Source: Stegostoma tigrinum (lineage: Eukaryota). Taken from it: 64,000 nt of DNA. Location of the stretch: the NCBI RefSeq assembly GCF_030684315.1, contig NC_081387.1, positions 21,818,647 to 21,882,646 on the forward strand, written 5' to 3'. Under the pieces are notes generated by a model. The model had not been told where the DNA came from and did not search any database. It saw only the letters and a program-made list of their open reading frames with translations. This document shows, one piece after another, positions 1 to 64,000 of this stretch (position 1 is its first letter; every line of letters begins with the position of its first letter). Made by a program: the position numbers and the translations under genes.

Positions 1-97
1 CTCAAGGATGTCCGAGTCTCTGACAGGGGACAGTACAAGTGCTTTGTGACATCTGCCATCAAACACAATGAGTTCAAACTCACGCTGGATGTGACAG
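1..97 (+). CDS. Gene 1 IgV exon, 3' part ([32 protein letters not shown])
   Basis: V-set DxGxYxC motif; donor GTCAGT at 98; homologous to the gene 2 IgV exon. Confidence 0.92.
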
Positions 98-3000
98 GTC
101 AGTGACCATTTTGGAAATACCATACCTGACATCCTCAATGATGGATTTATTGAGGTGAAGGATAAACATTGACCCAGGCCCTAGCAGAACACAAATAGTT
201 TGACACCCTGACAAGGTTGACATTGAAGAGTGTTTCTGTGACGGAGGATCTAGAACATGGGCATACAGTCTCAGGATGAGGGAACAGTCAATTAGCACTG
301 AGACAGGGGGGAAGCTCTTCACTCATAATGTTGTGAATCTTTGCCTTACTGTCTAATTCCATTGAACAATTCCAATGAAGTGAGAGAAGACCATTCGCTC
401 CATCCAGGCTGCTCCACCCTTCAATACATTTATTTTAATTTACGATTATGGCTGATCTTGAATTTCAAATCTAAATGCAAGATCCTCACCCCGCACCACT
501 GAATCCCATGAACAAAGTGATTTCTGAGTTGAGTGTTCACTGACTGAGCGTCCGCTGGGATAGTTGGCGTCTAGCTCACCCAGCCTGCGGAAACAACCTT
601 TCTACATCTTGCCTATTTTAAACCTGTGATAGATTAATTTTTTTTATTGAGCAGAGGTATTAAGGGATATGATCCAAATGCAAGTATATAGAGTTAGGCC
701 ACGGATCAGCCATGATCTCACTGAAAGCTGTAACAGGCTCAAGGGGCTGAACAGCCTACATGTGTTCCTATCAAATCTCTTCAGAATGTATTCTGATTAG
801 ATTGAATTCACCTCTCACACTTCTAACCCCCAGAAAGAATGGGCCCAGTCAGCTGAACGCTTACAGGGCAACCCTCTTGACCCAGAAACCAATCCCATGC
901 AATCCCTCTGGAGTAAGTATTTCCACTCCCAAAGAGCTGAGAATGGCCAGACATTGAATATATTTAAGAAAGAGATTAATATATCTTTGGAAGCTCAGTG
1001 AATATAAGGAACATTAAGATAGATTGGGAGTGTGGAATCAAGGTGGAGAATCAGTAAAGATTGTATTGAGTAATGGGATAGGTATGGGGGATTGAATAGT
1101 CCACCCCAGCTCTTTTCTCTGCATTAACTCCATTGCTTCCCACAATTTATCTGTCAGAATAGAGTCATTGAGGTCTGCAGTGCATAAATGGCCTTTGACT
1201 ACTCAATAACAAGCCAGCAGCTATTTTAATCCTATTTTTCTGTATTTGGCCCAAGGCTTCCTTTGCTTTGGTATCACAAATGCATACCTAAATTCTTCTT
1301 CAATGTTATGAGGATTCCTGCCTCTACTACCCTTATAGGCAGTGAGTTCTAGATTCCCACCTACCTCTGAATGAAGACATTTTTCCTCATATCCCCTTGA
1401 AATCTCCTGCCCTTTGCCTTAACTCTAGGTCCCCTGGTCATTGGATCCTCCACCAAGGGAATGTAGAGCCTACTTATGCCCCTCATAATTTAAGACATCT
1501 CAATAATATAGCCAGTCCCCACTGCTCTGAAGAAAGCAACCCCAGTCCATCCAATAATAAAACAAAAAATTGCAGATGTTGGAGATCTGAAACAAAAGTA
1601 GAAATTCTTGGAAAACTTCAGCAGATCTGGCATCATCCGTTGGAAGAAAGCAGTGTTACTCTTTCGAGTCCAGTGACTGTTCATCAGAACCATTAGTAGT
1701 TACAAAAAAGTGGTATTTATGCTAAAGCCAAAGATTGATGAAGGGGGAGAAGTAAATGGACGAGTGGAGATGGAGCCCATTAGAGGGAGAGAGATAAAAA
1801 GTGCACATTATCAAGGAAATAATGGATAGAACTTGAGGACAGAAAAAAAGTGATAATTAGAGCTATGAAAGAGAAAATTGCTGAACTGTACTTAATGCAA
1901 TGCATATAATTTGACAGTGGGTTTGAGAATAGGTGAGAATAGGTGACAATGTTAAAAGCAACTCATGTCAGAACAGGACCTAGTGTGCGGTGGCGGAAAT
2001 AAAGGAGGAATGTAATCAGGTTCTAAAGTTATTGAAATTCATATTAGTCCTGGAGGCTGCAAGATTCTCAAATGGAAAATGAGGAGCTATCCCTTGAGCT
2101 TGCACTGAGTCTCAGTGGAACACTGTGGCAAGCCAAAGACAGAAATGTTGACCAGGGAACACGGTGATGTGCTGAAGGGGCAAGCAACTGGAAGTTCAAG
2201 GTCATTTTTATGGATAAGACATAGGTGTTCTGCAAAGCAGTTGCCCAGTCTGCTTTTTGTCTCCCCAGTGTGGAGAACACCACATTGTGAACAGCAAATG
2301 CAGTAGACTAGATTGACTGAAGTGCCGGTAAATCTCTGCTTCACTGAAGGTATGTGGGACATTCTGAATAGGGAGGAGGGGTCGATAAACAGGCAGGTAA
2401 ACTGTGGGGAGGTATTGAGAATGGAGGAGAAGTGGACCAGGGAGTCATGGAGGGAACAGTCCTTGGAGAGCTTCCAATTTTCACCTTACTCTCACCTTCA
2501 TCTGGTCCATCTCTGACTCCTCCTTTCCCTTCCTCAACATCTCTGTTTCCATTTTGAGATTAGACTGGCACCCACATTCTCTACAAACTCATCAGCTTTC
2601 ACAGTTACCACGACTATACAAACTCGCACTCTGCCTCCTCTAAGGACTCCTCCCCATTCCCCCAGTTTCTCCACCTCCATCACATCTGTTCTGATGATGC
2701 CACCTTCTGCGGAGGCGGACCAGCCTCAGAAATGTCCACCGTTTTCCTCCATTGAGGATGTCCCACTGCTGAGGATGACAGGACGCTCAGCCATGTTTAA
2801 CCCATCTTCTGCACTTCAAGCCAGATCTCTTTTGTCTTTCCTCCGACAACAATGATAGGGTCACTGTAGTCCTCACTTACCACTTCACCAGCTTATGGAT
2901 CCAAAAGATCTTTGCCACCATTTCCGCTACCTCCAGTGCAATGCAACCACTGGACATATATTCCCTCCTCTGACCTTGTTGGCCTTCTGCATGGACCGTT

Positions 3001-6000
3001 CCCTCTGCCCACACCAGTCTGCTTGTCCTTCACTCCCAACACTCTCCCACACCCCAAGGCACCTCCCCATGCAATTGCAGAAGATGTAACACCTGCCAGT
3101 TTACCTCCCCCTGATCCAGGGCCCCAGACATACTTTCCAGGTGAACAAGCTCTTTACCTGCACTTCACTTAATCTAGTCTACTGCAATTGCTGTTCACAG
3201 TGTGGTCTCTTCTACACTGGGGAGACGCAATGCAGACTGGGTGAAGGCTTTGCAGAACACATATGTTCTGTATGTAGAAATGACCTTGAACTTCCAATTG
3301 CCTGCCACCTCAACACCATGTTCCCTGGCCAACATGTTTGTCTCAGATCTGCTGTAGTGTCCCAGTCAGCCTCAGCACAAGCTCGAAGAATAGCATCTCA
3401 TTTTCAGCTTCAGGACATTGCAGCCTTTAGGCCTCAACATCAAGTTCAATAACTTTAGAGCCTCATTCCATCCTTCCATGTTTTTACCCGTCCCATACCA
3501 GGTCCTGTTAAGACATGGATTGCTTTTAGTACAGTCACCTTTTCCCACATATTGTCTGGTCCATTATCACATTATCTCGATTGCTATCATACAGCCCCTC
3601 CATTTCCTCCTACCCTCAGCACATGTTATCGCTTATTCAGCTTTTCTTCTGTTCTGGCCTGCTGTCTATAATCTCTTTCTTTACCTACCTCTTCCATACG
3701 TCTTGCTTTCTGGGCTCCAGCTCCACCAATCTCTGCACCTCCTACTCCCCCACTTCGAAGCCTGCCCCTGCACACCACTGCCCCCTCCCACCCCTCAAGC
3801 TAAACTTTGTCTTCAGTATCGATACTAGTTTTTCTGAACTGTTATCAATTCTGCTGAAGAGTCATCAGAGTGGAAGGGGTAATGATGCTGTCTTCCCATT
3901 GATTGTACCAGATCTGCTCAGTCGCTCCAGCAATTTCTGTTCTTTTTCCCAGTCTACCCCCAATTTCTCGTCACAACCAGAACTCTTCAGCCCTGGCGGT
4001 AAAATCTCCCCTGCACCCTCTCCATGTAATCACATCCCTGCTATAATGTGAATTCCAGAACTGTACACAAAATTTTCTCATAGGCTTTTGAATCTGGGGA
4101 ATATAATTCCACAGACTAAATGGCCCTCTAGGAGAAAACATTTTTGCTCATCATTGTCTTAATAGCAAGATCTCATTATGTCAAATAAAAGCGAAGCTTT
4201 GTGGTCAGTTAAATGCTATTGTAATGTTTATGAACTTTAAAATGTCCTATTTTTAACATTTTTTTATATGGGGTCACTTTGAAGGGCCAGAAGCCATTGC
4301 CATCCAAACTTGCCTGGTTATAGGTCGTTTCTGTCTGGATTGTTCGTCACTCATCCCTCCGAGTTTCTTCTGCCCTCCCCCCAACTTCTTGCCCTGACAG
4401 ATTGTGATCAAATTGTGGTTGCCCTCCAGAAAGTACAGATCAGCTGCGATCTGACTGAGTGGGGTAGGGAAGCCATGACGGGCTTTGCGGCCTACTCCCC
4501 TTCCTGATATCTCTGTGATTGCAGGTACAGGCCGCCAGCCCACGATTGAGATGGAGGGCCAAACGGGAGATGGCATCAGACTGGGCTGCAGATCCAAAGG
4601 GTGGTACCCAGAGCCACCCGTCCTGTGGTCGGATGGAGATGGAGAGAACGTAGCAGCCCAGCAGCAAACCACGTATCAGCCGGACACTCAGGAACTGCTC
4701 ACGGTCAGCAGCTTCATCGAGATCCCCAAGCAGTCCACCAACAAGTACACTTGTGTCATTAGTAACAAGATTCTGGAGGAGAAACAGGAGGCTCACATCC
4801 AGATTGCAGGTCAGTCACAGTGGGAGAAGACCTTCACAGTTACACAGCAAACTGGGAAGAAGGACGTGAATCTGATTGTAGGGAAATATATAAAACCCTG
4901 AGGAAACTCTGTGATGGAAACTGGCTCCTTGTGATCCTAGAGATAACTATCAAAAAAAAGCCCCTCAGAGCAATGGCTTGCCCTTCGTGGCAACCAAATG
5001 CATTTCACTGGGATGGAGATTGGGAAAGAGTGAGACGCTGTGATGGAGGGAGGAGGAGAGGGTGGGATAGAAAAAGAAGGAGAAGGTGTGATGGAGGGAG
5101 CAGGAGAGCATGTAATGCAGATTGGAGGGAGGCAGTGAAAGAAATGGAAGTGTGGCAGGAGTGGGTTGATTTGAGTTTGCAAAAAGCGAGTGTGGTCACG
5201 ACAGAGAGTGGGCGATGGAGGGAGCGGGAGATAATGGAATGGAAGTTGGAAGATGGAGATGGCTAATGGAGGAACGGGGCTGATGGAGGGAGAGGGGTGA
5301 TTGAAACTAGGTACATGGTGTGACAATAGGTTTGTGTTAACTCAAAAAGCTGAATGGTTCATTTTCTCACTCTTCTCACTCTCCCCTTTCTCTCTTCCCT
5401 GCCACCTCTGTCTCCCTATGTATCCTCTATTCTCGCTCTCCCTCTTTTCTTTCCTCTCAATTACTCTTTCTCTCTGCTCCTTTGCTCCATCTTCCCCTCC
5501 CTCTCCTCCTCCATCTCTCTTTCTCCCTCCTCCCCCTGTCCCTCTCCCCCCCATCCTCACCACCTTGCTCTTGCTATTTCTCACTTCTTTCTCCCTCTGT
5601 CTCTCCCTCCTCTCCCTTCCTTTCTCCCCTCTCCCTCTCTCTCCATACAGATTCCTTCTTCCCCTATGTTTCCCAATGGCTGATAGCGTTCTGGATCCTG
5701 TTTGCTCTGGTTATTGCAGCGGTCGCTCTTGCAGTGTGGTACCTTCGGAAATTACAGAATGAGATTCAAGGTGACATCCTTTGCACAAGCTCTAAGACCA
5801 TTTTCGAGAATTAACTATAAACAGAACCTTATTATTTGTTAACTGAAAATAAAACAGACAGACCTGGAAATACTCCACACATCAGGTGTAATCTGTGGAG
5901 AGAGACAGAGTTATTGTTTCAGGGGAATAAGAGTTTAATTTTTGTGAACTGTGTAATGAGCAGTGTAATGAGGAGCCTGTTCATTACAGGCTGACACTGA

Positions 6001-9000
6001 CAGTGTGTCCTAAAGTCATGGTGCCCATTGGATTCATTAATTTTTTTGCTTCTTTTTTCCAGGCCTCAGGAAATCTGAAGATAATCTCGGTAAGTTACGT
6101 TTCTTCAGTCATGGGCCATGTGCTGATGTGACACAGATTTTCTCTGTTGAGAAATTTCACACTCTCACCCTGACCATTACAGTTCTGAGAGGAGCCAAAC
6201 CTCTACTATATATCACTTATCTCAACAGTCACCAGGAGGGTCACTCTGTTTCTTTCTGCTGTAGTATTCTGTGAGTGTATCTCTTTCCTTCAGCCACCCA
6301 CTCCCCACTAGACTCTCTATCTTGTTCTGATTCTTCCTCTTGTGATGGTACTGTGCCTTTAAGAAAGATACGTTCTGTCCTGTTTCTTTTTGCAGTCGTG
6401 TCATCACAGTGGTGCAATAATGTCTCCTTCACACAGAAAGTTGCTAAACTGCATTTGAGTTCTCCCCGGGTGTTTGTTTTGAAGAAAGGATGGGATCAGG
6501 GTTCACATAGACCCTGGTTTTTAGTTTTGCTTTCATTTAATGAAATGGTTTTAGCATGCTGTTGAGCTAAAGGCTTGAGTTCTCTGCTGCTAGAGTGACG
6601 TCTTAGACAGTGAGGCTTCCTCTTAGAAATCAAAAGAGACAGATTATTTCTTTCTTCTGGACTGGAAAGAGACAGCACCTGAGAATCAGAGCTGTATGCT
6701 GAATTGATTTTTTTGCCAAAGGGTGTGCTTGTGGGATGCTATGTTGGAACAGTTGATGACTAGTGGCTAAATCACACATTGTCTTGTTAAGTATTTCAAT
6801 AGAGCTAGTTATTCCAATTTTTTTTTGCTGTATTTTAACTGTGTTATAAGAAGAAAGTGTGTCTTGGTTAAAGTCTAGTAATGGACCAATCTAATCACAT
6901 CTGGAATACAGCACCTTTCACTCACTGTGAAATAATTATAAAAGTTAAGTTTCTCTTTACAATACTTTGAGTAGGGATGGGGAGTCTGGTCTGGTCTGGC
7001 CCATAACACTCTCTCTCAAATCTCTCTCCTTTCTCCCTTGTTTCTTTCCACTCTCACCTTCTCTCTTTTCCCCCTCCCTCTTCCTTTCATCTGTGCTCTT
7101 TCTCCCCAACTCTTTCCCTGCACCTTTGCCTTACTTTCTCTCTTCTATCGCACCCCTTTCTCTCTCTTCTCATTCCCACACTCTCCTTGCTCTTTCACCC
7201 CTCTCTTTCTTCCCCTCCTCTCTTTTTCTTCCTCCTCCCCTGTTTCTGTTTCCTCTTCCTATCTCTCTTTGCCTTTACCCTTTTCTTCCTAACCTTTCTC
7301 TAACCTGTCTCTCTCATCTCTCTCATCCTCACACAATACTCTTTCTCTCTCTATCCCCAAAGCAACCCCCCTCCCACCACCTCCCCCATGCTGGGCTCTT
7401 CTCCACATATCTTTCTTCCAATTCCAATTGTACAGGCCCTCTCCTCTTCCTCCTCCTCCTCTCCCCTCTCTGAATCTTCTTTTAAGACTCCTCTATAGTC
7501 AGTGAGAGTAGGCAATGTGATTTGGCTGCTCTGGGAATGGGACATGGGTCAATATAAGGGGTAAAGGGCTGATGCTAATTTAATGTTTTCTTTTGACCTG
7601 TTACAGAACGTCAAAGGCTGCTGGATGTAACCGGTGAGTAACCCTTAGTAACCCAGAGAGATGCGACGGGAATTGAAAATCCAACGATGTGGAAATGTAT
7701 CAGAGAGAAACATTTGTGAAACAGTAATACCGAGTCTAGTGATATAACAGATAACAAATAGATCATTTGAGTCATTCACCATGGAGATAGACCCTTCAGT
7801 CCAACTCTTCCTTGCCGACCACGTCTCTCAAACTAAACTCGTCCCACTTACTTGCATTTGGCCCATATCCCTCTAACCTTTCCCTATTCATGTAATTAGT
7901 CCAAGCCATCACAGAGTTGAAAGCAAGGCTCGAAATTATGTCTTCTTCATGGAATTTTTACAACACTATTGAAAGAGTCCAGAAATGATCTTTGGAAAGA
8001 AATTAAATAGTTACCTGGAACAGAAGAATATTGATGAATAGGTTGAAGGTTTTCATGCCAAATAATAGGAAAGATTTGCATTTCTGTAGCACCTTTCACG
8101 TTCTGAGGTTGTCCCAATACACTTTATCCAAAATGATGTACAGAACAAAGTAAAAATTAGGAGCAAGAGTCGGCCACTTGCCTTGAGCTATTCCACTGTT
8201 CAGTCTGATCATGATGGATCTACTTCTCTGCAGTGTCCCCCCTAAAGACTATCGTTTTATTTTCTGTATTTTGGATTGCTGAGGTAAAGGATTCTTAAGG
8301 TTCACAACACGCTAAGAAATTTCTCCTCATCACAGACCTGAGTGGTTTCAGAACTGCCAGTTAGTTGGAATTGAGAACATGAAGTCGCAGAATACTGTCA
8401 TTACAGTGTACAGGAGATAGCAAGAACTGCATGTGCTGGAGTCAAGAGTCAATACAGTGTGGAGTTGGAGGAACACAGCAGGTCAGGCAGCATCAGAGCA
8501 GTCTGTAAATTGGGATTATCGGTTTCTCTCCAGCTAATCTTCAAATTTGCACACACTGCTCCTCCCTGTAATTGAGCAAAAAAAACATTTTTTAATCGGG
8601 GCAAGTGTTTGTGAACCAGCTGTTTTCACAATCAATACACTTCACAGTTCTACAATGTGCCAAGTAAAGTAAATCTGCCATTTTTCAGTATCTTCTGATT
8701 ATCTCCAACTTTCTGACATTCTGACATGAAGAATACAAACCTCACTGTAGCAGAGGAACAATGCCTTCCTTACAACACAGCTCAACACTCTCTGACTGGG
8801 CTCCCACATTCTAACTTGTAAACTTGAGGTGACCTGACACACTGCTACCCATGTCTTCACTCCCCGCAAGCCCCACTCACCTGCTTGCTGACCTACATTC
8901 TTAAACAATGTCTCCATTCTTAATTTCTTATCCAGGTTTTCCAGCCCCTTCATGCCCTTACCCTCACTGCTCTGTAACTCCTCCAGATCCTCAACTCTCC

Positions 9001-12000
9001 AAGATGTCTACGCTGTTCTAATTCTGACCTCTTACACACCCCAATTACAATCGCTGCTTCATTTGAAGATGCAGTGTCAGGTGCCTCAGTTCCCAACCCT
9101 ACCACCCCCACCCCAACTCACTTTGGTCCTTCAAAACCTACCTCTTTGAAAAGGTTTTTGGTCACCTGACCTAACATCTCAATGTGTAGCACAATTGCAT
9201 TTTTTTCATGACATTTATATGAAGGATTTTGAGATTTTTAACAGAAATACAGGCATTCTATAAATATGAGTTGCTGTTGTGTAATATAGATGCAGTGTAT
9301 TATCTGACAGGTGAGAAATGCCAAACTGAATGCATGAGAACATACAAATAGGAGCAGGGTTCGACCATATGTGGCCTATCAAGCCTACTTCACCATTTAA
9401 TAATGTCATGGCTGATCTCTTCATGGATGCCGCTCCACTTACCTGCCTTAACCCTACCTCACCATAACCCTTAATTTGTTTACTGTTTAAAAATTTATCT
9501 TTACTTTAAAAAATTTCAGCAAAGTAGCCTCAACTGCTTCATTCAGGAGGGAATTCCACAGATTTACAACCCTTTGGGTGAAGAAGTTCCTCCTGAACTC
9601 AGTTCTAAATCTGCTCTCCGTTATTTTGAGCTATGCCTCCGACTTCTAGTTCTATCTGCCAGTCAAACAACTTCCCTGCTTCTGTCTCATCTGTTCCCTT
9701 CAAAATGGATTGGTGTACAGCCAAGGTTTTTTAAAAAAATTATCTTCTAAACTACATTCCCCTTCAAAAAACTTTCTGATCAAGTAATATTTGGATTTTC
9801 AGTGACATTTCTGGTATATTTAATGTTAGATTTGAATTGCCTTGTTCCCCATATGACAAATTTCACTCTTCCATATTTTTCTCTTTAGAATGTGAGAAAC
9901 TTCAGCAGAAGTTAGGTAAGACATTATTCCCAAAACTTTCTCAGTCTGGGATTGGAATTTCATCTCATGCTCATCACTGGTTTCTTCACCAGCATGGTCC
10001 TGAAAATTTAAAGAAAACAGGAAGGATTGTCTTGAATTTGTTTCTGAAACTTTCAGCCTGAAGGATGCTTTAAAAGAAAATGTCTTCATTCAGTTTAGAA
10101 AACAATGGTGTGAAAGCAAAATTCATTCATGAAGTGAAGTCTGTTGAGTGAGATTTATTCATACCTTTCCAATTCTCTGTTTCCTTTTAGAACAATGGAG
10201 GCCTCTGGTCCAGTCAGGTATGTTATGTGTGTGAACACAAAATGTAAAAGATCTTCACCTATCATCTTTTGTGTATTTTTTTGATGTTTGCCCATGGTGA
10301 TATTGGGCCAAATGAAACAGGAGGGTATGAAGATCAATGATACATTACTCTCTACCTTGACTTAATCCATGTGTATGTGTGCTTCTCGGACACATCATCA
10401 AGGTCTAGCCAGTAGCACCCAATTGTGGGTCACCCTCAAGTCCTTGGCTCAGAGAAAATTGCAATGTACTTTTATTGCTTTCCTATTTGAGAGTATTACA
10501 GATGATTAATTATTTTTATGTTAACTTTGCAGAGTGGAACAGGATACAGAGCTATGCAGGTAAAATTCTCAGTGTAGCAGACTCTGGGTCTGTGCAGTAG
10601 TGCACGGGGAGGCTGTATGTCTACATCACCCCATTCTAGCTGATGGGGAACCTCTCCCGCACTTAACAAATGCTATTCACATATCAGAAGGATTTACAGA
10701 TTGCTTATCAATTTATTTGGTGATGCAATGACAGAAATTCCATAGTCACAAGTTGTGAAGTGGAACTTGAATCTGAAGTTTCTGGCCAAGAAACAGCAAG
10801 GCGACTTACTATACCACACCACCTCCTCACAGTTTTAAGACACTTTGAAAGTTCTACAGAGATAGTAAGTCAAGGAGGTGAGGGTGAGAGGGAGGGTTGA
10901 CCGCATCAGACAGATGTGGATCACATCAGACAGATGTTCACCTGCACATCTGCTAATGCGGTCTACTGCATTCACTGCTCCCGATATGGCCTTCTCTACA
11001 TCAGTGAGACCAGGTGGAGGCTCGGAGACCACTTTGTAGGGCACTTATGCTCTGTTCGTGACAAACGACAATACCTCCCAGTCATGAACCACTTCAACTC
11101 TCCCTCCCACTCCCTGGATGACATGTCCACCCTGGGCCTCTTCCAGTGTCACAATGATGCCCACCCGGAAATTGGAGGAGCAGCACCTTATATTCCGCCT
11201 TGGGAGCCTGCAACCCAATGGTCTCAATGTGGACTTTTCTAGTTTCAAAAGCTCCCCACCCCCGGCCTCATCCCATGACCAACCCTCCCTCTCATCCCCA
11301 CCTCCATGACCTGACACAATCTGTCCATCTTCTCTCACACTGACCAATCCCCACCTCTGCCTACCTACACTCACCTATCACCTACCTTCCCCAGCCCTAC
11401 CCCTGTTCTCTATTTATTTCAGAGCTCCCTTCCCTCTCCTGCATTTCTGAAGCAGGGTCCTGACCCAAAAGGTCAGCTTTCCTGCTCCTCTGATGCTGCC
11501 TGGCCTGCTATGTTCGTCCAGCTCTACAGTCACTTTTGCTGACATCACATCTTTATTCCTCTGATTTTCTTTTAAATTAATTCTCAGACTATGCTGTTGG
11601 AATTGGAATTTACTTTCTCTGGTCTTTGAGTTCACAACATGGGGGAAGCAATGCACAAACAATTAATCTAGAGAACAATGATCTGGGAATCAGTATTCCA
11701 GTCCCTCCAATGGTAGCTTACTGAATTTGGAGTCAGTTAAAAATGTGGAACTAAGAACCTAATAATGACCATGAAGCTGATACCGGTTGTCAGGAAAAAG
11801 GCAGCTGGTTCACTGCTGCCCTTGAAGGAAGGAAACTGCCACATTTACCTTGTGTGTGGCCGAGGTGTGACTCCAGACTCACAGCAATGTGGTTGACTCT
11901 TTACTGCCACCTGGGCAGTGAGGGACAGGCAATAAACGCTGGCCTGGCAGGTCACTCCCTCATTCCATGAATTAATGTAAAAAGGATCACTACTCACTTG

Positions 12001-13407
12001 TAAAAAGTGACACATTTTATAAAGTATTGGGGGAAGGTGCTAATCTGTTCAGCTATCTTTGGCATGGAGATGCAGCAAAAACTGTCAATCTTTGTTCTCA
12101 TAACCTGGTTATTCAGGGAGATGCCATGAAAGTGCAGCAAGGAGTATTTACCCCTCTCATCCTGCACTCCCCAAACCGCTCCCCGCACTTGCTTCACTCT
12201 CTAAAGCACTGAAAATCCTTCTCCCATACCCACTCTTTCTTCCATCCCTCCCCATTCTCCCGACTCCCACACTTCCTTCCGCCTTGCCTTCCTGACCTCA
12301 TACCCCAGTGCCCCTTCTTGTCTCTCTCACCCCTCCCCTGTTTCCCTTGAATTGAATTGAATTAGCCCTTTGTCACGTCCTCAAATGAGTAAAGTAAAAA
12401 GCCTGAGGTAACATTTTGGGTCGATTCAGTTCCGAGCAGGACCTGAGCTGTGAACTCTGACTTCTGACTTCTCTCCATAGATGCTGCCAGACCACCTGAG
12501 CTTTTCCAGCAATTTCTGTTTATAGCAGTGAAAAGTTTATACGTTTTCACTTAGTGTACCATCTTAGATGCAATCCTAACTTACAGAACAGGCAAATGAA
12601 GAAAAGTTACATTACAGCTATACAAAGTATAACCATAGGTCAGAAAAAAAGGCAAAGCTAATAAGACAAATATCCCAGTCAGTCCTGAAACACTCTCAGC
12701 AGCAGACCAGCGCTGGGGTTGCCTCCATCTGGTCTGACCACTTGCTGCCCCTGTTCTCGCACCGGGCCACTACCGTCCCTGCTCCTTCACTCCCCTCCGT
12801 TCCCCTCTCCCTCCCTCCCTCCCTCTCACTGACGGTGTTATTTGATCTCTCCCCAGCTCCAGCCTCTCTGACTCTGGACCCGAACACAGCGCATCCCCGG
12901 CTCATCCTGTCTGAGGACCGGACCAGTGTGAGACTCGGATACAAACGGCAGCTGCTCCCTGACTCCCCGGAGAGATTTGATCTCTGGCAATGTATCCTGG
13001 GATCAGAGGGATTCACATCAGGGAGTCATTACTGGGAGGTGGAGGTGGGGGAGAAGATTATGTGGATTCTGGGAGTGGTCCGGGAGTCTGTCAGGAGGAA
13101 AGGGTGGATCAACGCGGTGGAGGAGACCGGATTCTGGATTGTGGCGCTGAGGCTCCAAAAAGGTTATTTTGCCTCCACCTCCCCCTCATGGACTGACCTC
13201 TCCCTGCATGTGAATCCCCGGAAGATCGGGGTTTTCCTGGACTACGAGGGTGGACAGGTGTCATTTTACAACGCGGTCACCATGTCCCATCTCCACACTT
13301 TCACCCACACTTTCACTGACAGGATCTTTCCCTTCTTCAATCCGGGACGGAATATTGACGGGAATAACTCCGGCCCGCTGACAATCTGCGGGATTAAAGG
13401 ACACTGA
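1..13407 (+). CDS. Butyrophilin-like gene 1 (5'-partial): IgV(part)-IgC-TM-5 x 27-nt exons-B30.2; join 1-97,4525-4809,5651-5770,6063-6089,7607-7633,9889-9915,10191-10217,10533-10559,12857-13407
   Basis: All junctions are GT-AG and phase 1. The joined length is 1188 nt, one open frame ending in TGA. Domain motifs are typical of the BTN family. Confidence 0.9.
1560..3945. mobile_element. Old Penelope-like element pair in inverted (tails-out) arrangement: minus arm about 1560-2460, plus arm about 2470-3945
   Basis: Decayed RT/GIY-YIG peptides (LVYC..C...YTGET...RLG..FAEH) on both strands, with PLE tail motifs at both outer ends. Confidence 0.75.
4525..4809 (+). CDS. Gene 1 IgC exon
   Basis: [14 protein letters not shown]...YTC, the BTN IgC signature; 285 nt; acceptor TTGCAG, donor GTCAGT. 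Confidence 0.93.
5651..5770 (+). CDS. Gene 1 transmembrane exon ([40 protein letters not shown])
   Basis: BTN-like FFP motif, hydrophobic helix and basic stop-transfer; follows a long polypyrimidine tract; 120 nt. Confidence 0.9.
6063..6089 (+). CDS. Gene 1 27-nt microexon (GLRKSEDNL)
   Basis: TTTTCCAG / GTAAGT; homologous to 30904-30930. Confidence 0.85.
6430..7007. mobile_element. Probable solo LTR-like repeat (related copy at about 36065-37530)
   Basis: The two copies share sequence and both end in ...CCATAACA; classification uncertain. Confidence 0.4.
7607..7633 (+). CDS. Gene 1 27-nt microexon (ERQRLLDVT)
   Basis: TTACAG / GTGAGT; flanks homologous to 35099-35125. Confidence 0.85.
9889..9915 (+). 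CDS. Gene 1 27-nt microexon (ECEKLQQKL)
   Basis: CTCTTTAG / GTAAGA; homologous to 39528-39554. Confidence 0.85.
   Translation, partial: NVRNFSRS
10191..10217 (+). CDS. Gene 1 27-nt microexon (EQWRPLVQS)
   Basis: CCTTTTAG / GTATGT; encodes the same peptide as 45390-45416. Confidence 0.88.
10533..10559 (+). CDS. Gene 1 27-nt microexon (EWNRIQSYA)
   Basis: TTTGCAG / GTAAAA; homologous to 46677-46703; resembles the W-containing pre-B30.2 exon of BTNs. Confidence 0.88.
10860..11525 (+). mobile_element. Penelope-like element fragment (GIY-YIG and 3' end)
   Basis: Peptide [19 protein letters not shown]...YISET...; absent at the homologous position in gene 2 (about 47030). Confidence 0.85.
11680..11982 (+). 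mobile_element. SINE-like element sharing its 5' body and 3' tail with the LINE at 31160-34675
   Basis: Matches 31215-31425 and 34600-34675. Confidence 0.65.
12857..13407 (+). CDS. Gene 1 terminal exon, B30.2 (PRY-SPRY) domain
   Basis: [44 protein letters not shown] and PFFNP motifs; acceptor CCCCAG. Confidence 0.95.
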
Positions 13408-13415
13408 CTGATCCA

Positions 13416-15021
13416 AGATAATGGGAACTGCAGATGCTGGAGAATCCAAAATAACAAAGTGTGAAGCTGGATGAACACAGCAGCCAAGCAGCATCTCAGG
13501 AGCACAAAAGCTGACGTTTTGGGCCTAGACCCTTCATCAGAGAGGGGAATGGGGAGAGGGTTCTGAAATAAATAGGGAGAGAGGGGGAGGTGGACTGAAG
13601 ATGGATAGAGGAGAAGATAGGTGCAGGGGAGAGTATGGGTTGTGAGATAGGGAGGGGATAGGTCAGTCCGGGGAGGACAGACAGGTCAAGGGGGCGGGAC
13701 GAGGTCAGTAGGAAGGAAATAGAGGTGCGGCTTGAGGTGGGAGCAGGGGATAGGTGAGAGGAACAACAGGTTAGGCAGGGTGGGACAAGCTGGGCTGGTT
13801 TTGGGATGCGGTGGGGGAAGGGGAGATTTTGAAGCTGGTGAAATCCACATTGATGCCATTGGGCTGCAGGGTTGCCAAGCGGAATGTGAGTTGCTGTTCC
13901 TGCAAACTTCGGGTGGCATCATTGTGGCACTGCAGGAGGCCCAGGATGGACACGTCATCAAAGGAATGGGAGGGGAAGTGGAAATGGTTCGCAACTGGGA
14001 GGTGCAGTTGTTTATTGCGAACCGAACGGAGGTGTTCTGCAAAGCGGTCCCCAAGCCTCCGCTTGGTTTCCCCAATGTAGAGGAAGCCACACCGTGTACA
14101 GCGGACGCAGTATACGACATTGGCAGATGTGCAGGTGAACATCTGCTTGATGGTGAAAGTCATCTTGGGCCCTGGGATTGGGTTGAGGGAGGAGGTGTGG
14201 GGGCAAGTGTAGTACTTCCTGCGGTTGCAGGGAAAGGTGCCGGGTGTGGTGGGGTTGGAGGTCAGTGTGGAGCGGACAAGGGAGTCGCGGAGAGAGTGAT
14301 CTCTCTGGAAGGCAGACAAGGGTGGGGATGGAAAAATGTCTTGGATGGTGGGGTCGGATTGTAGATGGTGGAAGTGTCGGAGGATGATGCATTGTAACCG
14401 GAGGTTGGTGGAGTGGTATGTGAGGACTAGGGGGATTTTCTTTGGGTGATTACTGAAGGGGCGGGGTGTGAGGGATGTGTTGCGGGAAATGTGGGAGACA
14501 CGGTCGAGGGTGTTCTCGACCACTGCAGGGGGGAGGTTGTGGCCCTTTAAGAACGAGGACATCTGGGATGCGAGGGAGTGAAATGACTCATCCTGGGAGC
14601 AGATGCGGTGGATGCGAATCCCCTATTCCCAATTCCTTCACCTCCGCCGCATCTGTATATTGGGGAAACCAAGCGGTGGCTTGGGGATTGCTTTGCAGAA
14701 CAGCTATGCTCGGTTCGCAGTGAACAACTGCACCTCCCAGTCACGAACCATTTCAACTCCCCCTCCCATTCCTTAGATGGCATGTCCATCATGGGCCTCC
14801 TGCAGTGCCACAATGATGCCACCCATAGGTTGCAGGAACAGCAACTCATATTCCGCTTGGGAACCCTGCAGCCCAATGTTATCAATGTGGATTTCACCAG
14901 CTTCAAAATCTTGCCTCCCCCCACTGCATCCCAAAACCTGCCTAGCTCATCCCCGCCTGCCTAACCTGTTGTTCCTCTCACCTATCCCCTCCTCACACCT
15001 CAAGTCGCACCTCCATTTCCT
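13416..15021. mobile_element. Penelope-like fold-back insertion (minus arm 13416-14612, plus arm 14618-15021) directly after the gene 1 stop codon
   Basis: RT C-terminus/GIY-YIG ORF 13771-14562(-); flanking direct repeat ACTGACTGATCCA at 13403-13415 and 15022-15034. Confidence 0.92.
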
Positions 15022-15395
15022 ACTGACTGATCCATCCCATAATTTCATCCAGTTCCCCCTGCCTTCTGCCAGCTGTGAACTGATGGGGTTCGGTCTCAGT
15101 TACAGGGGGAGAAAGAGGCCAGGTTAATATTCCGGGAATAAACCGTGTATCGGAACTGGGAGCTGAAAGATCAGCAAGGAGCTCTGTAGGGCTGGGGGAC
15201 AGATGGAGGGAGAGAGAAAAAAAAGAATCTCAATTGTAGAGCCGGACTTACTGGGTGGAATGAGCTGTGAGCTGCAGGAGCCCGGGGACCTCCTGTCTGT
15301 CATGTTGCTCCACAGGCAGGAGGTGGCGCTATATCTTTATTCAAACAAAAAAAGTCGAAGATTCGCTGGAACAAATGCAAAATTTCTCTAAAACA

Positions 15396-15401
15396 AATAA
15401 A
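15396..15401 (+). terminator. Candidate poly(A) signal of gene 1 (AATAAA)
   Basis: AATAAA followed by a U/GU-rich tract; alternatives at 15137 and inside the PLE at 13567. Confidence 0.4.
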
Positions 15402-16727
15402 TCCAAGAAACAATAAGTAAACTTCCTGTTTGTCTTATTTGCAATCTTCTCCAGAGTTTGTATCCTTGCACTTGCTATTCCAAACTCTTCCTGGATTATT
15501 TGAAGAATCTCTAGTTGGGGCCACTGGCGTGTTAGTTGCCTGGAAATGATAGCAAATTTTCTCTGGAACTTCAGTTATTGCCATATTGAGATGTTCAGGA
15601 GGTGGCCAGTGGGAAGGTCCGTCGATTTCAACATTTGAGGCTGTAGAGAGACTTGGATGAGGTTATTTGGCTAGCCCCAATCTAGTGCCTATGTCCCTGC
15701 ATCCCTGCAATTTCTTTGCTCATCCAATTCAAATTACAAGTTCGGTGTCAGAAGATTGTAATGTTGTAATTTTGTAAATTTGTAGATGTTTCAGTTTGTT
15801 CAAAAAAGAAGTGTCAATGTAATTCGAGCAGCAACAACCCAGTGTAATCAGCCTCAGTGATGGGAACTTTTCGGAATAATCTTTGACAGGTTAGACAAGT
15901 GTTGTTTAATTAAGGAAAGCCAGTATGGGTTTATTAGAAGCAAATCACATTTAACTAAATAGATTGAACTTTCTAATGAAGACTGTTAGGATCGAGATGG
16001 GAGCGTATTTCTGGACTTGAAAAGGAATTTGACAAATTGTCACCTTAAAGAATTAGAAATATCTCTGAAGCCTATGGAATGAAATGACTGTGACAATGTA
16101 AAAATGATTTCTTTACTGTTTTGGCAAATGATTGCTCAACCCAAAATGGTAACTCTGTTACTCTCCCAGCAGCTGCCTCAGACCTATTGAGCTTTTCCAG
16201 CAATCTCTGTTTTTGTTTAGGGATTCCAGCATCTACAGTTCCTTTTTCTTTGAAGTTGAACTCATCTGGTGACAGTGAATGAGCATTTTTCAGATGGTAT
16301 GAGTTTGGCAGTGATGTTTCCTATGGTAAGTTCCAGGAGCAGTGATTTTCTGGTATATACTAATGTCTTGAGAATGGGTATACAGCACTGAATTTTGAAT
16401 GATACAGATGCCATCAAAATCAGCATTGTTTACGCAGCTAAGTCCTCAGTGACAGATATCTAGAGGGCAGAGATTTGTTCATGGAATGAACTGACATGTT
16501 ACCAGTGTAATTTATGTTAACTGGTACATATTGGTTTTAAGCTCTTTATCTTTGTTCCCCATCATCAATGATTTTCACACGTAGTCATAAAAACCTCTCT
16601 GTTCCTCCATTTGTTTTTGAATTTACCCTTATCTTTGTATTGTTCATCCTGCCTCTCTTTTTAAATTGAATAAATGCACTAAAGGAACAAAACTATTAAA
16701 CAATTCCATAAAACATTGCTTGACCTC

Positions 16728-17138
16728 AGAGACAATGGGAACTGCAGATGCTGGAGAATCCAAGATAACAAAGTATGAAGCTGGATGAACACAGCAGGCC
16801 AAGTTGCATCTCAGGAGCACAAAAGCTGACGTTTCGGGCCTCGACCCTTCATCAGAGAGGGGGCTGGGGTGAGGGTTCTGAAATAAATAGGGAGAGAGGG
16901 GGAGGCGGACTGAAGATGGATAGAGGAGAAGATAGGTGGAGAGGAGAATATTGGTGGGGATGTAGGGAGGGGATAGGTCAGTCCGGGGAGGACGGACAGG
17001 TCAAGGGGGTGGGATGAGGTTAATAGGTAGGAAATGGAGGTGCCGCTTGAGGTGGGAGGAGGGGATAGGTGAGAGGAAGAACAAGTTAGGGAGGCAGGGA
17101 CGTGCTAGGCTGGTTTTGGGATGCTGTCCTGCTGTGTT
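16728..17138 (-). mobile_element. Penelope-like 3' fragment with a short inverted end
   Basis: TSD CATTGCTTGACCTC at 16714-16727 and 17139-17152. Confidence 0.88.
16828..16855 (-). ncRNA. Minimal hammerhead ribozyme motif (CUGAUGA-A-GGGUCGAGGCCC-GAAAC-GUC)
   Basis: Catalytic core boxes, stem II, palindromic ACGU helix III and a GUC cleavage triplet; stem I is only about 2 bp. Confidence 0.65.
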
Positions 17139-17487
17139 CATTGCTTGACCTCCACTGGAGAACTTTATCTAATTCTGGGCACGGCTGTTTGAGAAGGATG
17201 TGAATGGTGCATTGAATAGTTTTGAGAATGCAACACTTTGTTTGGAAGATAGATTGGAGAGGTAAGTTATTCTCCTGAAGATAGAGAAAATTTTGAGCAG
17301 ATTTACAGTATTTGATCAAAATTATCAGGTGTCTGGAAAGAATGGAGAAAGAATGAGGCTGTTTGTTTTGACAGAATTATCCATCACAAGAACAGATGGA
17401 CTCGAAGTGATTGGCAAATTAATCACAGGATTAATTGAAGGACGTGGAAACTTTGGAGATAGTGCAGAGAAGATTCACCAGGATGTT

Positions 17488-20400
17488 GTATCAGTGTTAA
17501 TGGGAACTGCAGATGCTGGAGAATCCAAGATAACAAAGTGTGGAGCTGGATGAACACAGCAGGCCAAGCAGTATCTTAGGAGCACAAAAGCTGACATTTC
17601 GGGCCTAGACCCTTCAAAAGAGAGGGGGATGGGGAGAGGGAACTGGAATAAATAGGGAGAGAGGGGGAGGCGGTCCAAAGATGGAGAGAAAACAAGATAG
17701 GGAGAGAGGAGAGTATCGGTGGGGAGGTAGGGAGGGGATAGGTCAGTCCAGGAAAGATGGACAGGTCAAGGAGGCGGGATGAGGTTAGTAGGTAGGAAAT
17801 GGAGGTGCGGCTTGAGGTGGGATGAAGGGATGGTTGAGAGGAAGAACAGGTTAGGGAAGCAGAGACAGGCTGGGTTGGTTTTGGGATGCAGTGTGTGGAG
17901 GGGACGAGCTGGGCTGGTTTTGTGATACAGTGGGAGGCAGGGAAGAACTGGGCTGGTTTTGGGATGTAGTAGGGGAAGGGGAGATTTTGAAGCTTGTGAA
18001 GTCCACGTTGATACCATTGGGCTGCAGGGTTCCCAAGCGGAATATGAGTTGCTGTTCCTGCAACCTTCGGGTGGCACCATTGTGGCACTGCAGGAGGCCC
18101 ATGATGGACATGTCGTCTGAGGAATGGGAGGGGGAGTTAAAATGGTTCGCGACTGGGAGGTGCAGTTGTTTGTTGCGAACTGAGCGGAGGTGTTCTGCAA
18201 AGCGGTCCGCAAGCCTCCACTTGGTTTCCCCAATGTAGAGGAAGCCACACCGGGTGCAATGGATACAATATACCACATTGGCAGATGTGCAGGTGAACAT
18301 CTGTTTGATATGGAAGGTCATCCTGGGTCCTGGGATGGGGGTGAGGGAGGAGGTGTGGGGGCAAGTGTAGCATTTCCTGCGGTTGCAGGGGAAGGTGCTG
18401 GGTGTGATGGAGTTGGAGGGGAGTGTGGAGCGGACAAGGGAGTCGCGGAGAGAGTGGTCTCTCCGGAAGGCAGACAAGGGTGTGAATGGGAAAACGGCTT
18501 GGGTGGTGGGGTCGGATTGTAGATGGCGGAAGTGTCGGAGGATGATATGTTGTATCCGGAGGTTGGTGGGGTGGTATGTGAGGACGAGAGGTATCCTCTG
18601 GGGGTGGTTGTGGCGTGGGCAGGGTGTGAGGGATGTGTTGCGGGAAGCACGGTCAAGGGCGTTCTCGACCACTGTGGGGGGAAAGTTGCGGTCCTGGAAG
18701 AACGTGGACATCTGGGATATGCGGGAGTGGAATGCCTCATCGTGGGAGCAGATGCGGTGGAGGCGGAGGAATTGGGAATAGGGGATGGAATTTTTGCAGG
18801 AGTGTGGGTGGGAGGAGGTGTATTTTAGGTAGTTGTGGGAGTCAGTAGGCTTGAAATGGACATCAGTTTCTAGCTGGTTACCTGAGATGGAGACTGAGAG
18901 GTCCAGGAAGGTGAGGGATGTGCTGGAGATGGCCCAGGTGAACTGAAGGTTGGGGTGGAAGGTGTTGGTGAAGTGGATGAACTGTTCGAGCTCCTCTGGG
19001 GAGCAAGAGGCGGTGCCGATACAGGCATCAATGTAACGGAGGAAGAGGTGGGGTTTGGGGCGTGTGTAGGTGTGGAAGGGGGACTGTTCCACGTATTACA
19101 CTGTTCAACGCACCTACACAGTGGAATACGTGGAACAGTTCCTCTTCCGCACCTACACACGCCCCAAACCCCATCTCTTCCTCCGTTACCTTGATGACTA
19201 TATCCGCGCCACCTCTTGCTCCCCAGAGGAGCTCGAACAGTTCATCCACTTCACCAACACCTTCCACCCCAACCTCAAGTTCACCTGGGCCATCTCCAAC
19301 ACATTCCTCACCTTCCTGGACCTCTCAGTCTCCATCTCAGGTAACAAGCTAGAAACTGATGTCCATTTCAAGCCTACTGACTCCCACAACTACCTAAAAT
19401 ACACCTCCTCCCACCCACCCTCCCGCAAAATTTCCATCCCCTATTCCCAATTCCCCCACCTCCACCGCATCTGTCCCAGGATGAGGCATTCCACTCCCGC
19501 ATATCCCAGATGTCCACGTTCTTCCAGGACCACAACTTTCCACCCACAGTGGTCGAGAACGGCCTTGACCGCATCTCCCACATTTCCCGCAACACATCCC
19601 TCACACCCCACCCCTGCCACAATCGCCCCCAGAGGTTACCCCTCGTCCTCACATACCACCCCACCAATCTCCGGATACAACATATCATCCTCCGACACTT
19701 CCGCCATCTACAATCTAACCCCACCACCCAAGCCATTTTTCCATTCACACCCTTGTCTGCCGTCCGGAGAGTCCACTCTCTCCGTGACTCCCTTGTCCAC
19801 TCCACACTCCCCTCCAACCCCACCATACCTGGCACCTTCCCCTGCAACCGCAGGAAGTGCTACACTTGCCCCCACACCTCCTTCCTCACCCCCATCCCAG
19901 GACCCAGGATGACCTTCCATATCAAACAGATGTTCACCTGTACATCAGCCAACATGGTATATTGTTTCCACTGCACCTGGTGTGGCTTCCTCTGCATTGG
20001 GGAAACCAAGTGGAGGCTTGGGGACCGCTTTGCAGAACACCTCCGCTCGGTTCGCAACAAACAACTGCACCTCCCAGTCGCGACCCATTTCCACTCCCCC
20101 TCCCATTCCTCAGACGACATGTCCATCATGGGCCTCCTGCAGTGCCACAATGATGCCACCCGAAGGTTGCAAGAACAGCAGCTCATATTCCGCTTGGGAA
20201 CCCTGCAGCCCAATGGTATCAACGTGGACTTCACAAGCTTCAAAATCTCCCCTTCCCCTACTACATCCCAAAACCAGCCCAGTTCTTCCCTGCCCCCCAC
20301 TGCATCACAAAACTAGCCCAGCTCGTCCCCTCCACACACTGCATCCCAAAACCAACCCAGCCTGTCTCTGCTTCCCTAACCTGTTCTTCCCCTCACCCAT

Positions 20401-20701
20401 CCCTTCATCCCACCTCAAGCCGCACCTCCATTTCCTACCTACTGACCTCATCCCGCCTCCTTGACCTGTCCATCTTTCCTGGACTGACCTATCCCCTCCC
20501 TACTTCCCCACCCATACTCTCCACTCTCCCTATCTTGTTTTCTCTCCATCTTTGGACCGCCTCCCCCTCTCTCCCTATTTATTCCAGTTCTCTCTCCCCA
20601 TCCCCCTCTCTGATGAAGGGTCTCGGCCGGAAATGTCAGCTTTTGTGCTCCTGGGATGCTGCTTGGCCTGCTGTGTTCATCCAGCTCCACACTTTGTTAT
20701 C
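17488..20701. mobile_element. 3.2-kb palindromic Penelope-like insertion (two arms of about 1.6 kb) inside a CR1 fragment
   Basis: RT (LRYIDA / LRYLDD, FLDL) and GIY-YIG ORFs on both strands; TSD TTCACCAGGATGTT at 17474-17487 and 20702-20715. Confidence 0.95.
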
Positions 20702-21119
20702 TTCACCAGGATGTTCCCTGGACTCCAGGGCATTGGCAATGAGGAAAAGTTAAAAAGACTAGGATTATTTTCACTGGAAAGATGATGGTTGAGAGGAGAC
20801 CTGACAGAGGTCTATAAAAGTATGAGAGGTATAGATAGGGTGATAGTCCAGAGGTTTCACCCCCCCTCCCCGTGTTGAAGTTTCAATCTCAAGGTGGCAG
20901 AGGTTCAAGGTGAGGGCAGAGCGAAAGTTTGAGGGAGATGTGCGAGGAAAGTTTTTCATGCAGAGAGAAAGTGATGGAAAGTAATTTGAGCGGGACTCCC
21001 GATGGGGCAGGAATTTGAACAAACATTTCAATATTGTAATGTGACAGAGGGTGCAGGAGGACTGGAGATAAACTGGCTAAAACTTAGCCAAAATTCTCTG
21101 CATTAGACACTCAAACGCG

Positions 21120-21276
21120 GCCGTCCTTCCGCTGTTCTTGAAGTTAACGCCCTCAAACTTTCCGCTGAAACACACGCAGAAGGTGAAGCGGAGGTGACAT
21201 CAAATCGAAACTGAAAGGCTCTCTCCCCTGTTTCTGTGCGTCGCCCCCTTCCTGAATTTTGGATTTTCTTTTCTGG
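21120..21276 (+). promoter_or_regulatory. Putative promoter / non-coding exon 1 of gene 2, with ISRE GAAACTGAAA (21207-21216) and ETS-like and kB-like motifs
   Basis: CpG-richer segment; donor GTGAGT at 21277; the motifs are conserved in the inverted paralogous block at 58755-58900. Confidence 0.55.
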
Positions 21277-22090
21277 GTGAGTTTGGGGACAATTTCAGCT
21301 CATGTCTGTTTCAATGTAATCCACTCCAATCTCCCTTTCGACGGGGGTGTCCTGGATCTCACACTCAGTCCTGTGGAAAATAAGTGGGACTGAATCCTGT
21401 AAACGGTACGAGTCCGGGCCCGGAGACCGGGAGGGCCGGGCTGTGGGAGGGTGAAGGTTCACAGACCCTGGGTGAGCGGGACAGTGGGTTCCGGGGACAT
21501 GGGTACTAAATGGTGACCCATCTGTTCCCGTGTGGGACTCCGTGCTGGTTTTCCCAGCTCAAAACTGATTCCCACTGCATAACCGGGATGGTCCCAGGAT
21601 TCGCTGATCTGGAATCCCCACTTTCCAACAGAGACCGGACGATTTTTAAAAAAAAACTTTTAATTCTTGCGTGAGGCCGCCCTCCCCATCTCTCCAAGTT
21701 GTAAAAGGAACGGGCTATCGGGAATATTGGACAGATTTAAGAAGCCCGGTGACTGACCCAGAGGTGAATCGAGTGTTGTTACTCCTTCCTTTACATCAGG
21801 AGGTCGTGAGTTCAAGCCCAACTCCAGGACTTGGCCATGAAACCGGAGACTCGAGTGCTGTACTGAGGGAGTGCACGCTGATCAATGAGACTTTATCCAA
21901 AACCTCATTTGATCTCTTGGTGGTAGATCTACAAGCTCTCACGGCCGCTATTTCAAAGACGGGGGGTCGGGGGGTTGGGGGGGGGGGCGTTGTTTTCAGC
22001 GTCCAGAAGTACTTTTGTTTGCTTTGGCATGTGGCTATAAGGTGCTGCATAGATGTAAGCCTTTCCACCAGAAGCTGTCAATGTTATTAA

Positions 22091-22197
22091 GGAGATAGTA
22101 GGAACTGATTTCTGAAGAAGGGTCTAGGCCCGAAACGTCAGCCTTCCTGGCTCCTCTGATGCTGCTTGTCCTGCTGTGCTCCGACACCTTGTTATCT
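22091..22197. mobile_element. Miniature PLE-derived insertion carrying a hammerhead core
   Basis: Inverted terminus followed by a plus-strand 3' segment; imperfect TSD AATGTT(A)TTAAGGAG. Confidence 0.75.
22112..22139 (+). ncRNA. Minimal hammerhead ribozyme motif (CUGAAGA variant)
   Basis: CTGAAGAAGGGTCTAGGCCCGAAACGTC; sense to gene 2 intron 1. Confidence 0.65.
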
Positions 22198-23469
22198 AAT
22201 GTTTTAAGGAGCTTGCAAAGGTCCGTGTTATGGAGATGTCACTGCTGGTGTGGCTGGCTGGGGGTTATCAATAGAAGGCAGTCATAAATAAGTCCAACTG
22301 GCAACCCAGCAGAAACTTCCTCAATCAGAGAGAGGGGATTGTTTATGTGAATGGTACCAATATCTCCCTCCTCCACTCTCCACATCTCTGGTCCTGATGT
22401 AAATTATTTGGATACTTCAGGATGTTAAATCTTACTGTTTCCTGTGCCCTGCCCCAGGCAAACCAGAGAAAAGTTACAGGATAGAAAAAGGCCACTGCAG
22501 AATAAAATTTTACACTCCGAAATATTCTAATACCACCTTCCAGCTCCTGGTCCATAGCCTTGCAGGTTCCAGCACATCCAGATCCAGGGTCTTTTTAAAT
22601 GAGTTGAGGATTTACTCTGAGTGAAAGTGACACTCATGTCCCCTGTCATCCTTTATCCATCACCTTCAGTCTGTGTTCCCTGGTGATTGATTGCACTGCC
22701 AAGGGAAGAAGTCTTCCCTGCGCACGCTATCCCAGAACCTCATTATTTTGTAATCTTAATTAAGCCACCCTGCAGCCTCCTCCATTGACAGGAAAACAAA
22801 ACTAACTGACTTTTGCTCAATTACTTCAATTTCCAAGCACTGGCAATATTCTTCTAAATCTTCTGAATTATGTCCAGACCCATTACGCCCTTCCTGTAAG
22901 GACCTAACTAGAGCTGTACACAAAACTCCCATCTCTAGTCGGTGTCTTCATACAGATCCAGCAATTATTTCCTGCTTTTGTACTCAGTGCCTCACCCAAT
23001 GAAGGAAAGCATCCTGGCTGCCTTCTTTACCTCCTTGTCTACATATCGCACTATCTCAAGAATGTAGATGTGCACTTTGAGATCTTCACTTTTGTGCCCC
23101 TCAGTTCCTTCCTGTTTGTGGTGTATTCCTTAGCTTTGATTGCTCTTCCCAAGTACGTAACCTCACACTACTCTGGAGGGAATTCCATTAACCACTTTTC
23201 TGCCCCCTCAACCAACCACTGATATCATTCCGTAGTTGACTGCCATTCTCTTCCCTGTCAATCACAGGGCCAATTTTTCATGCATGGAATTATCCTAATC
23301 ATGCTTCCAACATTTATGTCTAAATTAATAATAGGTACCATTATCACGTAGGGGCCCAACACTGAGCCCTATGGAACACCGTTGAGAAATGTTTCCCATT
23401 CACAAAAACACCCATTGACCATTACCCTTTATTTCCTGTCACTGAAGCAGTTTTGGATCCAATTCACCA

Positions 23470-23700
23470 AGAATATTGAACAGGTTCGAGAAGTCTGGCG
23501 GCAGTCCCAGTGTCAGCTGTGAATCAGTTGTTCTTACTCCCCTGCTTAAGTCAGGAGATTGTGGGTTCTAGCGGCACTCCAGGACATGATCATAAAAACC
23601 CAGACTGACACTCCAGTGTAGCACTGAGGGAGTGCTGCAGCATTAGAAGTACACTCTGATCAGTGTGATTTTATCAAAAATTTTATTTGATCTCTTGTTT
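23470..23700 (+). mobile_element. Deu-domain-like SINE (related copies near 21790-21960, 35730-35950 and 58150-58230)
   Basis: B-box-like head and the motif CTGACACTCCAGTG..GCACTGAGGGAGTGCTGCA. Confidence 0.55.
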
Positions 23701-24573
23701 TGCCCACCTTCAGAGATATCAGTCCTTCCAGTAGTTCCGTTCTCATTTTGATTATACTTAGGCACCCACAACTCCGTAACGGTTATGTTTTGAAAATGAA
23801 TGTGAGTATGGATAAAGATTCTTCATTTATCATTTACAGATTTAGTTTGCATGAAGTAGGAATATTCTGATGCACATTGTAATTTCCCTTTGACACACAT
23901 AAAGTGGTAAAGTGTAATACACGTTTTATAAAATGTGCACATTTAATTATGTCAGATAGCTCCCACGATGTGCTCCTGCATCATTTTTAGATAGGTATAA
24001 TAGCTAACTACACAAGCAATAATAGTTGGGTTAGCATGAGGTATATTAAATTATGTTGTTTGACACATGAGCCACAGAGGTCCACAGGAGAAACAAAGAC
24101 CCGTTGGCCCATCAAGTTTGTGTTGGTCCAAAATAACCACCGAAATGTGTTTTAATCCCATATCCCTGCACTCGGCCTTGTATGCCTTGGCCTCACAAGT
24201 GTACATCTGTATACTTCTCAAATCTTATGAGGATTTCTTCCTCTACCATACTTCAGTGAGTTCCACATTCCCACCACCCTGTGTGTGAAAAAGCTTTTCC
24301 TCGCAACCTGTCTAAACCTCCTGCCTCTTACCTCAAATCTCTGGCCCCAGTGATTGATCACTCCACCAAGGTGAAAAGTTTCTTCTGTCAATGACCCTCA
24401 TCTTTTTATACCTCTCAGTCATATCTCCAGTCAGCATCCTTTTCTCCAAGGCAAGCAACGTCAGTCTGTCAAATTTCTATTACTTGCCAGTTTTGGAAGA
24501 GTCATACAGATGCCCATTTTGTAATTAATTATAAACAGAGAGGAGAAAAATATGAAAATTGGGAAGGCATGCA

Positions 24574-24649
24574 ATGGAACTACATGGAAGCCTACATGTG
24601 TATGTCAGGACATGTATTGTATATTTCAGTATATTTATGTGTTATGCCG
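24574..24649 (+). CDS. Gene 2 signal-peptide exon, coding part (MELHGSLHVYVRTCIVYFSIFMCYA)
   Basis: gcaATGg context, hydrophobic stretch, phase-1 donor GTACAT; acceptor AAACAG at 24538. Confidence 0.6.
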
Positions 24650-27600
24650 GTACATGTGGATGTTCCTACCCAAGTGTTGCTGTTCTAGTTGACTGCCTAA
24701 TGTGCCTGTTGATTGCTGACTCTCCCCAGTGTCTATGTTATTAATGTAAGTTCTCTGGTAATATTTTAGACAGCTACAATATTTTATTCCCTGGATCTGC
24801 TGATGCTGGATTTCTGAATTTACAGAATGTTTCTCCTGCTCCACATTCTCGTTTGGATCTATCATGGTAGGGAAATAAATTTGAAAGATAACAGAAACCT
24901 GTTTTCCCTTTCATATTTTGTTGTTGGGATCACTTGACAAGACATTGCACCCTGAACTAAAATTCCCTCTGTTTCTCACATTTTGTGTTTCTCTATTCCT
25001 CATTTCTATTTTTAGGCCCTCTGTCTCTAATCTCCATCTCCATACCTCGCTGTCCCTCTGCCTCCCCCTCTCTGCCCCTCTATCCCTCTCTGCCTGTCTC
25101 TCTGTTCCTCCCTCTCCATCTCTATCCCCTGCTACCTCTCTCTCTCTCGCTCCCTCTTTCTCAGTTAAAAACATTACTATATAGCTATAATAACCTGAGT
25201 GATGAGCAATGGATCTGATTCCCCCTCCAGTGGCTTTTACAGAAGCAGTGGTAGATTTTGCGGTGACAGGATCACTTGAACCCACAGTTGGGGTTTTCGG
25301 GAGCAACATTGTCCTGGAATGTCAATTGGTGCCAGCCAGAATCCCACAGAATTTGGAAGTTCGCTGGATCAATGTGGCATATGGCTACAACTCACCTGTC
25401 CACATGTACAAGGAGGGAGCGGATGATTTGACACACCAGCCGTCAGCCTACAGAGGCCGGACTGAACTATTTCTCGACAAAGTGGCAGAGGGGAATGTCT
25501 CCCTTAGGCTCAAGGATGTCCGAATCTCCGACAGGGGACAGTACAAGTGCTTTGTGGCATCTGATGAAAAACACGGGGAGTTTAAGCTCATGCTGAATGT
25601 GACAGGTTAGTGAACATTTTGGAAACACCCTATTTGACCTGCTCAGTGATGAGTTTGTTGAGATAAAGGACACTGACCTAGACCTTGATAGAATGCAAAC
25701 AGTTCGAGACTCCTACAGGATCAACACCGAGAGGCTGTTTCTGCTGACGGAGGAATCTAGAGCATGGGTGGACAGTCTCAGGACAAGGAAATGATCACGT
25801 AGCACTGAGACAGGGAGGAATTTCTTCAGCCTGAGGGTGTTTAACCTATGGGTCTCATTGCCGCAAAGGGCTGTGGAGGCCAAGTCACTAAGTGAATTTA
25901 AAACAGAGATTTATGGGTTCTTGACTGGCCAGGGGATCAAGGGTTATGGGGAGAAGGCAGTGAAACATATCAGCTATGATTAAATCGTCCAACAGACATG
26001 ATGGATCAAATGGCCTAAATTTGCTCATGTATCTTAGGGTCCAACACTTAGCCCGTAGACCTGTGTGCTTTGGCATTGCAAGTGTACATCTAAATATTTC
26101 TTACATGTTTTGAGGATTTCTGCCTCTACCACCCTTACAGAGTTCTGGGTTCCCACCACCCTCTGAGTGAAAACGTTTTTCCTCACATATCCTTGAAACC
26201 TCCTACCCCTTCCCTTAAATTGTGTCCGTGGGCCATTGATCACTCCACCAATGGAAAAAAAACCCAACATTCCTTCCTGCCTGCCTTGTCTTTGCTCCTC
26301 ATAATTTAGTGCATCTTCTAATCATTGTGTTTGGCCCCCTCTGTTATTGCCTCTGCTCGAAGGAAAGGCAGTCCAGTCTGTCCAATCTCTCTTCATAACT
26401 GAAACTCGTCAGCCCAGGCAACATTCTGGTAGTTCTGCTGTGCATTCTCTCCAGTGCAAAATGATATCCCTCCTATAACTTAGATTCCAGAAAGGCAAAC
26501 AGAATGTCTGAGTGGTTGTTTTGGATGTGGGGAATATAATTCTGCAGACTAAGTGACCCTATAAGAGAAAACATGTTTCTTCATCTCTGCCTTAACTGTA
26601 AAACCATGTACTTTTAACTAAAAGCAAGGTATTGTAGATGCTGGAAACCTGAAATAAAGACAGGAAGTGCTGGAGATATTCAACAGGCCTACCAGCATCC
26701 ATGGAGAGAGAAACCAAGTTAAGATTTCATGAGTAATATGGCTTTTCAAAGAGGGAAATATTCGGAGGATTCCATCCATTCTTCCCATCTGGGGTTGAGA
26801 CTTTACTTCTTTGAAACCTTGGTCTAGAGTTTTGGTCTTCAGCATAATTGCCAGTCCAGTCTTAACTTAGTCTTAAAAAAATTGTGTCTTTAGTTTGAGT
26901 TGAATTACTTAAGTTTCAGGAAAATCCATTTGTGATTTGTGAAACACTAAACAGCTCATGGGCACCTGCAAATATGTTTAGTCACTGAAATTTTGAACAG
27001 AGACTGGAGTCCACCTTCTGAGGTTATGTGCTTTTTATTGGAATGTTAGTGGTGTAGACTATTTTCTAAATGGGGAAAACGTTTGGAAATCTGAAGTACA
27101 AAGGACCATCGGTGTCCAAGTCAGGATTCTCTTAAAGTTAACATCCAAGTTCAACCGGCAGTTTGGAAGGCAAATGTAATGTTGGCATTCATTTCAAGAG
27201 GATTAGAATACAAGAGTAGAGATGTGCTGCTGAGGCTGAATATGGCTCTGCTCAGACCTTATTTCGAATATTGTATGGGGTTTTAGGCCCAATATCGAAG
27301 GAAGAATGTGCTGGCATTGGATGGGGCTCCAGAGGACGATATAATGATGACCATGGGGATGAAGAACTTTTCAAATGAGGAGCAGTTGAGGACCCTGGGT
27401 TTGTACTCGGTGAAGTTTGCAATGGTGAGGGTGGGGTTGATGTCTGATTGAAACTTACAGAATACTGACAGGCCTGGATAGAATTTCTACTTGTAGAGGA
27501 GAGTAGGACCCAAGGGCTCAGCCTCAGAGTGAAAGCATGACTGTTTAGAACTGAGACATGGAGGCATTTCTTCAGCCAGTGTGCGGTTAATCTGTGGAAC

Positions 27601-30600
27601 TCATTGTCACATAGGGATTTGGAGGCCACATCATTGAGTGCATTTAAAATAGAGATAGATAGACTCATAGGGAGATCAAAGATTATGGAGAGAAGACAAG
27701 AGAATGGGGTTGGGGAACATACCAGCCATGACTGAATGTAGTGCAGAGTCAATGGGCTGAATGACCTAATCCTGCTCCTAAATCTTATGATCTTTTGGAG
27801 TATTTCAGATTCAAATCTGATTGAAGTTACTTTGGAACAATGCCAGAGAACAATTTTCTGGTGCATGCAGGTCAGCTTCATAGTGAATTAAATGTTTCTG
27901 CAATATTTATGAGATTGTAAAAGGTCCTGTTCGAGAGTTTTAAAAAACAATGTTGATCCTGTAGCCTCTTTGAAGGCCCAAAAATGAGGGCCATTTGTAG
28001 AAATGTTGTCCTCATGAATAATTTGACTATGGGTCATTCCTGTCTGGACTGTCCCTCTCTCATCTCTCTGAGTGCGGTGTCTTCTGCCCTCCCCCAACTT
28101 CTTGCCCTGACAGATTGTGATCAAATTGTGGTTGCCCTCTAGAAAGTACAGGTCAGCTGCAATCTGACCGAGTGGTGTAAAGAGGCCAGGACAGGCCTTG
28201 CGGCCTACTCCCCTTCCTGATGTCTCTGTGATTGCAGGTACAGGCCGTCAGCCCACGATTGAGATGGAGGGCCAAACGGGGGATGGCATCAGACTGGGCT
28301 GCAGATCCAAAGGGTGGTACCCAGAGCCACCCGTGCTATGGACAGACGGAGATGGAGAGAACGTAGCAGCCCAGCAGCAAACCACGTACCAGCCGGACAC
28401 TCAGGAACTGCTCACGGTCAGCAGCTTCATCGAGATCCCCAAGCAGTCCACCAACAAGTACACTTGTGTCATTAATAACCTGATTCTGGAGGAGAAACAG
28501 GAGGCATACATCCGGATTGCAGGTCGGTCACAGTGGGAGAGGACCTTTACAGATACACAGCAAACTGGGGGAAAGGACGTGAATCTGATTGTAGAGAAAT
28601 ATATAAAATCCCGAGGAAACTCTGTGATTGAAACTGGCTCCTTGTGGCCCTGTTTAGCCAGAAGTGTCAAAGAGAGGCCCCTCATGGCTTTGGCTTGCCT
28701 CTTGTGGCAACAAAAGGCATTTCACAGGAGGGAGCGAGAGAGTGATGGAGTTTGAGGAAGAGTGTGAAGCTGCAATAGAGGGAGAAGGAGTAGATGTGAT
28801 GCAGGTTCAGGGGAGGGAGTGAGTGTGATAGAGGGAGAGGGTTGAACGGAGTTTTCTAAAAGGGAGAGATGTGATGAAGAGAGAGAGTGTGGGTGATGAG
28901 AGGAGAGGGAGATAGTGGAATGGAGGCTGGGAAGAGGAAGACGAGTAATGGAGGGTGAAGGGCTGATGAAGGGGGAGGGGTGATTGAATTTGGATACATA
29001 AAGGGCAAGGTCTTTTCCCCAGGGTAGAGCAGTCCAAAATCAGAGGGCATAGGTTTAAGGTGAGAGGGAAAATACTTAAATGGGACCCAAAGGGCAATGT
29101 TTCATGAGAGGATGATGCAAGTATGGAATGAGCTGTCAGAGGAGGTGGTGGAGGCTGGTACAATTACAATATTCAAAAGACATTTGGATGTGTCTATGTT
29201 TCCATGCTGTACATTTCTATGACTCCTTATCTTTCTAAAGGGTGTGACAATGGGTTTGTGTTAACTTAAACAGTTGAATGGTTCATTTTCTCACTCTTTC
29301 TCTCCTCACTGTCCACCTCTTCTTTCCCTCAAACCTGATCCCTCTCTCTCTCTCCTCTCCCTTCTCACCCTCTCATTCTTCCACCCCTCCATCTTGCCCC
29401 CTCTCCTCCTCAAACTCTTATTTTCTCTTTCTTTCTCTCTCTGTCTCTCTCCCTCATTCTCCATCCTTCCCCTCTCCTTCTTTCCTCCATGTTTATGCCT
29501 TCCCCCCTCTCACTGTCCAATTTGTCTCTCCCTCTCTTGTCACTTCCTGCTCTGTCTCCCTTCTCTCTCTCTCCATCTTGCTTACTCCCTCTTCCCCCCA
29601 CTTTCCCTCACAAGCTTCTCCCCTTCTTTTCCTCCTCCCTCTCATTCCCTCTCTCTTCCCCCACTCTCCCTAACACCCACATAATCTTTTCCCTCTCCCT
29701 CTCCTTCTCCCACTCTCTCTCCTCTCTGTGTCCCTCTCTTTCCGCTCCCCCCTCCCCCCGCTGCTTCCTTGCCTTCCTCTCTCTCCCTTCCCTTTCTCTC
29801 CACACAGATTCCTTCTTCCCACATGTTTCCGGATGGCAGATATGATTCTGGATCCTGTTTGTTCTGATTGTTGGAGTCATCGCTGTCGCAGTGTGGTACC
29901 TTCGGAAATTACAGAATGAGATTCATGGTGACAACCTCTGCTCAAACACTGACTACTTTTCTTTAAGAATAGAATACTGTGTACAATTCTGGTCACCCTT
30001 CTGTAGGATGGATGCTGTTAAACTTAAGAGGTTCCAGAAAGGATTTACAAAGATGTTGCCACGACCGGAGGGTTCAAATTATAGGGAGAGGCTGAATATG
30101 CTGGGACGTTTTACCCTGCAGTGTCAGTGGCAGGGGCCATCTTATAGGAGCTTATAAAATCGTGAGGGAAACGGATAGTGTGAATAGCTAAGGTTTTTTT
30201 CTGAGGGTGGGGGAGTCCAAAATTAGAGGCCATTGGTTTAAGGTGAGACGGTAAAGATTTGAAAGGGACCCAAGGGGTAAATTTTTCACACAGAGGGTGG
30301 TGCATGTATGGAATGAGCTGCCAGAGGAAGTGGTAGAGACTGGTACAATTACAACATTTAAAAGGCATCTGGATGGGTACATGAGTAGGAAGAGCTTAGA
30401 GGGAGGAGCAAATTACAGCAGATGCTGGAATTTGTACTGAAAACAAAAAGTGCTGGAGATCAGGCAGATCACAGCGGGTCAGGCAGCATCCATGGAGAGA
30501 AAGCAAGCTAACATTTTGAGTCTAGATGACGCTTCATCAGATTATCATCATTTAGATATGATGATAAATGGGACTAGGTCAGATTGGGATGTATGGTCAG

Positions 30601-33600
30601 TATGGACGAGTTGGACTGAAGGGTTTGTTTTTCAGCTGTATGACTGTGATGAATCTATAAAAATCCATAAACAGAAACTAATAATTTGTTAACACAAATT
30701 AAAACGGACAGTGCTGGAAATATTCCACAGATCAGGCAGAATCTGTGAAGAGAGAGACCAAGTTAATATTTGAGGGGAAATAAGGATTTATTTTTAGTGA
30801 GGTGTGTAATGAGGAACCTGTTCAAGACAGTGTGATACTGACACCATCTCCAGAGGTCATGATGCCCATTGAGTTCATTCATTTATTTGGTTTTCTTTTC
30901 TAGGCCTCAGGGAATCTAAAGATTTGCATGGTAAGTGATGTTTTTTCAGTCTGTGGGACGTGCTGATATTACATTGACTCTCGCTGCTGAGGAATTTCAC
31001 ACTTTCACCCTGACCTTTACAGTTTCTGCCTTGAGAGGGGCCAGACCTCTCCTATATGTTACTGACCACAACATTCTCAGGAGGCTGCCTGTGTCAGTTC
31101 CTAATCCTACCCTCAATTTATCTTGTCAGGGCATTCTATGTGGATAAATTCCTACCTGTAGGGGGTGGGTGATGACCTAGTGGTATTGTTGCTAGACTGT
31201 CACAACCAGCTCATGTTCTGGAGACCCGGGTTCGCATCCCACCACAGCAGATGGTGGAATTTGAATTCAATAAATTAAAAAAATAAGTCTGGAATTAAGA
31301 ATCTACTAAACACCGTGAAATCAATGATTGTGGAAAAACCCATGTGGTTCACCAACGCCCTTCAGGAAAGGAAATCTGCCACCATCATGTGGTCTGGCCT
31401 ACATGTGACTCCAGACTCACAATTGCTTTGTGAAATGGCCTAGCAAGCCATTCATCATAGAATCCCTACAATGTGGAAACAGGCCCTTTGCCCCAAAAAG
31501 GCCACACTGACCCTCAGAGCATCTCATCCAGACCCAACCCCTATCACCCACCTAAGCTACACATCCCTGAACACTACAGGCAATTTAGCATGGTCAATCC
31601 ACCTGCCCTACACATCTTTGGACTGTGGGAAGAAACTGGAGCACACCCACGCAGACAGTGGGAGAATGTGCAAACCGCACACAGATGATTACCTGAGAGT
31701 AGAATTGAACCCAGCTCCCTGGCGCTATGAGGCAGCAACTGTAACCACTGTGCCACCTTGGTACCCCATTCAGTTTTGCCAATCACTACAAAGTTTTAAA
31801 GAAATTAAATTGGGCCGATCACCTGATATCGACCTAGACACCGGAAAAGACAATGGCAGAAACAGCCCTCTCGATCCTGCAAAATCTTCTTTGCCAACAT
31901 CTGGGGGTTAGTGCCAAAACTGGGAGAGTTGTCTCCAAAACTAGTTAAATAACAGCTTGACATAGTCGTACTCACAGATTCGTACCTTAGAGACAACATT
32001 GCAGATACTACCATCACCAGCCCTGATTATGTCCTGTTCCATCTGCAGGACAGACCCAGCAGAGGTGGTAGCACAGTGGTTAGTGTTACTGGTTAGTCGG
32101 GTGGACATTGCTTTTGGAGTCCTCAACATTGACTCTGGACCCCATGAAGTCTGATGGCTTCGGGTTAAACATGGGCGAGAAAACCTCCTGCTCATTACCA
32201 CGTAGCTCCCTTGGTTGATAAATTGGTGCTCCTTCATACCGAATAAGTCTTAGATGAAGGACTGAGGCTGGCAAGGGCACAAAATGTACTCTGGGTGGGG
32301 GATTTCAATGTCCACCACCAAGAGTGGCTCGGCAACAGTACTACTGATTGAACAGGTTGGGTTTGAAAGGACATAGCTACTAGTCTGTGTCAGCGGCATA
32401 CTTTACCTCATCCCTACTAATCTGCCAGCCGCAGTCCATCTGTTTATGACAGTTTTGTAAGAGTGACCATTGCACAGATCTTATGGAGACAAAGTCCCAC
32501 CTTCACATTGAGAATAACCTCCATCGTGTTATGTGGCACCATCACCATGCTAAATGGGACAGACTTTTCATAGATCTAGCAACTCAAAGCTGGGCATCCA
32601 TGAGGCGCTGAGCCATCAACAGCAGCAGAATTGTACTCCAGCACAATCTGTAACCTCATGGCCCGGTATATCTCCCACTCAACCAATACCATCAAGCCAG
32701 GGGATCAACACTGGTTCAGTGGAGGGTGCAGGAGGGCATGACAGGAGCAGCACTAGGCATACCTGAAGATGCAATATCAATCTGGTGAAGCCACCAAACA
32801 GGACTACTTGCATGCTAAACAATGAAAGCAGCAAGTGATAGACAGAGCGAAGTGATCCCACAACCAACGGATTGACCTAAGCTCTGCAGTCTTGCCACAT
32901 CCCATCGTGAATGGTGGTGGACAATTTAACAACTCACTGAAGGTGGGGGCTCCACAAATATCCCCATGCTCAATGATGGAGGAGCCTGGCTCATCAGTGC
33001 AAAAGATAAGGCTGAAGCATTCACAGCAATTTTTAGCCAGAAGTAGCAAGTGGATGATCCATCTCAGCCGTCTACAGTGGTCCCCAGCATTACAGATACC
33101 AGAGTTCAACCAATTTTATTCAGTCCACATGATATCAAGAAACGGTTGGAGACAGGATACTGCAAAGGATACAGTCCCTGGCAACATTCCGGCAATAGTA
33201 CTGAACGTTTGTGCCCTAGAACTTGTCATTCCCCTAGCCAAACTGTTCCAGTACAGTTACAACACTGGTATCTTCCCAACAATGTGGAAATTTATCCAAG
33301 TATGTTCTGAACACAAAAAGCAGGACAAATCCAACATAGCCAATTACTGTCCCATCAATCTACTTTCAATAACCAGTAAAGTGATGAAAGGTGTCATTAA
33401 CAGCGCTATCAAGCAAAACCTGCCCAGTTTGGGTTCCTCCAGGGCCACAGATCCTGACCTCATTACATCCTTGGTTCAAGCTTGGATAGAAGAGCTGAAT
33501 TCCAGAGGTGAGGTGGGAGTGACAGCCCTTGATATCAAGGGTGATTTTGACTGAGTGTGGTATCAAGGAACCCTAGTAAAACTGTAATCAGTGGGTATCG

Positions 33601-36600
33601 GGGACAAAATCTTCAGTGGTTACAGTCATACCTGACACATAGGAAGATGGTTGCAGTCATTGGAGGTCAATCATCTCAGCTCCAGGACATCTCTGCAGGA
33701 GTTCCTCAGGGTAGTGTCCTTGGCCTAACCATTTTCAACTGATTCATCAATGACCTTCCCACCATCACCAGGTCAGAGGTAGGGATGTTCACTGATGATT
33801 GCACAATATACAGCACCATTCGTGACTCCTCAAACACTGAAGCAGCCCATGTTCAAATGCAACAAGATCTGGATAATACTCAGGCTTGGGCTGACAAGTA
33901 GCAAGTGATATTCGCACAACAGAAATGCCAGTCTATAATCATCACCAATAAGAGACAATCTAACCACTGTCCCTTGACATTCAATGATGTTACCATCACT
34001 GAATCCCCTACTATCATCATCCTGGGTGTTATCATTGACCACAGACTCAACTGGACTTGCTGCACAAACACAGTGGTTAGAAGAGCAGGTCAGAACCTAG
34101 GAATACTGTGGTGAGTAACTCACCTCCTGACTCCTCAAAGCCTGTCCACCATCACAAAGCACAAGTCAGGAGTGGGAAGGAATACTCCTCACTTGCCCCT
34201 GGATGAGTGCAGCCCCAATAACACTGAAGAACCTTGACACTATCCAGGACAAAGCAACCCGCTGGAATTTCACTACATCCACAAGCAACCACATACTCCA
34301 CCACTAATGCTCAGAAACAGCAGTGTATACTGTCTACAAGATGCACTGCAGAAATGCACCAAAGATCCTCAGACAGCACCTTCCAAACCCACAACCACTT
34401 CCATCCAGAAGGACAAGGGCAGCAGATATATGGCTACACCACCACCTCAAGTTTCCCTCCAGCCACTCACCATCCTGACTTGGAAATATATCGCCGCTCC
34501 TTCACTGTTGCTGGGTCAAAATCCTGGAATTCCCTCCTGAATGGCATTGTGGGACAACTCACAGAAGGAGATTCAAGAAGGCAGCTCACCACCAGCTTCT
34601 CAAGGGCAACTAGGGATGGACAAGAAATGCTGGCCAGCCAGTGATACCCATATCCCATAAATGAATAGAAAAAAAACATGCAACCCCATGCTCCAAGACT
34701 CTCTATCCCTTTCTGTCTCTTCCACTCTCACAACTCCCTCTCTTTTGCCCCCCTTGCTGCCCCTTCCACCCTCTCTTTCGCCCCTCTTTCCTCCCCCTTC
34801 CCCCCATCTCTTTCCGTCACATCTGTTTTTCCCCACCTATCTCTTCTCCCCTTCCCACACTTCTTCCCTCCTTTTCCCTTTCTCCCCCCTCTCTCTTCCA
34901 TCCTCCCTCTGCCCCTTCTTCTCCTCCTCCATCCCTCCTCCTGCTTTCTCCCTCCTCCTCCTCTCTCCCTCTGATCTTACAGTGTGAGAGTGGGCAATGT
35001 GATCTAGGTGATGTATGCTGCAATGGGAATGGGACAGGGTTCAGTATGAGAGGTGAAGGGCTGTTGCTGATTTAATGTTTTCTTTTGATCTGTTACAGAA
35101 TATCTAAAGCTGATGGAAGAAGTCAGTGAGTAACCATTCAAAGCAGAGACTTAAACCTGATGGGTGTGGGAAACCCAGTGATGTGGACATATCATCACAT
35201 CTGGGTGAAGAACATTTGTGAAACTGTAATCCCAGGTCTGGTGATGTAATGGATTACAAATAGATTGGCTTTGAAGGTCTCCATGGCATGAATGATAAGA
35301 AAGATTTGCATTTCTATGACAGCTTTCACATTCTGAGGATATCCCAAAGTTCTTTATTGAAAGTGATGTACATAACAATACAAGGACTGGGAGCAAGAGT
35401 TAGCCTCTTGACCTGAGCTGTTTCACTGTTCAGTCTGACCATGATGAATCTACTTCCCTGCACTATCCCATGTAAAGACTCTATCATTTTATTTTTCTGT
35501 ATTTTGGATCGATGAGGTAAAGAATTCTTAAGATTCATAACCCTTTGAGTGCGTATATTCTCTTCATCACAGACTGAATGGGAAAGATGGGTTTCAGAAT
35601 GGCCAGTGAGTTAGCTTTGAGAATCTAAGGAGACTGTCAATATAGTGCAATATTATAATGGTCAGTTTCTGTCTGTTGCAAAGGTGAACTCTATGTCATG
35701 GGTGAACTAAGGTTCCATCATGAACTTCTGGTATCAAGTCACAATCCATGACTTGGCACAAAGCTGTTGCTGACACTTCAGCACATAGCTGAGGGAGTGC
35801 TACGCTGTCAGAGGCACTGTCTTTTACGTCAGACTTTTAATGCAAGACATCACATGCTTTTGAATGTTTCGTAGCTCTTAGATGTATCCCTAGGAGGAAC
35901 AGAGAACTTCTTCCCAGAGTCTGAGTCAATATTTACCACTCACAAGAATCTGTTGATTTGGTAATTGTCCTGGTTACTGTTTGTGGAATCTTGCTGTGCA
36001 CAGATTAGTTGCTGCAGAAGGAAACAGTACAGAAGAGGCCTTTCAGTCCATCTGTTCTGTTTCCTTTGTGATCATATATGCTTTTGAGAGGGATTTGGTT
36101 TGTCTTGGTTCTTCTCAGGTAGGACTGTTGTAAATCTGGTGACAGGGTGTCTACTCCTGTAAAGCAGAGGAAGTAGCTATGAGATTATTGTTATATTATA
36201 TTAGGCAAAAGAAGCATGAATGTGTGGAGAGAGACAATGGGAACTGCAGATGCTGGAGAATCCAAGATAACAATGTGTGAAGCTGGATGAACACAGGGAC
36301 AGGGATGAGCTGGGCTGGTTTTGGGATGCAGTGGTATCCACTGTACCCAGTGTGGCTTCCTCTACATTGGGGAAACCAAGCGGAGGCTTGGGGACCGCTT
36401 TGCAGAATACTTCCACTCGGTTCGCAATAAACAACTGCACCTCCCAGTCGCAAACCATTTTAACTCCCCCTCCCATTCCTTAGACGATATGTTCATCATG
36501 GGCCTCCTGCAGTGCCACAATGATGCCACCCGAAGGTTGCAGGAACAGCAACTCATATTCCACTTGGGAACCCTGCAGTCTAATGGTTTCAATGTGGACT

Positions 36601-39600
36601 TCACAATCTTCAAAATGTCCTCTTCCCCCACCGCATCCCAAAACCAGCCCAGCTCGTCCCCTCCCCCCACCGCATCCCAAAACCAGCCCAGCTTGTTCCC
36701 GCCTCCCTAATCTGTTCTTCCTCTCACCTATCCCCTGCTCCCACCTCAAGCCACACCTCCATTTCCTTCCTACTAACTTCATCCCGCCTCCTTGACCTGT
36801 CCGTCTTACCTGGACTGACCTATCCCCTCCCTATCTCCCCACCTATACTCTCCTCTCCGCCTATCTTCTCTCCCTCTTCGGTCCGCCTCCCCCTCTCTCC
36901 CTATTTATTTCAGAACCTCTCCCCATCCCCCTCTCTGATGAAGGGTCTAGGCCTGAAATGTCAGCTTTTGTGCTCCTGAGATGCTGCTTGTCCTGCTGTG
37001 TTCATCCAGTTTCACATTTTGTTGTCATGAATGTGTGGAGTCAGGCTCACAGAGACCAAGGGTTATAGTCTTAGTTTTGCTTTCACTTGTTGAAGTTGGG
37101 TTTTGGAATGAAGCTGCTATATACAGTCTCTCTCTTTAGCGCTGCAAATGCTTGAGTTTTTTCTCTGCTGCTAGATTCATTCTGTCGGTGCTCCTTCTCC
37201 TGGACTGGAGGACATAGCAAGTGAGGGAAATCTGTTTTACTGAACGTGCCTTTGCAAAGGGTGTGTTTATGGGGCACTGCCATATTAGAACATTTGATGA
37301 GTTGTAGTGAAATGATATATTATTTTACTAAGCCTTTTAGGACAATTATTCTTTGTTTGTATTTTAGCTGTTGTAAAGGAATAAAGTGTGTTTAGCTTAA
37401 AGCCTAGTAATTTGAACAATCAAATCACATCTTCAAAGTAGTGCCTTACCTTGCCTTGAAATAAGTTAAAAATTAAGGTCTGTGCTATCTCTTTGATATA
37501 TTTGAGGGGGTTTGCGTCTGGTCCATAACACATTAATTTGACAGTACTGTTTCTACAAGACACTGGAGGACACACTGTCACTGTTATTTAAATCCAAATT
37601 AATCCTCCGTATTTCTCACATTGATTTTTTTTAAACTTTCAGAGCAAGATAAAATGAAGACAGATAAAGGTAAGTGATCAGAAACCCAGGGGTGGTGGAG
37701 ATGGTTCCATTAAGACCCTGATTGTGTGTCTGTGTGTCCGCGCAGTTCACAGCACATCCAAGACTCGGGTCAATTTCAAACAGAGATAACAAATGGTCAT
37801 TTGATTTGTCATCTCTCTGAGGTGTTTTCACTTTTTTTTTGTAGAGTATATAAGACTTCACCAGGAGATTGGTAAGAACCCGAAACCAATTGGATAAAGG
37901 TGATGGAAGAGAGGGAGTTGTGGATGGATTAACCCCACAGTAAGAGAATGGGAAAGCGCTGGGAAAGCTGGATGGTAACTCTGACTGAGACCAGACCCTA
38001 GTAGGAGAGAAGCAGTTTTGGAACAACGTGGAACTCATGCAGATCCTCCAATGGGTTTGCCGTAACATGGGTGATGGGTGACGGAGTGGGTTTGTGCTTC
38101 TGTCATTCTGGGATTAAGAGTAAGACAAGAGTTGACCTGGTTACTATCAACTCTGAATCACATTGTTGTTTGTTTTTCATTTCAGAGATGGCTAAGCAAA
38201 AAGGGAAACAAGGTGAGTTATGAGAACACACATTATTTGGATTGTAATGTTTTATTTCAGTGTCAGAATGTCTGAACACAATTTAACAGATTTGTAAAAA
38301 AAACTGCCTTATCACAGATTGTTCCATTAAAACCAGCACCAAATTATAATGCCTTCCTGTGAATATGTGTGAAGTGGGTGAGCTAATTCAGCCAATTCTT
38401 CAACGTTCACCGATATCAGAACTGGGGTCCTCGAGAAGCTGTTTTTCCAGGAATTTCCTGAGCTGATATAAACAGATCTGCGGATATCTGGAAATACATG
38501 CCTGTTGAAATGAGCAGGTTTCAATATCAACAGCCTTTAGCTATTTATTAATAGTGCAATGAGACCACTAGCTTCACCAATCCCTAAAGTGCTCGCTGAT
38601 CAAAACCGTCAGATATGTGATTCAACAAATCATATGTCTTTTTTTTATTTGGGCATGTGTTTGTGAATCAGTCGTTGATTTCACAATTGATTCTCTTCAC
38701 AGTTCTACAAATAACCAAATAAAGTAACATCTACCATATTTCAGTATTTTCTAGTTATTTCTAATCTTCGACATTCTGATGTGAGGAATACAAACCTCAC
38801 TACAGCAGGAGAACAATGCATTCCTGACAATACACAAATTCATCTAATTCTACACACCCTGACTGGGTTCTGACATTTTAACCTGTAAACTTGTGGCCAT
38901 CCAACACTCTGCTGCCCTTGTCTTCACTCATCCTAAGTTCCACTCACCTGCTTACTGACCCACATTAGCTCCTCATTAAACAGTGTCTCCATTCCTAATT
39001 TCTCAGTCAAGTCTTGCAGTCCCTTCATGTCCTTGCCCTCTCTACTCTGCAACTCTGAGGTTCCTGTGCTCCTTTAATTGTGGCCTTTTGCACGCCAAAA
39101 ATTGTAATGTCCCTTCATTGGAGAATGTAATTTCAGTTGCCTCAGTTCCAAACTCTCCTCCTGCATCCTCATCTCACTTTCATCCTTAAAACACATCATA
39201 AAAACGTCCCTGTTTGATAAGCTTTTAGTTACCTGACATGTTTTTATTTATAATATTTGTAGTATTTTGAGATGTTGTTGAAGAAAAACAGCCACTTTGT
39301 GAATGTAAATTGTTGTTGTGTAAAATCCGTGCAGTGTATTACCTGACAAGTGAGCAATGTCACACAAGGAGCATTCCTATAACAATTTCTATTAACTGCT
39401 TTTTTTTTCTAAACTATATTGTCTTTCAAAAAATCTCTGATTGGGAAATGAATTTCAGATTTTCAGTGACTTTTTTGATATAATCAATGATCTGGTTTTA
39501 AATTGCCTTGTCTGTTTTTCTCTTCAGAATGTAAGATGCTTCAGCAGGAGTTTGGTAAGAGATTATTTCCAAATCATAAACACTCTGGGATTGGGTTTTC

Positions 39601-42600
39601 AACTCGTGTTCAGCACTGGTTTCTTCACTAGCCTCACATGGTCATTAAAAGCTAAAAGCATTGTGGAGGACAAGTTTGTTTCTGGTGCTATCAACTTACA
39701 TGGGTTTGTTGTTGCTGGATGTATCTAGGGGTATTTGATGGGAAGAGCATAGCGAGCATCTTTATTCTATATCTAGCCCATGCTGTACATGTCCTGAGAG
39801 TTATATGATGGGACAGTGTAGAAGGATAAGGCTTACTCTGTTTCTGACCTGGGAGTGTTTGACAGGGACACTGCAGACAGAGCTTTACTCTGATTACAAC
39901 CCTGCAGTTTACCTGACCTGGCCGTGTGTGATGGGATAATATAGGGGGAGCTTCACTCTCTGTATAGTCCATGCTATATACCTGTGAATATTTCATGAGA
40001 CAATGTGAAAGAATGTGTTTTTCACTGTATCTAACTTGTGCTGCACCTGTCCTGACAATGTCTGATAGGGACAGTGTTGGGGGAGTTTAGCGCTGTCCTG
40101 TCCTGGGTCTCCTGACACTGCTAATGTTTTAATTTTGTGCCCTGACTCTCAGCCTCAGACTCGCACACAGTTAGTGTATTATTTTGGTAAGGTTAATGAT
40201 AGACACAATGATGATATGTGCTACCTGAGACACTCTTGCTTGCCAGGACAGTATTGAGTTAACCAATTAGCTCTTGCTGCCCTTTCCCTTTGAGGGAGTG
40301 GTGGGCATGGGGATGGGGAAACGTTGGATAACATGGTTCTCTGCGGAATTAAGGTTCCACACTGACATTCCTGGCAGGGACGGGACAGAACAGTGGGTGG
40401 TGGAATGGATAATCTCATCGCTGACCCATGCCGGGTGAGGGGAGACCCGAACAGTGTTCACACAAAGTGGTGACTCCTTCTGGAAGCTTCTATGCTTTAA
40501 TATCTCTGTTTCTTTATCCTTTTACAGAAAAGGAGAAGGCCACCATTTATGCAGGTAAGCAGAGGGCTGAGGAATGGGAGTGTCTTCTGGAGCAGATGTG
40601 TTCCGAATTCTGATTTGATGCACTCCTGAAGGTTTCAGCATGTGACCTTTTGCCTCCAATTCCTTTTAACCAATCAAAGAGGGCTTCTCTATCCCCAACT
40701 TTGTTTTAGGAGTTCAAAAGCATTCAAATAATCCACACAATGTATAATGTCTGTGAGCTCCCATTCTTGGGCATTGGTCACTGTGACAAAGATTTTGGCC
40801 AGTCATTTCTGGAGAGTTGTTTCCCTATGGCAGGGAAGGATGGGCAGTGAAGATCTGTTTATATTTCAAATATTTAACTTCTGGGTTAATGCCTTCTGGT
40901 CACTTCCCTACTCTGGAGGGAAATGAGACAGAGTCATAGAGATGTACAGCATGGAAACAGACCTTTCGGGCCAACTCGTCCACGCTGACCAGATATTCTA
41001 AATGAATCTAGTCCAATTTGCCGGCATTTGGCCCATATCACTCTAAACTCTTCCTACTTATATACCCTAAATTTTGTAATTGTACCAGCCTCCACCACTT
41101 CTTCTGGCAGTCCATTGCATACAGTCAGCACCTTCTGTGCAACAGAATTGCCCCTTTTAAATCTTTCCACTGTCGTCATAAACCTATGCCTTCTAGTTTT
41201 GGACTCCCCTACCCTGGGAAAACATCTTGGCCATTTACCCTTTCCATGTCCTTCATGATTATATAAACTTTTATAAGGTCACCCCTCAGCGTCTGACACT
41301 CCAGGGAAAATAACCCCAACCTCTTCAGTGTCCCCCAATAGCTCAAACCCTCCAACCCTGGTAACATCTTTGTGAATCTTTTCTGTACCCTTTCAAATGT
41401 CACATCATCCTTCCTATAGCAGAAACTCTTCACTCCCCAGCTAACACCAATGTTGGCCTGACCCAATGGTGACCCTGGCATTTGGGTAGATGATTCCTAA
41501 TGTAGGTGAGGGCTTGCTGTATGGGTACAGCTGGCACAGAGAGCACTACCCACTGCTCCAGCTTGTGGAGGTTGGTGCTACCGCTGGCCGCTGCTGGTCT
41601 CTCACAGACCGAGTGAGACCAGCTGGTGGAGACTGAGCTCAAAGCAGAGAGTTCAATATAGAGTGCAGAGGGCAACAAAGAATACGAGATGAAGAAGATG
41701 GGGACATTGTGAAATTAAGGTTTGTAACTGATATTTCTCCCTTGTCTGTTACAGAACATGTGCAGTTCAGGAAAGAAGTTGGTAAGTGGCTATATCGAAT
41801 TTTAAATGTTCATCGATGGTCACTTCGAACAAAATGCATATTTGCTGTGGCTGTTTCTCAGTCTGTGCTTGGACAGGGGATTGTTTTCTCAGTCTGTACT
41901 CAGACTGGGGGCTGTTTCTCAGTCTGTGCTTGGACAGGGGATTGTTTTCTCAGTCTGTACTCAGACTGGGGGCTGTTTCTCAGTCTGTGCTTGGACAGGG
42001 GATTGTTTTCTTAGTCTGTACTCAGACTGGGGGCTGTTTCTCAGTCTGTGCTTGGACAGGGGATTGTTTTCTCAGTCTGTACTCAGACTGGGGGCTGTTT
42101 CTCAGTCTGTGCTTGGACAGGGGATTGTTTTCTTAGTCTGTACTCAGACTGGGGGCTGTTTTTCAGTCTGTGCTTGGACAGGGGATTGTTTTCTCAGTCT
42201 GTACTCAGACTGGGGGCTGTTTCTCAGTCTGTGCTTGGACAGGGGATTGTTTTCTCAGTCTGTACTCAGACTGGGGGCTGTTTCTCAGTCTGTGCTTGGA
42301 CAGGGGATTGTTTTCTCAGTCTGTACTCAGACTGGGGGCTGTTTCTCAGTCTGTGCTTGGACAGGGGATTGTTTTCTCAGTCTGTGCTCAGACTGGGGGC
42401 TGTTTCTCAGTCTGTGCTTGGACAGGGGATTGTTTTCTCAGTCTGTGCTCAGACTGGGGGCTGTTTCTCAGTCTGTGCTTGGACAGGGGATTGTTTTCTC
42501 AGTCTGTACTCAGACTGGGGGCTGTTTCTCAGTCTGTGCTTGGACAGGGGATTGTTTTCTCAGTCTGTACTCAGACTGGGGGCTGTTTCTCAGTCTGTGC

Positions 42601-45600
42601 TTGGACAGGGGACTGTTTTCTCAGTCTGTACTCAGACTGGGGGCTGTTTCTCAGTCTGTACTCAGACTGGGGGTTGCTTCTCAGTCTGTGCTCAGACTGG
42701 GGGCTGTTTCTCAGTCTGTGCTCAGACTGGGGGCTGTTTCTCAGTCTGTACTCAGACTGGGGGCTGTTTCTCAGTCTATGCTCAGACTGGGGGTTGTTTC
42801 TCAGTCTACGCTCAGACTGGGGGCTGTTTCTCGGGCTGTTTCTCAGTCTGTGCTCAGACTGGGGACTGTTTCTCAGTCTGTGCTCAGACTGGGGGCTGTT
42901 TCTCAGTCTGTACTCAGACTGGGGGCTGTTTCTCAGTCTGTACTCAGACTGGGGGTTGCTTCTCAGTCTGTGCTCAGACTGGGGGCTGTTTCTCAGTCTG
43001 TACTCAGACTGGGGGCTGTTTCTCAGTCTGTACTCAGACTGGGGGCTGTTTCTCAGTCTACGCTCAGACTGGGGGCTGTTTCTCAGTCTGTGCTCAGACT
43101 GGGGGCTGTTTCTCAGTCTATGCTCAGGCTGGGGGCTGTTTCTCAGTCTACGCTCAGACTGGGGGCTGTTTCTCAGTCTGTGCTCAGACTGGGGGCTGTT
43201 TCGCAGTCTGTGCTCAGACTGGGGGCTGTTTCTCAGTCTGTGCTCAGACTGGGGGCTGTTTCTCAGTCTATGCTCAGGCTGGGGGCTGTTTCTCAGTCTA
43301 TGCTCAGGCTGGGGGCTGTTTCTCGGTCTATGCTCGGCCTGGGCCACTTTGTCAGTCTGTGTTTGGGTTGGGGACTGTTTTCTCGGCCTGTGTTTGGGCT
43401 GGGGAGCTGTTTCTCAATCAAATTATCAGTGTTGAGGAGCACACAGTTTAGCCTTGCTTTACCCTTTTCACCAGCACTGTATAAAGTCTCAGCTGGTTTC
43501 TTGTTCCATGTTGTTGCTAAGCTCTTGACTCTGTTTTACAGATGAAGCGAGGGAGTCAGACAAAGCAGGTATGTGACTGTGTGGGCCTTGAGGAGTAAAC
43601 TTAACCTCTGCACTGGGATGGGGAGGGGACTGTGATGGTGTATGCTCTGACAGAGAACAGGTAGAGACACAGCAAATGCTTCTCTCTTCACTAATTTTTA
43701 TTTTCAGTCTCTCAGTCACACTCTCTTTTTGTGTTTTTTCTCGCCTTCCTCTCCCATTCTCACGCTGTGCTCCTCAGCATCTCTTCCTCTCTCTCTCTGC
43801 TCTTAATGCTCCCCATATCCGTTCTTTCTTTCTCTTTTTTATTCCTTCTCTTTCTGTTTCTTCTGATCTCCTTCTTTGCCCTCGCTTCCTCTTCTCATTC
43901 TACTCATATCTCTCCAGATCCCTCTCTCTTCTCCTCCTAGTCATGTCTCTCCATTTCTCCACTTTGTTCATTCCGTCTTCCTCTTCCTATATTCTGTCTT
44001 CTCAAATCTCTCTCTCTCTGTATTCCTTGTCCACTTAACTCTGCCTGTCTGACTTACTCTGTCTGCCTGTCTATGTCGCTCTTGCTGTCTCTCCCCATCT
44101 ATCTCTCTCGCTCTCTCTCTCCGTCAGTCTCTTACCTTGTGCAAAATGCTTGGTTAGTGATTTAAAACAGAAAGTGCTGAAGAAAGTCAGCAGGTCTGGG
44201 AGCATCAGTTGAGAGAGAAAAACAGAGTTATAGTTTGTTTCAAATCAACATCATTATCTTTGGACTATCATTTGTAAATCACTTGGTAAAGTGTTAGAAG
44301 ATAGTATATGAACACAGGTCAGTTAATTTCCATTTGAAGTCAGCATTTGGAAATGTCTGTTGATATTGACATTTTTACATGTTGGTAAGATAGTATAGTC
44401 GGTTGTTTATAAAATCATTCATTTTGTTTGAAGATGTTAGCTTTCTTGCTGTAATATTTCTGATCATTCCTTACTTGCAGATTACCGGAAGCTACTCACT
44501 AAATTTGGTGAGTTAGTTGTCATTAAAATTTTGGCTTCGTCTTCAGCTTGGCTACAGTTAGTAAATGAACATAAAACCAGGTTCTGGTCTGGACCATTCT
44601 TTTCCTCACTCGAGGAGAACAAGCTTGGAATGACTGGTTACCCTCCAGATGTTGCAATCAACCTGTCTCCTGATATACATTCATAGACAGAGCTGCAGAC
44701 TTTCATGACAGTATGAACATCTAGAGATCACCATGGCTTCAAATGGTGGCTTTGTAAAAAATGACCTGAGCATTGGACCCCTCGTTTTAAGCTAAAATTA
44801 TAGAGTTTGAAATAATTCAAACTCTAGATCCACTTCAAATTGATCATGTGGGATTCTCCGCGTCCCAGTTCATGATCATGGATTGGATTTTTAATTTGCA
44901 TCAGGGTGGCAAGGCTAGCTTTTTTAAAATGATTCTGGCCAATGGGTCCAATCTCCATCTCTTCATGTTTCATTCTAGATGGAAACTCAGGCAATTCTAT
45001 AGCAGGTGGCTAATCCTCGAGTGCTTCATGGAACATATACTCTTACACATTCTTTAACAAATATCTACATATCAACAGATTTGAAGTGGGGAACTTCTGA
45101 AACTCACTCCACGGTGCCACTAGTTGGCTAGATGTTGATGTTGGAAAATAGAATGGGAACTGCTGGCATCGGTATTTACAATGTTGATCAGAAATGCTGC
45201 CCAGAGGTCAGGACATCACACCCTCGCAAGATTTTTCTTAACAATGCATCAGTTATTGCTGCCGTAACGTTAAAAAATGTGACTTTTATTCATTAAGAAA
45301 ACTCTGGCATGAAAAGAAAATTTGTTGATAATGCGAAATCTGTTGAGTGGGTTTTATTCACACTTATTCATTTCACTATTTCCTTTTAGAGCAATGGAGG
45401 CCTCTGGTCCAGTCAGGTATGTTCCCTGTATGAACACACTTGAAAAAAGAAATCTTCACTTGTTATTTCTATCAATGATTTGGATGTGAATATTGGAGGT
45501 ACGCTTAGTAAGTTTGCAGACGATACTTGATGGTATAGTGGACAGTGAAGAAGGTTACCTCAAAGTACAACGGGACCTTGAACTGATGGACTGAGGAGTG

Positions 45601-46740
45601 GCAGATGAAGTTTAATTTAGATAAATGTGAGGTGCTGTATTTTGGAAAGGGAAATCAGGGCAGGATTTTTAAAATTAATGGGACAGTCCTAAGGGGGTGT
45701 TGTTGAACAAGGAAACCTCCAAGTACAGGTCTATAGTTCCTTGAAAGTGGTGTTGCAGGTGGACAGGATAATGAAGAAGGCATTTGATATACTTGCCTTT
45801 ATTGGTCAGTGCATTGAGTATAGGAGGTGGGAGGTCACGTTGTGGCCATACAGGACACTGGTGAGGCCACTTTTGGAATACCGTGTTCAGTTCTAGTCTC
45901 CCTGATATAGGGAGGATGTTCTGGAAGTGGGAAGGGTTCAGAAAAGTTTTTCAAGGATGTTGCCAGGATTGGAGGGTTTGAGCTATAGGAAGAGGCTGAA
46001 TAGGCTGGGGCTGTCTTTCCCTGGAGTGTTGGAGGCTGAGGAGTGACATCATAGAATTTTATAGAATCATGAGGAGCATGGATAGGGTGAATAGCCAAGA
46101 TGTTTTCTACAGGGTAAGGGAGTCCAAAACTAGAGGGCATAGGCTTAAGAGAGGGGAAAGAATTCAAAGGGACATAAGGGGCAACTTTTTCACACAGAGG
46201 GTGATCTGTCTATGGAATGAGCTGCCAGAGGAAGTAGATGGAGGCTGGTACAATTACGACATTTAAAAGACAGCTGGATGGATATGTAATCAGAGATATG
46301 GGCCAAAAGCTGGCCAATGAGACTACATTAATTCAGCATATTTGTTTGGTCTGGACGAGTTGGGTTAAAGGGTCTGTTTCTGTCCTGTACAGCTGTATGA
46401 CTTGAAGGAATCTATTAGCATATGTGTATTGTTTGATGTTTGACCAGGATAATGTTGAAAAAAATAGAATAAGGGGGTGTGAAGATCAAAATTATGTTAA
46501 TCGCTACTTTTACTTAATTTAGTCCAAGGGTTTTGTGTTTGTGTGTCTTTGCCCGTTACTACCCATTATGGCTCAATCTCACATTTTTGGTTTACTGAAA
46601 ACCACAATGTACTTTGGCTGTTGTCTTATTTGAGAGTTTTACAGATTATTAATTGCAGATGTTACTGTTTCTGCAGAGTGGAACAGGATACGGAGCCATG
46701 CAGGTAAGATTCTCAATGTATAGGACTGCCCAAACCAGGA

Positions 46741-46806
<66 letters not shown>

Positions 46807-49800
46807 ACAGTCATTGTCATGCATGAGGAGGCTATCTACATCAAACTAGCTGACCGGAAAACATTCCCACCCTTACCTCCTGCTATGGGAGCATCAGAAG
46901 AATTTAAAAGATTGCTTAACAATTTGATTGATTTTATGATTGAAATACCCCAGATAAAAGTTCTGAAGTGCCCCAGAGGTAGGGAGTCTACTCACTGTAA
47001 CACAAGACCTCCTTAGGATTTTAAGACAATTGACAGCTCGATTTGCACTTTTTCTAACATCACATCTTCATTCCTCATGTTTTCTTCTAATTTGAAATCA
47101 AATTCTCAATTTACCCTGGGGGGATTTCAACTCATCTCCTCTAGGCTTTGGGTACAGCAGCAGAATCATTACAGACTTGTAATAAAAGATACTGTTCTCT
47201 ACAGCATGAAAGGAAGGTGCAAATTGGTTGTGCCATCTTTGTTGTAGCAGTGCACCAAGAATAGTTAACTGTCAGTCATTATTCTTGGACCATGCAGGTC
47301 AATTCTGAATGGCCAGAGAGTTGCCATGTGAGTGTAGCATAGGATCAGTTGACCCTGTGAACCTGGATTATGACAACAGGTGAAATGTACATGCAAATTC
47401 CTGTTGCCGACATACAACAGGGTCCTGTGTATTTATATGTGTAGCTTTTTGCATGTGTAAATGCATCAGCCTGTGTGTGCCCAGCTGATGATGTCAAATT
47501 GGTTTCTAGTGTAGCTTGTAGCACCATCTAGATTATTTACCAAATGATTTCCAATAGCTGTATCACACCTTTTGGTGGATATAGTTTTCTGAGGCTTGCA
47601 AACACAGGCTGGTAAATAAGCTAGCAATGTTGAAAGAGCACAAGGAGTTGCTCTCAATATGAAGCTTTTATATGCTGTTTGTGAAAGTGAAAAAAGCATT
47701 TACAATGGATGTAGAAAACTCATTTAGAACTATTTTCAACAAGCCAAACAATCATTTGGCAATTCATGGTTATGCAAAGCCAGTCAGAGATAGAATGGAA
47801 TATATTTACAGAACATTCTTCACATCCTTGGGATGTTCCAAAGTTCTTCATGACCGAAGACCTAAATATTGGTAATTATGTTGACCAGTTTCAACACGGT
47901 AAGATCCTATAAGCATCACACCAGTGCTTGGAAGTTTTTTTGAGAGCGAGTGAGCAGAAGGAGGTATGGTAGAAAGGGGCCATGATTTTAACAGTGCAGC
48001 ATTCCAACAGTACAACACAGAGTGAGATCAGTGATAATGGGAACTACAGATGCTGGAGAATCCAAAATAACAAAGTGTGGAGCTGGACGAACACAGCAGA
48101 CCAAGCAGCATCTCAGGAGCACAAAAGCTGACGTTTCGGGCCTAGACCCTTCATCAGAGAGGGTTAGCTTTTGTGCTCCTGAGATGCTGCTTGGCCTGCT
48201 GTGTTCATCCAGCTCTGCACAGAGTGAGGTCAGCCTGGAAATCACTGTTCAAATCTTTCAAAGAATCTTGAGCCCACAACATTGTGAGTTAGAAGCAAGA
48301 GTGGTACCCATGGAGTCAGAGTTTCCTCACAACACTCAGCCTCCTGACAGACACGTCCTGTCAATCTTGAGAGCTCCTGCCCTGAAAAATTGATTGAAAG
48401 TTGGAGCTGATACTCCCTAGAGTTCAGAAGAATGAGAAGATATTTCATTGAAATATATAAATTTCCTGATAAGTGTCGTCAGAGTAAACACTGAGAGAGG
48501 TGGGTTCCCTGGCTGGGGTTTGGTTGGGGGGTGTGTGCTAGTGGGGGGCTGAGTCCTGAAAGGGTGGAAAGAGGCAATTTGGCTCAGAGCCTGCACTGAC
48601 CCTCCAAAAGAGCATCACCCCCAGACATGACCCCTTACCTATCCCCATGACCCCAAATTTACCATGGCTAATGCCATCTCCAAAGCCTACGCATAAATTA
48701 CAATGCACATGTCAGGAGTATAGTGAAATACTGCGCATTTGCATGGATGGTTGGAGCTCCAACAACACTCAAGAAACTTAAGAAGCCTGCTTGACTGGCA
48801 ATACATCCACAAACATCCAGTTCCTCTACCTCAGTAACAGCAGTGTTTACTATCTGCAAGGTGCACTGCAGAAATTCACCGAAGCACCTCATACAGCACC
48901 TTCCAACCATCTGGAAGGACAAGGGTAGCAGATACATAGGAAGAACACCACTTCAAGTCACCCTCTGAGCCATTCACCATCCAGGTTTGGAAATATATTG
49001 CCATTCCTTCACTGTCGCTGGGTCAAAATCCTGGAATTCCCTCCCTATTTGCATTGTGGGACTACCTACAGCAGATGGACTGCAGTGGTTCAAGAAGGCA
49101 TCTTACCTTCACTTTCACAGGGGCAACTTGGGATGGGTAATAAATGCTGGCCAGGCAGTGATGCCCATATCCCACAAATTCATTTTTTAAATATAAAACT
49201 CCATCTAGCCTGCATATTCCTGTACATTATGCTGTAGTTATCAGCATAACTTGCACATCTTTGATCTGTGGGACAAAATTGGAGCACCTGGTAGAAACCC
49301 ACACATATATAAGCGAAATGTGCAATCTCCACACAGACAGTCACCCAAGTGGAATCACACTTGGGTCTTGGAGCTATGAGACACCAGTCCTAACCACTGA
49401 GCTACCTTGCCACCTGGCTTGAAATGCTGTCAGATTAGGGGTCAGAACTTTTGGATTGAGGTGAAAAATATCATCTCTCTGAGATTTGTTGATGTTCAGA
49501 ACTCAGAAGCCTAAAGAGCTGGGAAAGCTCAGATATTGAATATATTCAACTGATGGAGCTTTTGTCAGAATATTGTGTTTTTCAATGTGTGCATTGCTGG
49601 TGAGGCTGGCATCCTTAATTTCCTTTGAGCTAATTGATTGAATTGCAGAAGGAAGGGGATTGAGATTTGTTGGATAGTGCAGGAACTTGAGGCAGTTCGG
49701 TGGTGTGTGGAGATTGCATATTCTCCCCGTGGCTGTGTGGGTGCTCCAGCTTCCTCCCACAGTCCAGGGACGTGCAGACCAGGTGGATTGGCCATTCTAA

Positions 49801-50512
49801 ATAGGGTATTATGGAGATAAGATTGGCGGTTTTATGGGTGGAATGCCGTTCAGAGAAGCATTGACAACTCGATGGGCTGAATGGCCTCTTTCCACACAGT
49901 GGGGTGCTATGATTGTACTGAGCAGTGGAGCAAGCTCAGGGGTTGTACAGTCTATTCTTGATCCTATTTCTCATCTTCTTGTGTTCTTTCCTAGCCAATG
50001 TAAAGATGGACCCTGAAACAGCCAACGCGTGTCTGACGGTGTCTCCAGACGGGCAGAGTGTGAAAGCTGGCAAAGCACAGAATGTCCCCGACAACCCAGA
50101 GTGGTTCGAATCTGTCCCGTACGTGCTGGGCTCAGACGGTTTCACGAAGGGTGCCCATTACTGGGAGGTGAAGGTAGCTGACAAGGCCTACTGGGATGTG
50201 GGCGTCGCCGATGGATCAGTCCAGCGGAAGGGCATGCCTAACCTGTGCTCCGATGCGGGATTCTGGACAATCGGACGGGATGGTGAACCGTATGGAATAA
50301 GTGATGCTGAACGCTCCAAAATCACTGTAACGACCAGGCCTCAAACAATCGGAGTGTTCTTAGAAATGGAGGCAAGAAGGGTGTCTTTTTACAATGCTGA
50401 TGACATGTTCCACCTCTACACATTTAAAGGCAACTTCTCAGAGAAAGTCTACCCGTTCTTTTGGCCTGGCTGGGAGAAGTCACCCTTAACTATTTGTCCA
50501 GTTAAGAACTAG
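24574..50512 (+). CDS. Butyrophilin-like gene 2: signal-IgV-IgC-TM-11 x 27-nt exons-B30.2. Joined 1671 nt (556 aa if read through), with a premature TGA at 29843-29845 (257-aa truncated product; possible pseudogene, null allele or secreted form)
   Basis: 16 coding exons, all GT-AG and phase 1; the frame is consistent to TAG 50510-50512 apart from the single stop. Confidence 0.85.
25231..25605 (+). CDS. Gene 2 IgV exon
   Basis: FAVTGS...LECQL...EVRW...VHMY...YRGRTELF...GNVSLRL...DRGQYKC, a BTN/MOG-type IgV; donor GTTAGT. Confidence 0.93.
27050..27790 (+). mobile_element. CR1-type LINE 3' fragment
   Basis: Decayed RT C-terminal region and CR1-like 3' UTR. Confidence 0.7.
28238..28522 (+). CDS. 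Gene 2 IgC exon
   Basis: 285 nt; about 95% identical to the gene 1 IgC exon. Confidence 0.93.
29808..29927 (+). CDS. Gene 2 transmembrane exon with in-frame stop ([39 protein letters not shown])
   Basis: Colinear with the gene 1 TM exon; TGA sits where gene 1 has GCG. Confidence 0.88.
29965..30655 (+). mobile_element. CR1-type LINE 3' fragment interrupted by a short PLE tail (about 30405-30540)
   Basis: IEYCVQFWSP...RFQKGFTKM, the CR1 ORF2 C-terminal motif. Confidence 0.8.
30904..30930 (+). CDS. Gene 2 27-nt microexon 1 (GLRESKDLH)
   Basis: TTTTCTAG / GTAAGT. Confidence 0.85.
31160..34675 (+). mobile_element. Near full-length decayed LINE (APE endonuclease + RT) with a tRNA/SINE-like 5' head
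   Basis: Decayed peptides DIVVLT, GDFN, SDH, NYCPINLLS, ALDIKGDFD, PQGSVLG and FTDD; many stops; absent from the homologous gene 1 intron. Confidence 0.85.
31455..31765 (-). mobile_element. V-SINE (HE1-like) inserted in the LINE 5' region
   Basis: tRNA-like head and V-domain on the minus strand; flanking repeat CCATTCA. Confidence 0.75.
35099..35125 (+). CDS. Gene 2 27-nt microexon 2 (EYLKLMEEV)
   Basis: TTACAG / GTGAGT. Confidence 0.85.
36230..37025. mobile_element. Penelope-like fold-back insertion (short minus arm, longer plus arm)
   Basis: GIY-YIG ORF 36321-36710; TSD CATGAATGTGTGGAG at 36215-36229 and 37026-37040. Confidence 0.92.
37643..37669 (+). CDS. Gene 2 27-nt microexon 3 (KQDKMKTDK)
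   Basis: CTTTCAG / GTAAGT. Confidence 0.78.
38186..38212 (+). CDS. Gene 2 27-nt microexon 4 (EMAKQKGKQ)
   Basis: ATTTCAG / GTGAGT. Confidence 0.8.
39528..39554 (+). CDS. Gene 2 27-nt microexon 5 (ECKMLQQEF)
   Basis: TCTTCAG / GTAAGA. Confidence 0.85.
39720..40120. repeat. Degenerate tandem repeat, unit about 60-70 bp (GGGACAGTGTAGAGGGAGCTTTACTCTGTATCTAACC-like)
   Basis: 5-6 diverged recurrences of the motif. Confidence 0.6.
40528..40554 (+). CDS. Gene 2 27-nt microexon 6 (EKEKATIYA)
   Basis: TTTTACAG / GTAAGC. Confidence 0.82.
40930..41420 (-). mobile_element. CR1-type LINE 3' fragment
   Basis: ERVQKRFTKMLPGLEGLSY...LGLFSLE...LRGDLIKVY. Confidence 0.85.
41755..41781 (+). CDS. Gene 2 27-nt microexon 7 (EHVQFRKEV)
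   Basis: GTTACAG / GTAAGT. Confidence 0.82.
41848..43415. repeat. Minisatellite: about 13 x 61-bp dimer units, then about 23 x 30-bp monomers, with a degenerate right end
   Basis: Monomer GGGGGCTGTTTCTCAGTCTGTRCTCAGACT read directly. Confidence 0.97.
43542..43568 (+). CDS. Gene 2 27-nt microexon 8 (DEARESDKA)
   Basis: TTTTACAG / GTATGT. Confidence 0.8.
44481..44507 (+). CDS. Gene 2 27-nt microexon 9 (DYRKLLTKF)
   Basis: CTTGCAG / GTGAGT. Confidence 0.82.
45390..45416 (+). CDS. Gene 2 27-nt microexon 10 (EQWRPLVQS)
   Basis: CCTTTTAG / GTATGT. Confidence 0.88.
45470..46400 (+). mobile_element. CR1-type LINE 3' fragment
   Basis: SKFADDT RT motif and CR1 3' end; absent from the homologous gene 1 intron (10218-10532). 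Confidence 0.85.
46677..46703 (+). CDS. Gene 2 27-nt microexon 11 (EWNRIRSHA)
   Basis: TTCTGCAG / GTAAGA. Confidence 0.88.
46742..46805. repeat. (TG)n microsatellite, about 32 units
   Basis: Read directly. Confidence 0.98.
48027..48217. mobile_element. Miniature PLE fold-back insertion
   Basis: Minus arm up to the hammerhead, then an inverted plus arm; TSD CACAGAGTGAG at 48016-48026 and 48218-48228. Confidence 0.9.
48130..48157 (-). ncRNA. Minimal hammerhead ribozyme motif
   Basis: Reverse complement CTGATGAAGGGTCTAGGCCCGAAACGTC. Confidence 0.65.
48700..49190 (+). mobile_element. 3' fragment of the same LINE family as 31160-34675
   Basis: Matches 34160-34660 (SFTVAGSKSWNSL). Confidence 0.8.
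49200..49915. mobile_element. Two V-SINE fragments (minus 49200-49415, plus 49700-49915)
   Basis: V-domain motif TGTGTGGAG..TGCA..TTCTCCCCGTG...CTCCCACAGTCC. Confidence 0.65.
49995..50512 (+). CDS. Gene 2 terminal exon, B30.2 (PRY-SPRY) domain
   Basis: MDPETAN, LGSDGFTKGAHYWEV, IGVFL, VSFYN and YPFFWP motifs; acceptor TTCCTAG. Confidence 0.94.
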
Positions 50513-51489
50513 TTAACTCTTGTATCATTGTACTTTAATGAATTGATCTTATCCAAGTATTTTTGGCCAACCAGTGACTCACTAACATGTACTCAAGAAG
50601 TTTTTATACTTTTAAAGTACCTTTCAAATGGTCTGTAACTGTGAGCTTCATGGCAAAGCAGTAACCAAGATCAGATGCACATTGGTCAGGAATCCATAAT
50701 ATGGCCAGTTTCTATGGGCAACACACTGATCAGATTCTTTGATTGGCCAAAGTTTCAACGTGGAGACATCCAAAAAAAGCTCAGCCTCCGAGGATTTCTA
50801 CGTCATAGTGAAACAAAATGACACAGAAAGAACCACCATGAGCTTCACAAGCCAAGGAACTCTCATCAGCTTGTGTTCGTTTGATGCATATGTCAGAAAA
50901 AGAACACCTGCCCAGATGTTTCTCACATCAATGCATCTAAAGTCAGTTTAAGTTGTTTGAAGGTGGAAAATTACGACAGTGGTGGCTTTTTTGATAACTG
51001 GATGTTTAATATTGTAAAATAAGAGAGAAAAAACAAAATTATAATGTTATTCAGCTCACTACTCATGTCCCTAATGTGAGCAAAATACCATCCAGCCCAT
51101 TCAGGAACAATGGGGGCTGTTGTATATAAATCATGTTGTACCACCCATGCACTGCACTCAAAGGGCTAACAGATGATTGTTTTTCTATGTAATTCATTGA
51201 ATTTTGTAATGTGCTATTTACAAGATGCTACTTACAATATCCATTCATGACTTGAATGAGGAAAATTCAATCACAGCAAGTGGGAGTGCAAGTGTTGAGT
51301 ACCTGGGATAGAGGCTCTGGTTAACATTGTTTCTTCTTATTTGTTCATGGAAAGTGGGCATCACTGGCTAGACCAGTATTTATTGCCCACCCCTGTTTGC
51401 CTAGAGGGCAGTTAAAAATAAAGCGCATTGCAGGCTTGTGGGATCACATGTAGGCCAAACCAGGTAAGGACAGCAGTCACCTTCCTAAA

Positions 51490-51662
51490 GTGTGGAGGTG
51501 CCGGGAGTTGGTCAGGGATGGACCAGGGCAGAGGACACGTGACACCATGTTGTAGTCTTATAGGTCTGTCTGAAATCACAAGCTTCGGGAACACCGCTCC
51601 TTCATCACTTCACCTGATGGGGTTGGACACTCACCTGGTGTCATGTGACTTCTGACCTTGTC
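51490..51662. mobile_element. Short fold-back insertion from a different PLE-like family (related piece at 59700-59810)
   Basis: Inverted ends and a decayed hammerhead-like core on the minus strand. Confidence 0.5.
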
Positions 51663-52635
51663 ATTCCCAAAGGGCATTAGTAAAATAAGTGAGCTGAAGT
51701 GGCACTCCTTAACTAGAGTCAGATGTCTGGGTTTAAATCTCTCCTGCTCTGAAATGATGTCACAGCATGTCTGAACAGGCTAATTAAAAGTTACTACAAA
51801 GTAGCGTTGATAACTCAGCACCATCTTCTGTGGACAGGACTATTGCCAAATAAAAATTTTAGAAATCGATCACATCCGAATAAATGTGAAAGAGGAATCT
51901 TTTAAAGATTTGTGTTCTCAGTTATTTAATCTAGCAAAGCAATGTATTTATTGCACATCCCTGACGGCCCTGGAGAAGACCAATCATTATCGATAGATAG
52001 ATTTGGAAAGCGTTTAGAAAACTTGTGACACCTTCAGTGCTGAGTTTTGTTTTGGAGAGGTATTGACTGAGTAGTAACTGCAAGGCTTTGTTCAGTTGTG
52101 CTGAATCAGGGCGTTATTAAGATTTTTGCAGCTTTTACCCGAAATGTGGAATTATTGCAGTAACTGTGTGACCACATCAGCGAGGGTACGGACGAGGTTT
52201 AAAACAGTGTTGTAGGATTGGAGAATTTTAGTTATGGGAGAGGCTCGCTTGAAACAGAGAAGGCTGAAGAGATGGATAGTTTGAGGTGTATAAAATTGCG
52301 ACGCCTTGCTAAACAGCGCACACGCAGCAGAGAGGGCAGATACCAGACGCCGGAGATCTAAAGTAATGGAAGGATATTACAGGAGAGTGTTTAATTCCGG
52401 CGGCTGAAGATGACGGGGTGAAAAGGGGTTTTTGCTTGACTTTCTATGGATGCTGCCTGACTTGCGATAATGTCCAGCATTTCTTCACCCCCCCCCCCAG
52501 AACCGTGTATTCAGAAACCCGGTCGTACTTTAACAAGAGATAATGGGAACTGCAGTTGCTGGAGAATCCCGGATAACAAAGTGTGGAGCTGGATGAACAC
52601 AGCAGGCCAAGCAGCATCTCAGGAGCACAAAAGCT

Positions 52636-52663
52636 GACGTTTCGGGCCTAGACCCTTCATCAG
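52636..52663 (-). ncRNA. Minimal hammerhead ribozyme motif
   Basis: Intact core on the minus strand. Confidence 0.65.
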
Positions 52664-52754
52664 AGAGGGGGATGGGGTGAGGGTTTTGGAATAAATAGGG
52701 TCCGCCTCCCCCTCTCTCCCTGTTTATTCCAGTTCCCTCTCCCCATCCCCCTCT

Positions 52755-52782
52755 CTGATGAAGGGTCTAGGCCCGAAACGTC
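52755..52782 (+). ncRNA. Minimal hammerhead ribozyme motif
   Basis: CTGATGAAGGGTCTAGGCCCGAAACGTC. Confidence 0.65.
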
Positions 52783-53214
52783 AGCTTTTGTGCTCCTGAG
52801 ATGCTGCCTGGCCTGCTGTGTTCCTCCAGCTCCACACTTTGTCATCGTACTTTAGCAAGGATAGATTATCTGCTGAAGTAAGGAGACCCGTATTAAATGC
52901 TCAAGCAGCAGGGTTCGAGTTTCTGATTGTGAGGCTTCTGTGATGTAGGTATACCTCAAATCCATTTCAATTAAAACAAAAACTTGTACAATTTAATATG
53001 AACACTGGGCAGCAGCGGCCGTGCCCAGATACACCCCCACAATCATGCAAATCCGCCTTCCGCCTGTGGACTAACATGACAGCAGGAAGGTTCCCGGGTT
53101 CCTGCAGCTCACAGTTCATTCTGCCGAGGAAGTCCCTCTATACTGCTGAGCTTCTATTTGTTTCTTCTCTACCTCTCCTCCTTTCTCCCAGCACTATAGA
53201 GCTCCTTGTTGATC

Positions 53215-53630
53215 TGAGACTGGAAGAACTGCCGATGTTGGAGTCAGAGATAATACAGTGCGGAGCAGGAGGAACACAGCAGGCCGAGCAGCATCAGAGA
53301 AGCAGGAAAGCAGACGTTTCGGGTCGACGCCCGTCTTCAGAAACGGGGCAGGAGAAGAGAGCCCTGAAATAAGGAGATGACTTGTGGGGCTGCGGAAGGT
53401 AGGTGGGATGGTGACAGTGAATGCAGGTTGGCCAGTGAGGCGGTAGGAGCGGGCAGGCGGGAGAGAAGACGGACAGGTCAAGGAGGGGGTGGGGATGAGA
53501 GGGATGGTTGGTCATGGGATGAGGTCGGGGGTGGGGGGAGAGTTTGAAGCTAGTATAGTCCACATTGAGGCCATTGGGCTGTAGGCTCCCGAGAGAGAAT
53601 CTGAGGAGCTGCTCCTCCAGTTTCCTAGTT
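53215..53630 (-). mobile_element. Penelope-like 3' fragment (older subfamily)
   Basis: GIY-YIG C-terminus and tail; hammerhead core at 53313-53340. Confidence 0.85.
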
Positions 53631-54818
53631 GTGTGGGTGAGGGGGAGAAGAGAAGGCAGCGAGGTGAGGAAGAGTGGATGGGTGGAAACTGGGTTACGGT
53701 GTGTTGGGGACAGCAGGGTGGGTTAGGGTGTAGAAAATGTCAAATGCTGGAGAGTGAAGTGGGGGGAGGGAGGAGGCGGCGTGGATGGACAGAATGCAGG
53801 TGGGTATGAAAAAGGGAAGACCACAGGGAGGGGGCGGAGAGAGCGACAGGGACAGATATAGGGCAGAGAGCAGGACAGAAAGGAGGGGGGACAGAGTCGG
53901 AGGGGAGTTTGGGGCGGGGAAAAGACCATTCGCCTGGAGTGGATCGGCAGAGAGAGCGCGGGAGAGGGCAATGTGAATTAAGGAAGGACGAGTGACTGGA
54001 GGAGAGAAGAGACAGAAGGGGAGATAAATTTGGAGGGATTGGAGCGAGGAAGCCGATGGAAACCAGTGGCATGTATTGTTGCAGTGAAACCCTTCAGACT
54101 GGACTGGCCCGTTGATCAAATTCCCGGAGCGAACAACTGATTCATTGGCTTCCCGCTCGCTCGATTGATGGGGGCCAAGGAAATAATTCGGCTGATCTCA
54201 ATTCTCATTTTCACTGCTGTCAGTTTGATGCTGTCTCTGTCTGGTTGTAGATCCTCCGATCATGGGGAAGTTCTGCCTAATTTATCTCCCACGCTGCTTG
54301 AACCGCGAACAAAAAAACACGACACAGCCCCCATTTTCCAGAGAAGTTTCGCGCTTTCTACAATCACTCATCTTGACTGAGAAACATAGATCCACTCAGC
54401 CTGTTAACTGCCTGTTTGCACATGCTATCCAAAGTCTGTGTGTCTTCCCGCTAACACCCTGCTCAGGCGTGAGACCACCTCACATTCTGGTTCACAGCCT
54501 GAGATCCGTGCTCTCTTCTGTTGAGACAGACCTCCTTCCTGTTACTAAACACTTGAGAACTTCACTCAGAGGAACCCACAGAGAGCAAAATGTGAAAAAG
54601 CAGCAACAGCCGGCGACCTGCGTATTTAATACGAGGCCTTGGGCCCTCTTAGTCCTTTTAGAACAAGACCGATCAGCAGAATTATTACCAGAGTTTTACC
54701 GGAGTTGTTAATGTATATCATTGTTCTCCACGCTCTGTCCCTTTACACTTTCCGATAGGGCGCCCTCAGCTACTGAGTTCACCGTCATTCAGCCTGTAAT
54801 TAGCAAACAGCCCATGTT

Positions 54819-56477
54819 ATGAAGTGTGGAGCTGGATGAACACAGCAGGCCAAGCAGCATCTCAGGAGCACAAAAGCTGACGTTTCGGGCCTAGACCCTT
54901 CATCGGAGAGGGGGATGGGGTGAGGGTTCTGGAATAAATAGGGAGAGAGGGGGAGGCGGACCAAAGATGGAGAGAAAAGAAGATAGGTGGAGAGGAGAGT
55001 ATAGGTGGGGAGGTAAGGAGGGGATAGGTCAGTCCAGATAAGACGGACAGGTCAAGGAGGTGGGATGAGGTTAGTAGATTGGAGATGGAGGTGCGGCTTG
55101 GGGTGGGAGGAAGGGATGGGTGAGAGGAAAAACAGGTTAGGGAGGCAGAGACAGGTTGGACTGGTTTTGGGATGCGGTGGGTGGAGGGGAAGAGCTGGGC
55201 TGGTTGTGTGGTGCAGTGGGCGGAGGGGACGAACTGGGCTGGTTTTGGGATGCGGTGGGGGAAGGGGAGATTTTGAAGCTGGTGAAGTCCACATTGATAC
55301 CATTGGGCTGCAGGGTTCCCAAGCGGAATATGAGTTGCTGTTCCTGCAACCTTCGGGTGGCATCATTGTGGCACTGCAGGAGGCCCATGATGGACATGTC
55401 ACCAAAAGAATGGGAGGGGGAGTGGAAATGGTTTGCGACTGGGAGGTGCAGTTGTTTATTGCGAACCGAGCAGAGGTGTTCTGCAAAGCGGTCCCCAAGC
55501 CTCCGCTTGGATTCCCCAATGTATAGGCTCCCTTGTTCGCTCCACACTGCCCTCCAACCCCACCACACCCGGCACATTCCCCTGCAACTGCAGGAAATGC
55601 TACACTTGCCCCCACACCTCCTCCCTCACCCCTATCCCAGGCCCCAAGATGACTTTCCACATTAAGCAGAGGTTCACCTGCACATCTGCCAATGTGGTAT
55701 ACTGCATCCACTGTACCCAGTGTGGCTTCCTCTACATTGGGGAAACCAAGCAGAGTCTTGGGGACCGCTTTGCAGAACACCTCCGCTCGGTTCGCAATAA
55801 ACAACTGCACCTCCCAGTCACAAACCATTTCCACTCCCCCTCCCATTCTTTAGATGACATGTCCATCATGGGCCTCCTGCAGTGCCACAATGATGCCACC
55901 CGAAGGTTGCAGGAACAGCAACTCATATTCCGCTTGGGAACCCTGCAGCCCAATGGTATCAATGTGGACTTCACCAGCTTCAAAATCTCCCCCTCCCCCA
56001 CCGCATCCCAAAACCAGCCCAGTTCGTCCCCTCCCCCCACTGCACCACACAACCAGCCCAGCTCTTCCCCTCCACCCACCGCATCCCAAAACCAGTCCAA
56101 CCTGTCTCTGCCTCCCTAACCTGTTCTTCCTCTCACCCATCTCTTCCTCCCACTCCAAGCCGCACCTCCATCTCCAACCTACTAACCTCATCCCACCTCC
56201 TTGGCCTGTCCTCTTACCTGGACTGACCTATCCCCTCCCTACCTCCCCACCTATACTCTCCTCTCCACCTATCTTCTTTTCTCTCCATCTTTGGTGCGCC
56301 TCCCCCTCTCTCCCTATTTATTCCAGAACCCTCACCCCATCCCCCTCTCTGATGAAGAGTCTAGGCCCGAAACGTCAGCTTTTGTGCTCCTGAGATGCTG
56401 CTGGGCCTGATGTGTTCATCCAGCCTCACATTTTATTATTTTGGATACTCCAGCATCTGCAGTTCCCATTATCACTA
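54819..56477. mobile_element. Penelope-like inverted pair (minus 54819-55525, plus 55526-56477)
   Basis: GIY-YIG ORFs on both strands; the full tail is on the right arm; no TSD seen. Confidence 0.92.
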
Positions 56478-57319
56478 TTACAACAGACAAAGACAGGATA
56501 CAAAACAATTATTACATCAAGAACATAAAAGACCAGGATATAGTATCGATTGCTAGTGAAGTAGCTGCTAATGGCAGGAGGCGATTTCGAGTTGTTATCA
56601 GGACAGATTCTGATTTCAAGTTACCGATGCGTCCGGCTGGAACAAAGTCAGTGCCCTGGCCACTTTGTCAGGGACAGAAGTTACACACTTCAGAAGTCTC
56701 ACACCTTTACAAATGTTCCTCACTTGACCTTATTTGAGACAGTTTAACTCTAATTTTATTCAGTCAGGAAGCTTCAGCCAGTGTCTGCATACTGATGTGA
56801 AGGAAAGTAAGGAGTTACAAAGTCTTACACCGAATTCCGAGCTGGGCAGGAAGCTTCAGGGCAGTGCCTGCATACCTATGTGTAGGCAGATAAAGGACAT
56901 TAATTTATACAAGTATAGAAATCAATGGGATGTTATCCCAATAACATCTCAATTCGATTTAAAACAATCACATTTACACCACAGAGATAACACGGTGTGA
57001 AGCTGGATGAACACAGCAGACCAAGCAGCATCAGAGGAGCAGAAAAGTTTGATGTTTCGGGTCGACACCTTCTTCAGACTTTCTTCTGTTATTTCAGATC
57101 CTCCAGCATCGGCAGTTTCTCCAATCTCTGTAACATCTACACAATACCTTTGATAACATCATAAAGTATTTTACAGACAGTGAAATATTTCTGAAGTTTA
57201 ATCAATGTTGCAATTTAGCAAAAACTACAATCAGCACAGCAAGATCCCAGAAACACAAACTTAAATCCATCATCTAACTGCTGTAATGCTGAATGAGGGA
57301 TTAACATGGATTAAGACAG

Positions 57320-58085
57320 ATGCAGGTATTGCATTTTAGGGATGAAAATTCAGGGCAGGACCTACACAGTTCATGGTAGGACCCTGCGGAGCGCTGTCAG
57401 CGGAAAGAGCTACATCGTTCCTTGATGGTGTCATCACAGGGGGAGAGGGTGGAGAAGGCAGTGTTTGGAATGCCTGCCTTCATTGGTCACAGCTCTGAGT
57501 ACAGGAGTTGGGATTTCGCATTACAGATGTGCATACATTGCTGAGGCCACATTTTGATTACTGTGTACAAATCTTCTCACCCTGCTGTAAGAAGGATGAT
57601 ATTAAACTCGAAAGGATAGAGAAAATTTACGAGGTTGTCACCAAGAATGGAGAGTAAGTTGTAAAGAGAGGTCTGATAGAGAGTCTTTTTAACCCTGGAA
57701 ATTCGGAGCCTGAGGGGTGATGATATAAATGTTTATAACATTCTGAGGGGCATTGATAAAGTGAACAGCCAAGGTCATTTCCCCAGAATAGGGAAGGCCG
57801 GAACGAGAGGGCACAGGTTCATGGTGAGAGGGGAAAGATTTAAAAGGGATCTAAGGGCCAACCTTTTTCAGACAGAGGGTGGTGTGTGTATGGAAGAAGC
57901 TGCCAGAGGCGTATGGTAGAGACAAGTACAATTACAACATGTAAAGACATTTGGACAGGCGCATGGAAAGGAAAGGTTTAACAGGATGTGGGCCAAAAAC
58001 AGTGGAACGGAAATAGTTCTGTTCAGGAAACTGAGTCGGCATTGAGTTGGGCCGAAGGGTCAGTTTCCGTGCTGCATGGCTATGA
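57320..58085 (+). mobile_element. CR1-type LINE 3' fragment
   Basis: Homologous to 45620-46400. Confidence 0.8.
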
Positions 58086-58803
58086 CCGAGAGTAACTCCC
58101 CTGCTCTTCAAAACACTTGATGGTTTGGACTGAAGTCTCATTGGCTTTCCCTCAGGACTGCGCTGGAGTGTCAGTCTGTGTTTTGAAGGCGATGTCCTGG
58201 ATGGGACTTGAAGCCACAACTTCCAGATGTAAAGGAGAGAGTGAAAATACATGGTTCAAGCTGGCACTGGGCCAGTGAGCGGCCTTCTCAATCCTGTTCA
58301 ATATTCTCCATAACCTGCTCATGATACAACCTGGAGGGAGCTCGGGGCCATGGTGGGGAGGAGGCGGTCTCACACACGAATTTGATCTTTATTTTTATGC
58401 TGCGGACTCTGTCGTGAAGTGAGGATTCCAATTCAGCGAAACCTAGGACCATCCCAGCCATGGAAAGGGAATCCAATTGGAGCTGGGAACACCCGATTCT
58501 CCAGTCCCACACGGGAACAGACAGGTTACCATTTACCACCCCTGTCCCCGGGGCCCACTCTCCCCTTCACCCAGGGTCCGCGAACCTTCATCCTCCCACA
58601 GCCTCCCAGTCTCCGGGCCAGGCCTCTGCTCGTTTCCGCGACTGAGTCCCACTTTCCCCGGAACTGAGTGTGAGATCCAGGAAATCCCCATCGACAGGGA
58701 AATTGGAGTCAATCACACTGAAACTGTCAGAAGCTGAAATCATTCCAAATTCACCAATTGAAATCCTCCAAAAAAATCGGAAAGCATGACAAAATGAAAA
58801 ACC

Positions 58804-58813
58804 TTTCAGTTTC
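58804..58813 (-). promoter_or_regulatory. ISRE (GAAACTGAAA) in the inverted paralogous promoter
   Basis: TTTCAGTTTC on +, positionally equivalent to 21207-21216. Confidence 0.55.
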
Positions 58814-58926
58814 TGTTTGATATCAGCTCCGCTTCTCCAATTGACAAACAACTGAGCGGAAAGTTTTCGGACATCAACCTCAAACTGCGGAAGGACACGA
58901 TTAACCCAAAAGAAACTTTAAATGAG

Positions 58927-59062
58927 ATATCAGAGATAATGGGAACTGCAGATGCTGGAGAATCCCGAAATAATAAAATGTGAGGCTGGATGAACACAGC
59001 AGGCCAAGCAGCATCTCAGGAGCACAAAAGCTGACGTTTCGGGCCTAGACGCTTCATCAGAG
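58927..59062 (-). mobile_element. 136-bp PLE terminal fragment inserted in the relic promoter
   Basis: TSD AGAAACTTTAAATGAG at 58911-58926 and 59063-59078. Confidence 0.9.
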
Positions 59063-59379
59063 AGAAACTTTAAATGAGCAGTTTATTCAGCTCGTCTCTC
59101 CAACCCTTGCTGTCCGGCTCATTTACATCACAGTCACTATGTTGCAGTGAACTGTATTGACGTTCAGGGGACATGCTAAGGGAAAGACACAGGTTCGGGT
59201 TCTCCCGAAGTAGCAAGGCGTAGAGCTGGCTGAACACAGCAGGCCAAGCAGCATCTTCGGAGCAGGAAAGCTGACGTTTCGGGCCAAGACCCTTCCTGCT
59301 TTCCAACTCCTGAATATCAGTCCTGAAGGTTCCAGCACCTCATCAGCAAATCCAAATGTTGTTTCAATATGGAGAAGCG

Positions 59380-60200
59380 TTTCTACCCCGAGCACCTCTA
59401 GCAGTGAACGATTCTCTTCCCCCTCCCCAAACTCCACGTGCCATGAATTACTCACACATTTTATACATGCTCGTCGCGTCATCCCTGCTCCGAGGGGAAC
59501 ATCTCCAATCTCTCTTCGTAACTGAAACTCTCCAGCCCAGGCACTATCCTGGTAAATCTCCCTTGGACCCTCTCCAGTGCACTCACTTCCTGCCAATAAG
59601 GCGGACTCCAGGACTGGGCACAATACTCTAGCTGTGGCCTCAGCAATGTTTTACCTCGTTCAAGCATAAGTCCCTTCCTTTTAAACTGCCTCAACAAATA
59701 GAGATGATGTGAAGGTGTTGGTGTTGGACTTGGGTGGACAAAGTCAGAAATCACACCACATCAGGCCATAGCCCAGCAGATATATTTGAAGCCATCAGCT
59801 CCTTCGTCAGGGGAAGTGGGACCCGAATAAAGCCAAGTATACATATGCCTTCTTATGCAATTTATTCTCCTCTCCTGTCACTTTATGGGACTGGTGGAAC
59901 ATGCTCACCAGGATCCCTCTGATCCTTGGTGCTTGTCAGGGTCCGACCACTCATCATGTACTCCCTTGCATTGTTTGTCCTGTTCAAGTGCATCACCTCA
60001 CATTTATTTCGATTGAATTCAATTTGCCATTGATCAGCCCACTTGACCAGCCGCCCATAACCGCCTTGTACGCTAAGGCTGTCCTCCTTACTATTTACTC
60101 CCTTCCACTTTTTGTAATGTCTGCAAACTTGCTGATCGACCTTCTCCATTCAGCTCCAAAGCATTTCTATAAATCACATGGAGCAAGCACCCCAACACGG
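59380..60200 (-). mobile_element. CR1-type LINE fragment
   Basis: RPQLEYCAQSWSP...LERVQGRFTR; WADQWQIEFN..KCEVMH. Confidence 0.85.
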
Positions 60201-60273
60201 ACCACTGTGAGATCCGAATGGCGAGAGACATCCAGTATGTGTCCGGTCCATAACTGTCAGATTTTCCCTCCTG

Positions 60274-61742
60274 GATAACAAAGTGTGAAGCTGGATGAAC
60301 ACAGCAGGCCAAGCTGCATCACAGGAGCATAAAAGCTGACGTTTTGGGCCTAGACCCTTCATCAGAGAGGGGAATGGGGAGAGGGAACTGGAATAAATAG
60401 GGAGGGGGGAGGCGGACCGAAAATGGAGAGAAAACAAGATAAGTAGAGAGAAGAGTATAGGTGGGGAGGTAGGGAGGGGATAGGTCAGTCCAGGGAAGAT
60501 GGACAGGTCAAGGAGGTGGGATGAGGTGGTAGGTAGGAAATGGAGGCGCGGCTTGAGGTGGGATGAAGGGATGGGTGAGAGGAAGAACAGGTTAGGGAAG
60601 CAGAGACAGGCTGGTTTGGTTTTGGGATGCAGTGTGGGGAGGGGATGAGCTGGGCTGGTTTTGTGATGCAGAGGGGGCAGGGAAGAACTGGGCTGGTTTT
60701 GGGATGTAGCAGGGGAAGGGGAGATTTTGAAGCTTGTGAAGTCCACGTTAATACCATTGGGCTGCAGGGTTCCCAAGCGGAATATGAGTTGCTGTTCCTG
60801 CAACCTTCGGGTGGCATTATTGTGGCACTGCAGGAGGCCCATGATGGACATGTCGTCTGGGGAATGGGAGGGGGAGTTAAAATGGTTCCCGAACGGGAGG
60901 TGCAGTTGTTTGTTGCAAACTGAGCGGAGGCGTTCTGCAAAGCAGTCCCCAAGCCTCCGCTTGATTTCCCCAATGTAGAGGAATGCCACACCGGGTGCAA
61001 TGGATACAATATACCACATTGGCAGATGTGCAGGTGAACATCTGTTTGATATGGAAGGTCATCCTGGGGCCTGGGATGGGGGTGAGGGAGGAGGTGTGGG
61101 GGCAAGTGTAGCACTTCCTGTGGTTGCAGGGGAAGGTGCCGGGTTTGGTGGGGTTGGAGGGCAATGTGGAGCAAACAAGGGAGTCACGGAGAGAGTGGTC
61201 TCTCCGGAAAGCAGACAAGGGTGGGGATGGAAAAATGGCTTGGGTGGTGGGATCGGATTGTAGATGGCGGAAGTGTCGGGTGATGACACGTTGTATCCGG
61301 AGATTGGTGGTGTGGTGTGTGAGAACGAGGGGGATCCTCTTGGGGCAGCTGTGGCGGGGGCGGGGTGTGAGGGATGTGTTGCGGGAAATGCAGGAGACGC
61401 GGTCAAGGGCGTTCTTGACCACTGCGGGGGGAAAGTTGCGGTCCTGGAAGAACGTGGACATCTGGGATGTGCGGGAGTGGAATGCCTCATCGTGGGAGCA
61501 GATGTGGCAGAGGCGAAGGAATTGGGAATAGTGGATGGAATTTTTGCAGGAGGGTGGGTGGGAGGAGGTGTATTCCAGGTAGCTGTGGGAGTCTGTGGGC
61601 TTGAAATGGACATCAGGTACAAGCTGGTTACCTGAGATGGAGACTGAGATGTCCAGGAAGGTGAGGGATGTGCTGGAGATGGACCAGGTGAACTTGAGGT
61701 TGGGGTGGAAGGTGTTGGTAAAGTGGACGAACTGTTCGAGCT
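60274..61742 (-). mobile_element. Penelope-like element, 5'-truncated (RT C-terminus + GIY-YIG)
   Basis: ORFs 60877-61770 and 60174-61019 with a frameshift. Confidence 0.92.
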
Positions 61743-63784
61743 CTCTGCCCTCATCAATCATCTTTGTCACTTCCTCTAAAAACTCAATGACATTTATGGC
61801 ACATGCCTTCTCCTCTGCTTTGCCATTTCAAAGGATCATCCCTGGTATGATCATTCAGTTCCACTTTCCAGCCTTAGCCGCGTGACCCTTGGTTCCCCTC
61901 CTTGTTACAAACTGACTACACCAGCCTTGTGTACAATGAACGATCCAGCCTCAGCAGCTCTCTGCAGTATTGAATTCGACACAAATACAGAGAAAGCTGG
62001 AGAAACTCAGCAGGTCTGGCAGCTGAAGAGAGAGAAATGTTTCAAGTCCTTTATGACTCTTGTGCAGAGCTGCTTGTTTAACAGGAGGGTGTCGAAAAGT
62101 GCTATTTTGTGTGATGGGTTCGAGAAGCTTCACAGTCCTTTGCTCACCACAGAGGCATGACCCTGCTGTTTAAACAGGGATTCAAGTAGATAACACTGTG
62201 TCCTGGCCAGCATTGGGGAAGCTAATTCTGAAGCCTACTTGAAGCTGAATTAGTCAACTCTTTGAAATGGTCTGTAAGAATCTGCATTTCACTGCCAATC
62301 ACAAAGTATCCTACAAACATGGAAATTGGCGGAGAACCTGCAGAAACATCACTGGATCTGAAATGTTGACTCTGCTTTCTCTGCACAGGTGCTACTTTAC
62401 CTATTGGGTTTCATTGCTCGTGGAATAGACCAACATGGAACATCAATGTAAAACTCACCTCATCTCAAAAATACACAATCACTGCCACTTCATCAAATTC
62501 ATCTGCATGCTGTCATTGTCATTTCATTCCTTAGGTTCAATATTACTTCTATTTCTTTTGGGTGACAATTTCTTAGAAACCTTTTACAGTCCAGAATACA
62601 TTCTGTCTGAATCCGAACTGAATCCTAATCTAGCTTCATTAGAAATTTCAATCAATTCAATTCAATTTGACTTGCCTTTCACAATCCCATACTGGTTTTC
62701 CTGAATTATCCAGACTTGCTGAACAGTGTTGGAGATTTTCCTCAAAATTTCTCACCACTGAGGTTAATCTCACTGACCTGTTGCTGCTGGAATAATGTTT
62801 ACATCTTTTATAAGAAAATGAAACATTTACTGTGCTGAAAAATTGCAATTTTCTGAAACCAAAATGCATTGAATTGGATCAAAGTATGACTGTAAAAACA
62901 ATATTGCAGGGCAGCAGGGAAAAGGGACTGGACTTAGACCAACTGACTAAATCTGTCCATGCGCCTCGACGCCCTCAAGGGCTGAAACAGACAGATATTC
63001 CTACTGCTTGCCTCTTGACCTCATCGTTGGTGACAATGACTGAAGTTCCAGAATAAATATGGCATCGTTTCTTGGTAACTAACACACCACAGACTCGAAA
63101 CAGCAAATTTTAGAATAATCCAGATGAGGTTGGAATGCAAACTGTAAGATTCATATTCTGAAGAAATTTGCATATAAAACAAACAACAGATTTACTCTCA
63201 GATTCTTGGATTTATTGATAAAGAGGATACTTTTTAAAAAATCTTGCCTTCATTCAAGTGAATTGCAGATGTTGTTCATGGAAGAATCTATTTGCAAATT
63301 TTATCCTGCAGTCCAATATAAATTCTAATTACACAAACACTGACACCATATGAGTATGTTCCATGCATCGGGTGCTAGAGCAATGATTTTTATCAACCAG
63401 ACATTTTCATTGTGAGGATTGAGGATTATTTCACTGTTGTAAATGATGACAGAGCAATTAATCAGGGGTGAATGATAACTGTGACTCCACCTACATTCCA
63501 GCGTGCACCAACTAGAATATTTTAAAATGGTTAAATATTGTCTGATCATAACACGGCAAATCAGATCATCCACCACTTTCAAATCTGACAGGATTTCAAA
63601 TCAGTATTTACAGCAATCTCACCCCATATGGGTATTTTAATACTCCCAAGACAAGTTCCTATTCTAACATAAAGCGAGCTCCCGTAAACATTGAGGTTTC
63701 TTTCTCTCCAGTTTTATGACATAGAAGTGACATCCTGAGCAATCATGAAATGATTTGGTGTCCCCCTGGAAAGACACCACTGAT

Positions 63785-64000
63785 TGGCTGTTGGTTTGTT
63801 CGCCAAGCTTGGCAAATGAATTGCAAATGTTTCATCTCCAGTCAAGGAGACATCATCGGTGCGTAGGTGGGTGATTCCTCTGGTGCTCGCATTTATATAG
63901 GTTGCCTAAGAGTAGTTAATGTTCTCGATTTTGATTAGTGGATATTTTTGGTAGTTAATGTTCTCGATTTTGACAGGTCGATATTTTAGTAGTTAATGAT
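63785..64000 (-). mobile_element. Probable 3' end of another PLE family with a decayed hammerhead (about 63826-63858), followed by a 38-39 bp tandem repeat (63911-64000)
   Basis: Reverse complement CCGATGATGTCTCCTTGACTGGAGATGAAACATT; GTAGTTAATG recurs at 63912, 63951 and 63989. Confidence 0.5.

What the first reader, a model, noticed from the sequence alone, without database searches (positions are those of the whole stretch)
17474..20715. 3.2-kb near-perfect palindrome made by a single Penelope-like insertion event
Seen: two arms of about 1.6 kb meet at a loop of about 13 nt (19105-19117) that repeats a nearby motif (CGCACCTAC). One 14-bp TSD bounds the whole structure and splits a CR1 fragment that rejoins cleanly. 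Both arms share private variants (SHNYLKY, FPFTPLSA) absent from the copy at 60-61 kb (SHSYLEY, FPSPPLSA). Inference: the first cDNA strand folded back and was itself copied before integration. Inverted PLE structures are known from Drosophila and rotifers, but this is an unusually clean case. It sits about 400 bp upstream of the putative gene 2 promoter and could extrude a cruciform or be fragile.
Basis: partly seen in the sequence, partly recalled or inferred. Interest (0 to 1): 0.7.

Follow-up and report, generated by a model that had tools for sequence, protein, structure and literature searches.

The report
Twin-armed Penelope insertion, arms later matched
This 3.2-kb mirror-image repeat is real but is the usual landing pattern of a very common Penelope-type jumping gene in this genome, likely made by copying the element's RNA from both cut ends of the target, and the rare mutations its two arms share likely come largely from later short-patch copying between the arms rather than from a fold-back at birth.

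Summary
Observation confirmed: two 1.6-kb arms (94.5% alike), one 14-bp TSD splitting a CR1 fragment, and arm-shared variants that are unique or nearly unique in the genome. It is not unusual: 92 head-to-head pairs lie in 1.29 Mb fetched, 32 in 720 kb of unselected DNA, some with longer arms; 54 have one tailed and one tail-less end, as here. The layout is published, and this scan has noted it many times elsewhere. Two TSD-bounded pairs need two separately made cDNAs, which favours priming from both target ends over pure fold-back. Special here: both arms stop at the same base (1 of 23 long pairs) around a partly mirrored 31-nt filler, so a fold-back step at the centre stays possible. Shared variants do not prove it: strongly asymmetric pairs share as many. 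Side result not found in my searches: arm differences are halved within 10 nt of shared rare variants (50 seen, 99 expected; unrelated pairs show none), and sharing rises with arm length and falls with spacer, pointing to short-patch arm-to-arm conversion. A small replicate was underpowered, unrelated inverted neighbours show little sharing, and a polishing artefact is not excluded.

The parts
17474..17487 (.). Left copy of the 14-bp target-site duplication, inside a CR1-like ORF2 3' fragment
17488..17492 (.). 5 nt between TSD and tail end that do not match the family reference
17493..17526 (-). About 35-nt tail, present on the left arm only (family end near reference position 2793)
   Evidence: tail concept PMC11167929, PMC8557442
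17493..19095 (-). Left arm: 5'-truncated PLE copy (reference 1222-2793); open 414-aa piece from late RT to GIY-YIG at 17851-19095, no start or promoter
   Evidence: GIY-YIG E 0.0018, below Pfam cut-off
19096..19126 (.). 31-nt non-family filler at the centre: 9 nt mirrored on each side, 13-nt loop 19105-19117; pieces templated from the adjacent element sequence; its 13-mer matches the family allele at a site where both arms now carry the rare allele
19127..20703 (+). Right arm: 5'-truncated PLE copy (reference 1222-2759), truncated at the same base as the left arm, 1-nt frameshift near 19473, ends at the family's tail-less site
20610..20637 (+). Hammerhead-like core (CTGATGA ... GAAA) in the pseudo-LTR; mirror copy in the left arm near 17593-17620 has a damaged core
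   Evidence: sequence; Rfam reported no hammerhead
20702..20715 (.). Right copy of the TSD (first 2 nt shared with the element end)
21207..21226 (+). Context only: ISRE-like GAAACTGAAAG in the putative promoter of a butyrophilin-like gene (IgV exon 25245-25604), about 490 nt from the insertion
   Evidence: ISRE and butyrophilin labels are recalled

Best explanation
This is one 5'-truncated insertion of an endonuclease-bearing Penelope-like retrotransposon with a Neptune-type linker, likely made when both ends of a 14-nt staggered cut primed copying of the element RNA at its two fixed start sites, the two copies likely being joined at a templated filler, and its arms were likely part-homogenised afterwards by short-patch copying. 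Shown: anatomy, TSD, one tail end plus one tail-less end, family-wide recurrence, shared rare variants and their local pattern. Inferred: (1) the GIY-YIG domain cuts both strands about 14 nt apart; (2) each 3'-OH primes a cDNA, one at the tail end and one about 35 nt further in; (3) both stopped at the same base here, either at a common broken RNA end or because the centre was later evened out by template switching; (4) the RT or a repair polymerase re-copied short neighbouring pieces to make the filler and join the ends; (5) over time mismatches in well-paired stretches of a transient arm-to-arm hairpin were copied across in patches of about 20 nt. The structure has no shown function.
For: 54 of 92 head-to-head pairs have exactly one tail end and one tail-less end, against 4 with two short and 3 with two tailed ends (31 have an unclassified end); 42 of the 54 have a 12-18 bp TSD. 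Either arm can be the longer one (15 against 7 among long pairs) and offsets of 23 long pairs run from 0 to 1971 nt. L045 and L061 are TSD-bounded and each arm holds element sequence missing from the other, which one folded strand cannot give. In vitro a Poseidon PLE cleaves and extends both strands and starts RT at two internal sites that bound the tail (PMC11167929). Conversion: arm differences within 10 nt of shared rare variants 50 seen against 98.9 expected in 26 pairs; ratio 0.56 within 11 nt, bootstrap over pairs 0.38-0.72, while 1930 anchors in unrelated pairs give 0.99-1.06; permutation p 0.001; sharing rises with arm overlap (p 8e-7) and falls with spacer (p 0.0014) in 35 pairs; shared variants look unselected (53 missense, 21 silent, 3 stop) and do not track symmetry (rho -0.25, p 0.22).
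Against: Base-exact symmetry occurs in only 1 of 23 long pairs, and near-symmetric pairs are somewhat in excess (4 of 26 within 50 nt against 1.25 expected, p 0.03); with the mirrored 9 nt this is most simply read as a fold-back. For this locus alone the depletion is not significant (6 seen, 9.7 expected). The fresh set of 9 pairs gave 7 against 11.2 (p 0.13). Nine inverted neighbours that I judged by eye to be separate insertions share only 7 rare variants in 7,873 nt, L167 0 in 1,539, so conversion is not general to inverted copies; a common template at birth explains that contrast equally well. Common shared variants also show a small dip within 5 nt (0.81). The step-like 10-nt width matches a 21-letter word, as a polishing artefact might. 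The regression ignores overdispersion and the long pairs were picked by hand.
Confidence: 0.55

Rival explanations
1. Hybrid: both target ends were primed at the two fixed sites, but only one cDNA grew long; its 3' end folded back at the centre, copied most of its own length and then annealed to the short second cDNA. Some shared variants would date from birth.
For: Same truncation base in both arms, a mirrored non-family 9-mer unique in the genome and filler pieces in both orientations follow naturally from repeated snap-back; it keeps both canonical ends. All 4 base-symmetric pairs with a filler of 4 nt or more have mirrored filler edges.
Against: Mirrored edges can also arise later by template switching, which homogenises and extends inverted-repeat arms (PMC13100816, passages). 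It does not predict the depletion near shared variants or the arm-length dependence. L045 and L061 show that the family makes two long cDNAs.
Confidence: 0.27
2. Pure fold-back: one cDNA starting at the tail end folded back, was copied, and the endonuclease resolved the copy at the tail-less site.
For: Symmetric centre; self-priming was proposed for PLE palindromes (PMC3846280 Discussion); the tail was ascribed to endonuclease resolution (PMC8557442, passages).
Against: The tail-bearing arm is the shorter one in 15 of 23 long pairs, so it cannot be the only template there; L045 and L061 cannot be fold-backs; both strands are extended in vitro (PMC11167929).
Confidence: 0.1
3. The shared variants (or the exact centre) are assembly or polishing artefacts of a palindrome, or come wholly from a private, decayed source copy with no later conversion.
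For: The depleted window is about 21 nt wide; separately inserted inverted neighbours share little; no raw long reads were available.
Against: Arms differ at 87 sites plus gaps, unlike a read fold-back; word-based polishing would not single out the partner arm or depend on spacer; no sibling or source copy turned up; a source copy does not explain local depletion.
Confidence: 0.08

Closest known systems
Insertion units of endonuclease-bearing Penelope-like elements with an inverted 5'-truncated copy, one-sided 30-40 nt tail and TSD (PMC8557442 passages and Fig. 2 legend; PMC3846280 passages and Discussion)
   Same: Head-to-head inverted copy, tail on one end only, TSD around the whole unit, palindromic junction, C-terminal GIY-YIG, hammerhead-like pseudo-LTR.
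   Different: Here both arms are 1.6 kb and truncated at one base; TSDs are 12-18 bp (8-10 bp in the rotifer examples read); the layout occurs about once per 22 kb of unselected DNA.
Poseidon PAc of Anolis carolinensis (PMC11167929, parts 1-2 of 4 read: abstract, main text, start of methods)
   Same: Two RT start sites bounding the tail; both strands cut and extended; ATG inside the hammerhead core with the predicted cut about 26 nt downstream.
   Different: This family carries the Cx4CxxC linker of Neptune/Nematis; the paper does not derive the inverted arm from two-ended priming in the text I read.
Arm-to-arm homogenisation of inverted repeats: yeast template switching (PMC13100816, passages), C. 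elegans long inverted repeats (PMC1803023, abstract), human Y palindrome conversion (PMC3723533, search listing only)
   Same: Arms share derived variants; template switching can homogenise and extend arms.
   Different: Here kilobase arms stay about 5% apart, the signal is only about 20 nt wide, extends over 1 kb from the centre and scales with arm length, in thousands of retroelement-born autosomal palindromes.

Membership tests
Endonuclease-bearing Penelope-like element | Reverse transcriptase followed by a C-terminal GIY-YIG endonuclease in one ORF | tested here: met
   Natural copy L091: RVT_1 E 1.4e-5; left arm: GIY-YIG E 0.0018 (both below Pfam's cut-offs); order RT then EN in the 791-aa family frame and in L091.
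Endonuclease-bearing Penelope-like element | Inverted 5'-truncated copy, one-sided 30-40 nt tail and TSD | tested here: met
Endonuclease-bearing Penelope-like element | Hammerhead ribozyme motif in the pseudo-LTR | tested here: inconclusive
   Core CTGATGA ... GAAAC GTC present in the family; Rfam scan at E up to 1 gave no hammerhead; cleavage not testable.
Neptune/Nematis clades | Cx2-5CxxC zinc-finger-like linker between RT and EN (PMC8557442) | tested here: met
   CNRRKCYTC upstream of the GIY-YIG in both arms.
Neptune/Nematis clades | Placement in an RT tree with reference PLEs | not tested
   No reference PLE set was fetched.
Fold-back (self-primed) insertion | Second arm is a subset copy of the first and shares its first-strand errors | tested here: inconclusive
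   The right arm is a subset of the left here, but shared variants are equally common in asymmetric pairs and first-strand errors cannot be told from later conversion.
Fragile cruciform-forming palindrome | Extrusion or breakage in vivo | not testable with these tools
   Single strands fold stably, which any such repeat does; in yeast 94% identity lowers rearrangement about 15-fold against 100% (PMC10164571, passages).

The most novel reading that the evidence does not exclude
Thousands of Penelope-born kilobase palindromes in this genome undergo slow arm-to-arm correction in patches of about 20 nt, at a rate that rises with arm length and falls with spacer length: a genome-wide natural record of hairpin mismatch repair in a vertebrate germ line, which also makes arm divergence understate insertion age by roughly a quarter in long pairs.
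Probability: 0.5. Interest if true: 0.6.

Novelty: new member of a known kind. Interest (0 to 1): 0.33.

Why it matters
The palindrome itself is an ordinary product of a known class. Two points are of use. First, the family's ends and two pairs that cannot be fold-backs support two-ended priming for a step of PLE integration that the papers read call unresolved; other notes of this scan reached the same idea. Second, if the short-patch homogenisation is biological, these born-identical arms give a large, dated, selection-free test set for how imperfect hairpins are repaired in a vertebrate germ line, and they warn that shared arm variants cannot be read as birth marks or arm divergence as age.

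Tried and rejected
Independent reads: four runs hold the right flank (two samples of one study, possibly including the assembly's source). Short contigs run from the flank through the TSD 16-23 letters into the element in three runs, below the tool's 31-letter rule for a bridge, so a hint only. No contig covers 19101-19118 in four runs and none spans either stretch; a hole proves nothing (hairpin dropout, filtering or a different centre are all possible); two joints skipping 75-80 nt near the centre in one run could not be assigned to this locus. No RNA holder listed. The empty site was not looked for in reads. Rfam gave only generic miRNA-hairpin matches at the centre, all below gathering score. 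The higher identity of the outer arm half is mostly CpG density. A-to-G editing or APOBEC-type bias in shared variants: not enriched. Shared deletions between arms: 2 single-base cases in 26 pairs. Shared variants do not cluster with each other (8 against 6.4 within 10 nt). The open 414-aa frame of the left arm is expected by chance about one time in three (my estimate). Two independent insertions back to back: rejected by the single TSD and the clean CR1 join. Rows left out: L005, L018, L020, L026 from the alignment (short or interrupted); reference positions 2381-2469 (tandem repeat) from the depletion tests; fragments under 84-86% identity. Thirty requested stretches did not exist. Searches for prior reports of arm conversion in PLE palindromes (scan look-up) found none; most subscription journals and bioRxiv supplements are not searchable, and supplements of PMC11167929 were not opened.

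Full report
Observation. The structure is in the assembly as described. The reverse complement of 17488-19104 aligns to 19118-20703 with 1506 matches and 87 mismatches (94.5%), a 1-nt and a 9-nt gap. The 14-mer TTCACCAGGATGTT lies at 17474 and 20702 and nowhere else in the window; removing the insert restores a CR1-like ORF2 end, 25 of 34 hits spanning the junction. The genome is 3.2 Gb in 835 contigs; the label 'shark' comes from earlier notes of the scan and from recall, not from a test.

What it is. Each arm is the 3' part of one retroelement family with more than 6,800 candidate copies for the inner segment. A family reference built from long copies has a 791-aa frame from RT to GIY-YIG; a natural copy gives RVT_1 (E 1.4e-5) and the left arm GIY-YIG (E 0.0018), both under Pfam's cut-offs. 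The linker CNRRKCYTC is the Cx2-5CxxC motif of Neptune/Nematis (PMC8557442, passages). The 3' end holds a hammerhead-like core that Rfam did not call. Family 3' ends fall in two clusters, near reference 2758 and 2793. The left arm ends at the second (35-nt tail), the right at the first.

How common. In 1.29 Mb fetched (seven blocks, 720 kb unselected including the window, and 77 hit-centred loci) there are 92 head-to-head pairs; 32 are in the unselected DNA, where 45 of 68 fragments that carry the 3' end at 88% identity or more sit in such pairs. Of the 92, 54 have one tailed and one tail-less end, 4 two short, 3 two tailed, 31 an unclassified end; 49 have a 12-18 bp TSD. L006 and L030 have overlapping arms of about 2 kb. 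The layout is published (PMC8557442 passages; PMC3846280 passages and Discussion), and earlier notes of this scan describe it many times, one for another 3.2-kb case.

How it is made. In vitro, a Poseidon PLE cuts and extends both strands and starts reverse transcription at two internal sites that bound the tail (PMC11167929, abstract and main text). In this family the offsets between the two truncation points of 23 long pairs run from 0 to 1971 nt, and the tail-less arm is the longer in 15, the tailed arm in 7. L045 and L061 are bounded by TSDs and each arm contains element sequence absent from the other: two separately made cDNAs are needed. Two-ended priming is therefore the best family model (inference). 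The focal copy is the one long pair with zero offset: both arms begin at TACGTG, the family's upstream sequence is missing from both, and a non-family 9-mer is mirrored, unique in the genome. The 31-nt filler is made of re-copied neighbouring pieces. A snap-back of one long cDNA that then meets a short second cDNA explains this neatly; so does run-off of both cDNAs at one broken RNA end, or later template switching that evens out a centre (described in yeast, PMC13100816, passages). The data do not separate these for this locus.

Shared variants. The arms are closer to each other (94.6%) than to any of 37 copies (best 94.2% and 93.2%), clearly so in the outer part (97% against 94%) but not in the inner part (94% against 95%). 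They share 10 rare variants in 1,528 nt (6.5 per kb) against a mean of 0.29 per kb in 6,915 unrelated pairs, and two motifs are unique or nearly so genome-wide. But L063, with arms offset by 1,050 nt, shares 17 in 1,581, and L053 13 in 1,575, each including a stop codon; sharing does not track symmetry. So the variants do not show fold-back.

Side result. If shared variants dated from birth, later mutations would fall around them at the normal rate. They do not: within 10 nt of 101 shared rare sites in 26 hand-picked long pairs there are 50 arm differences against 98.9 expected, and no deficit beyond 10 nt; within 11 nt the ratio is 0.56, bootstrap 0.38-0.72, and 1,930 anchors in unrelated pairs give about 1.0; permutation p 0.001. 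In 35 pairs (113 sites in 27,823 nt) sharing per base rises about in proportion to arm overlap (p 8e-7) and falls with spacer (p 0.0014, overdispersion not modelled). About a quarter of rare variants in long pairs are shared. The filler's 13-mer carries the family allele where both arms now have the rare one, a weak hint in the same direction because that base has a second possible template. Against: the focal pair alone gives 6 against 9.7; nine fresh pairs gave 7 against 11.2, p 0.13; nine separately inserted inverted neighbours share 7 in 7,873 nt; common shared variants show a small dip within 5 nt; the width equals a 21-letter word, so polishing must be excluded with raw reads. I found no report of this for PLE palindromes; arm homogenisation as such is known.

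Consequences. The insertion lies about 490 nt from an ISRE-like motif before a butyrophilin-like gene (labels recalled). Nothing here shows an effect on it. In yeast, 94% identity lowers inverted-repeat rearrangement about 15-fold but not to zero (PMC10164571, passages); closely spaced inverted Alu pairs are depleted in humans (PMC3215922, passages), whereas these pairs are abundant here and this one has lasted long enough to reach 5.5% arm divergence. Fragility is untested.

Verdict. Real, single-event, ordinary for its family; fold-back possible at the centre but not shown; the most interesting lead is the short-patch arm conversion, at even odds.

Papers: PMC11167929 parts 1-2 of 4; PMC3846280 passages and Discussion; PMC8557442, PMC4209133, PMC13100816, PMC10164571, PMC3215922 and bioRxiv 10.64898/2026.07.22.740005 passages; PMC1803023 abstract; PMC3723533 search listing only.

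Noticed in passing
window 4479-4898, 12580-13404, 25245-25604, 28168-28752, 29846-29920, 49922-50509: Tandem butyrophilin-like genes on the + strand (IgV, IgC, transmembrane and B30.2-like exons); ISRE-like motif at 21207.
   Followed up: partly
L091:6039-9698 (minus strand, about 60 kb left of the window): Near-full-length young copy of the family with one frameshift; several copies elsewhere differ from it by only 0.7-3%, so a subfamily was active recently.
   Followed up: partly
L021:2759-3012: A piece of about 51 nt repeated five times at the 5' junction of a copy, suggesting repeated re-copying at the template end.
   Followed up: no
L167:2929-8757: A palindromic insertion landed inside an older copy of the same family with a 15-bp TSD, giving a natural control pair of unrelated inverted arms.
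   Followed up: yes
window 13417-15038, 36230-37032, 48030-48215, 52536-52846, 54822-56476: Other head-to-head pairs of the same family in the window, of graded size.
   Followed up: yes
short pairs genome-wide, reference 2660-2673: Short pairs start in a tight cluster just before the hammerhead core, not at its predicted cut site, which suggests a transcript start there.
   Followed up: no
window 41849-43416: Tandem array with 61-nt and 30-nt units, 94% and 90% matches.
   Followed up: no
window 20726: C>G difference in the right flank: all depth in one sample, about half in the other.
   Followed up: no

Follow-up and report, generated by a model that had tools for sequence, protein, structure and literature searches.

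The mammalian butyrophilins BTN1A1, BTN2A and BTN3A are described as type I receptors in which short repeat exons lie between the transmembrane (TM) segment and the B30.2 domain (PMC6790196), and the same exon and domain plan is found in gene 2, a butyrophilin-type gene of the zebra shark (Stegostoma tigrinum) located in the 64,000-nt stretch of DNA analyzed here (the window). Unlike the mammalian genes, gene 2 has twelve 27-nt exons in this position and carries a stop codon before the TM segment. Orthology of gene 2 to any mammalian BTN would be putative at most; mouse BTN2A2 fell outside the clade of gene 2 B30.2 domains, on a long branch.

Two members of the family provide close points of comparison. 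SKINT1L was inactivated by a stop codon in hominoids (PMC5960712), and BTN3A3Like is reported to be a transcribed pseudogene in the macaque (PMC6790196). Gene 2 resembles both as a family member disabled in one lineage, whose transcript may persist. As these sources describe them, however, SKINT1L and BTN3A3Like have an early stop in IgV or several lesions, whereas gene 2 has a single stop that follows a complete ectodomain. The soluble isoforms of BTN3A likewise consist of an Ig ectodomain free of a membrane anchor (PMC6790196). These are reported to be alternatively spliced products that coexist with a membrane form, whereas anchor loss in gene 2 is genomic and constitutive and its transcript has the features of a target of nonsense-mediated decay (NMD). 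No earlier description of the zebra-shark gene was evident among the listed papers on butyrophilin with sharks, cartilaginous fish or Stegostoma tigrinum, a literature covered at the level of listings and with few of its subscription papers.

Exon plan of gene 2 and its gene cluster

The gene 2 model, which was built from a splice-site scan and alignment to orthologues, comprises 17 coding exons and 553 codons on the forward strand, with GT..AG at all introns and one internal stop after residue 245. Its domains are ordered as signal, IgV, IgC, TM, twelve 27-nt exons and B30.2. The first coding exon (24827..24866) encodes the start of the signal peptide from an ATG at 24827 and ends in a GT donor; it matches the signal exon of gene 1, the upstream paralogue, at 85% and gave the best BLOSUM match to the N-terminus of the Hemiscyllium orthologue. 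The IgV exon (25231..25605, AG/GT sites) retains Cys44 and Cys120 and scores above the Pfam cut-off for V-set. The IgC exon (28238..28522), which is joined to the TM exon in a contig from sequencing run X14, retains Cys160 and Cys215 and scores above the cut-off for C2-set_3, so that the signal, IgV and IgC of a butyrophilin ectodomain are all present with four cysteines. The TM exon (29808..29927) is 120 nt long and of phase 1-1, just as a preliminary description of this DNA had it, and has GT..AG joints on both sides in the X14 contig. Within it lies the premature TGA (codon 246, 29843..29845), which is documented by the genome, by contigs and by comparison with relatives. An open frame through the single TM helix is consequently a butyrophilin feature that gene 2 lacks, both in the genome and in the spliced contig.

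Beyond the stop, the twelve 27-nt exons (30904..46703) are of the heptad type expected of a coiled coil and are all in frame with AG/GT sites in the splice scan; they start at 30904, 35099, 37643, 37845, 38186, 39528, 40528, 41755, 43542, 44481, 45390 and 46677. The B30.2 (PRY-SPRY) exon (49995..50512) is open and scores above the Pfam cut-offs for PRY and SPRY, which completes a butyrophilin tail of heptad-type short exons and a PRY-SPRY exon. The preliminary description had stated that 12 downstream exons keep their frame and splice sites; frame and sites are indeed kept, in what are actually 13 exons, the twelve of 27 nt and B30.2. Another 27-nt candidate at 44979 was dropped, having no counterpart in orthologues or in P0128 (XP_048375760.2, 266 aa). 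This database protein is identical to residues 288-553 of the gene 2 model, and public annotation therefore retains the post-stop frame only. Neither a full-length nor a 245-aa zebra-shark gene 2 protein was among the matches of word-limited protein searches. When the zebra-shark genome was searched with the TM exon DNA, the only two matches were gene 2 and gene 1 (exon 5651-5770, 85.6% over 118 nt), and no other full-length close copy of the gene 2 B30.2 exon was found in this genome (G000).

Gene 1 (1..13407, forward strand; P0006) is intact, encodes 499 aa and has its start about 1.1 kb upstream of the window, which contains the end of its IgV, its IgC, its TM exon (5651-5770), five 27-nt exons and a B30.2 type of its own. 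The IgC exons of gene 1 (4525-4809) and gene 2 (28238-28522) are near-identical and their IgV exons only about 66% so, a pattern suggestive of repeated gene conversion in the dimerisation domain. The B30.2 of gene 1 (12858-13407) belongs to a different clade, though its Ig and TM exons are of the gene 2 lineage. Among the rows examined this B30.2 type occurs in carpet sharks only, and it suggests a domain swap. The TM exon of gene 1 also contains a fairly strong in-frame internal acceptor (5720), and the Hemiscyllium model P0007 loses most of the TM helix via the equivalent acceptor; a soluble isoform of gene 1 made through this site is possible.

Loss and truncation are common in the cluster of gene 2. 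A search with IgC gave 34 matches, 27 of them on the contig of gene 2. About 110 kb downstream are an IgC exon with a frameshift and a TAA (G000:C44:21961675-21961961, + strand) and a B30.2 exon of the gene 1 type with a stop (21964994-21965551, - strand). An open gene-1-type B30.2 exon, 83% identical to that of gene 1, lies at 21932130-21932687 (+ strand); the preceding 50 kb yielded no Ig exon, and it may be part of a TRIM-like gene or an orphan. Gene 3 (P0004/P0146, 22125362-22139425) has IgV, IgC, TM and a short tail and is annotated without B30.2, but 42 codons left over from a B30.2 of the gene 2 type lie behind it; its overall plan recalls BTN3A2. The window is also rich in repeats, with many copies of one interspersed family at 13400-21000 and 52500-61800, a 3.2-kb inverted repeat arrangement (17527-20703, 94% identity) in the interval separating gene 1 from gene 2, a hairpin at about 52650-52768, and a 30/61-nt minisatellite of about 1.5 kb (41849-43416) in the intron between heptad exons 41755 and 43542.

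The stop codon in zebra sharks and their relatives

At the stop, gene 2 reads TGG CAG ATA TGA TTC TGG and gene 1 TGG CTG ATA GCG TTC TGG, exactly as first described. Contigs were compared from 8 of the 24 listed runs, leaving out X3 and X4 (same sample as X1) and the bisulfite runs X21-X23. The TGA at 29843 was recovered in all three same-species runs that cover it. The DNA-type runs X1 (sample S1) and X2 (S2) each gave one 758-nt contig over 29160-29917 with no other letters, and X14 (S6), from a separate study, gave a 453-nt spliced contig with no other letters in the TM exon. In the X14 contig the TM exon is spliced to the IgC exon on one side and to the 30904 exon on the other, both across GT..AG, and 213 further letters follow it. 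X24 gave only a gene-1-like IgC contig, with no contig over the TM exon. An assembly error was ruled out by the TGA contigs of X1, X2 and X14, which come from two studies. X14 and X16 were classed as RNA-type from spliced joints or exon-to-exon ends, no run being recorded as RNA, and their contig depths (228-350 in X14; 63 vs 152 in X16) cannot rank genes by expression. The TGA is therefore real and transcribed.

Variants around the stop differ among samples. A synonymous T>C at 28485 was present in X1, X2 and X14, while gene 1 carries the base of the window, and over 28445-29057 X2 differs from the window at five positions and X1 at one. More than one local haplotype (at least two are distinguishable) therefore carries the TGA. 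It is very improbable that the stop still segregates with a common sense allele, or is an artefact. Contigs merge single-base bubbles and drop rare variants, which could hide heterozygosity in X1 or X2, and the runs represent at most three further individuals; however, no other letter was found over the codon in any of the three covering runs from two studies, and the sense allele of a heterozygote would be expected to win in RNA.

The relatives of gene 2 define the lineage in which the codon was lost. Thirteen shark and ray B30.2 rows, gene 2 included, formed a clade supported at 100/100 that was separate from the gene 1 type. The whale-shark orthologue is the second half of a fused Rhincodon typus model, P0143 (XP_048472628.1), which is 89% identical to gene 2 over 540 residues and has the same exon count. 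It shares the Gln before the stop site and differs from gene 2 by Thr at 246 (Gln-Ile-Thr at the site), by an intact PERF motif and by its full length. Contigs from organism B contained two TM exon variants in three of four runs and one variant in X11 (81% read). By hand-reading of the codons, one has Leu and GCA and the other the Gln of gene 2 with ACG at the stop position, and the two match the two halves of P0143. Among 13 relatives spanning the region, codon 246 is a sense codon (Ala, Val, Thr or Gly, mostly Ala) in 12, and the thirteenth, a fused Scyliorhinus canicula model (P0018), contains no TM exon. P0130, which begins past TM, was excluded from this count; it is a C-terminal protein of 215 aa from Pristiophorus, of the gene 2 lineage, and the gaps in P0130 and P0018 could be annotation gaps or independent breaks.

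Among the species compared, the TGA is specific to the zebra shark. A disabling lesion absent from orthologues and common to several individuals is one mark of a transcribed pseudogene, and gene 2 has such a lesion. The preliminary description had proposed a fresh null allele as one explanation; a young and species-specific change was borne out, and a rare private allele or error was not, the stop being in the window and in every covering run. The TGA is three bases away from the ACG of the whale shark and from the GCG of gene 1, and two from GCA. Reaching it would have needed a multi-base mutation or several steps, with stepwise sense intermediates possible.

Fate of the transcript and its products

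A transcript is generally exposed to NMD when its last exon junction lies over about 50-55 nt downstream of the stop. The stop of gene 2 lies 406 nt upstream of the last junction, with 13 exon junctions downstream of it, and the transcript is a predicted NMD target as had been proposed. Intronic polyadenylation could offer an escape, but the introns flanking the TM exon contain no AATAAA and a single ATTAAA (30698). X14 had no cover over 28534-28917 or just past the TM donor, which is weak evidence in the same direction.

Alternative splicing could offer another. A minor or tissue-specific isoform might avoid the stop, either with the TM exon skipped or through an internal acceptor at 29877 or 29892, yielding an Ig-Ig-stalk-B30.2 protein that lacks a full TM, a proposal that we consider very unlikely to hold. 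Skipping is indeed in frame, as previously noted, and would give 513 aa with no internal stop; the two AGs past the stop are in frame as well, the corresponding internal acceptor is used in P0007, the Hemiscyllium model of gene 1, and macaque BTN3A transcripts are reported to skip the TM (PMC6790196). However, the sole X14 contig over the TM exon includes it, and the weak GTGACA donor earlier read as a skipping signal is the donor of intact gene 1, which together undercut the exon-skip isoform first suggested. Of 663 joints, 15 were open to direct inspection, but the four X14 depth bins that run from the end of IgC through each half of the TM exon into the following exon (194.7/173.3/116.3/66.5) are explained exactly by that one contig; X14, a single RNA-type sample from which rare forms are dropped, therefore contains no skipped or internal-acceptor contig, nor was an intronic form found in it. 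On a crude matrix the internal acceptor of gene 2 scored only 2.0, against 7.8 for its gene 1 equivalent and 12.9 for the main acceptor.

Recoding of the UGA by readthrough, selenocysteine insertion or A-to-I editing to Trp, which would restore a full-length membrane protein, is the least probable of the explanations considered. UGA is the leakiest stop, everything downstream is intact, and the column of codon 246 tolerates A, V, T and G. A favorable readthrough motif is TGA-CTAG, but the stop context here is TGA-T and the mRNA 3' of it is unstructured (z +0.6 to +1.4). There was no match to the Rfam SECIS family in 28000-56000, nor in 50500-51950 at E up to 10. Loose SECIS core patterns numbered 3 against 1.6 by chance, a count reached by 22% of shuffles, and the best of them, at 50838, has a stem of only 7 bp. 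X14 has no edited base, and UGA occurs in no relative. Recoding was rejected because nothing exceeded chance and the UGA codon is not conserved.

The locus could also have been split, with a cytosolic coiled-coil-B30.2 protein of 266 aa being produced from an ATG located 123 nt past the stop, by re-initiation or an internal promoter. In favor of such a split, P0128 begins at this in-frame ATG and corresponds exactly to residues 288-553, the B30.2 branch measures 0.042 in the zebra shark and 0.033 in the whale shark, and a cytosolic tail product, the 'zipper protein', is reported for chicken BG (PMC4046983). P0128 is however an automatic model, three out-of-frame ATGs come ahead of its start, R418W alters an invariant PRY residue, and a young stop accounts for the intact frame. 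Re-initiation past an open reading frame of 245 codons is inefficient. We consider the split very improbable.

The remaining alternative concerns the product upstream of the stop. The stop may have made gene 2 a constitutively secreted IgV-IgC protein, whose mRNA would tolerate the 13 downstream junctions. Such a protein could pair with the gene 1 product through its near-identical IgC, or occupy the receptor to which the ancestral membrane form bound, and so serve as a soluble decoy or modulator. This reading is the main rival of the one we favor, with a chance of about one in four. The precursor is of 245 aa in our model, not of 257 aa as originally given. All four Ig cysteines are intact, there is no free cysteine, both N-glycan sites are kept, and no hydrophobic segment is left beyond the signal, where the best window of 19 residues reaches a hydropathy of 1.17 against 2.82 in the TM. 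The best argument for a secreted form is that the stop falls exactly at the boundary between ectodomain and TM; only about 17 of the 553 codons (about 3%, by hand count) would yield a complete IgC and no anchor, which also counts against a plain pseudogene. This argument is weakened by ascertainment, since the scan selects such cases. A spliced transcript bearing the stop is present, the allele is on at least two local haplotypes, and precedents are found in the IgC-dependent pairing of BTN3A1 with BTN3A2 (PMC5798315) and in soluble BTN3A (PMC6790196). Yet the soluble BTN3A forms of that report arise by in-frame exon skipping and not by a stop, the 13 downstream junctions make the transcript an NMD target for which no poly(A) escape was found, and the IgC of gene 2 has changes of its own, H229Y and Q231R, at positions where the relatives do not vary. 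The claimed IgC identity of about 95% to gene 1 holds (94.7% in protein, with 14 of 285 nt differing), but it does not speak for a decoy function because the likeness predates the stop, the whale-shark IgC pair being identical in protein.

Age of the stop and significance of the probable loss

Compared at the protein level, substitution showed no significant excess on either side of the stop. Upstream of the stop, polarised amino-acid changes numbered 10 on the zebra-shark branch and 6 on the whale-shark branch in 232 sites (2 unpolarised), and downstream 23 and 11 in 307 sites (8 unpolarised), the two regions not differing significantly (Fisher p 0.76); B30.2 alone had 8 and 5 changes in 172 sites. 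Intact gene 1 had 30 and 17 (16 unpolarised), and the zebra-shark excess is therefore a lineage effect that does not demonstrate release from selection. The preliminary description had taken two changes as possible signs of decay. L-to-Q cannot be one, since Gln occurs also in the whale shark and Hemitrygon. The change of PERF to PEWF in the PRY domain is present and specific to the zebra shark, but change downstream of the stop is not significantly raised and does not demonstrate decay; this R418W and D420E affect residues that are invariant in all seven relatives compared (whale shark and six outgroups).

No second lesion was found in the 13 exons downstream of the stop. Had these exons been neutral along the whole zebra-shark branch, 4.9-11.5 further lesions would be expected, with 0.5-0.64 as the zebra-shark share and frameshifts assumed at 0.07 per substitution, for a zebra and whale shark pair with dS of 0.061-0.111 and about 50 My (PMC13100897). 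These assumptions probably place the origin of the stop within the last 13-30 My or so; dropping the indel assumption, the age bound becomes 0.44-1.0 of the branch, which at the low rate is no bound. The intact downstream exons fit what a young stop predicts and are therefore not evidence of function.

We favor, with a probability of roughly 55%, the reading that gene 2 carries a recent nonsense allele, common or fixed, and is a transcribed, NMD-prone pseudogene. In this old elasmobranch gene the stop would have arisen near the end of the zebra-shark branch, leaving little time for more lesions to accumulate, on an allele that became common or fixed. Gene 2 is transcribed with the TM exon spliced in and the frame closed at codon 246, and most of the stop-bearing mRNA would be thinned by NMD. 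Whatever is translated would enter the ER via the signal peptide, fold as IgV-IgC and leave with no anchor, at a level for which selection has no use. Stalk and B30.2 exons alike would go untranslated, with a drift that may have just begun (R418W, D420E). We favor this reading because the stop is shared by all three covering runs, no rescue isoform was seen and 12 of 13 relatives have a sense codon, and also because R418W and D420E hit invariant residues, genes turn over locally and the family offers precedents. Counting against it, stop-bearing mRNA is plentiful enough in X14 to be the one path that assembles, there is neither an excess of change nor a free cysteine in the Ig domains, and a lineage that sharks and rays have retained as a single copy would have been lost with no spare copy in the genome.

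As a pseudogene, gene 2 would be a recent gene loss of an ordinary kind in an immune cluster with rapid turnover. The loss would be notable only in that other sharks and rays conserve the gene and that the whale shark provides a near-identical intact control, while the public 266-aa B30.2-only model conceals a break of one codon. If instead the fragment is secreted and used, gene 2 would be a genomically fixed soluble butyrophilin. It would then provide a natural test of whether a BTN ectodomain is able to act without the B30.2 sensor, and would test as well how strict NMD is in cartilaginous fish.

What the first reader, a model, noticed from the sequence alone, without database searches (positions are those of the whole stretch)
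30904..46703. A ladder of strictly 27-nt microexons builds a tunable 9/18-residue helical stalk, changed only in pairs
Seen: all 16 stalk exons in the two genes are exactly 27 nt, phase 1, with no stops (gene 2: 99 aa; gene 1: 45 aa). Intron homology shows gene 1 lacks a block with 2 exons (37643, 38186) and a block with 4 exons (40528-44507), that is 18 and 36 residues. From exon 4 on they alternate between a type with hydrophobic positions 2/5/9 (ECKMLQQEF, EHVQFRKEV, DYRKLLTKF, EWNRIRSHA) and a more polar type. Known: mammalian BTN and chicken BG stalks mostly use 21-nt heptad exons, and 18 residues are 5 helical turns while 9 residues are 2.5 turns. Inference: this is an 18/5 (7+11) non-heptad coiled coil. 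Paired exon changes would alter B30.2 distance from the membrane (about 7 vs 15 nm if helical) without rotating it, while skipping one exon would flip the register by about 180 degrees. The BTN juxtamembrane coil controls partner choice and inside-out signalling, so this could act as a splice-encoded ruler or switch. I regard it as the best candidate for an undescribed system here. I may have missed an exon, and two even-sized events could be chance.
Basis: partly seen in the sequence, partly recalled or inferred. Interest (0 to 1): 0.82.

Follow-up and report, generated by a model that had tools for sequence, protein, structure and literature searches.

The report
Shark butyrophilin stalk from 27-nt microexons
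Two neighbouring shark butyrophilin genes build the helical stalk between membrane and B30.2 domain from strings of 27-base exons (12 and 5, not 11 and 5), a real and conserved 9/18-residue variant of the 21-base "heptad" exons of birds and mammals, but the proposed rule that exons change only in pairs does not hold.

Summary
The ladder is real. The window holds two tandem butyrophilin genes on the + strand (IgV, IgC, TM, microexons, PRY-SPRY). AG-27 nt-GT units with good splice signals are strongly over-represented only in the two stalk regions.

It has good splice sites. It matches unit 4 of every 12-unit orthologue in eight sharks and a skate. RNA contigs enter it at its acceptor.

Gene 2 therefore has 12 exons (108 aa), a perfect six-fold polar/hydrophobic alternation with an 18-residue period. 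Gene 1 lacks 3 + 4 = 7 of them. Orthologue and isoform models also differ by single units: 5 versus 4, and Mustelus X1 versus X2. "Only in pairs" is refuted, although stingrays have 10 units against 12.

Hydrophobicity peaks at 3.6 residues rather than 3.5. AlphaFold2 models the orthologue stalk as one 96-residue helix. Dimerisation and any ruler or switch role are untested.

Gene 2 in this assembly carries an in-frame TGA in its TM exon. Its RNA retains introns around the extra exons.

This is a new variant of a known kind, of moderate interest.

The parts
1..97 (+). Gene 1, 3' end of the IgV exon (the rest lies upstream of the window)
   Evidence: Frame 0 reads ..[33 protein letters not shown], the same as P0159 up to residue 137. 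It is homologous to the IgV exon end of gene 2.
4525..4809 (+). Gene 1, IgC exon (285 nt, phase 1)
   Evidence: Pfam C2-set_3, the BTN3A2-like Ig-C domain, E=5.8e-23. Part of the chain that translates exactly to P0159.
5651..5770 (+). Gene 1, transmembrane exon (120 nt), ends ..LRKLQNEIQ + G
   Evidence: AF2 models it as a helix starting at residue 240 of P0159.
6063..6089 (+). Gene 1 stalk exon, unit 1 (GLRKSEDNL)
   Evidence: AG|27|GT with pyrimidine tract 18/20. Present in P0159.
7607..7633 (+). Gene 1 stalk exon, unit 2 (ERQRLLDVT)
9889..9915 (+). Gene 1 stalk exon, homologue of unit 6 (ECEKLQQKL)
   Evidence: Flanks are homologous to gene 2 exon 39528.
10191..10217 (+). Gene 1 stalk exon, unit 11 (EQWRPLVQS)
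   Evidence: 26/27 nt identical to 45390-45416.
10533..10559 (+). Gene 1 stalk exon, unit 12 (EWNRIQSYA)
   Evidence: 25/27 nt identical to 46677-46703.
12857..13407 (+). Gene 1, PRY-SPRY (B30.2) exon with stop codon
   Evidence: Pfam PRY 5.6e-25 and SPRY 8.1e-20. Exact match to P0159.
25243..25605 (+). Gene 2, IgV exon (363 nt)
   Evidence: Pfam V-set. Splice sites and translation checked.
28238..28522 (+). Gene 2, IgC exon (285 nt)
   Evidence: Pfam C2-set_3, E=2.3e-22. 271/285 nt identical to the gene 1 IgC exon.
29808..29927 (+). Gene 2, transmembrane exon, with an in-frame TGA at 29843-29845
   Evidence: Translation reads [39 protein letters not shown]. Orthologues have Ala at that codon.
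30904..30930 (+). Gene 2 stalk exon 1 (GLRESKDLH), polar type
   Evidence: Aligns to unit 1 of the 12-unit orthologues.
35099..35125 (+). Gene 2 stalk exon 2 (EYLKLMEEV), hydrophobic type. It ends in A, not G.
   Evidence: RNA contigs break or enter at 35098, which is its acceptor.
37643..37669 (+). Gene 2 stalk exon 3 (KQDKMKTDK), polar type
   Evidence: Orthologue unit 3.
37845..37871 (+). Gene 2 stalk exon 4 (EYIRLHQEI), hydrophobic type.
   Evidence: Pyrimidine tract 16/20, donor TTG|gtaaga. 78% DNA match, splice sites included, to exon 39528. Orthologue unit 4 reads EHQRLHQEI, EYQRLHQEI or EYQRLRQEI. RNA contig X10 record 8 enters at 37843, and unitigs overlap by k-1 at 37843-37872.
38186..38212 (+). 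Gene 2 stalk exon 5 (EMAKQKGKQ), polar type
   Evidence: The joint 38212|39528 appears in all 4 RNA runs.
39528..39554 (+). Gene 2 stalk exon 6 (ECKMLQQEF), hydrophobic type
   Evidence: The joints 38212|39528 and 39554|40528 appear in all 4 runs.
40528..40554 (+). Gene 2 stalk exon 7 (EKEKATIYA), polar type
   Evidence: The joint 39554|40528 is seen.
41755..41781 (+). Gene 2 stalk exon 8 (EHVQFRKEV), hydrophobic type
43542..43568 (+). Gene 2 stalk exon 9 (DEARESDKA), polar type
44481..44507 (+). Gene 2 stalk exon 10 (DYRKLLTKF), hydrophobic type
45390..45416 (+). Gene 2 stalk exon 11 (EQWRPLVQS)
   Evidence: The peptide is nearly invariant across the elasmobranch orthologues (EQW[RK]PLV..; 5 of 11 read EQWRPLVQS).
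46677..46703 (+). Gene 2 stalk exon 12 (EWNRIRSHA)
   Evidence: The orthologue unit aligns to human BTN2A1 ..LRWRRTFLHA just before the PRY domain.
49995..50512 (+). Gene 2, PRY-SPRY (B30.2) exon with stop codon
   Evidence: Pfam PRY 7e-14 and SPRY 3.2e-21. Acceptor and translation (ANVKMDPETANACL..CPVKN*) checked.
37872..38185 (+). 314-nt intron between exons 4 and 5 of gene 2, retained in the assembled RNA contigs. It is out of frame and stops after 8 codons.
   Evidence: Contig pieces 37843-38210 and 37301-38210 are continuous. Read-through translation.

Best explanation
The window holds two tandemly duplicated butyrophilin-family genes. The genome is probably that of the zebra shark, Stegostoma tigrinum. 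Each gene encodes IgV, IgC, a TM helix, a cytoplasmic juxtamembrane stalk and a PRY-SPRY (B30.2) domain.

Shown. The stalk is encoded by a ladder of symmetrical phase-1 exons of exactly 27 nt, or 9 residues each. Gene 2 has 12 and gene 1 has 5. Each exon ends in G (one in A) and the next begins with A, so nearly every unit starts with Glu or Asp. In the 12-unit form the units alternate strictly: a polar, Lys/Glu-rich type, then a type with hydrophobic residues at positions 2, 5 and 9. This gives six 18-residue repeats. The 12-unit form is conserved unit for unit in eight shark species and a skate. Four stingray and mobulid species have 10 units.

Inferred. The stalk is an about 100-residue alpha-helix of 14-16 nm. 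Its hydrophobic seam repeats every 18 residues, or 3.6 residues per turn. By analogy with mammalian BTN2A1 and BTN3A1 and with chicken BG tails, it most likely pairs with a second chain as a nearly straight coiled coil. That rod would hold the B30.2 domain away from the membrane and couple it to the TM and ectodomain.

Every exon is 3n and phase 1-1, so exons can be lost, gained or skipped without a frameshift. That has happened in steps of one as well as two. Gene 1 keeps units 1, 2, 6, 11 and 12. Its Hemiscyllium orthologue keeps 1, 2, 6 and 12. There is no pairs-only rule.

In this assembly gene 2 has a stop codon in its TM exon, and its RNA retains introns around exons 2 to 5. This particular copy may therefore be a null allele, or may make only a truncated product.
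For: - Architecture: Pfam V-set, C2-set_3 (BTN type), PRY and SPRY. The closest solved structures are BTN2A1, BTN3A1 and BTN3A3.
- Exons: 27-nt enrichment; splice sites and phase; exact match of the gene 1 chain to model P0159.
- Twelfth exon.
- RNA: joints 38212|39528 and 39554|40528 in four runs; the acceptors of 35099 and 37845 are marked by contig entries and breaks.
- Conservation: 12 units in Hemiscyllium, Chiloscyllium punctatum, C. plagiosum, Heterodontus, Cetorhinus, Carcharodon, Mustelus and Leucoraja. 10 units in Hemitrygon, Hypanus and two Mobula species.
- Periodicity: large hydrophobic residues occupy folded positions 11, 14 and 18 in 0.56, 0.94 and 0.75 of cases, and 0.36 or less elsewhere. 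Power is 4.29 at period 3.6 against 0.62 at 3.5 on the six-sequence mean profile.
- Helix: AF2 on P0154 gives one helix, residues 283-378, with pLDDT 78-91.
- Odd steps: 3 + 4 exons missing in gene 1; 4 against 5 units in the Hemiscyllium gene 1 orthologue; Mustelus X1 and X2 differ by one unit.
Against: - No dimer was modelled or measured. Only three of the five expected core positions per 18 residues are reliably hydrophobic.
- On single sequences the helical-range periodicity is only modestly above shuffles: 41 of 2000 for gene 2 and 68 to 614 of 2000 for the orthologues.
- AF2 gives the short gene 1 stalk pLDDT below 50.
- The donor of exon 37845 was not seen in use. The assembled contigs run through the next intron, and 40 joints were not displayed.
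- The gene 2 reading frame is broken by TGA at 29843-29845.
Confidence: 0.8

Rival explanations
1. The stalk is an 18/5 coiled coil whose length is changed only by pairs of exons, so that B30.2 distance changes without rotation. Single-exon skipping would act as a 180-degree register switch, making the ladder a splice-encoded ruler or switch.
For: - The 18-residue two-exon super-repeat and the 3.6 periodicity are real.
- Among gene 2 orthologues the only length change seen is a pair: 12 units against 10, with units 8 and 9 missing in stingrays and mobulids.
- An older Chiloscyllium model lacks two pairs.
Against: - Gene 2 has 12 exons, so gene 1 lacks 3 + 4 = 7.
- Gene 1 orthologues have 5, 4 and 2 units.
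- Mustelus isoforms X1 and X2 differ by one unit, and a related gene has a 33-nt unit.
- The 8-unit Chiloscyllium model is superseded by a 12-unit NCBI model.
- No exon-skipping joint was among those listed for the RNA laid here, though 40 joints were not shown.
Confidence: 0.05
2. In this genome copy the gene 2 ladder is a relic. Gene 2 is a recent null allele or pseudogene, or makes only a secreted or truncated IgV-IgC product. Its stalk and B30.2 exons are transcribed but not translated as part of a membrane protein.
For: - There is an in-frame TGA at 29843-29845, at the start of the TM helix.
- No full-length gene 2 protein appears in the database searches, although gene 1's model does.
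- RNA contigs retain the intron after exon 35099 and the 314-nt intron 37872-38185, which brings stops.
Against: - All 12 microexons, their splice sites and the B30.2 exon are intact and align residue for residue with functional orthologues.
- The gene is transcribed and most of its downstream introns are removed.
- The TGA could be an allele of the sequenced individual or an assembly error. It could not be checked in reads.
Confidence: 0.4
3. The stalk is a single, stable alpha-helix or flexible charged spacer that does not pair. The 18-residue pattern would then reflect exon-pair duplication history and splice-site constraints, not a dimer seam.
For: - 38-48% of the residues are charged, with 8-12 opposite-charge i/i+4 pairs per 108 residues.
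- Two of the five expected core positions per repeat are polar or Ala.
- AF2 models a straight helix for the monomer.
- The Glu/Asp at position 1 of each unit is imposed by the G|A splice junction.
Against: - The hydrophobic positions 2, 5 and 9 of every second unit are conserved across elasmobranchs, which is more than duplication history predicts.
- Mammalian BTN juxtamembrane regions and chicken BG tails are described as coiled coils (PMC10665462, PMC4046983).
- The charge content is below that usual for single-helix domains (my own knowledge, not tested here).
Confidence: 0.15

Closest known systems
Mammalian butyrophilins (BTN2A1, BTN3A1/A3, BTN1A1)
   Same: - Same domain order: IgV, IgC, TM, short-exon-encoded juxtamembrane helix, PRY-SPRY.
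- They are the best matches among solved structures (E about 1e-89 to 1e-81).
- The last stalk unit (EWNRIRS.A) aligns to human BTN2A1 ..LRWRRTFLHA just before the PRY domain.
- The juxtamembrane region is described as a coiled coil that controls the topology of the IgV and B30.2 domains (PMC10665462).
   Different: - The mammalian stalk exons are called 'heptads' in the literature and are few (PMC6790196, PMC4046983).
- Here the units are 27 nt (9 residues). There are up to 12 of them, with an 18-residue super-repeat and a stalk about twice as long.
- I could not check mammalian exon sizes with these tools.
Chicken BG genes (BTN-family, MHC B locus)
   Same: - The cytoplasmic tail is built from a long ladder of tiny in-frame exons.
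[quoted passage not shown]
- The exon number varies between paralogues, from 13 to 36 (PMC4046983).
   Different: - BG exons are 21, sometimes 24, nt long and follow a heptad logic.
- BG proteins have a single IgV domain and no B30.2.
- BG exon number varies widely within a haplotype. The shark 12-unit ladder is fixed across elasmobranch orders.
Non-heptad coiled coils (7+11 = 18 residues per 5 turns)
   Same: The hydrophobic spacing is 3-4-3-4-4 within each 18 residues, and the spectral peak lies at 3.6 residues.
   Different: Membership rests on sequence periodicity only. Two of the five core positions are weakly hydrophobic or charged, and no oligomer was modelled.

Membership tests
Butyrophilin (BTN) family | N-terminal IgV (V-set) domain | tested here: met
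   Pfam V-set on window:25206-25607, E=1.5e-7. P0159 carries PF07686.
Butyrophilin (BTN) family | Membrane-proximal IgC domain of the BTN type | tested here: met
   Pfam PF22705 C2-set_3, E=2.3e-22 for gene 2 and 5.8e-23 for gene 1.
Butyrophilin (BTN) family | Single transmembrane helix | tested here: met
   A hydrophobic stretch ([18 protein letters not shown]) lies in a 120-nt exon. AF2 models a helix there. In gene 2 it is preceded by an in-frame TGA.
Butyrophilin (BTN) family | Juxtamembrane segment encoded by several very short in-frame exons | tested here: met
   5 and 12 exons of 27 nt, all phase 1. The size differs from the 21-nt 'heptads' of the literature.
Butyrophilin (BTN) family | C-terminal PRY-SPRY (B30.2) domain | tested here: met
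   Pfam PRY and SPRY in both genes.
Canonical heptad coiled coil | Hydrophobic periodicity of 3.5 residues (7/2) | tested here: not met
   Power at period 3.5 is 0.62 against 4.29 at 3.6 on the six-sequence mean profile. The units are 9 residues, not 7.
18/5 (7+11) non-heptad coiled coil | Hydrophobic seam repeating every 18 residues, with 3-4-3-4-4 spacing | tested here: inconclusive
   Positions 11, 14 and 18 are strongly hydrophobic (0.56-0.94). Positions 3 and 7 are weakly so (0.28, 0.36). Shuffle support is modest.
18/5 (7+11) non-heptad coiled coil | Formation of a parallel dimer or higher oligomer | not testable with these tools
   Only monomer AF2 is available. It gives one straight helix.
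   12 against 5 units, missing blocks of 3 and 4. 5 against 4 units in gene 1 orthologues. A one-unit difference between Mustelus X1 and X2.

The most novel reading that the evidence does not exclude
The conserved two-exon, 18-residue super-repeat makes a straight, non-supercoiled dimeric rod of about 16 nm, found only in elasmobranch butyrophilins. Because each 27-nt exon is half a repeat (2.5 turns), losing or skipping a single exon, as in gene 1 and in annotated isoforms, would turn the seam to the opposite face. That would change pairing partner or B30.2 orientation. Exon number would then encode both reach and register, not reach alone.
Probability: 0.12. Interest if true: 0.7.

Novelty: new variant of a known kind. 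Interest (0 to 1): 0.45.

Why it matters
Butyrophilin juxtamembrane helices carry the "inside-out" signal from the B30.2 domain to the ectodomain in mammals. Chicken BG tails show that microexon ladders can diversify such helices.

The elasmobranch genes show a third solution: 27-nt exons in a strict two-type alternation. It is fixed at 12 units across sharks and a skate, so it is under constraint and old. It gives a natural series of stalk lengths (2, 4, 5, 10 and 12 units) for testing how stalk length and register affect BTN pairing and signalling.

It is also a practical warning. 27-nt exons are easily missed, both by a reader and by gene predictors. An older Chiloscyllium model has only 8 units.

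It does not open a new kind of system, and the attractive pairs-only rule is not real.

Tried and rejected
- Other 27-nt AG..GT candidates in gene 2 were rejected: 33481-33507 (inside repeat-derived ORFs), 38590-38616 (poor acceptor, donor TAT|gtgatt), 39614-39640 and 44979-45005 (DGNSGNSIA). The 12 accepted exons already match the orthologues' 12 units one to one, and these peptides have no counterpart.
- In-frame candidates of other lengths (12-120 nt) in both stalk regions gave nothing with comparable signals or homology.
- I searched gene 1 for remnants of units 3-5 and 7-10 by blastn of exon plus flanks (word size 7). None were found.
The exon structure of other species therefore rests on protein periodicity.
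- I sent no joined spliced model of gene 2 to any search or fold tool. Exons were searched singly by reference (the IgC exon; Pfam on single ORFs), and database orthologues stood in for the joined protein. Exon translations were concatenated only inside local scripts, for periodicity statistics and for comparison with P0159.
- Searches of the scan's earlier notes returned titles only. The paper searches found no description of 27-nt butyrophilin stalk exons or of shark BTN stalks. This covers the held library only.
- The TGA in the TM exon could not be checked in reads, because read laying allows one call and it went to the stalk.
Full report
WHAT IS IN THE WINDOW

The + strand carries two butyrophilin-like genes. 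Pfam on single open frames finds the expected domains:
- a V-set domain at 25206-25607;
- the BTN3A2-like Ig-C domain (PF22705) at 28168-28752 and at 4479-4898;
- PRY plus SPRY at 12580-13404 and at 49922-50509.

Exact exon limits were worked out from splice sites and translation.
- Gene 1: IgV exon end 1-97, IgC 4525-4809, TM 5651-5770, B30.2 12857-13407.
- Gene 2: IgV 25243-25605, IgC 28238-28522, TM 29808-29927, B30.2 49995-50512.

All junctions are phase 1.

A protein listed without source or name is, by the tool's convention, one the window itself encodes. That protein is P0159 (499 aa). The gene 1 exon chain translates exactly to its residues 138-499. P0159's contig length is 31,945,831. 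Named Stegostoma tigrinum proteins share that length, so the genome is most likely the zebra shark. This is an inference.

THE OBSERVATION

Each listed exon is AG|27 nt|GT with a pyrimidine tract, is stop-free in phase 1, and ends in G.

The signal is far beyond chance. I counted AG-N-GT units with a pyrimidine tract of at least 12/20 and a donor matching at least 7/9 positions, for N from 12 to 60.
- N=27 gives 5 and 11 in the two stalk regions.
- Every other length gives 0-4.
- N=27 gives 0 elsewhere on the + strand and 2 on the whole - strand.

Gene 1's five exons (6063, 7607, 9889, 10191, 10533) are exactly those used in the database model.

THE MISSED EXON

A slightly looser scan shows another 27-nt unit in gene 2 at 37845-37871. 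Four lines of evidence support it.
- Splice signals: acceptor ctttttttttgtag, donor TTG|gtaaga, peptide EYIRLHQEI.
- Its DNA, splice sites included, is 78% identical to exon 39528.
- Annotated orthologues have 12 nine-residue units between the TM helix and the PRY domain. These are Hemiscyllium ocellatum, Chiloscyllium punctatum, C. plagiosum, Heterodontus, Cetorhinus, Carcharodon, Mustelus and the skate Leucoraja. Their unit 4 reads EHQRLHQEI, EYQRLHQEI, EYQRLRQEI and the like.
- RNA evidence, described in the next section.

With this exon the 12 window units align one to one with the orthologues' 12 units. The other 27-nt candidates (33481, 38590, 39614, 44979) have no counterpart and were dropped.

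RNA

Four runs from one study hold 93-96% of the sampled words of the gene 2 B30.2 exon. Their contig totals are of transcriptome size (42-88 Mb). I laid them on 35050-41049.

The GT..AG joints 38212|39528 and 39554|40528 appear in all four runs, inside contigs of 2.4-3.0 kb.

Contig X10 record 8 has 277 nt of upstream sequence and then enters the genome at 37843. The two extra letters, AG, fit the end of exon 37643-37669. Unitigs ending at 37872 and unitigs starting at 37843 overlap by 30 nt, which is k-1. That is what a branch between spliced and unspliced predecessors at this acceptor would produce.

The same contigs then run straight through the 314-nt intron 37872-38185. Other contigs enter at 35098, the acceptor of exon 35099, and run on into its intron. 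By contrast, introns 38213-39527 and 39555-40527 have no cover.

So the acceptor of the twelfth exon is used. Its donor was not seen in use, and 40 joints were not displayed. The region around exons 2 to 5 is spliced poorly in these samples. Read-through meets stop codons within 8 to 17 codons. Contigs show presence, not absence.

CONSEQUENCES FOR THE PARITY CLAIM

Gene 2 has 12 exons (108 aa). The units are:
[108 protein letters not shown].

This is a strict polar/hydrophobic alternation from the first unit.

Gene 1 keeps units 1, 2, 6, 11 and 12. The homology map shows it lacks a block of three exons (37643, 37845, 38186) and a block of four (40528-44507). That is seven in all.

Other cases:
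- The Hemiscyllium orthologue of gene 1 (isoform X1, P0269) has four units (1, 2, 6, 12). A second Hemiscyllium protein has two.
- In a related shark gene, the Mustelus isoforms X1 and X2 differ by the single unit EWKRICECE.
- The Chiloscyllium plagiosum isoforms X1 and X2 differ by an 11-residue unit, so 27 nt is not universal.

In favour of pairs:
- Hemitrygon, Hypanus and two Mobula species have 10 units, lacking units 8 and 9.
- An older Chiloscyllium model lacks two pairs, but the NCBI model for that species has all 12.

It is met.

STRUCTURE

I used the six 12-unit sequences: the window's gene 2 and five orthologues.

Large hydrophobic residues concentrate at positions 2, 5 and 9 of every second unit (0.56, 0.94 and 0.75). 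They are weaker at positions 3 and 7 of the polar unit (0.28, 0.36). The spacing is 3-4-3-4-4 per 18 residues.

The mean hydrophobicity spectrum has power 4.29 at period 3.6 against 0.62 at 3.5. A strictly 18-periodic pattern can only put helical power at 18/5. On single sequences the peak is reached by 41 of 2000 shuffles for gene 2 and by 68 to 614 of 2000 for the orthologues. Support is therefore real but modest.

AlphaFold2 was run on the Hemiscyllium orthologue P0154 with a 14-sequence alignment. It gives:
- a TM helix at 242-273;
- a low-confidence break at 274-282, which is unit 1;
- one continuous helix at 283-378, 96 residues, with pLDDT 78-91.

The window's own gene 1 model P0159 is also helical there, but with pLDDT below 50 at 277-297.

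Charged residues make up 38-48% of the stalk. No multimer could be modelled, so "coiled coil" remains an inference. It rests on the periodicity and on the family, since the BTN juxtamembrane region and the BG tails are described as coiled coils (PMC10665462, PMC4046983).

The Glu or Asp at the start of almost every unit follows directly from the exon-end G plus the exon-start A.

A CAVEAT THE FINDING DID NOT MENTION

Gene 2's TM exon reads DSFFPHVSGWQI*FWIL.., with TGA at 29843-29845. Orthologues and gene 1 have Ala at that codon.

No full-length gene 2 protein turned up in either word search, although gene 1's did.

Add the intron retention, and this copy of gene 2 may be a recent null allele or a truncated form. 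All 12 microexons and the B30.2 exon are nevertheless intact and conserved.

COMPARISON WITH WHAT IS KNOWN

The closest solved structures are human BTN2A1, BTN3A1 and BTN3A3. The last shark unit aligns to ..LRWRRTFLHA, just before the human PRY domain.

The literature in the held library describes BTN stalk exons as "heptads" (PMC6790196) and chicken BG tail exons as 21, sometimes 24, nt (PMC4046983). A 2026 survey of BTNs across jawed vertebrates mentions only a variable number of heptads (PMC12841164). I found no description of a 27-nt ladder. This covers the held library only, and I could not check mammalian exon sizes.

VERDICT

The microexon ladder and its 9/18-residue logic are real, conserved and a distinct variant of a known BTN/BG theme. 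The count was off by one, and the pairs-only rule and the switch idea built on it are not supported.

Interest is moderate at 0.45. Confidence is 0.8 for the anatomy and about 0.5 for the dimeric-rod mechanism.

- Read laying and the look-up of sequencing runs allow one call each, and both were used.
- No contig taken for human was handled.

Noticed in passing
window 29843-29845: There is an in-frame TGA at the first turn of gene 2's TM helix (DSFFPHVSGWQI*FWIL..). Gene 1 has GCG (Ala) at that codon and the orthologue proteins have Ala. All three bases differ from the gene 1 codon. Gene 2 may be a null allele, a pseudogene or a secreted form.
   Followed up: partly
window 35126-37642 and 37872-38185: RNA contigs of four runs cover these introns of gene 2 at depths similar to the exons. 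The next two introns (38213-39527, 39555-40527) have no cover. This is intron retention or slow splicing, precisely around the exons that gene 1 lacks.
   Followed up: partly
window 41849-43416: A large tandem array lies in the intron after exon 41755. It has a 61-nt unit in 24 copies at 94% matches, with a 30-nt sub-period in its 3' part. It is open in three frames by chance of its composition.
   Followed up: partly
window 4525-4809 vs 28238-28522, and 12857-13407 vs 49995-50512: The IgC exons of the two genes are 271/285 nt identical, and the last two stalk exons 25-26/27. The B30.2 exons show no DNA similarity and belong to different BTN lineages ([14 protein letters not shown].. against ANVKMDPETANAC..). 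This suggests gene conversion of the 5' half, or a chimeric origin of gene 1.
   Followed up: no
window 13400-15100, 17500-20800, 36230-37010, 55000-56400, 60100-61900 (both strands): There are many copies and fragments of a retroelement with reverse-transcriptase-like ORFs and a GIY-YIG-like motif (..CTSANVVYCIHCSQCGLLYIGETKRRLGDRFAEHL..), which looks like a Penelope-like element. The copy at 36230-37010 draws RNA contig depths in the tens of thousands.
   Followed up: no
window 46724-46800: A (GT)n microsatellite begins about 20 nt after the donor of the last stalk exon of gene 2.
   Followed up: no
proteins P0283, P0286, P0274, P0156 (other species, not in the window): A neighbouring BTN paralogue in skates and sharks has a different stalk of about 63 residues (..KELYKRPTLEKHKTICDAVDELELFTANAKENLELERTLCTEAAERVIGSA..). 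Some gene models fuse it with the 12-unit gene. Whether it too is built of 27-nt exons was not examined.
   Followed up: no
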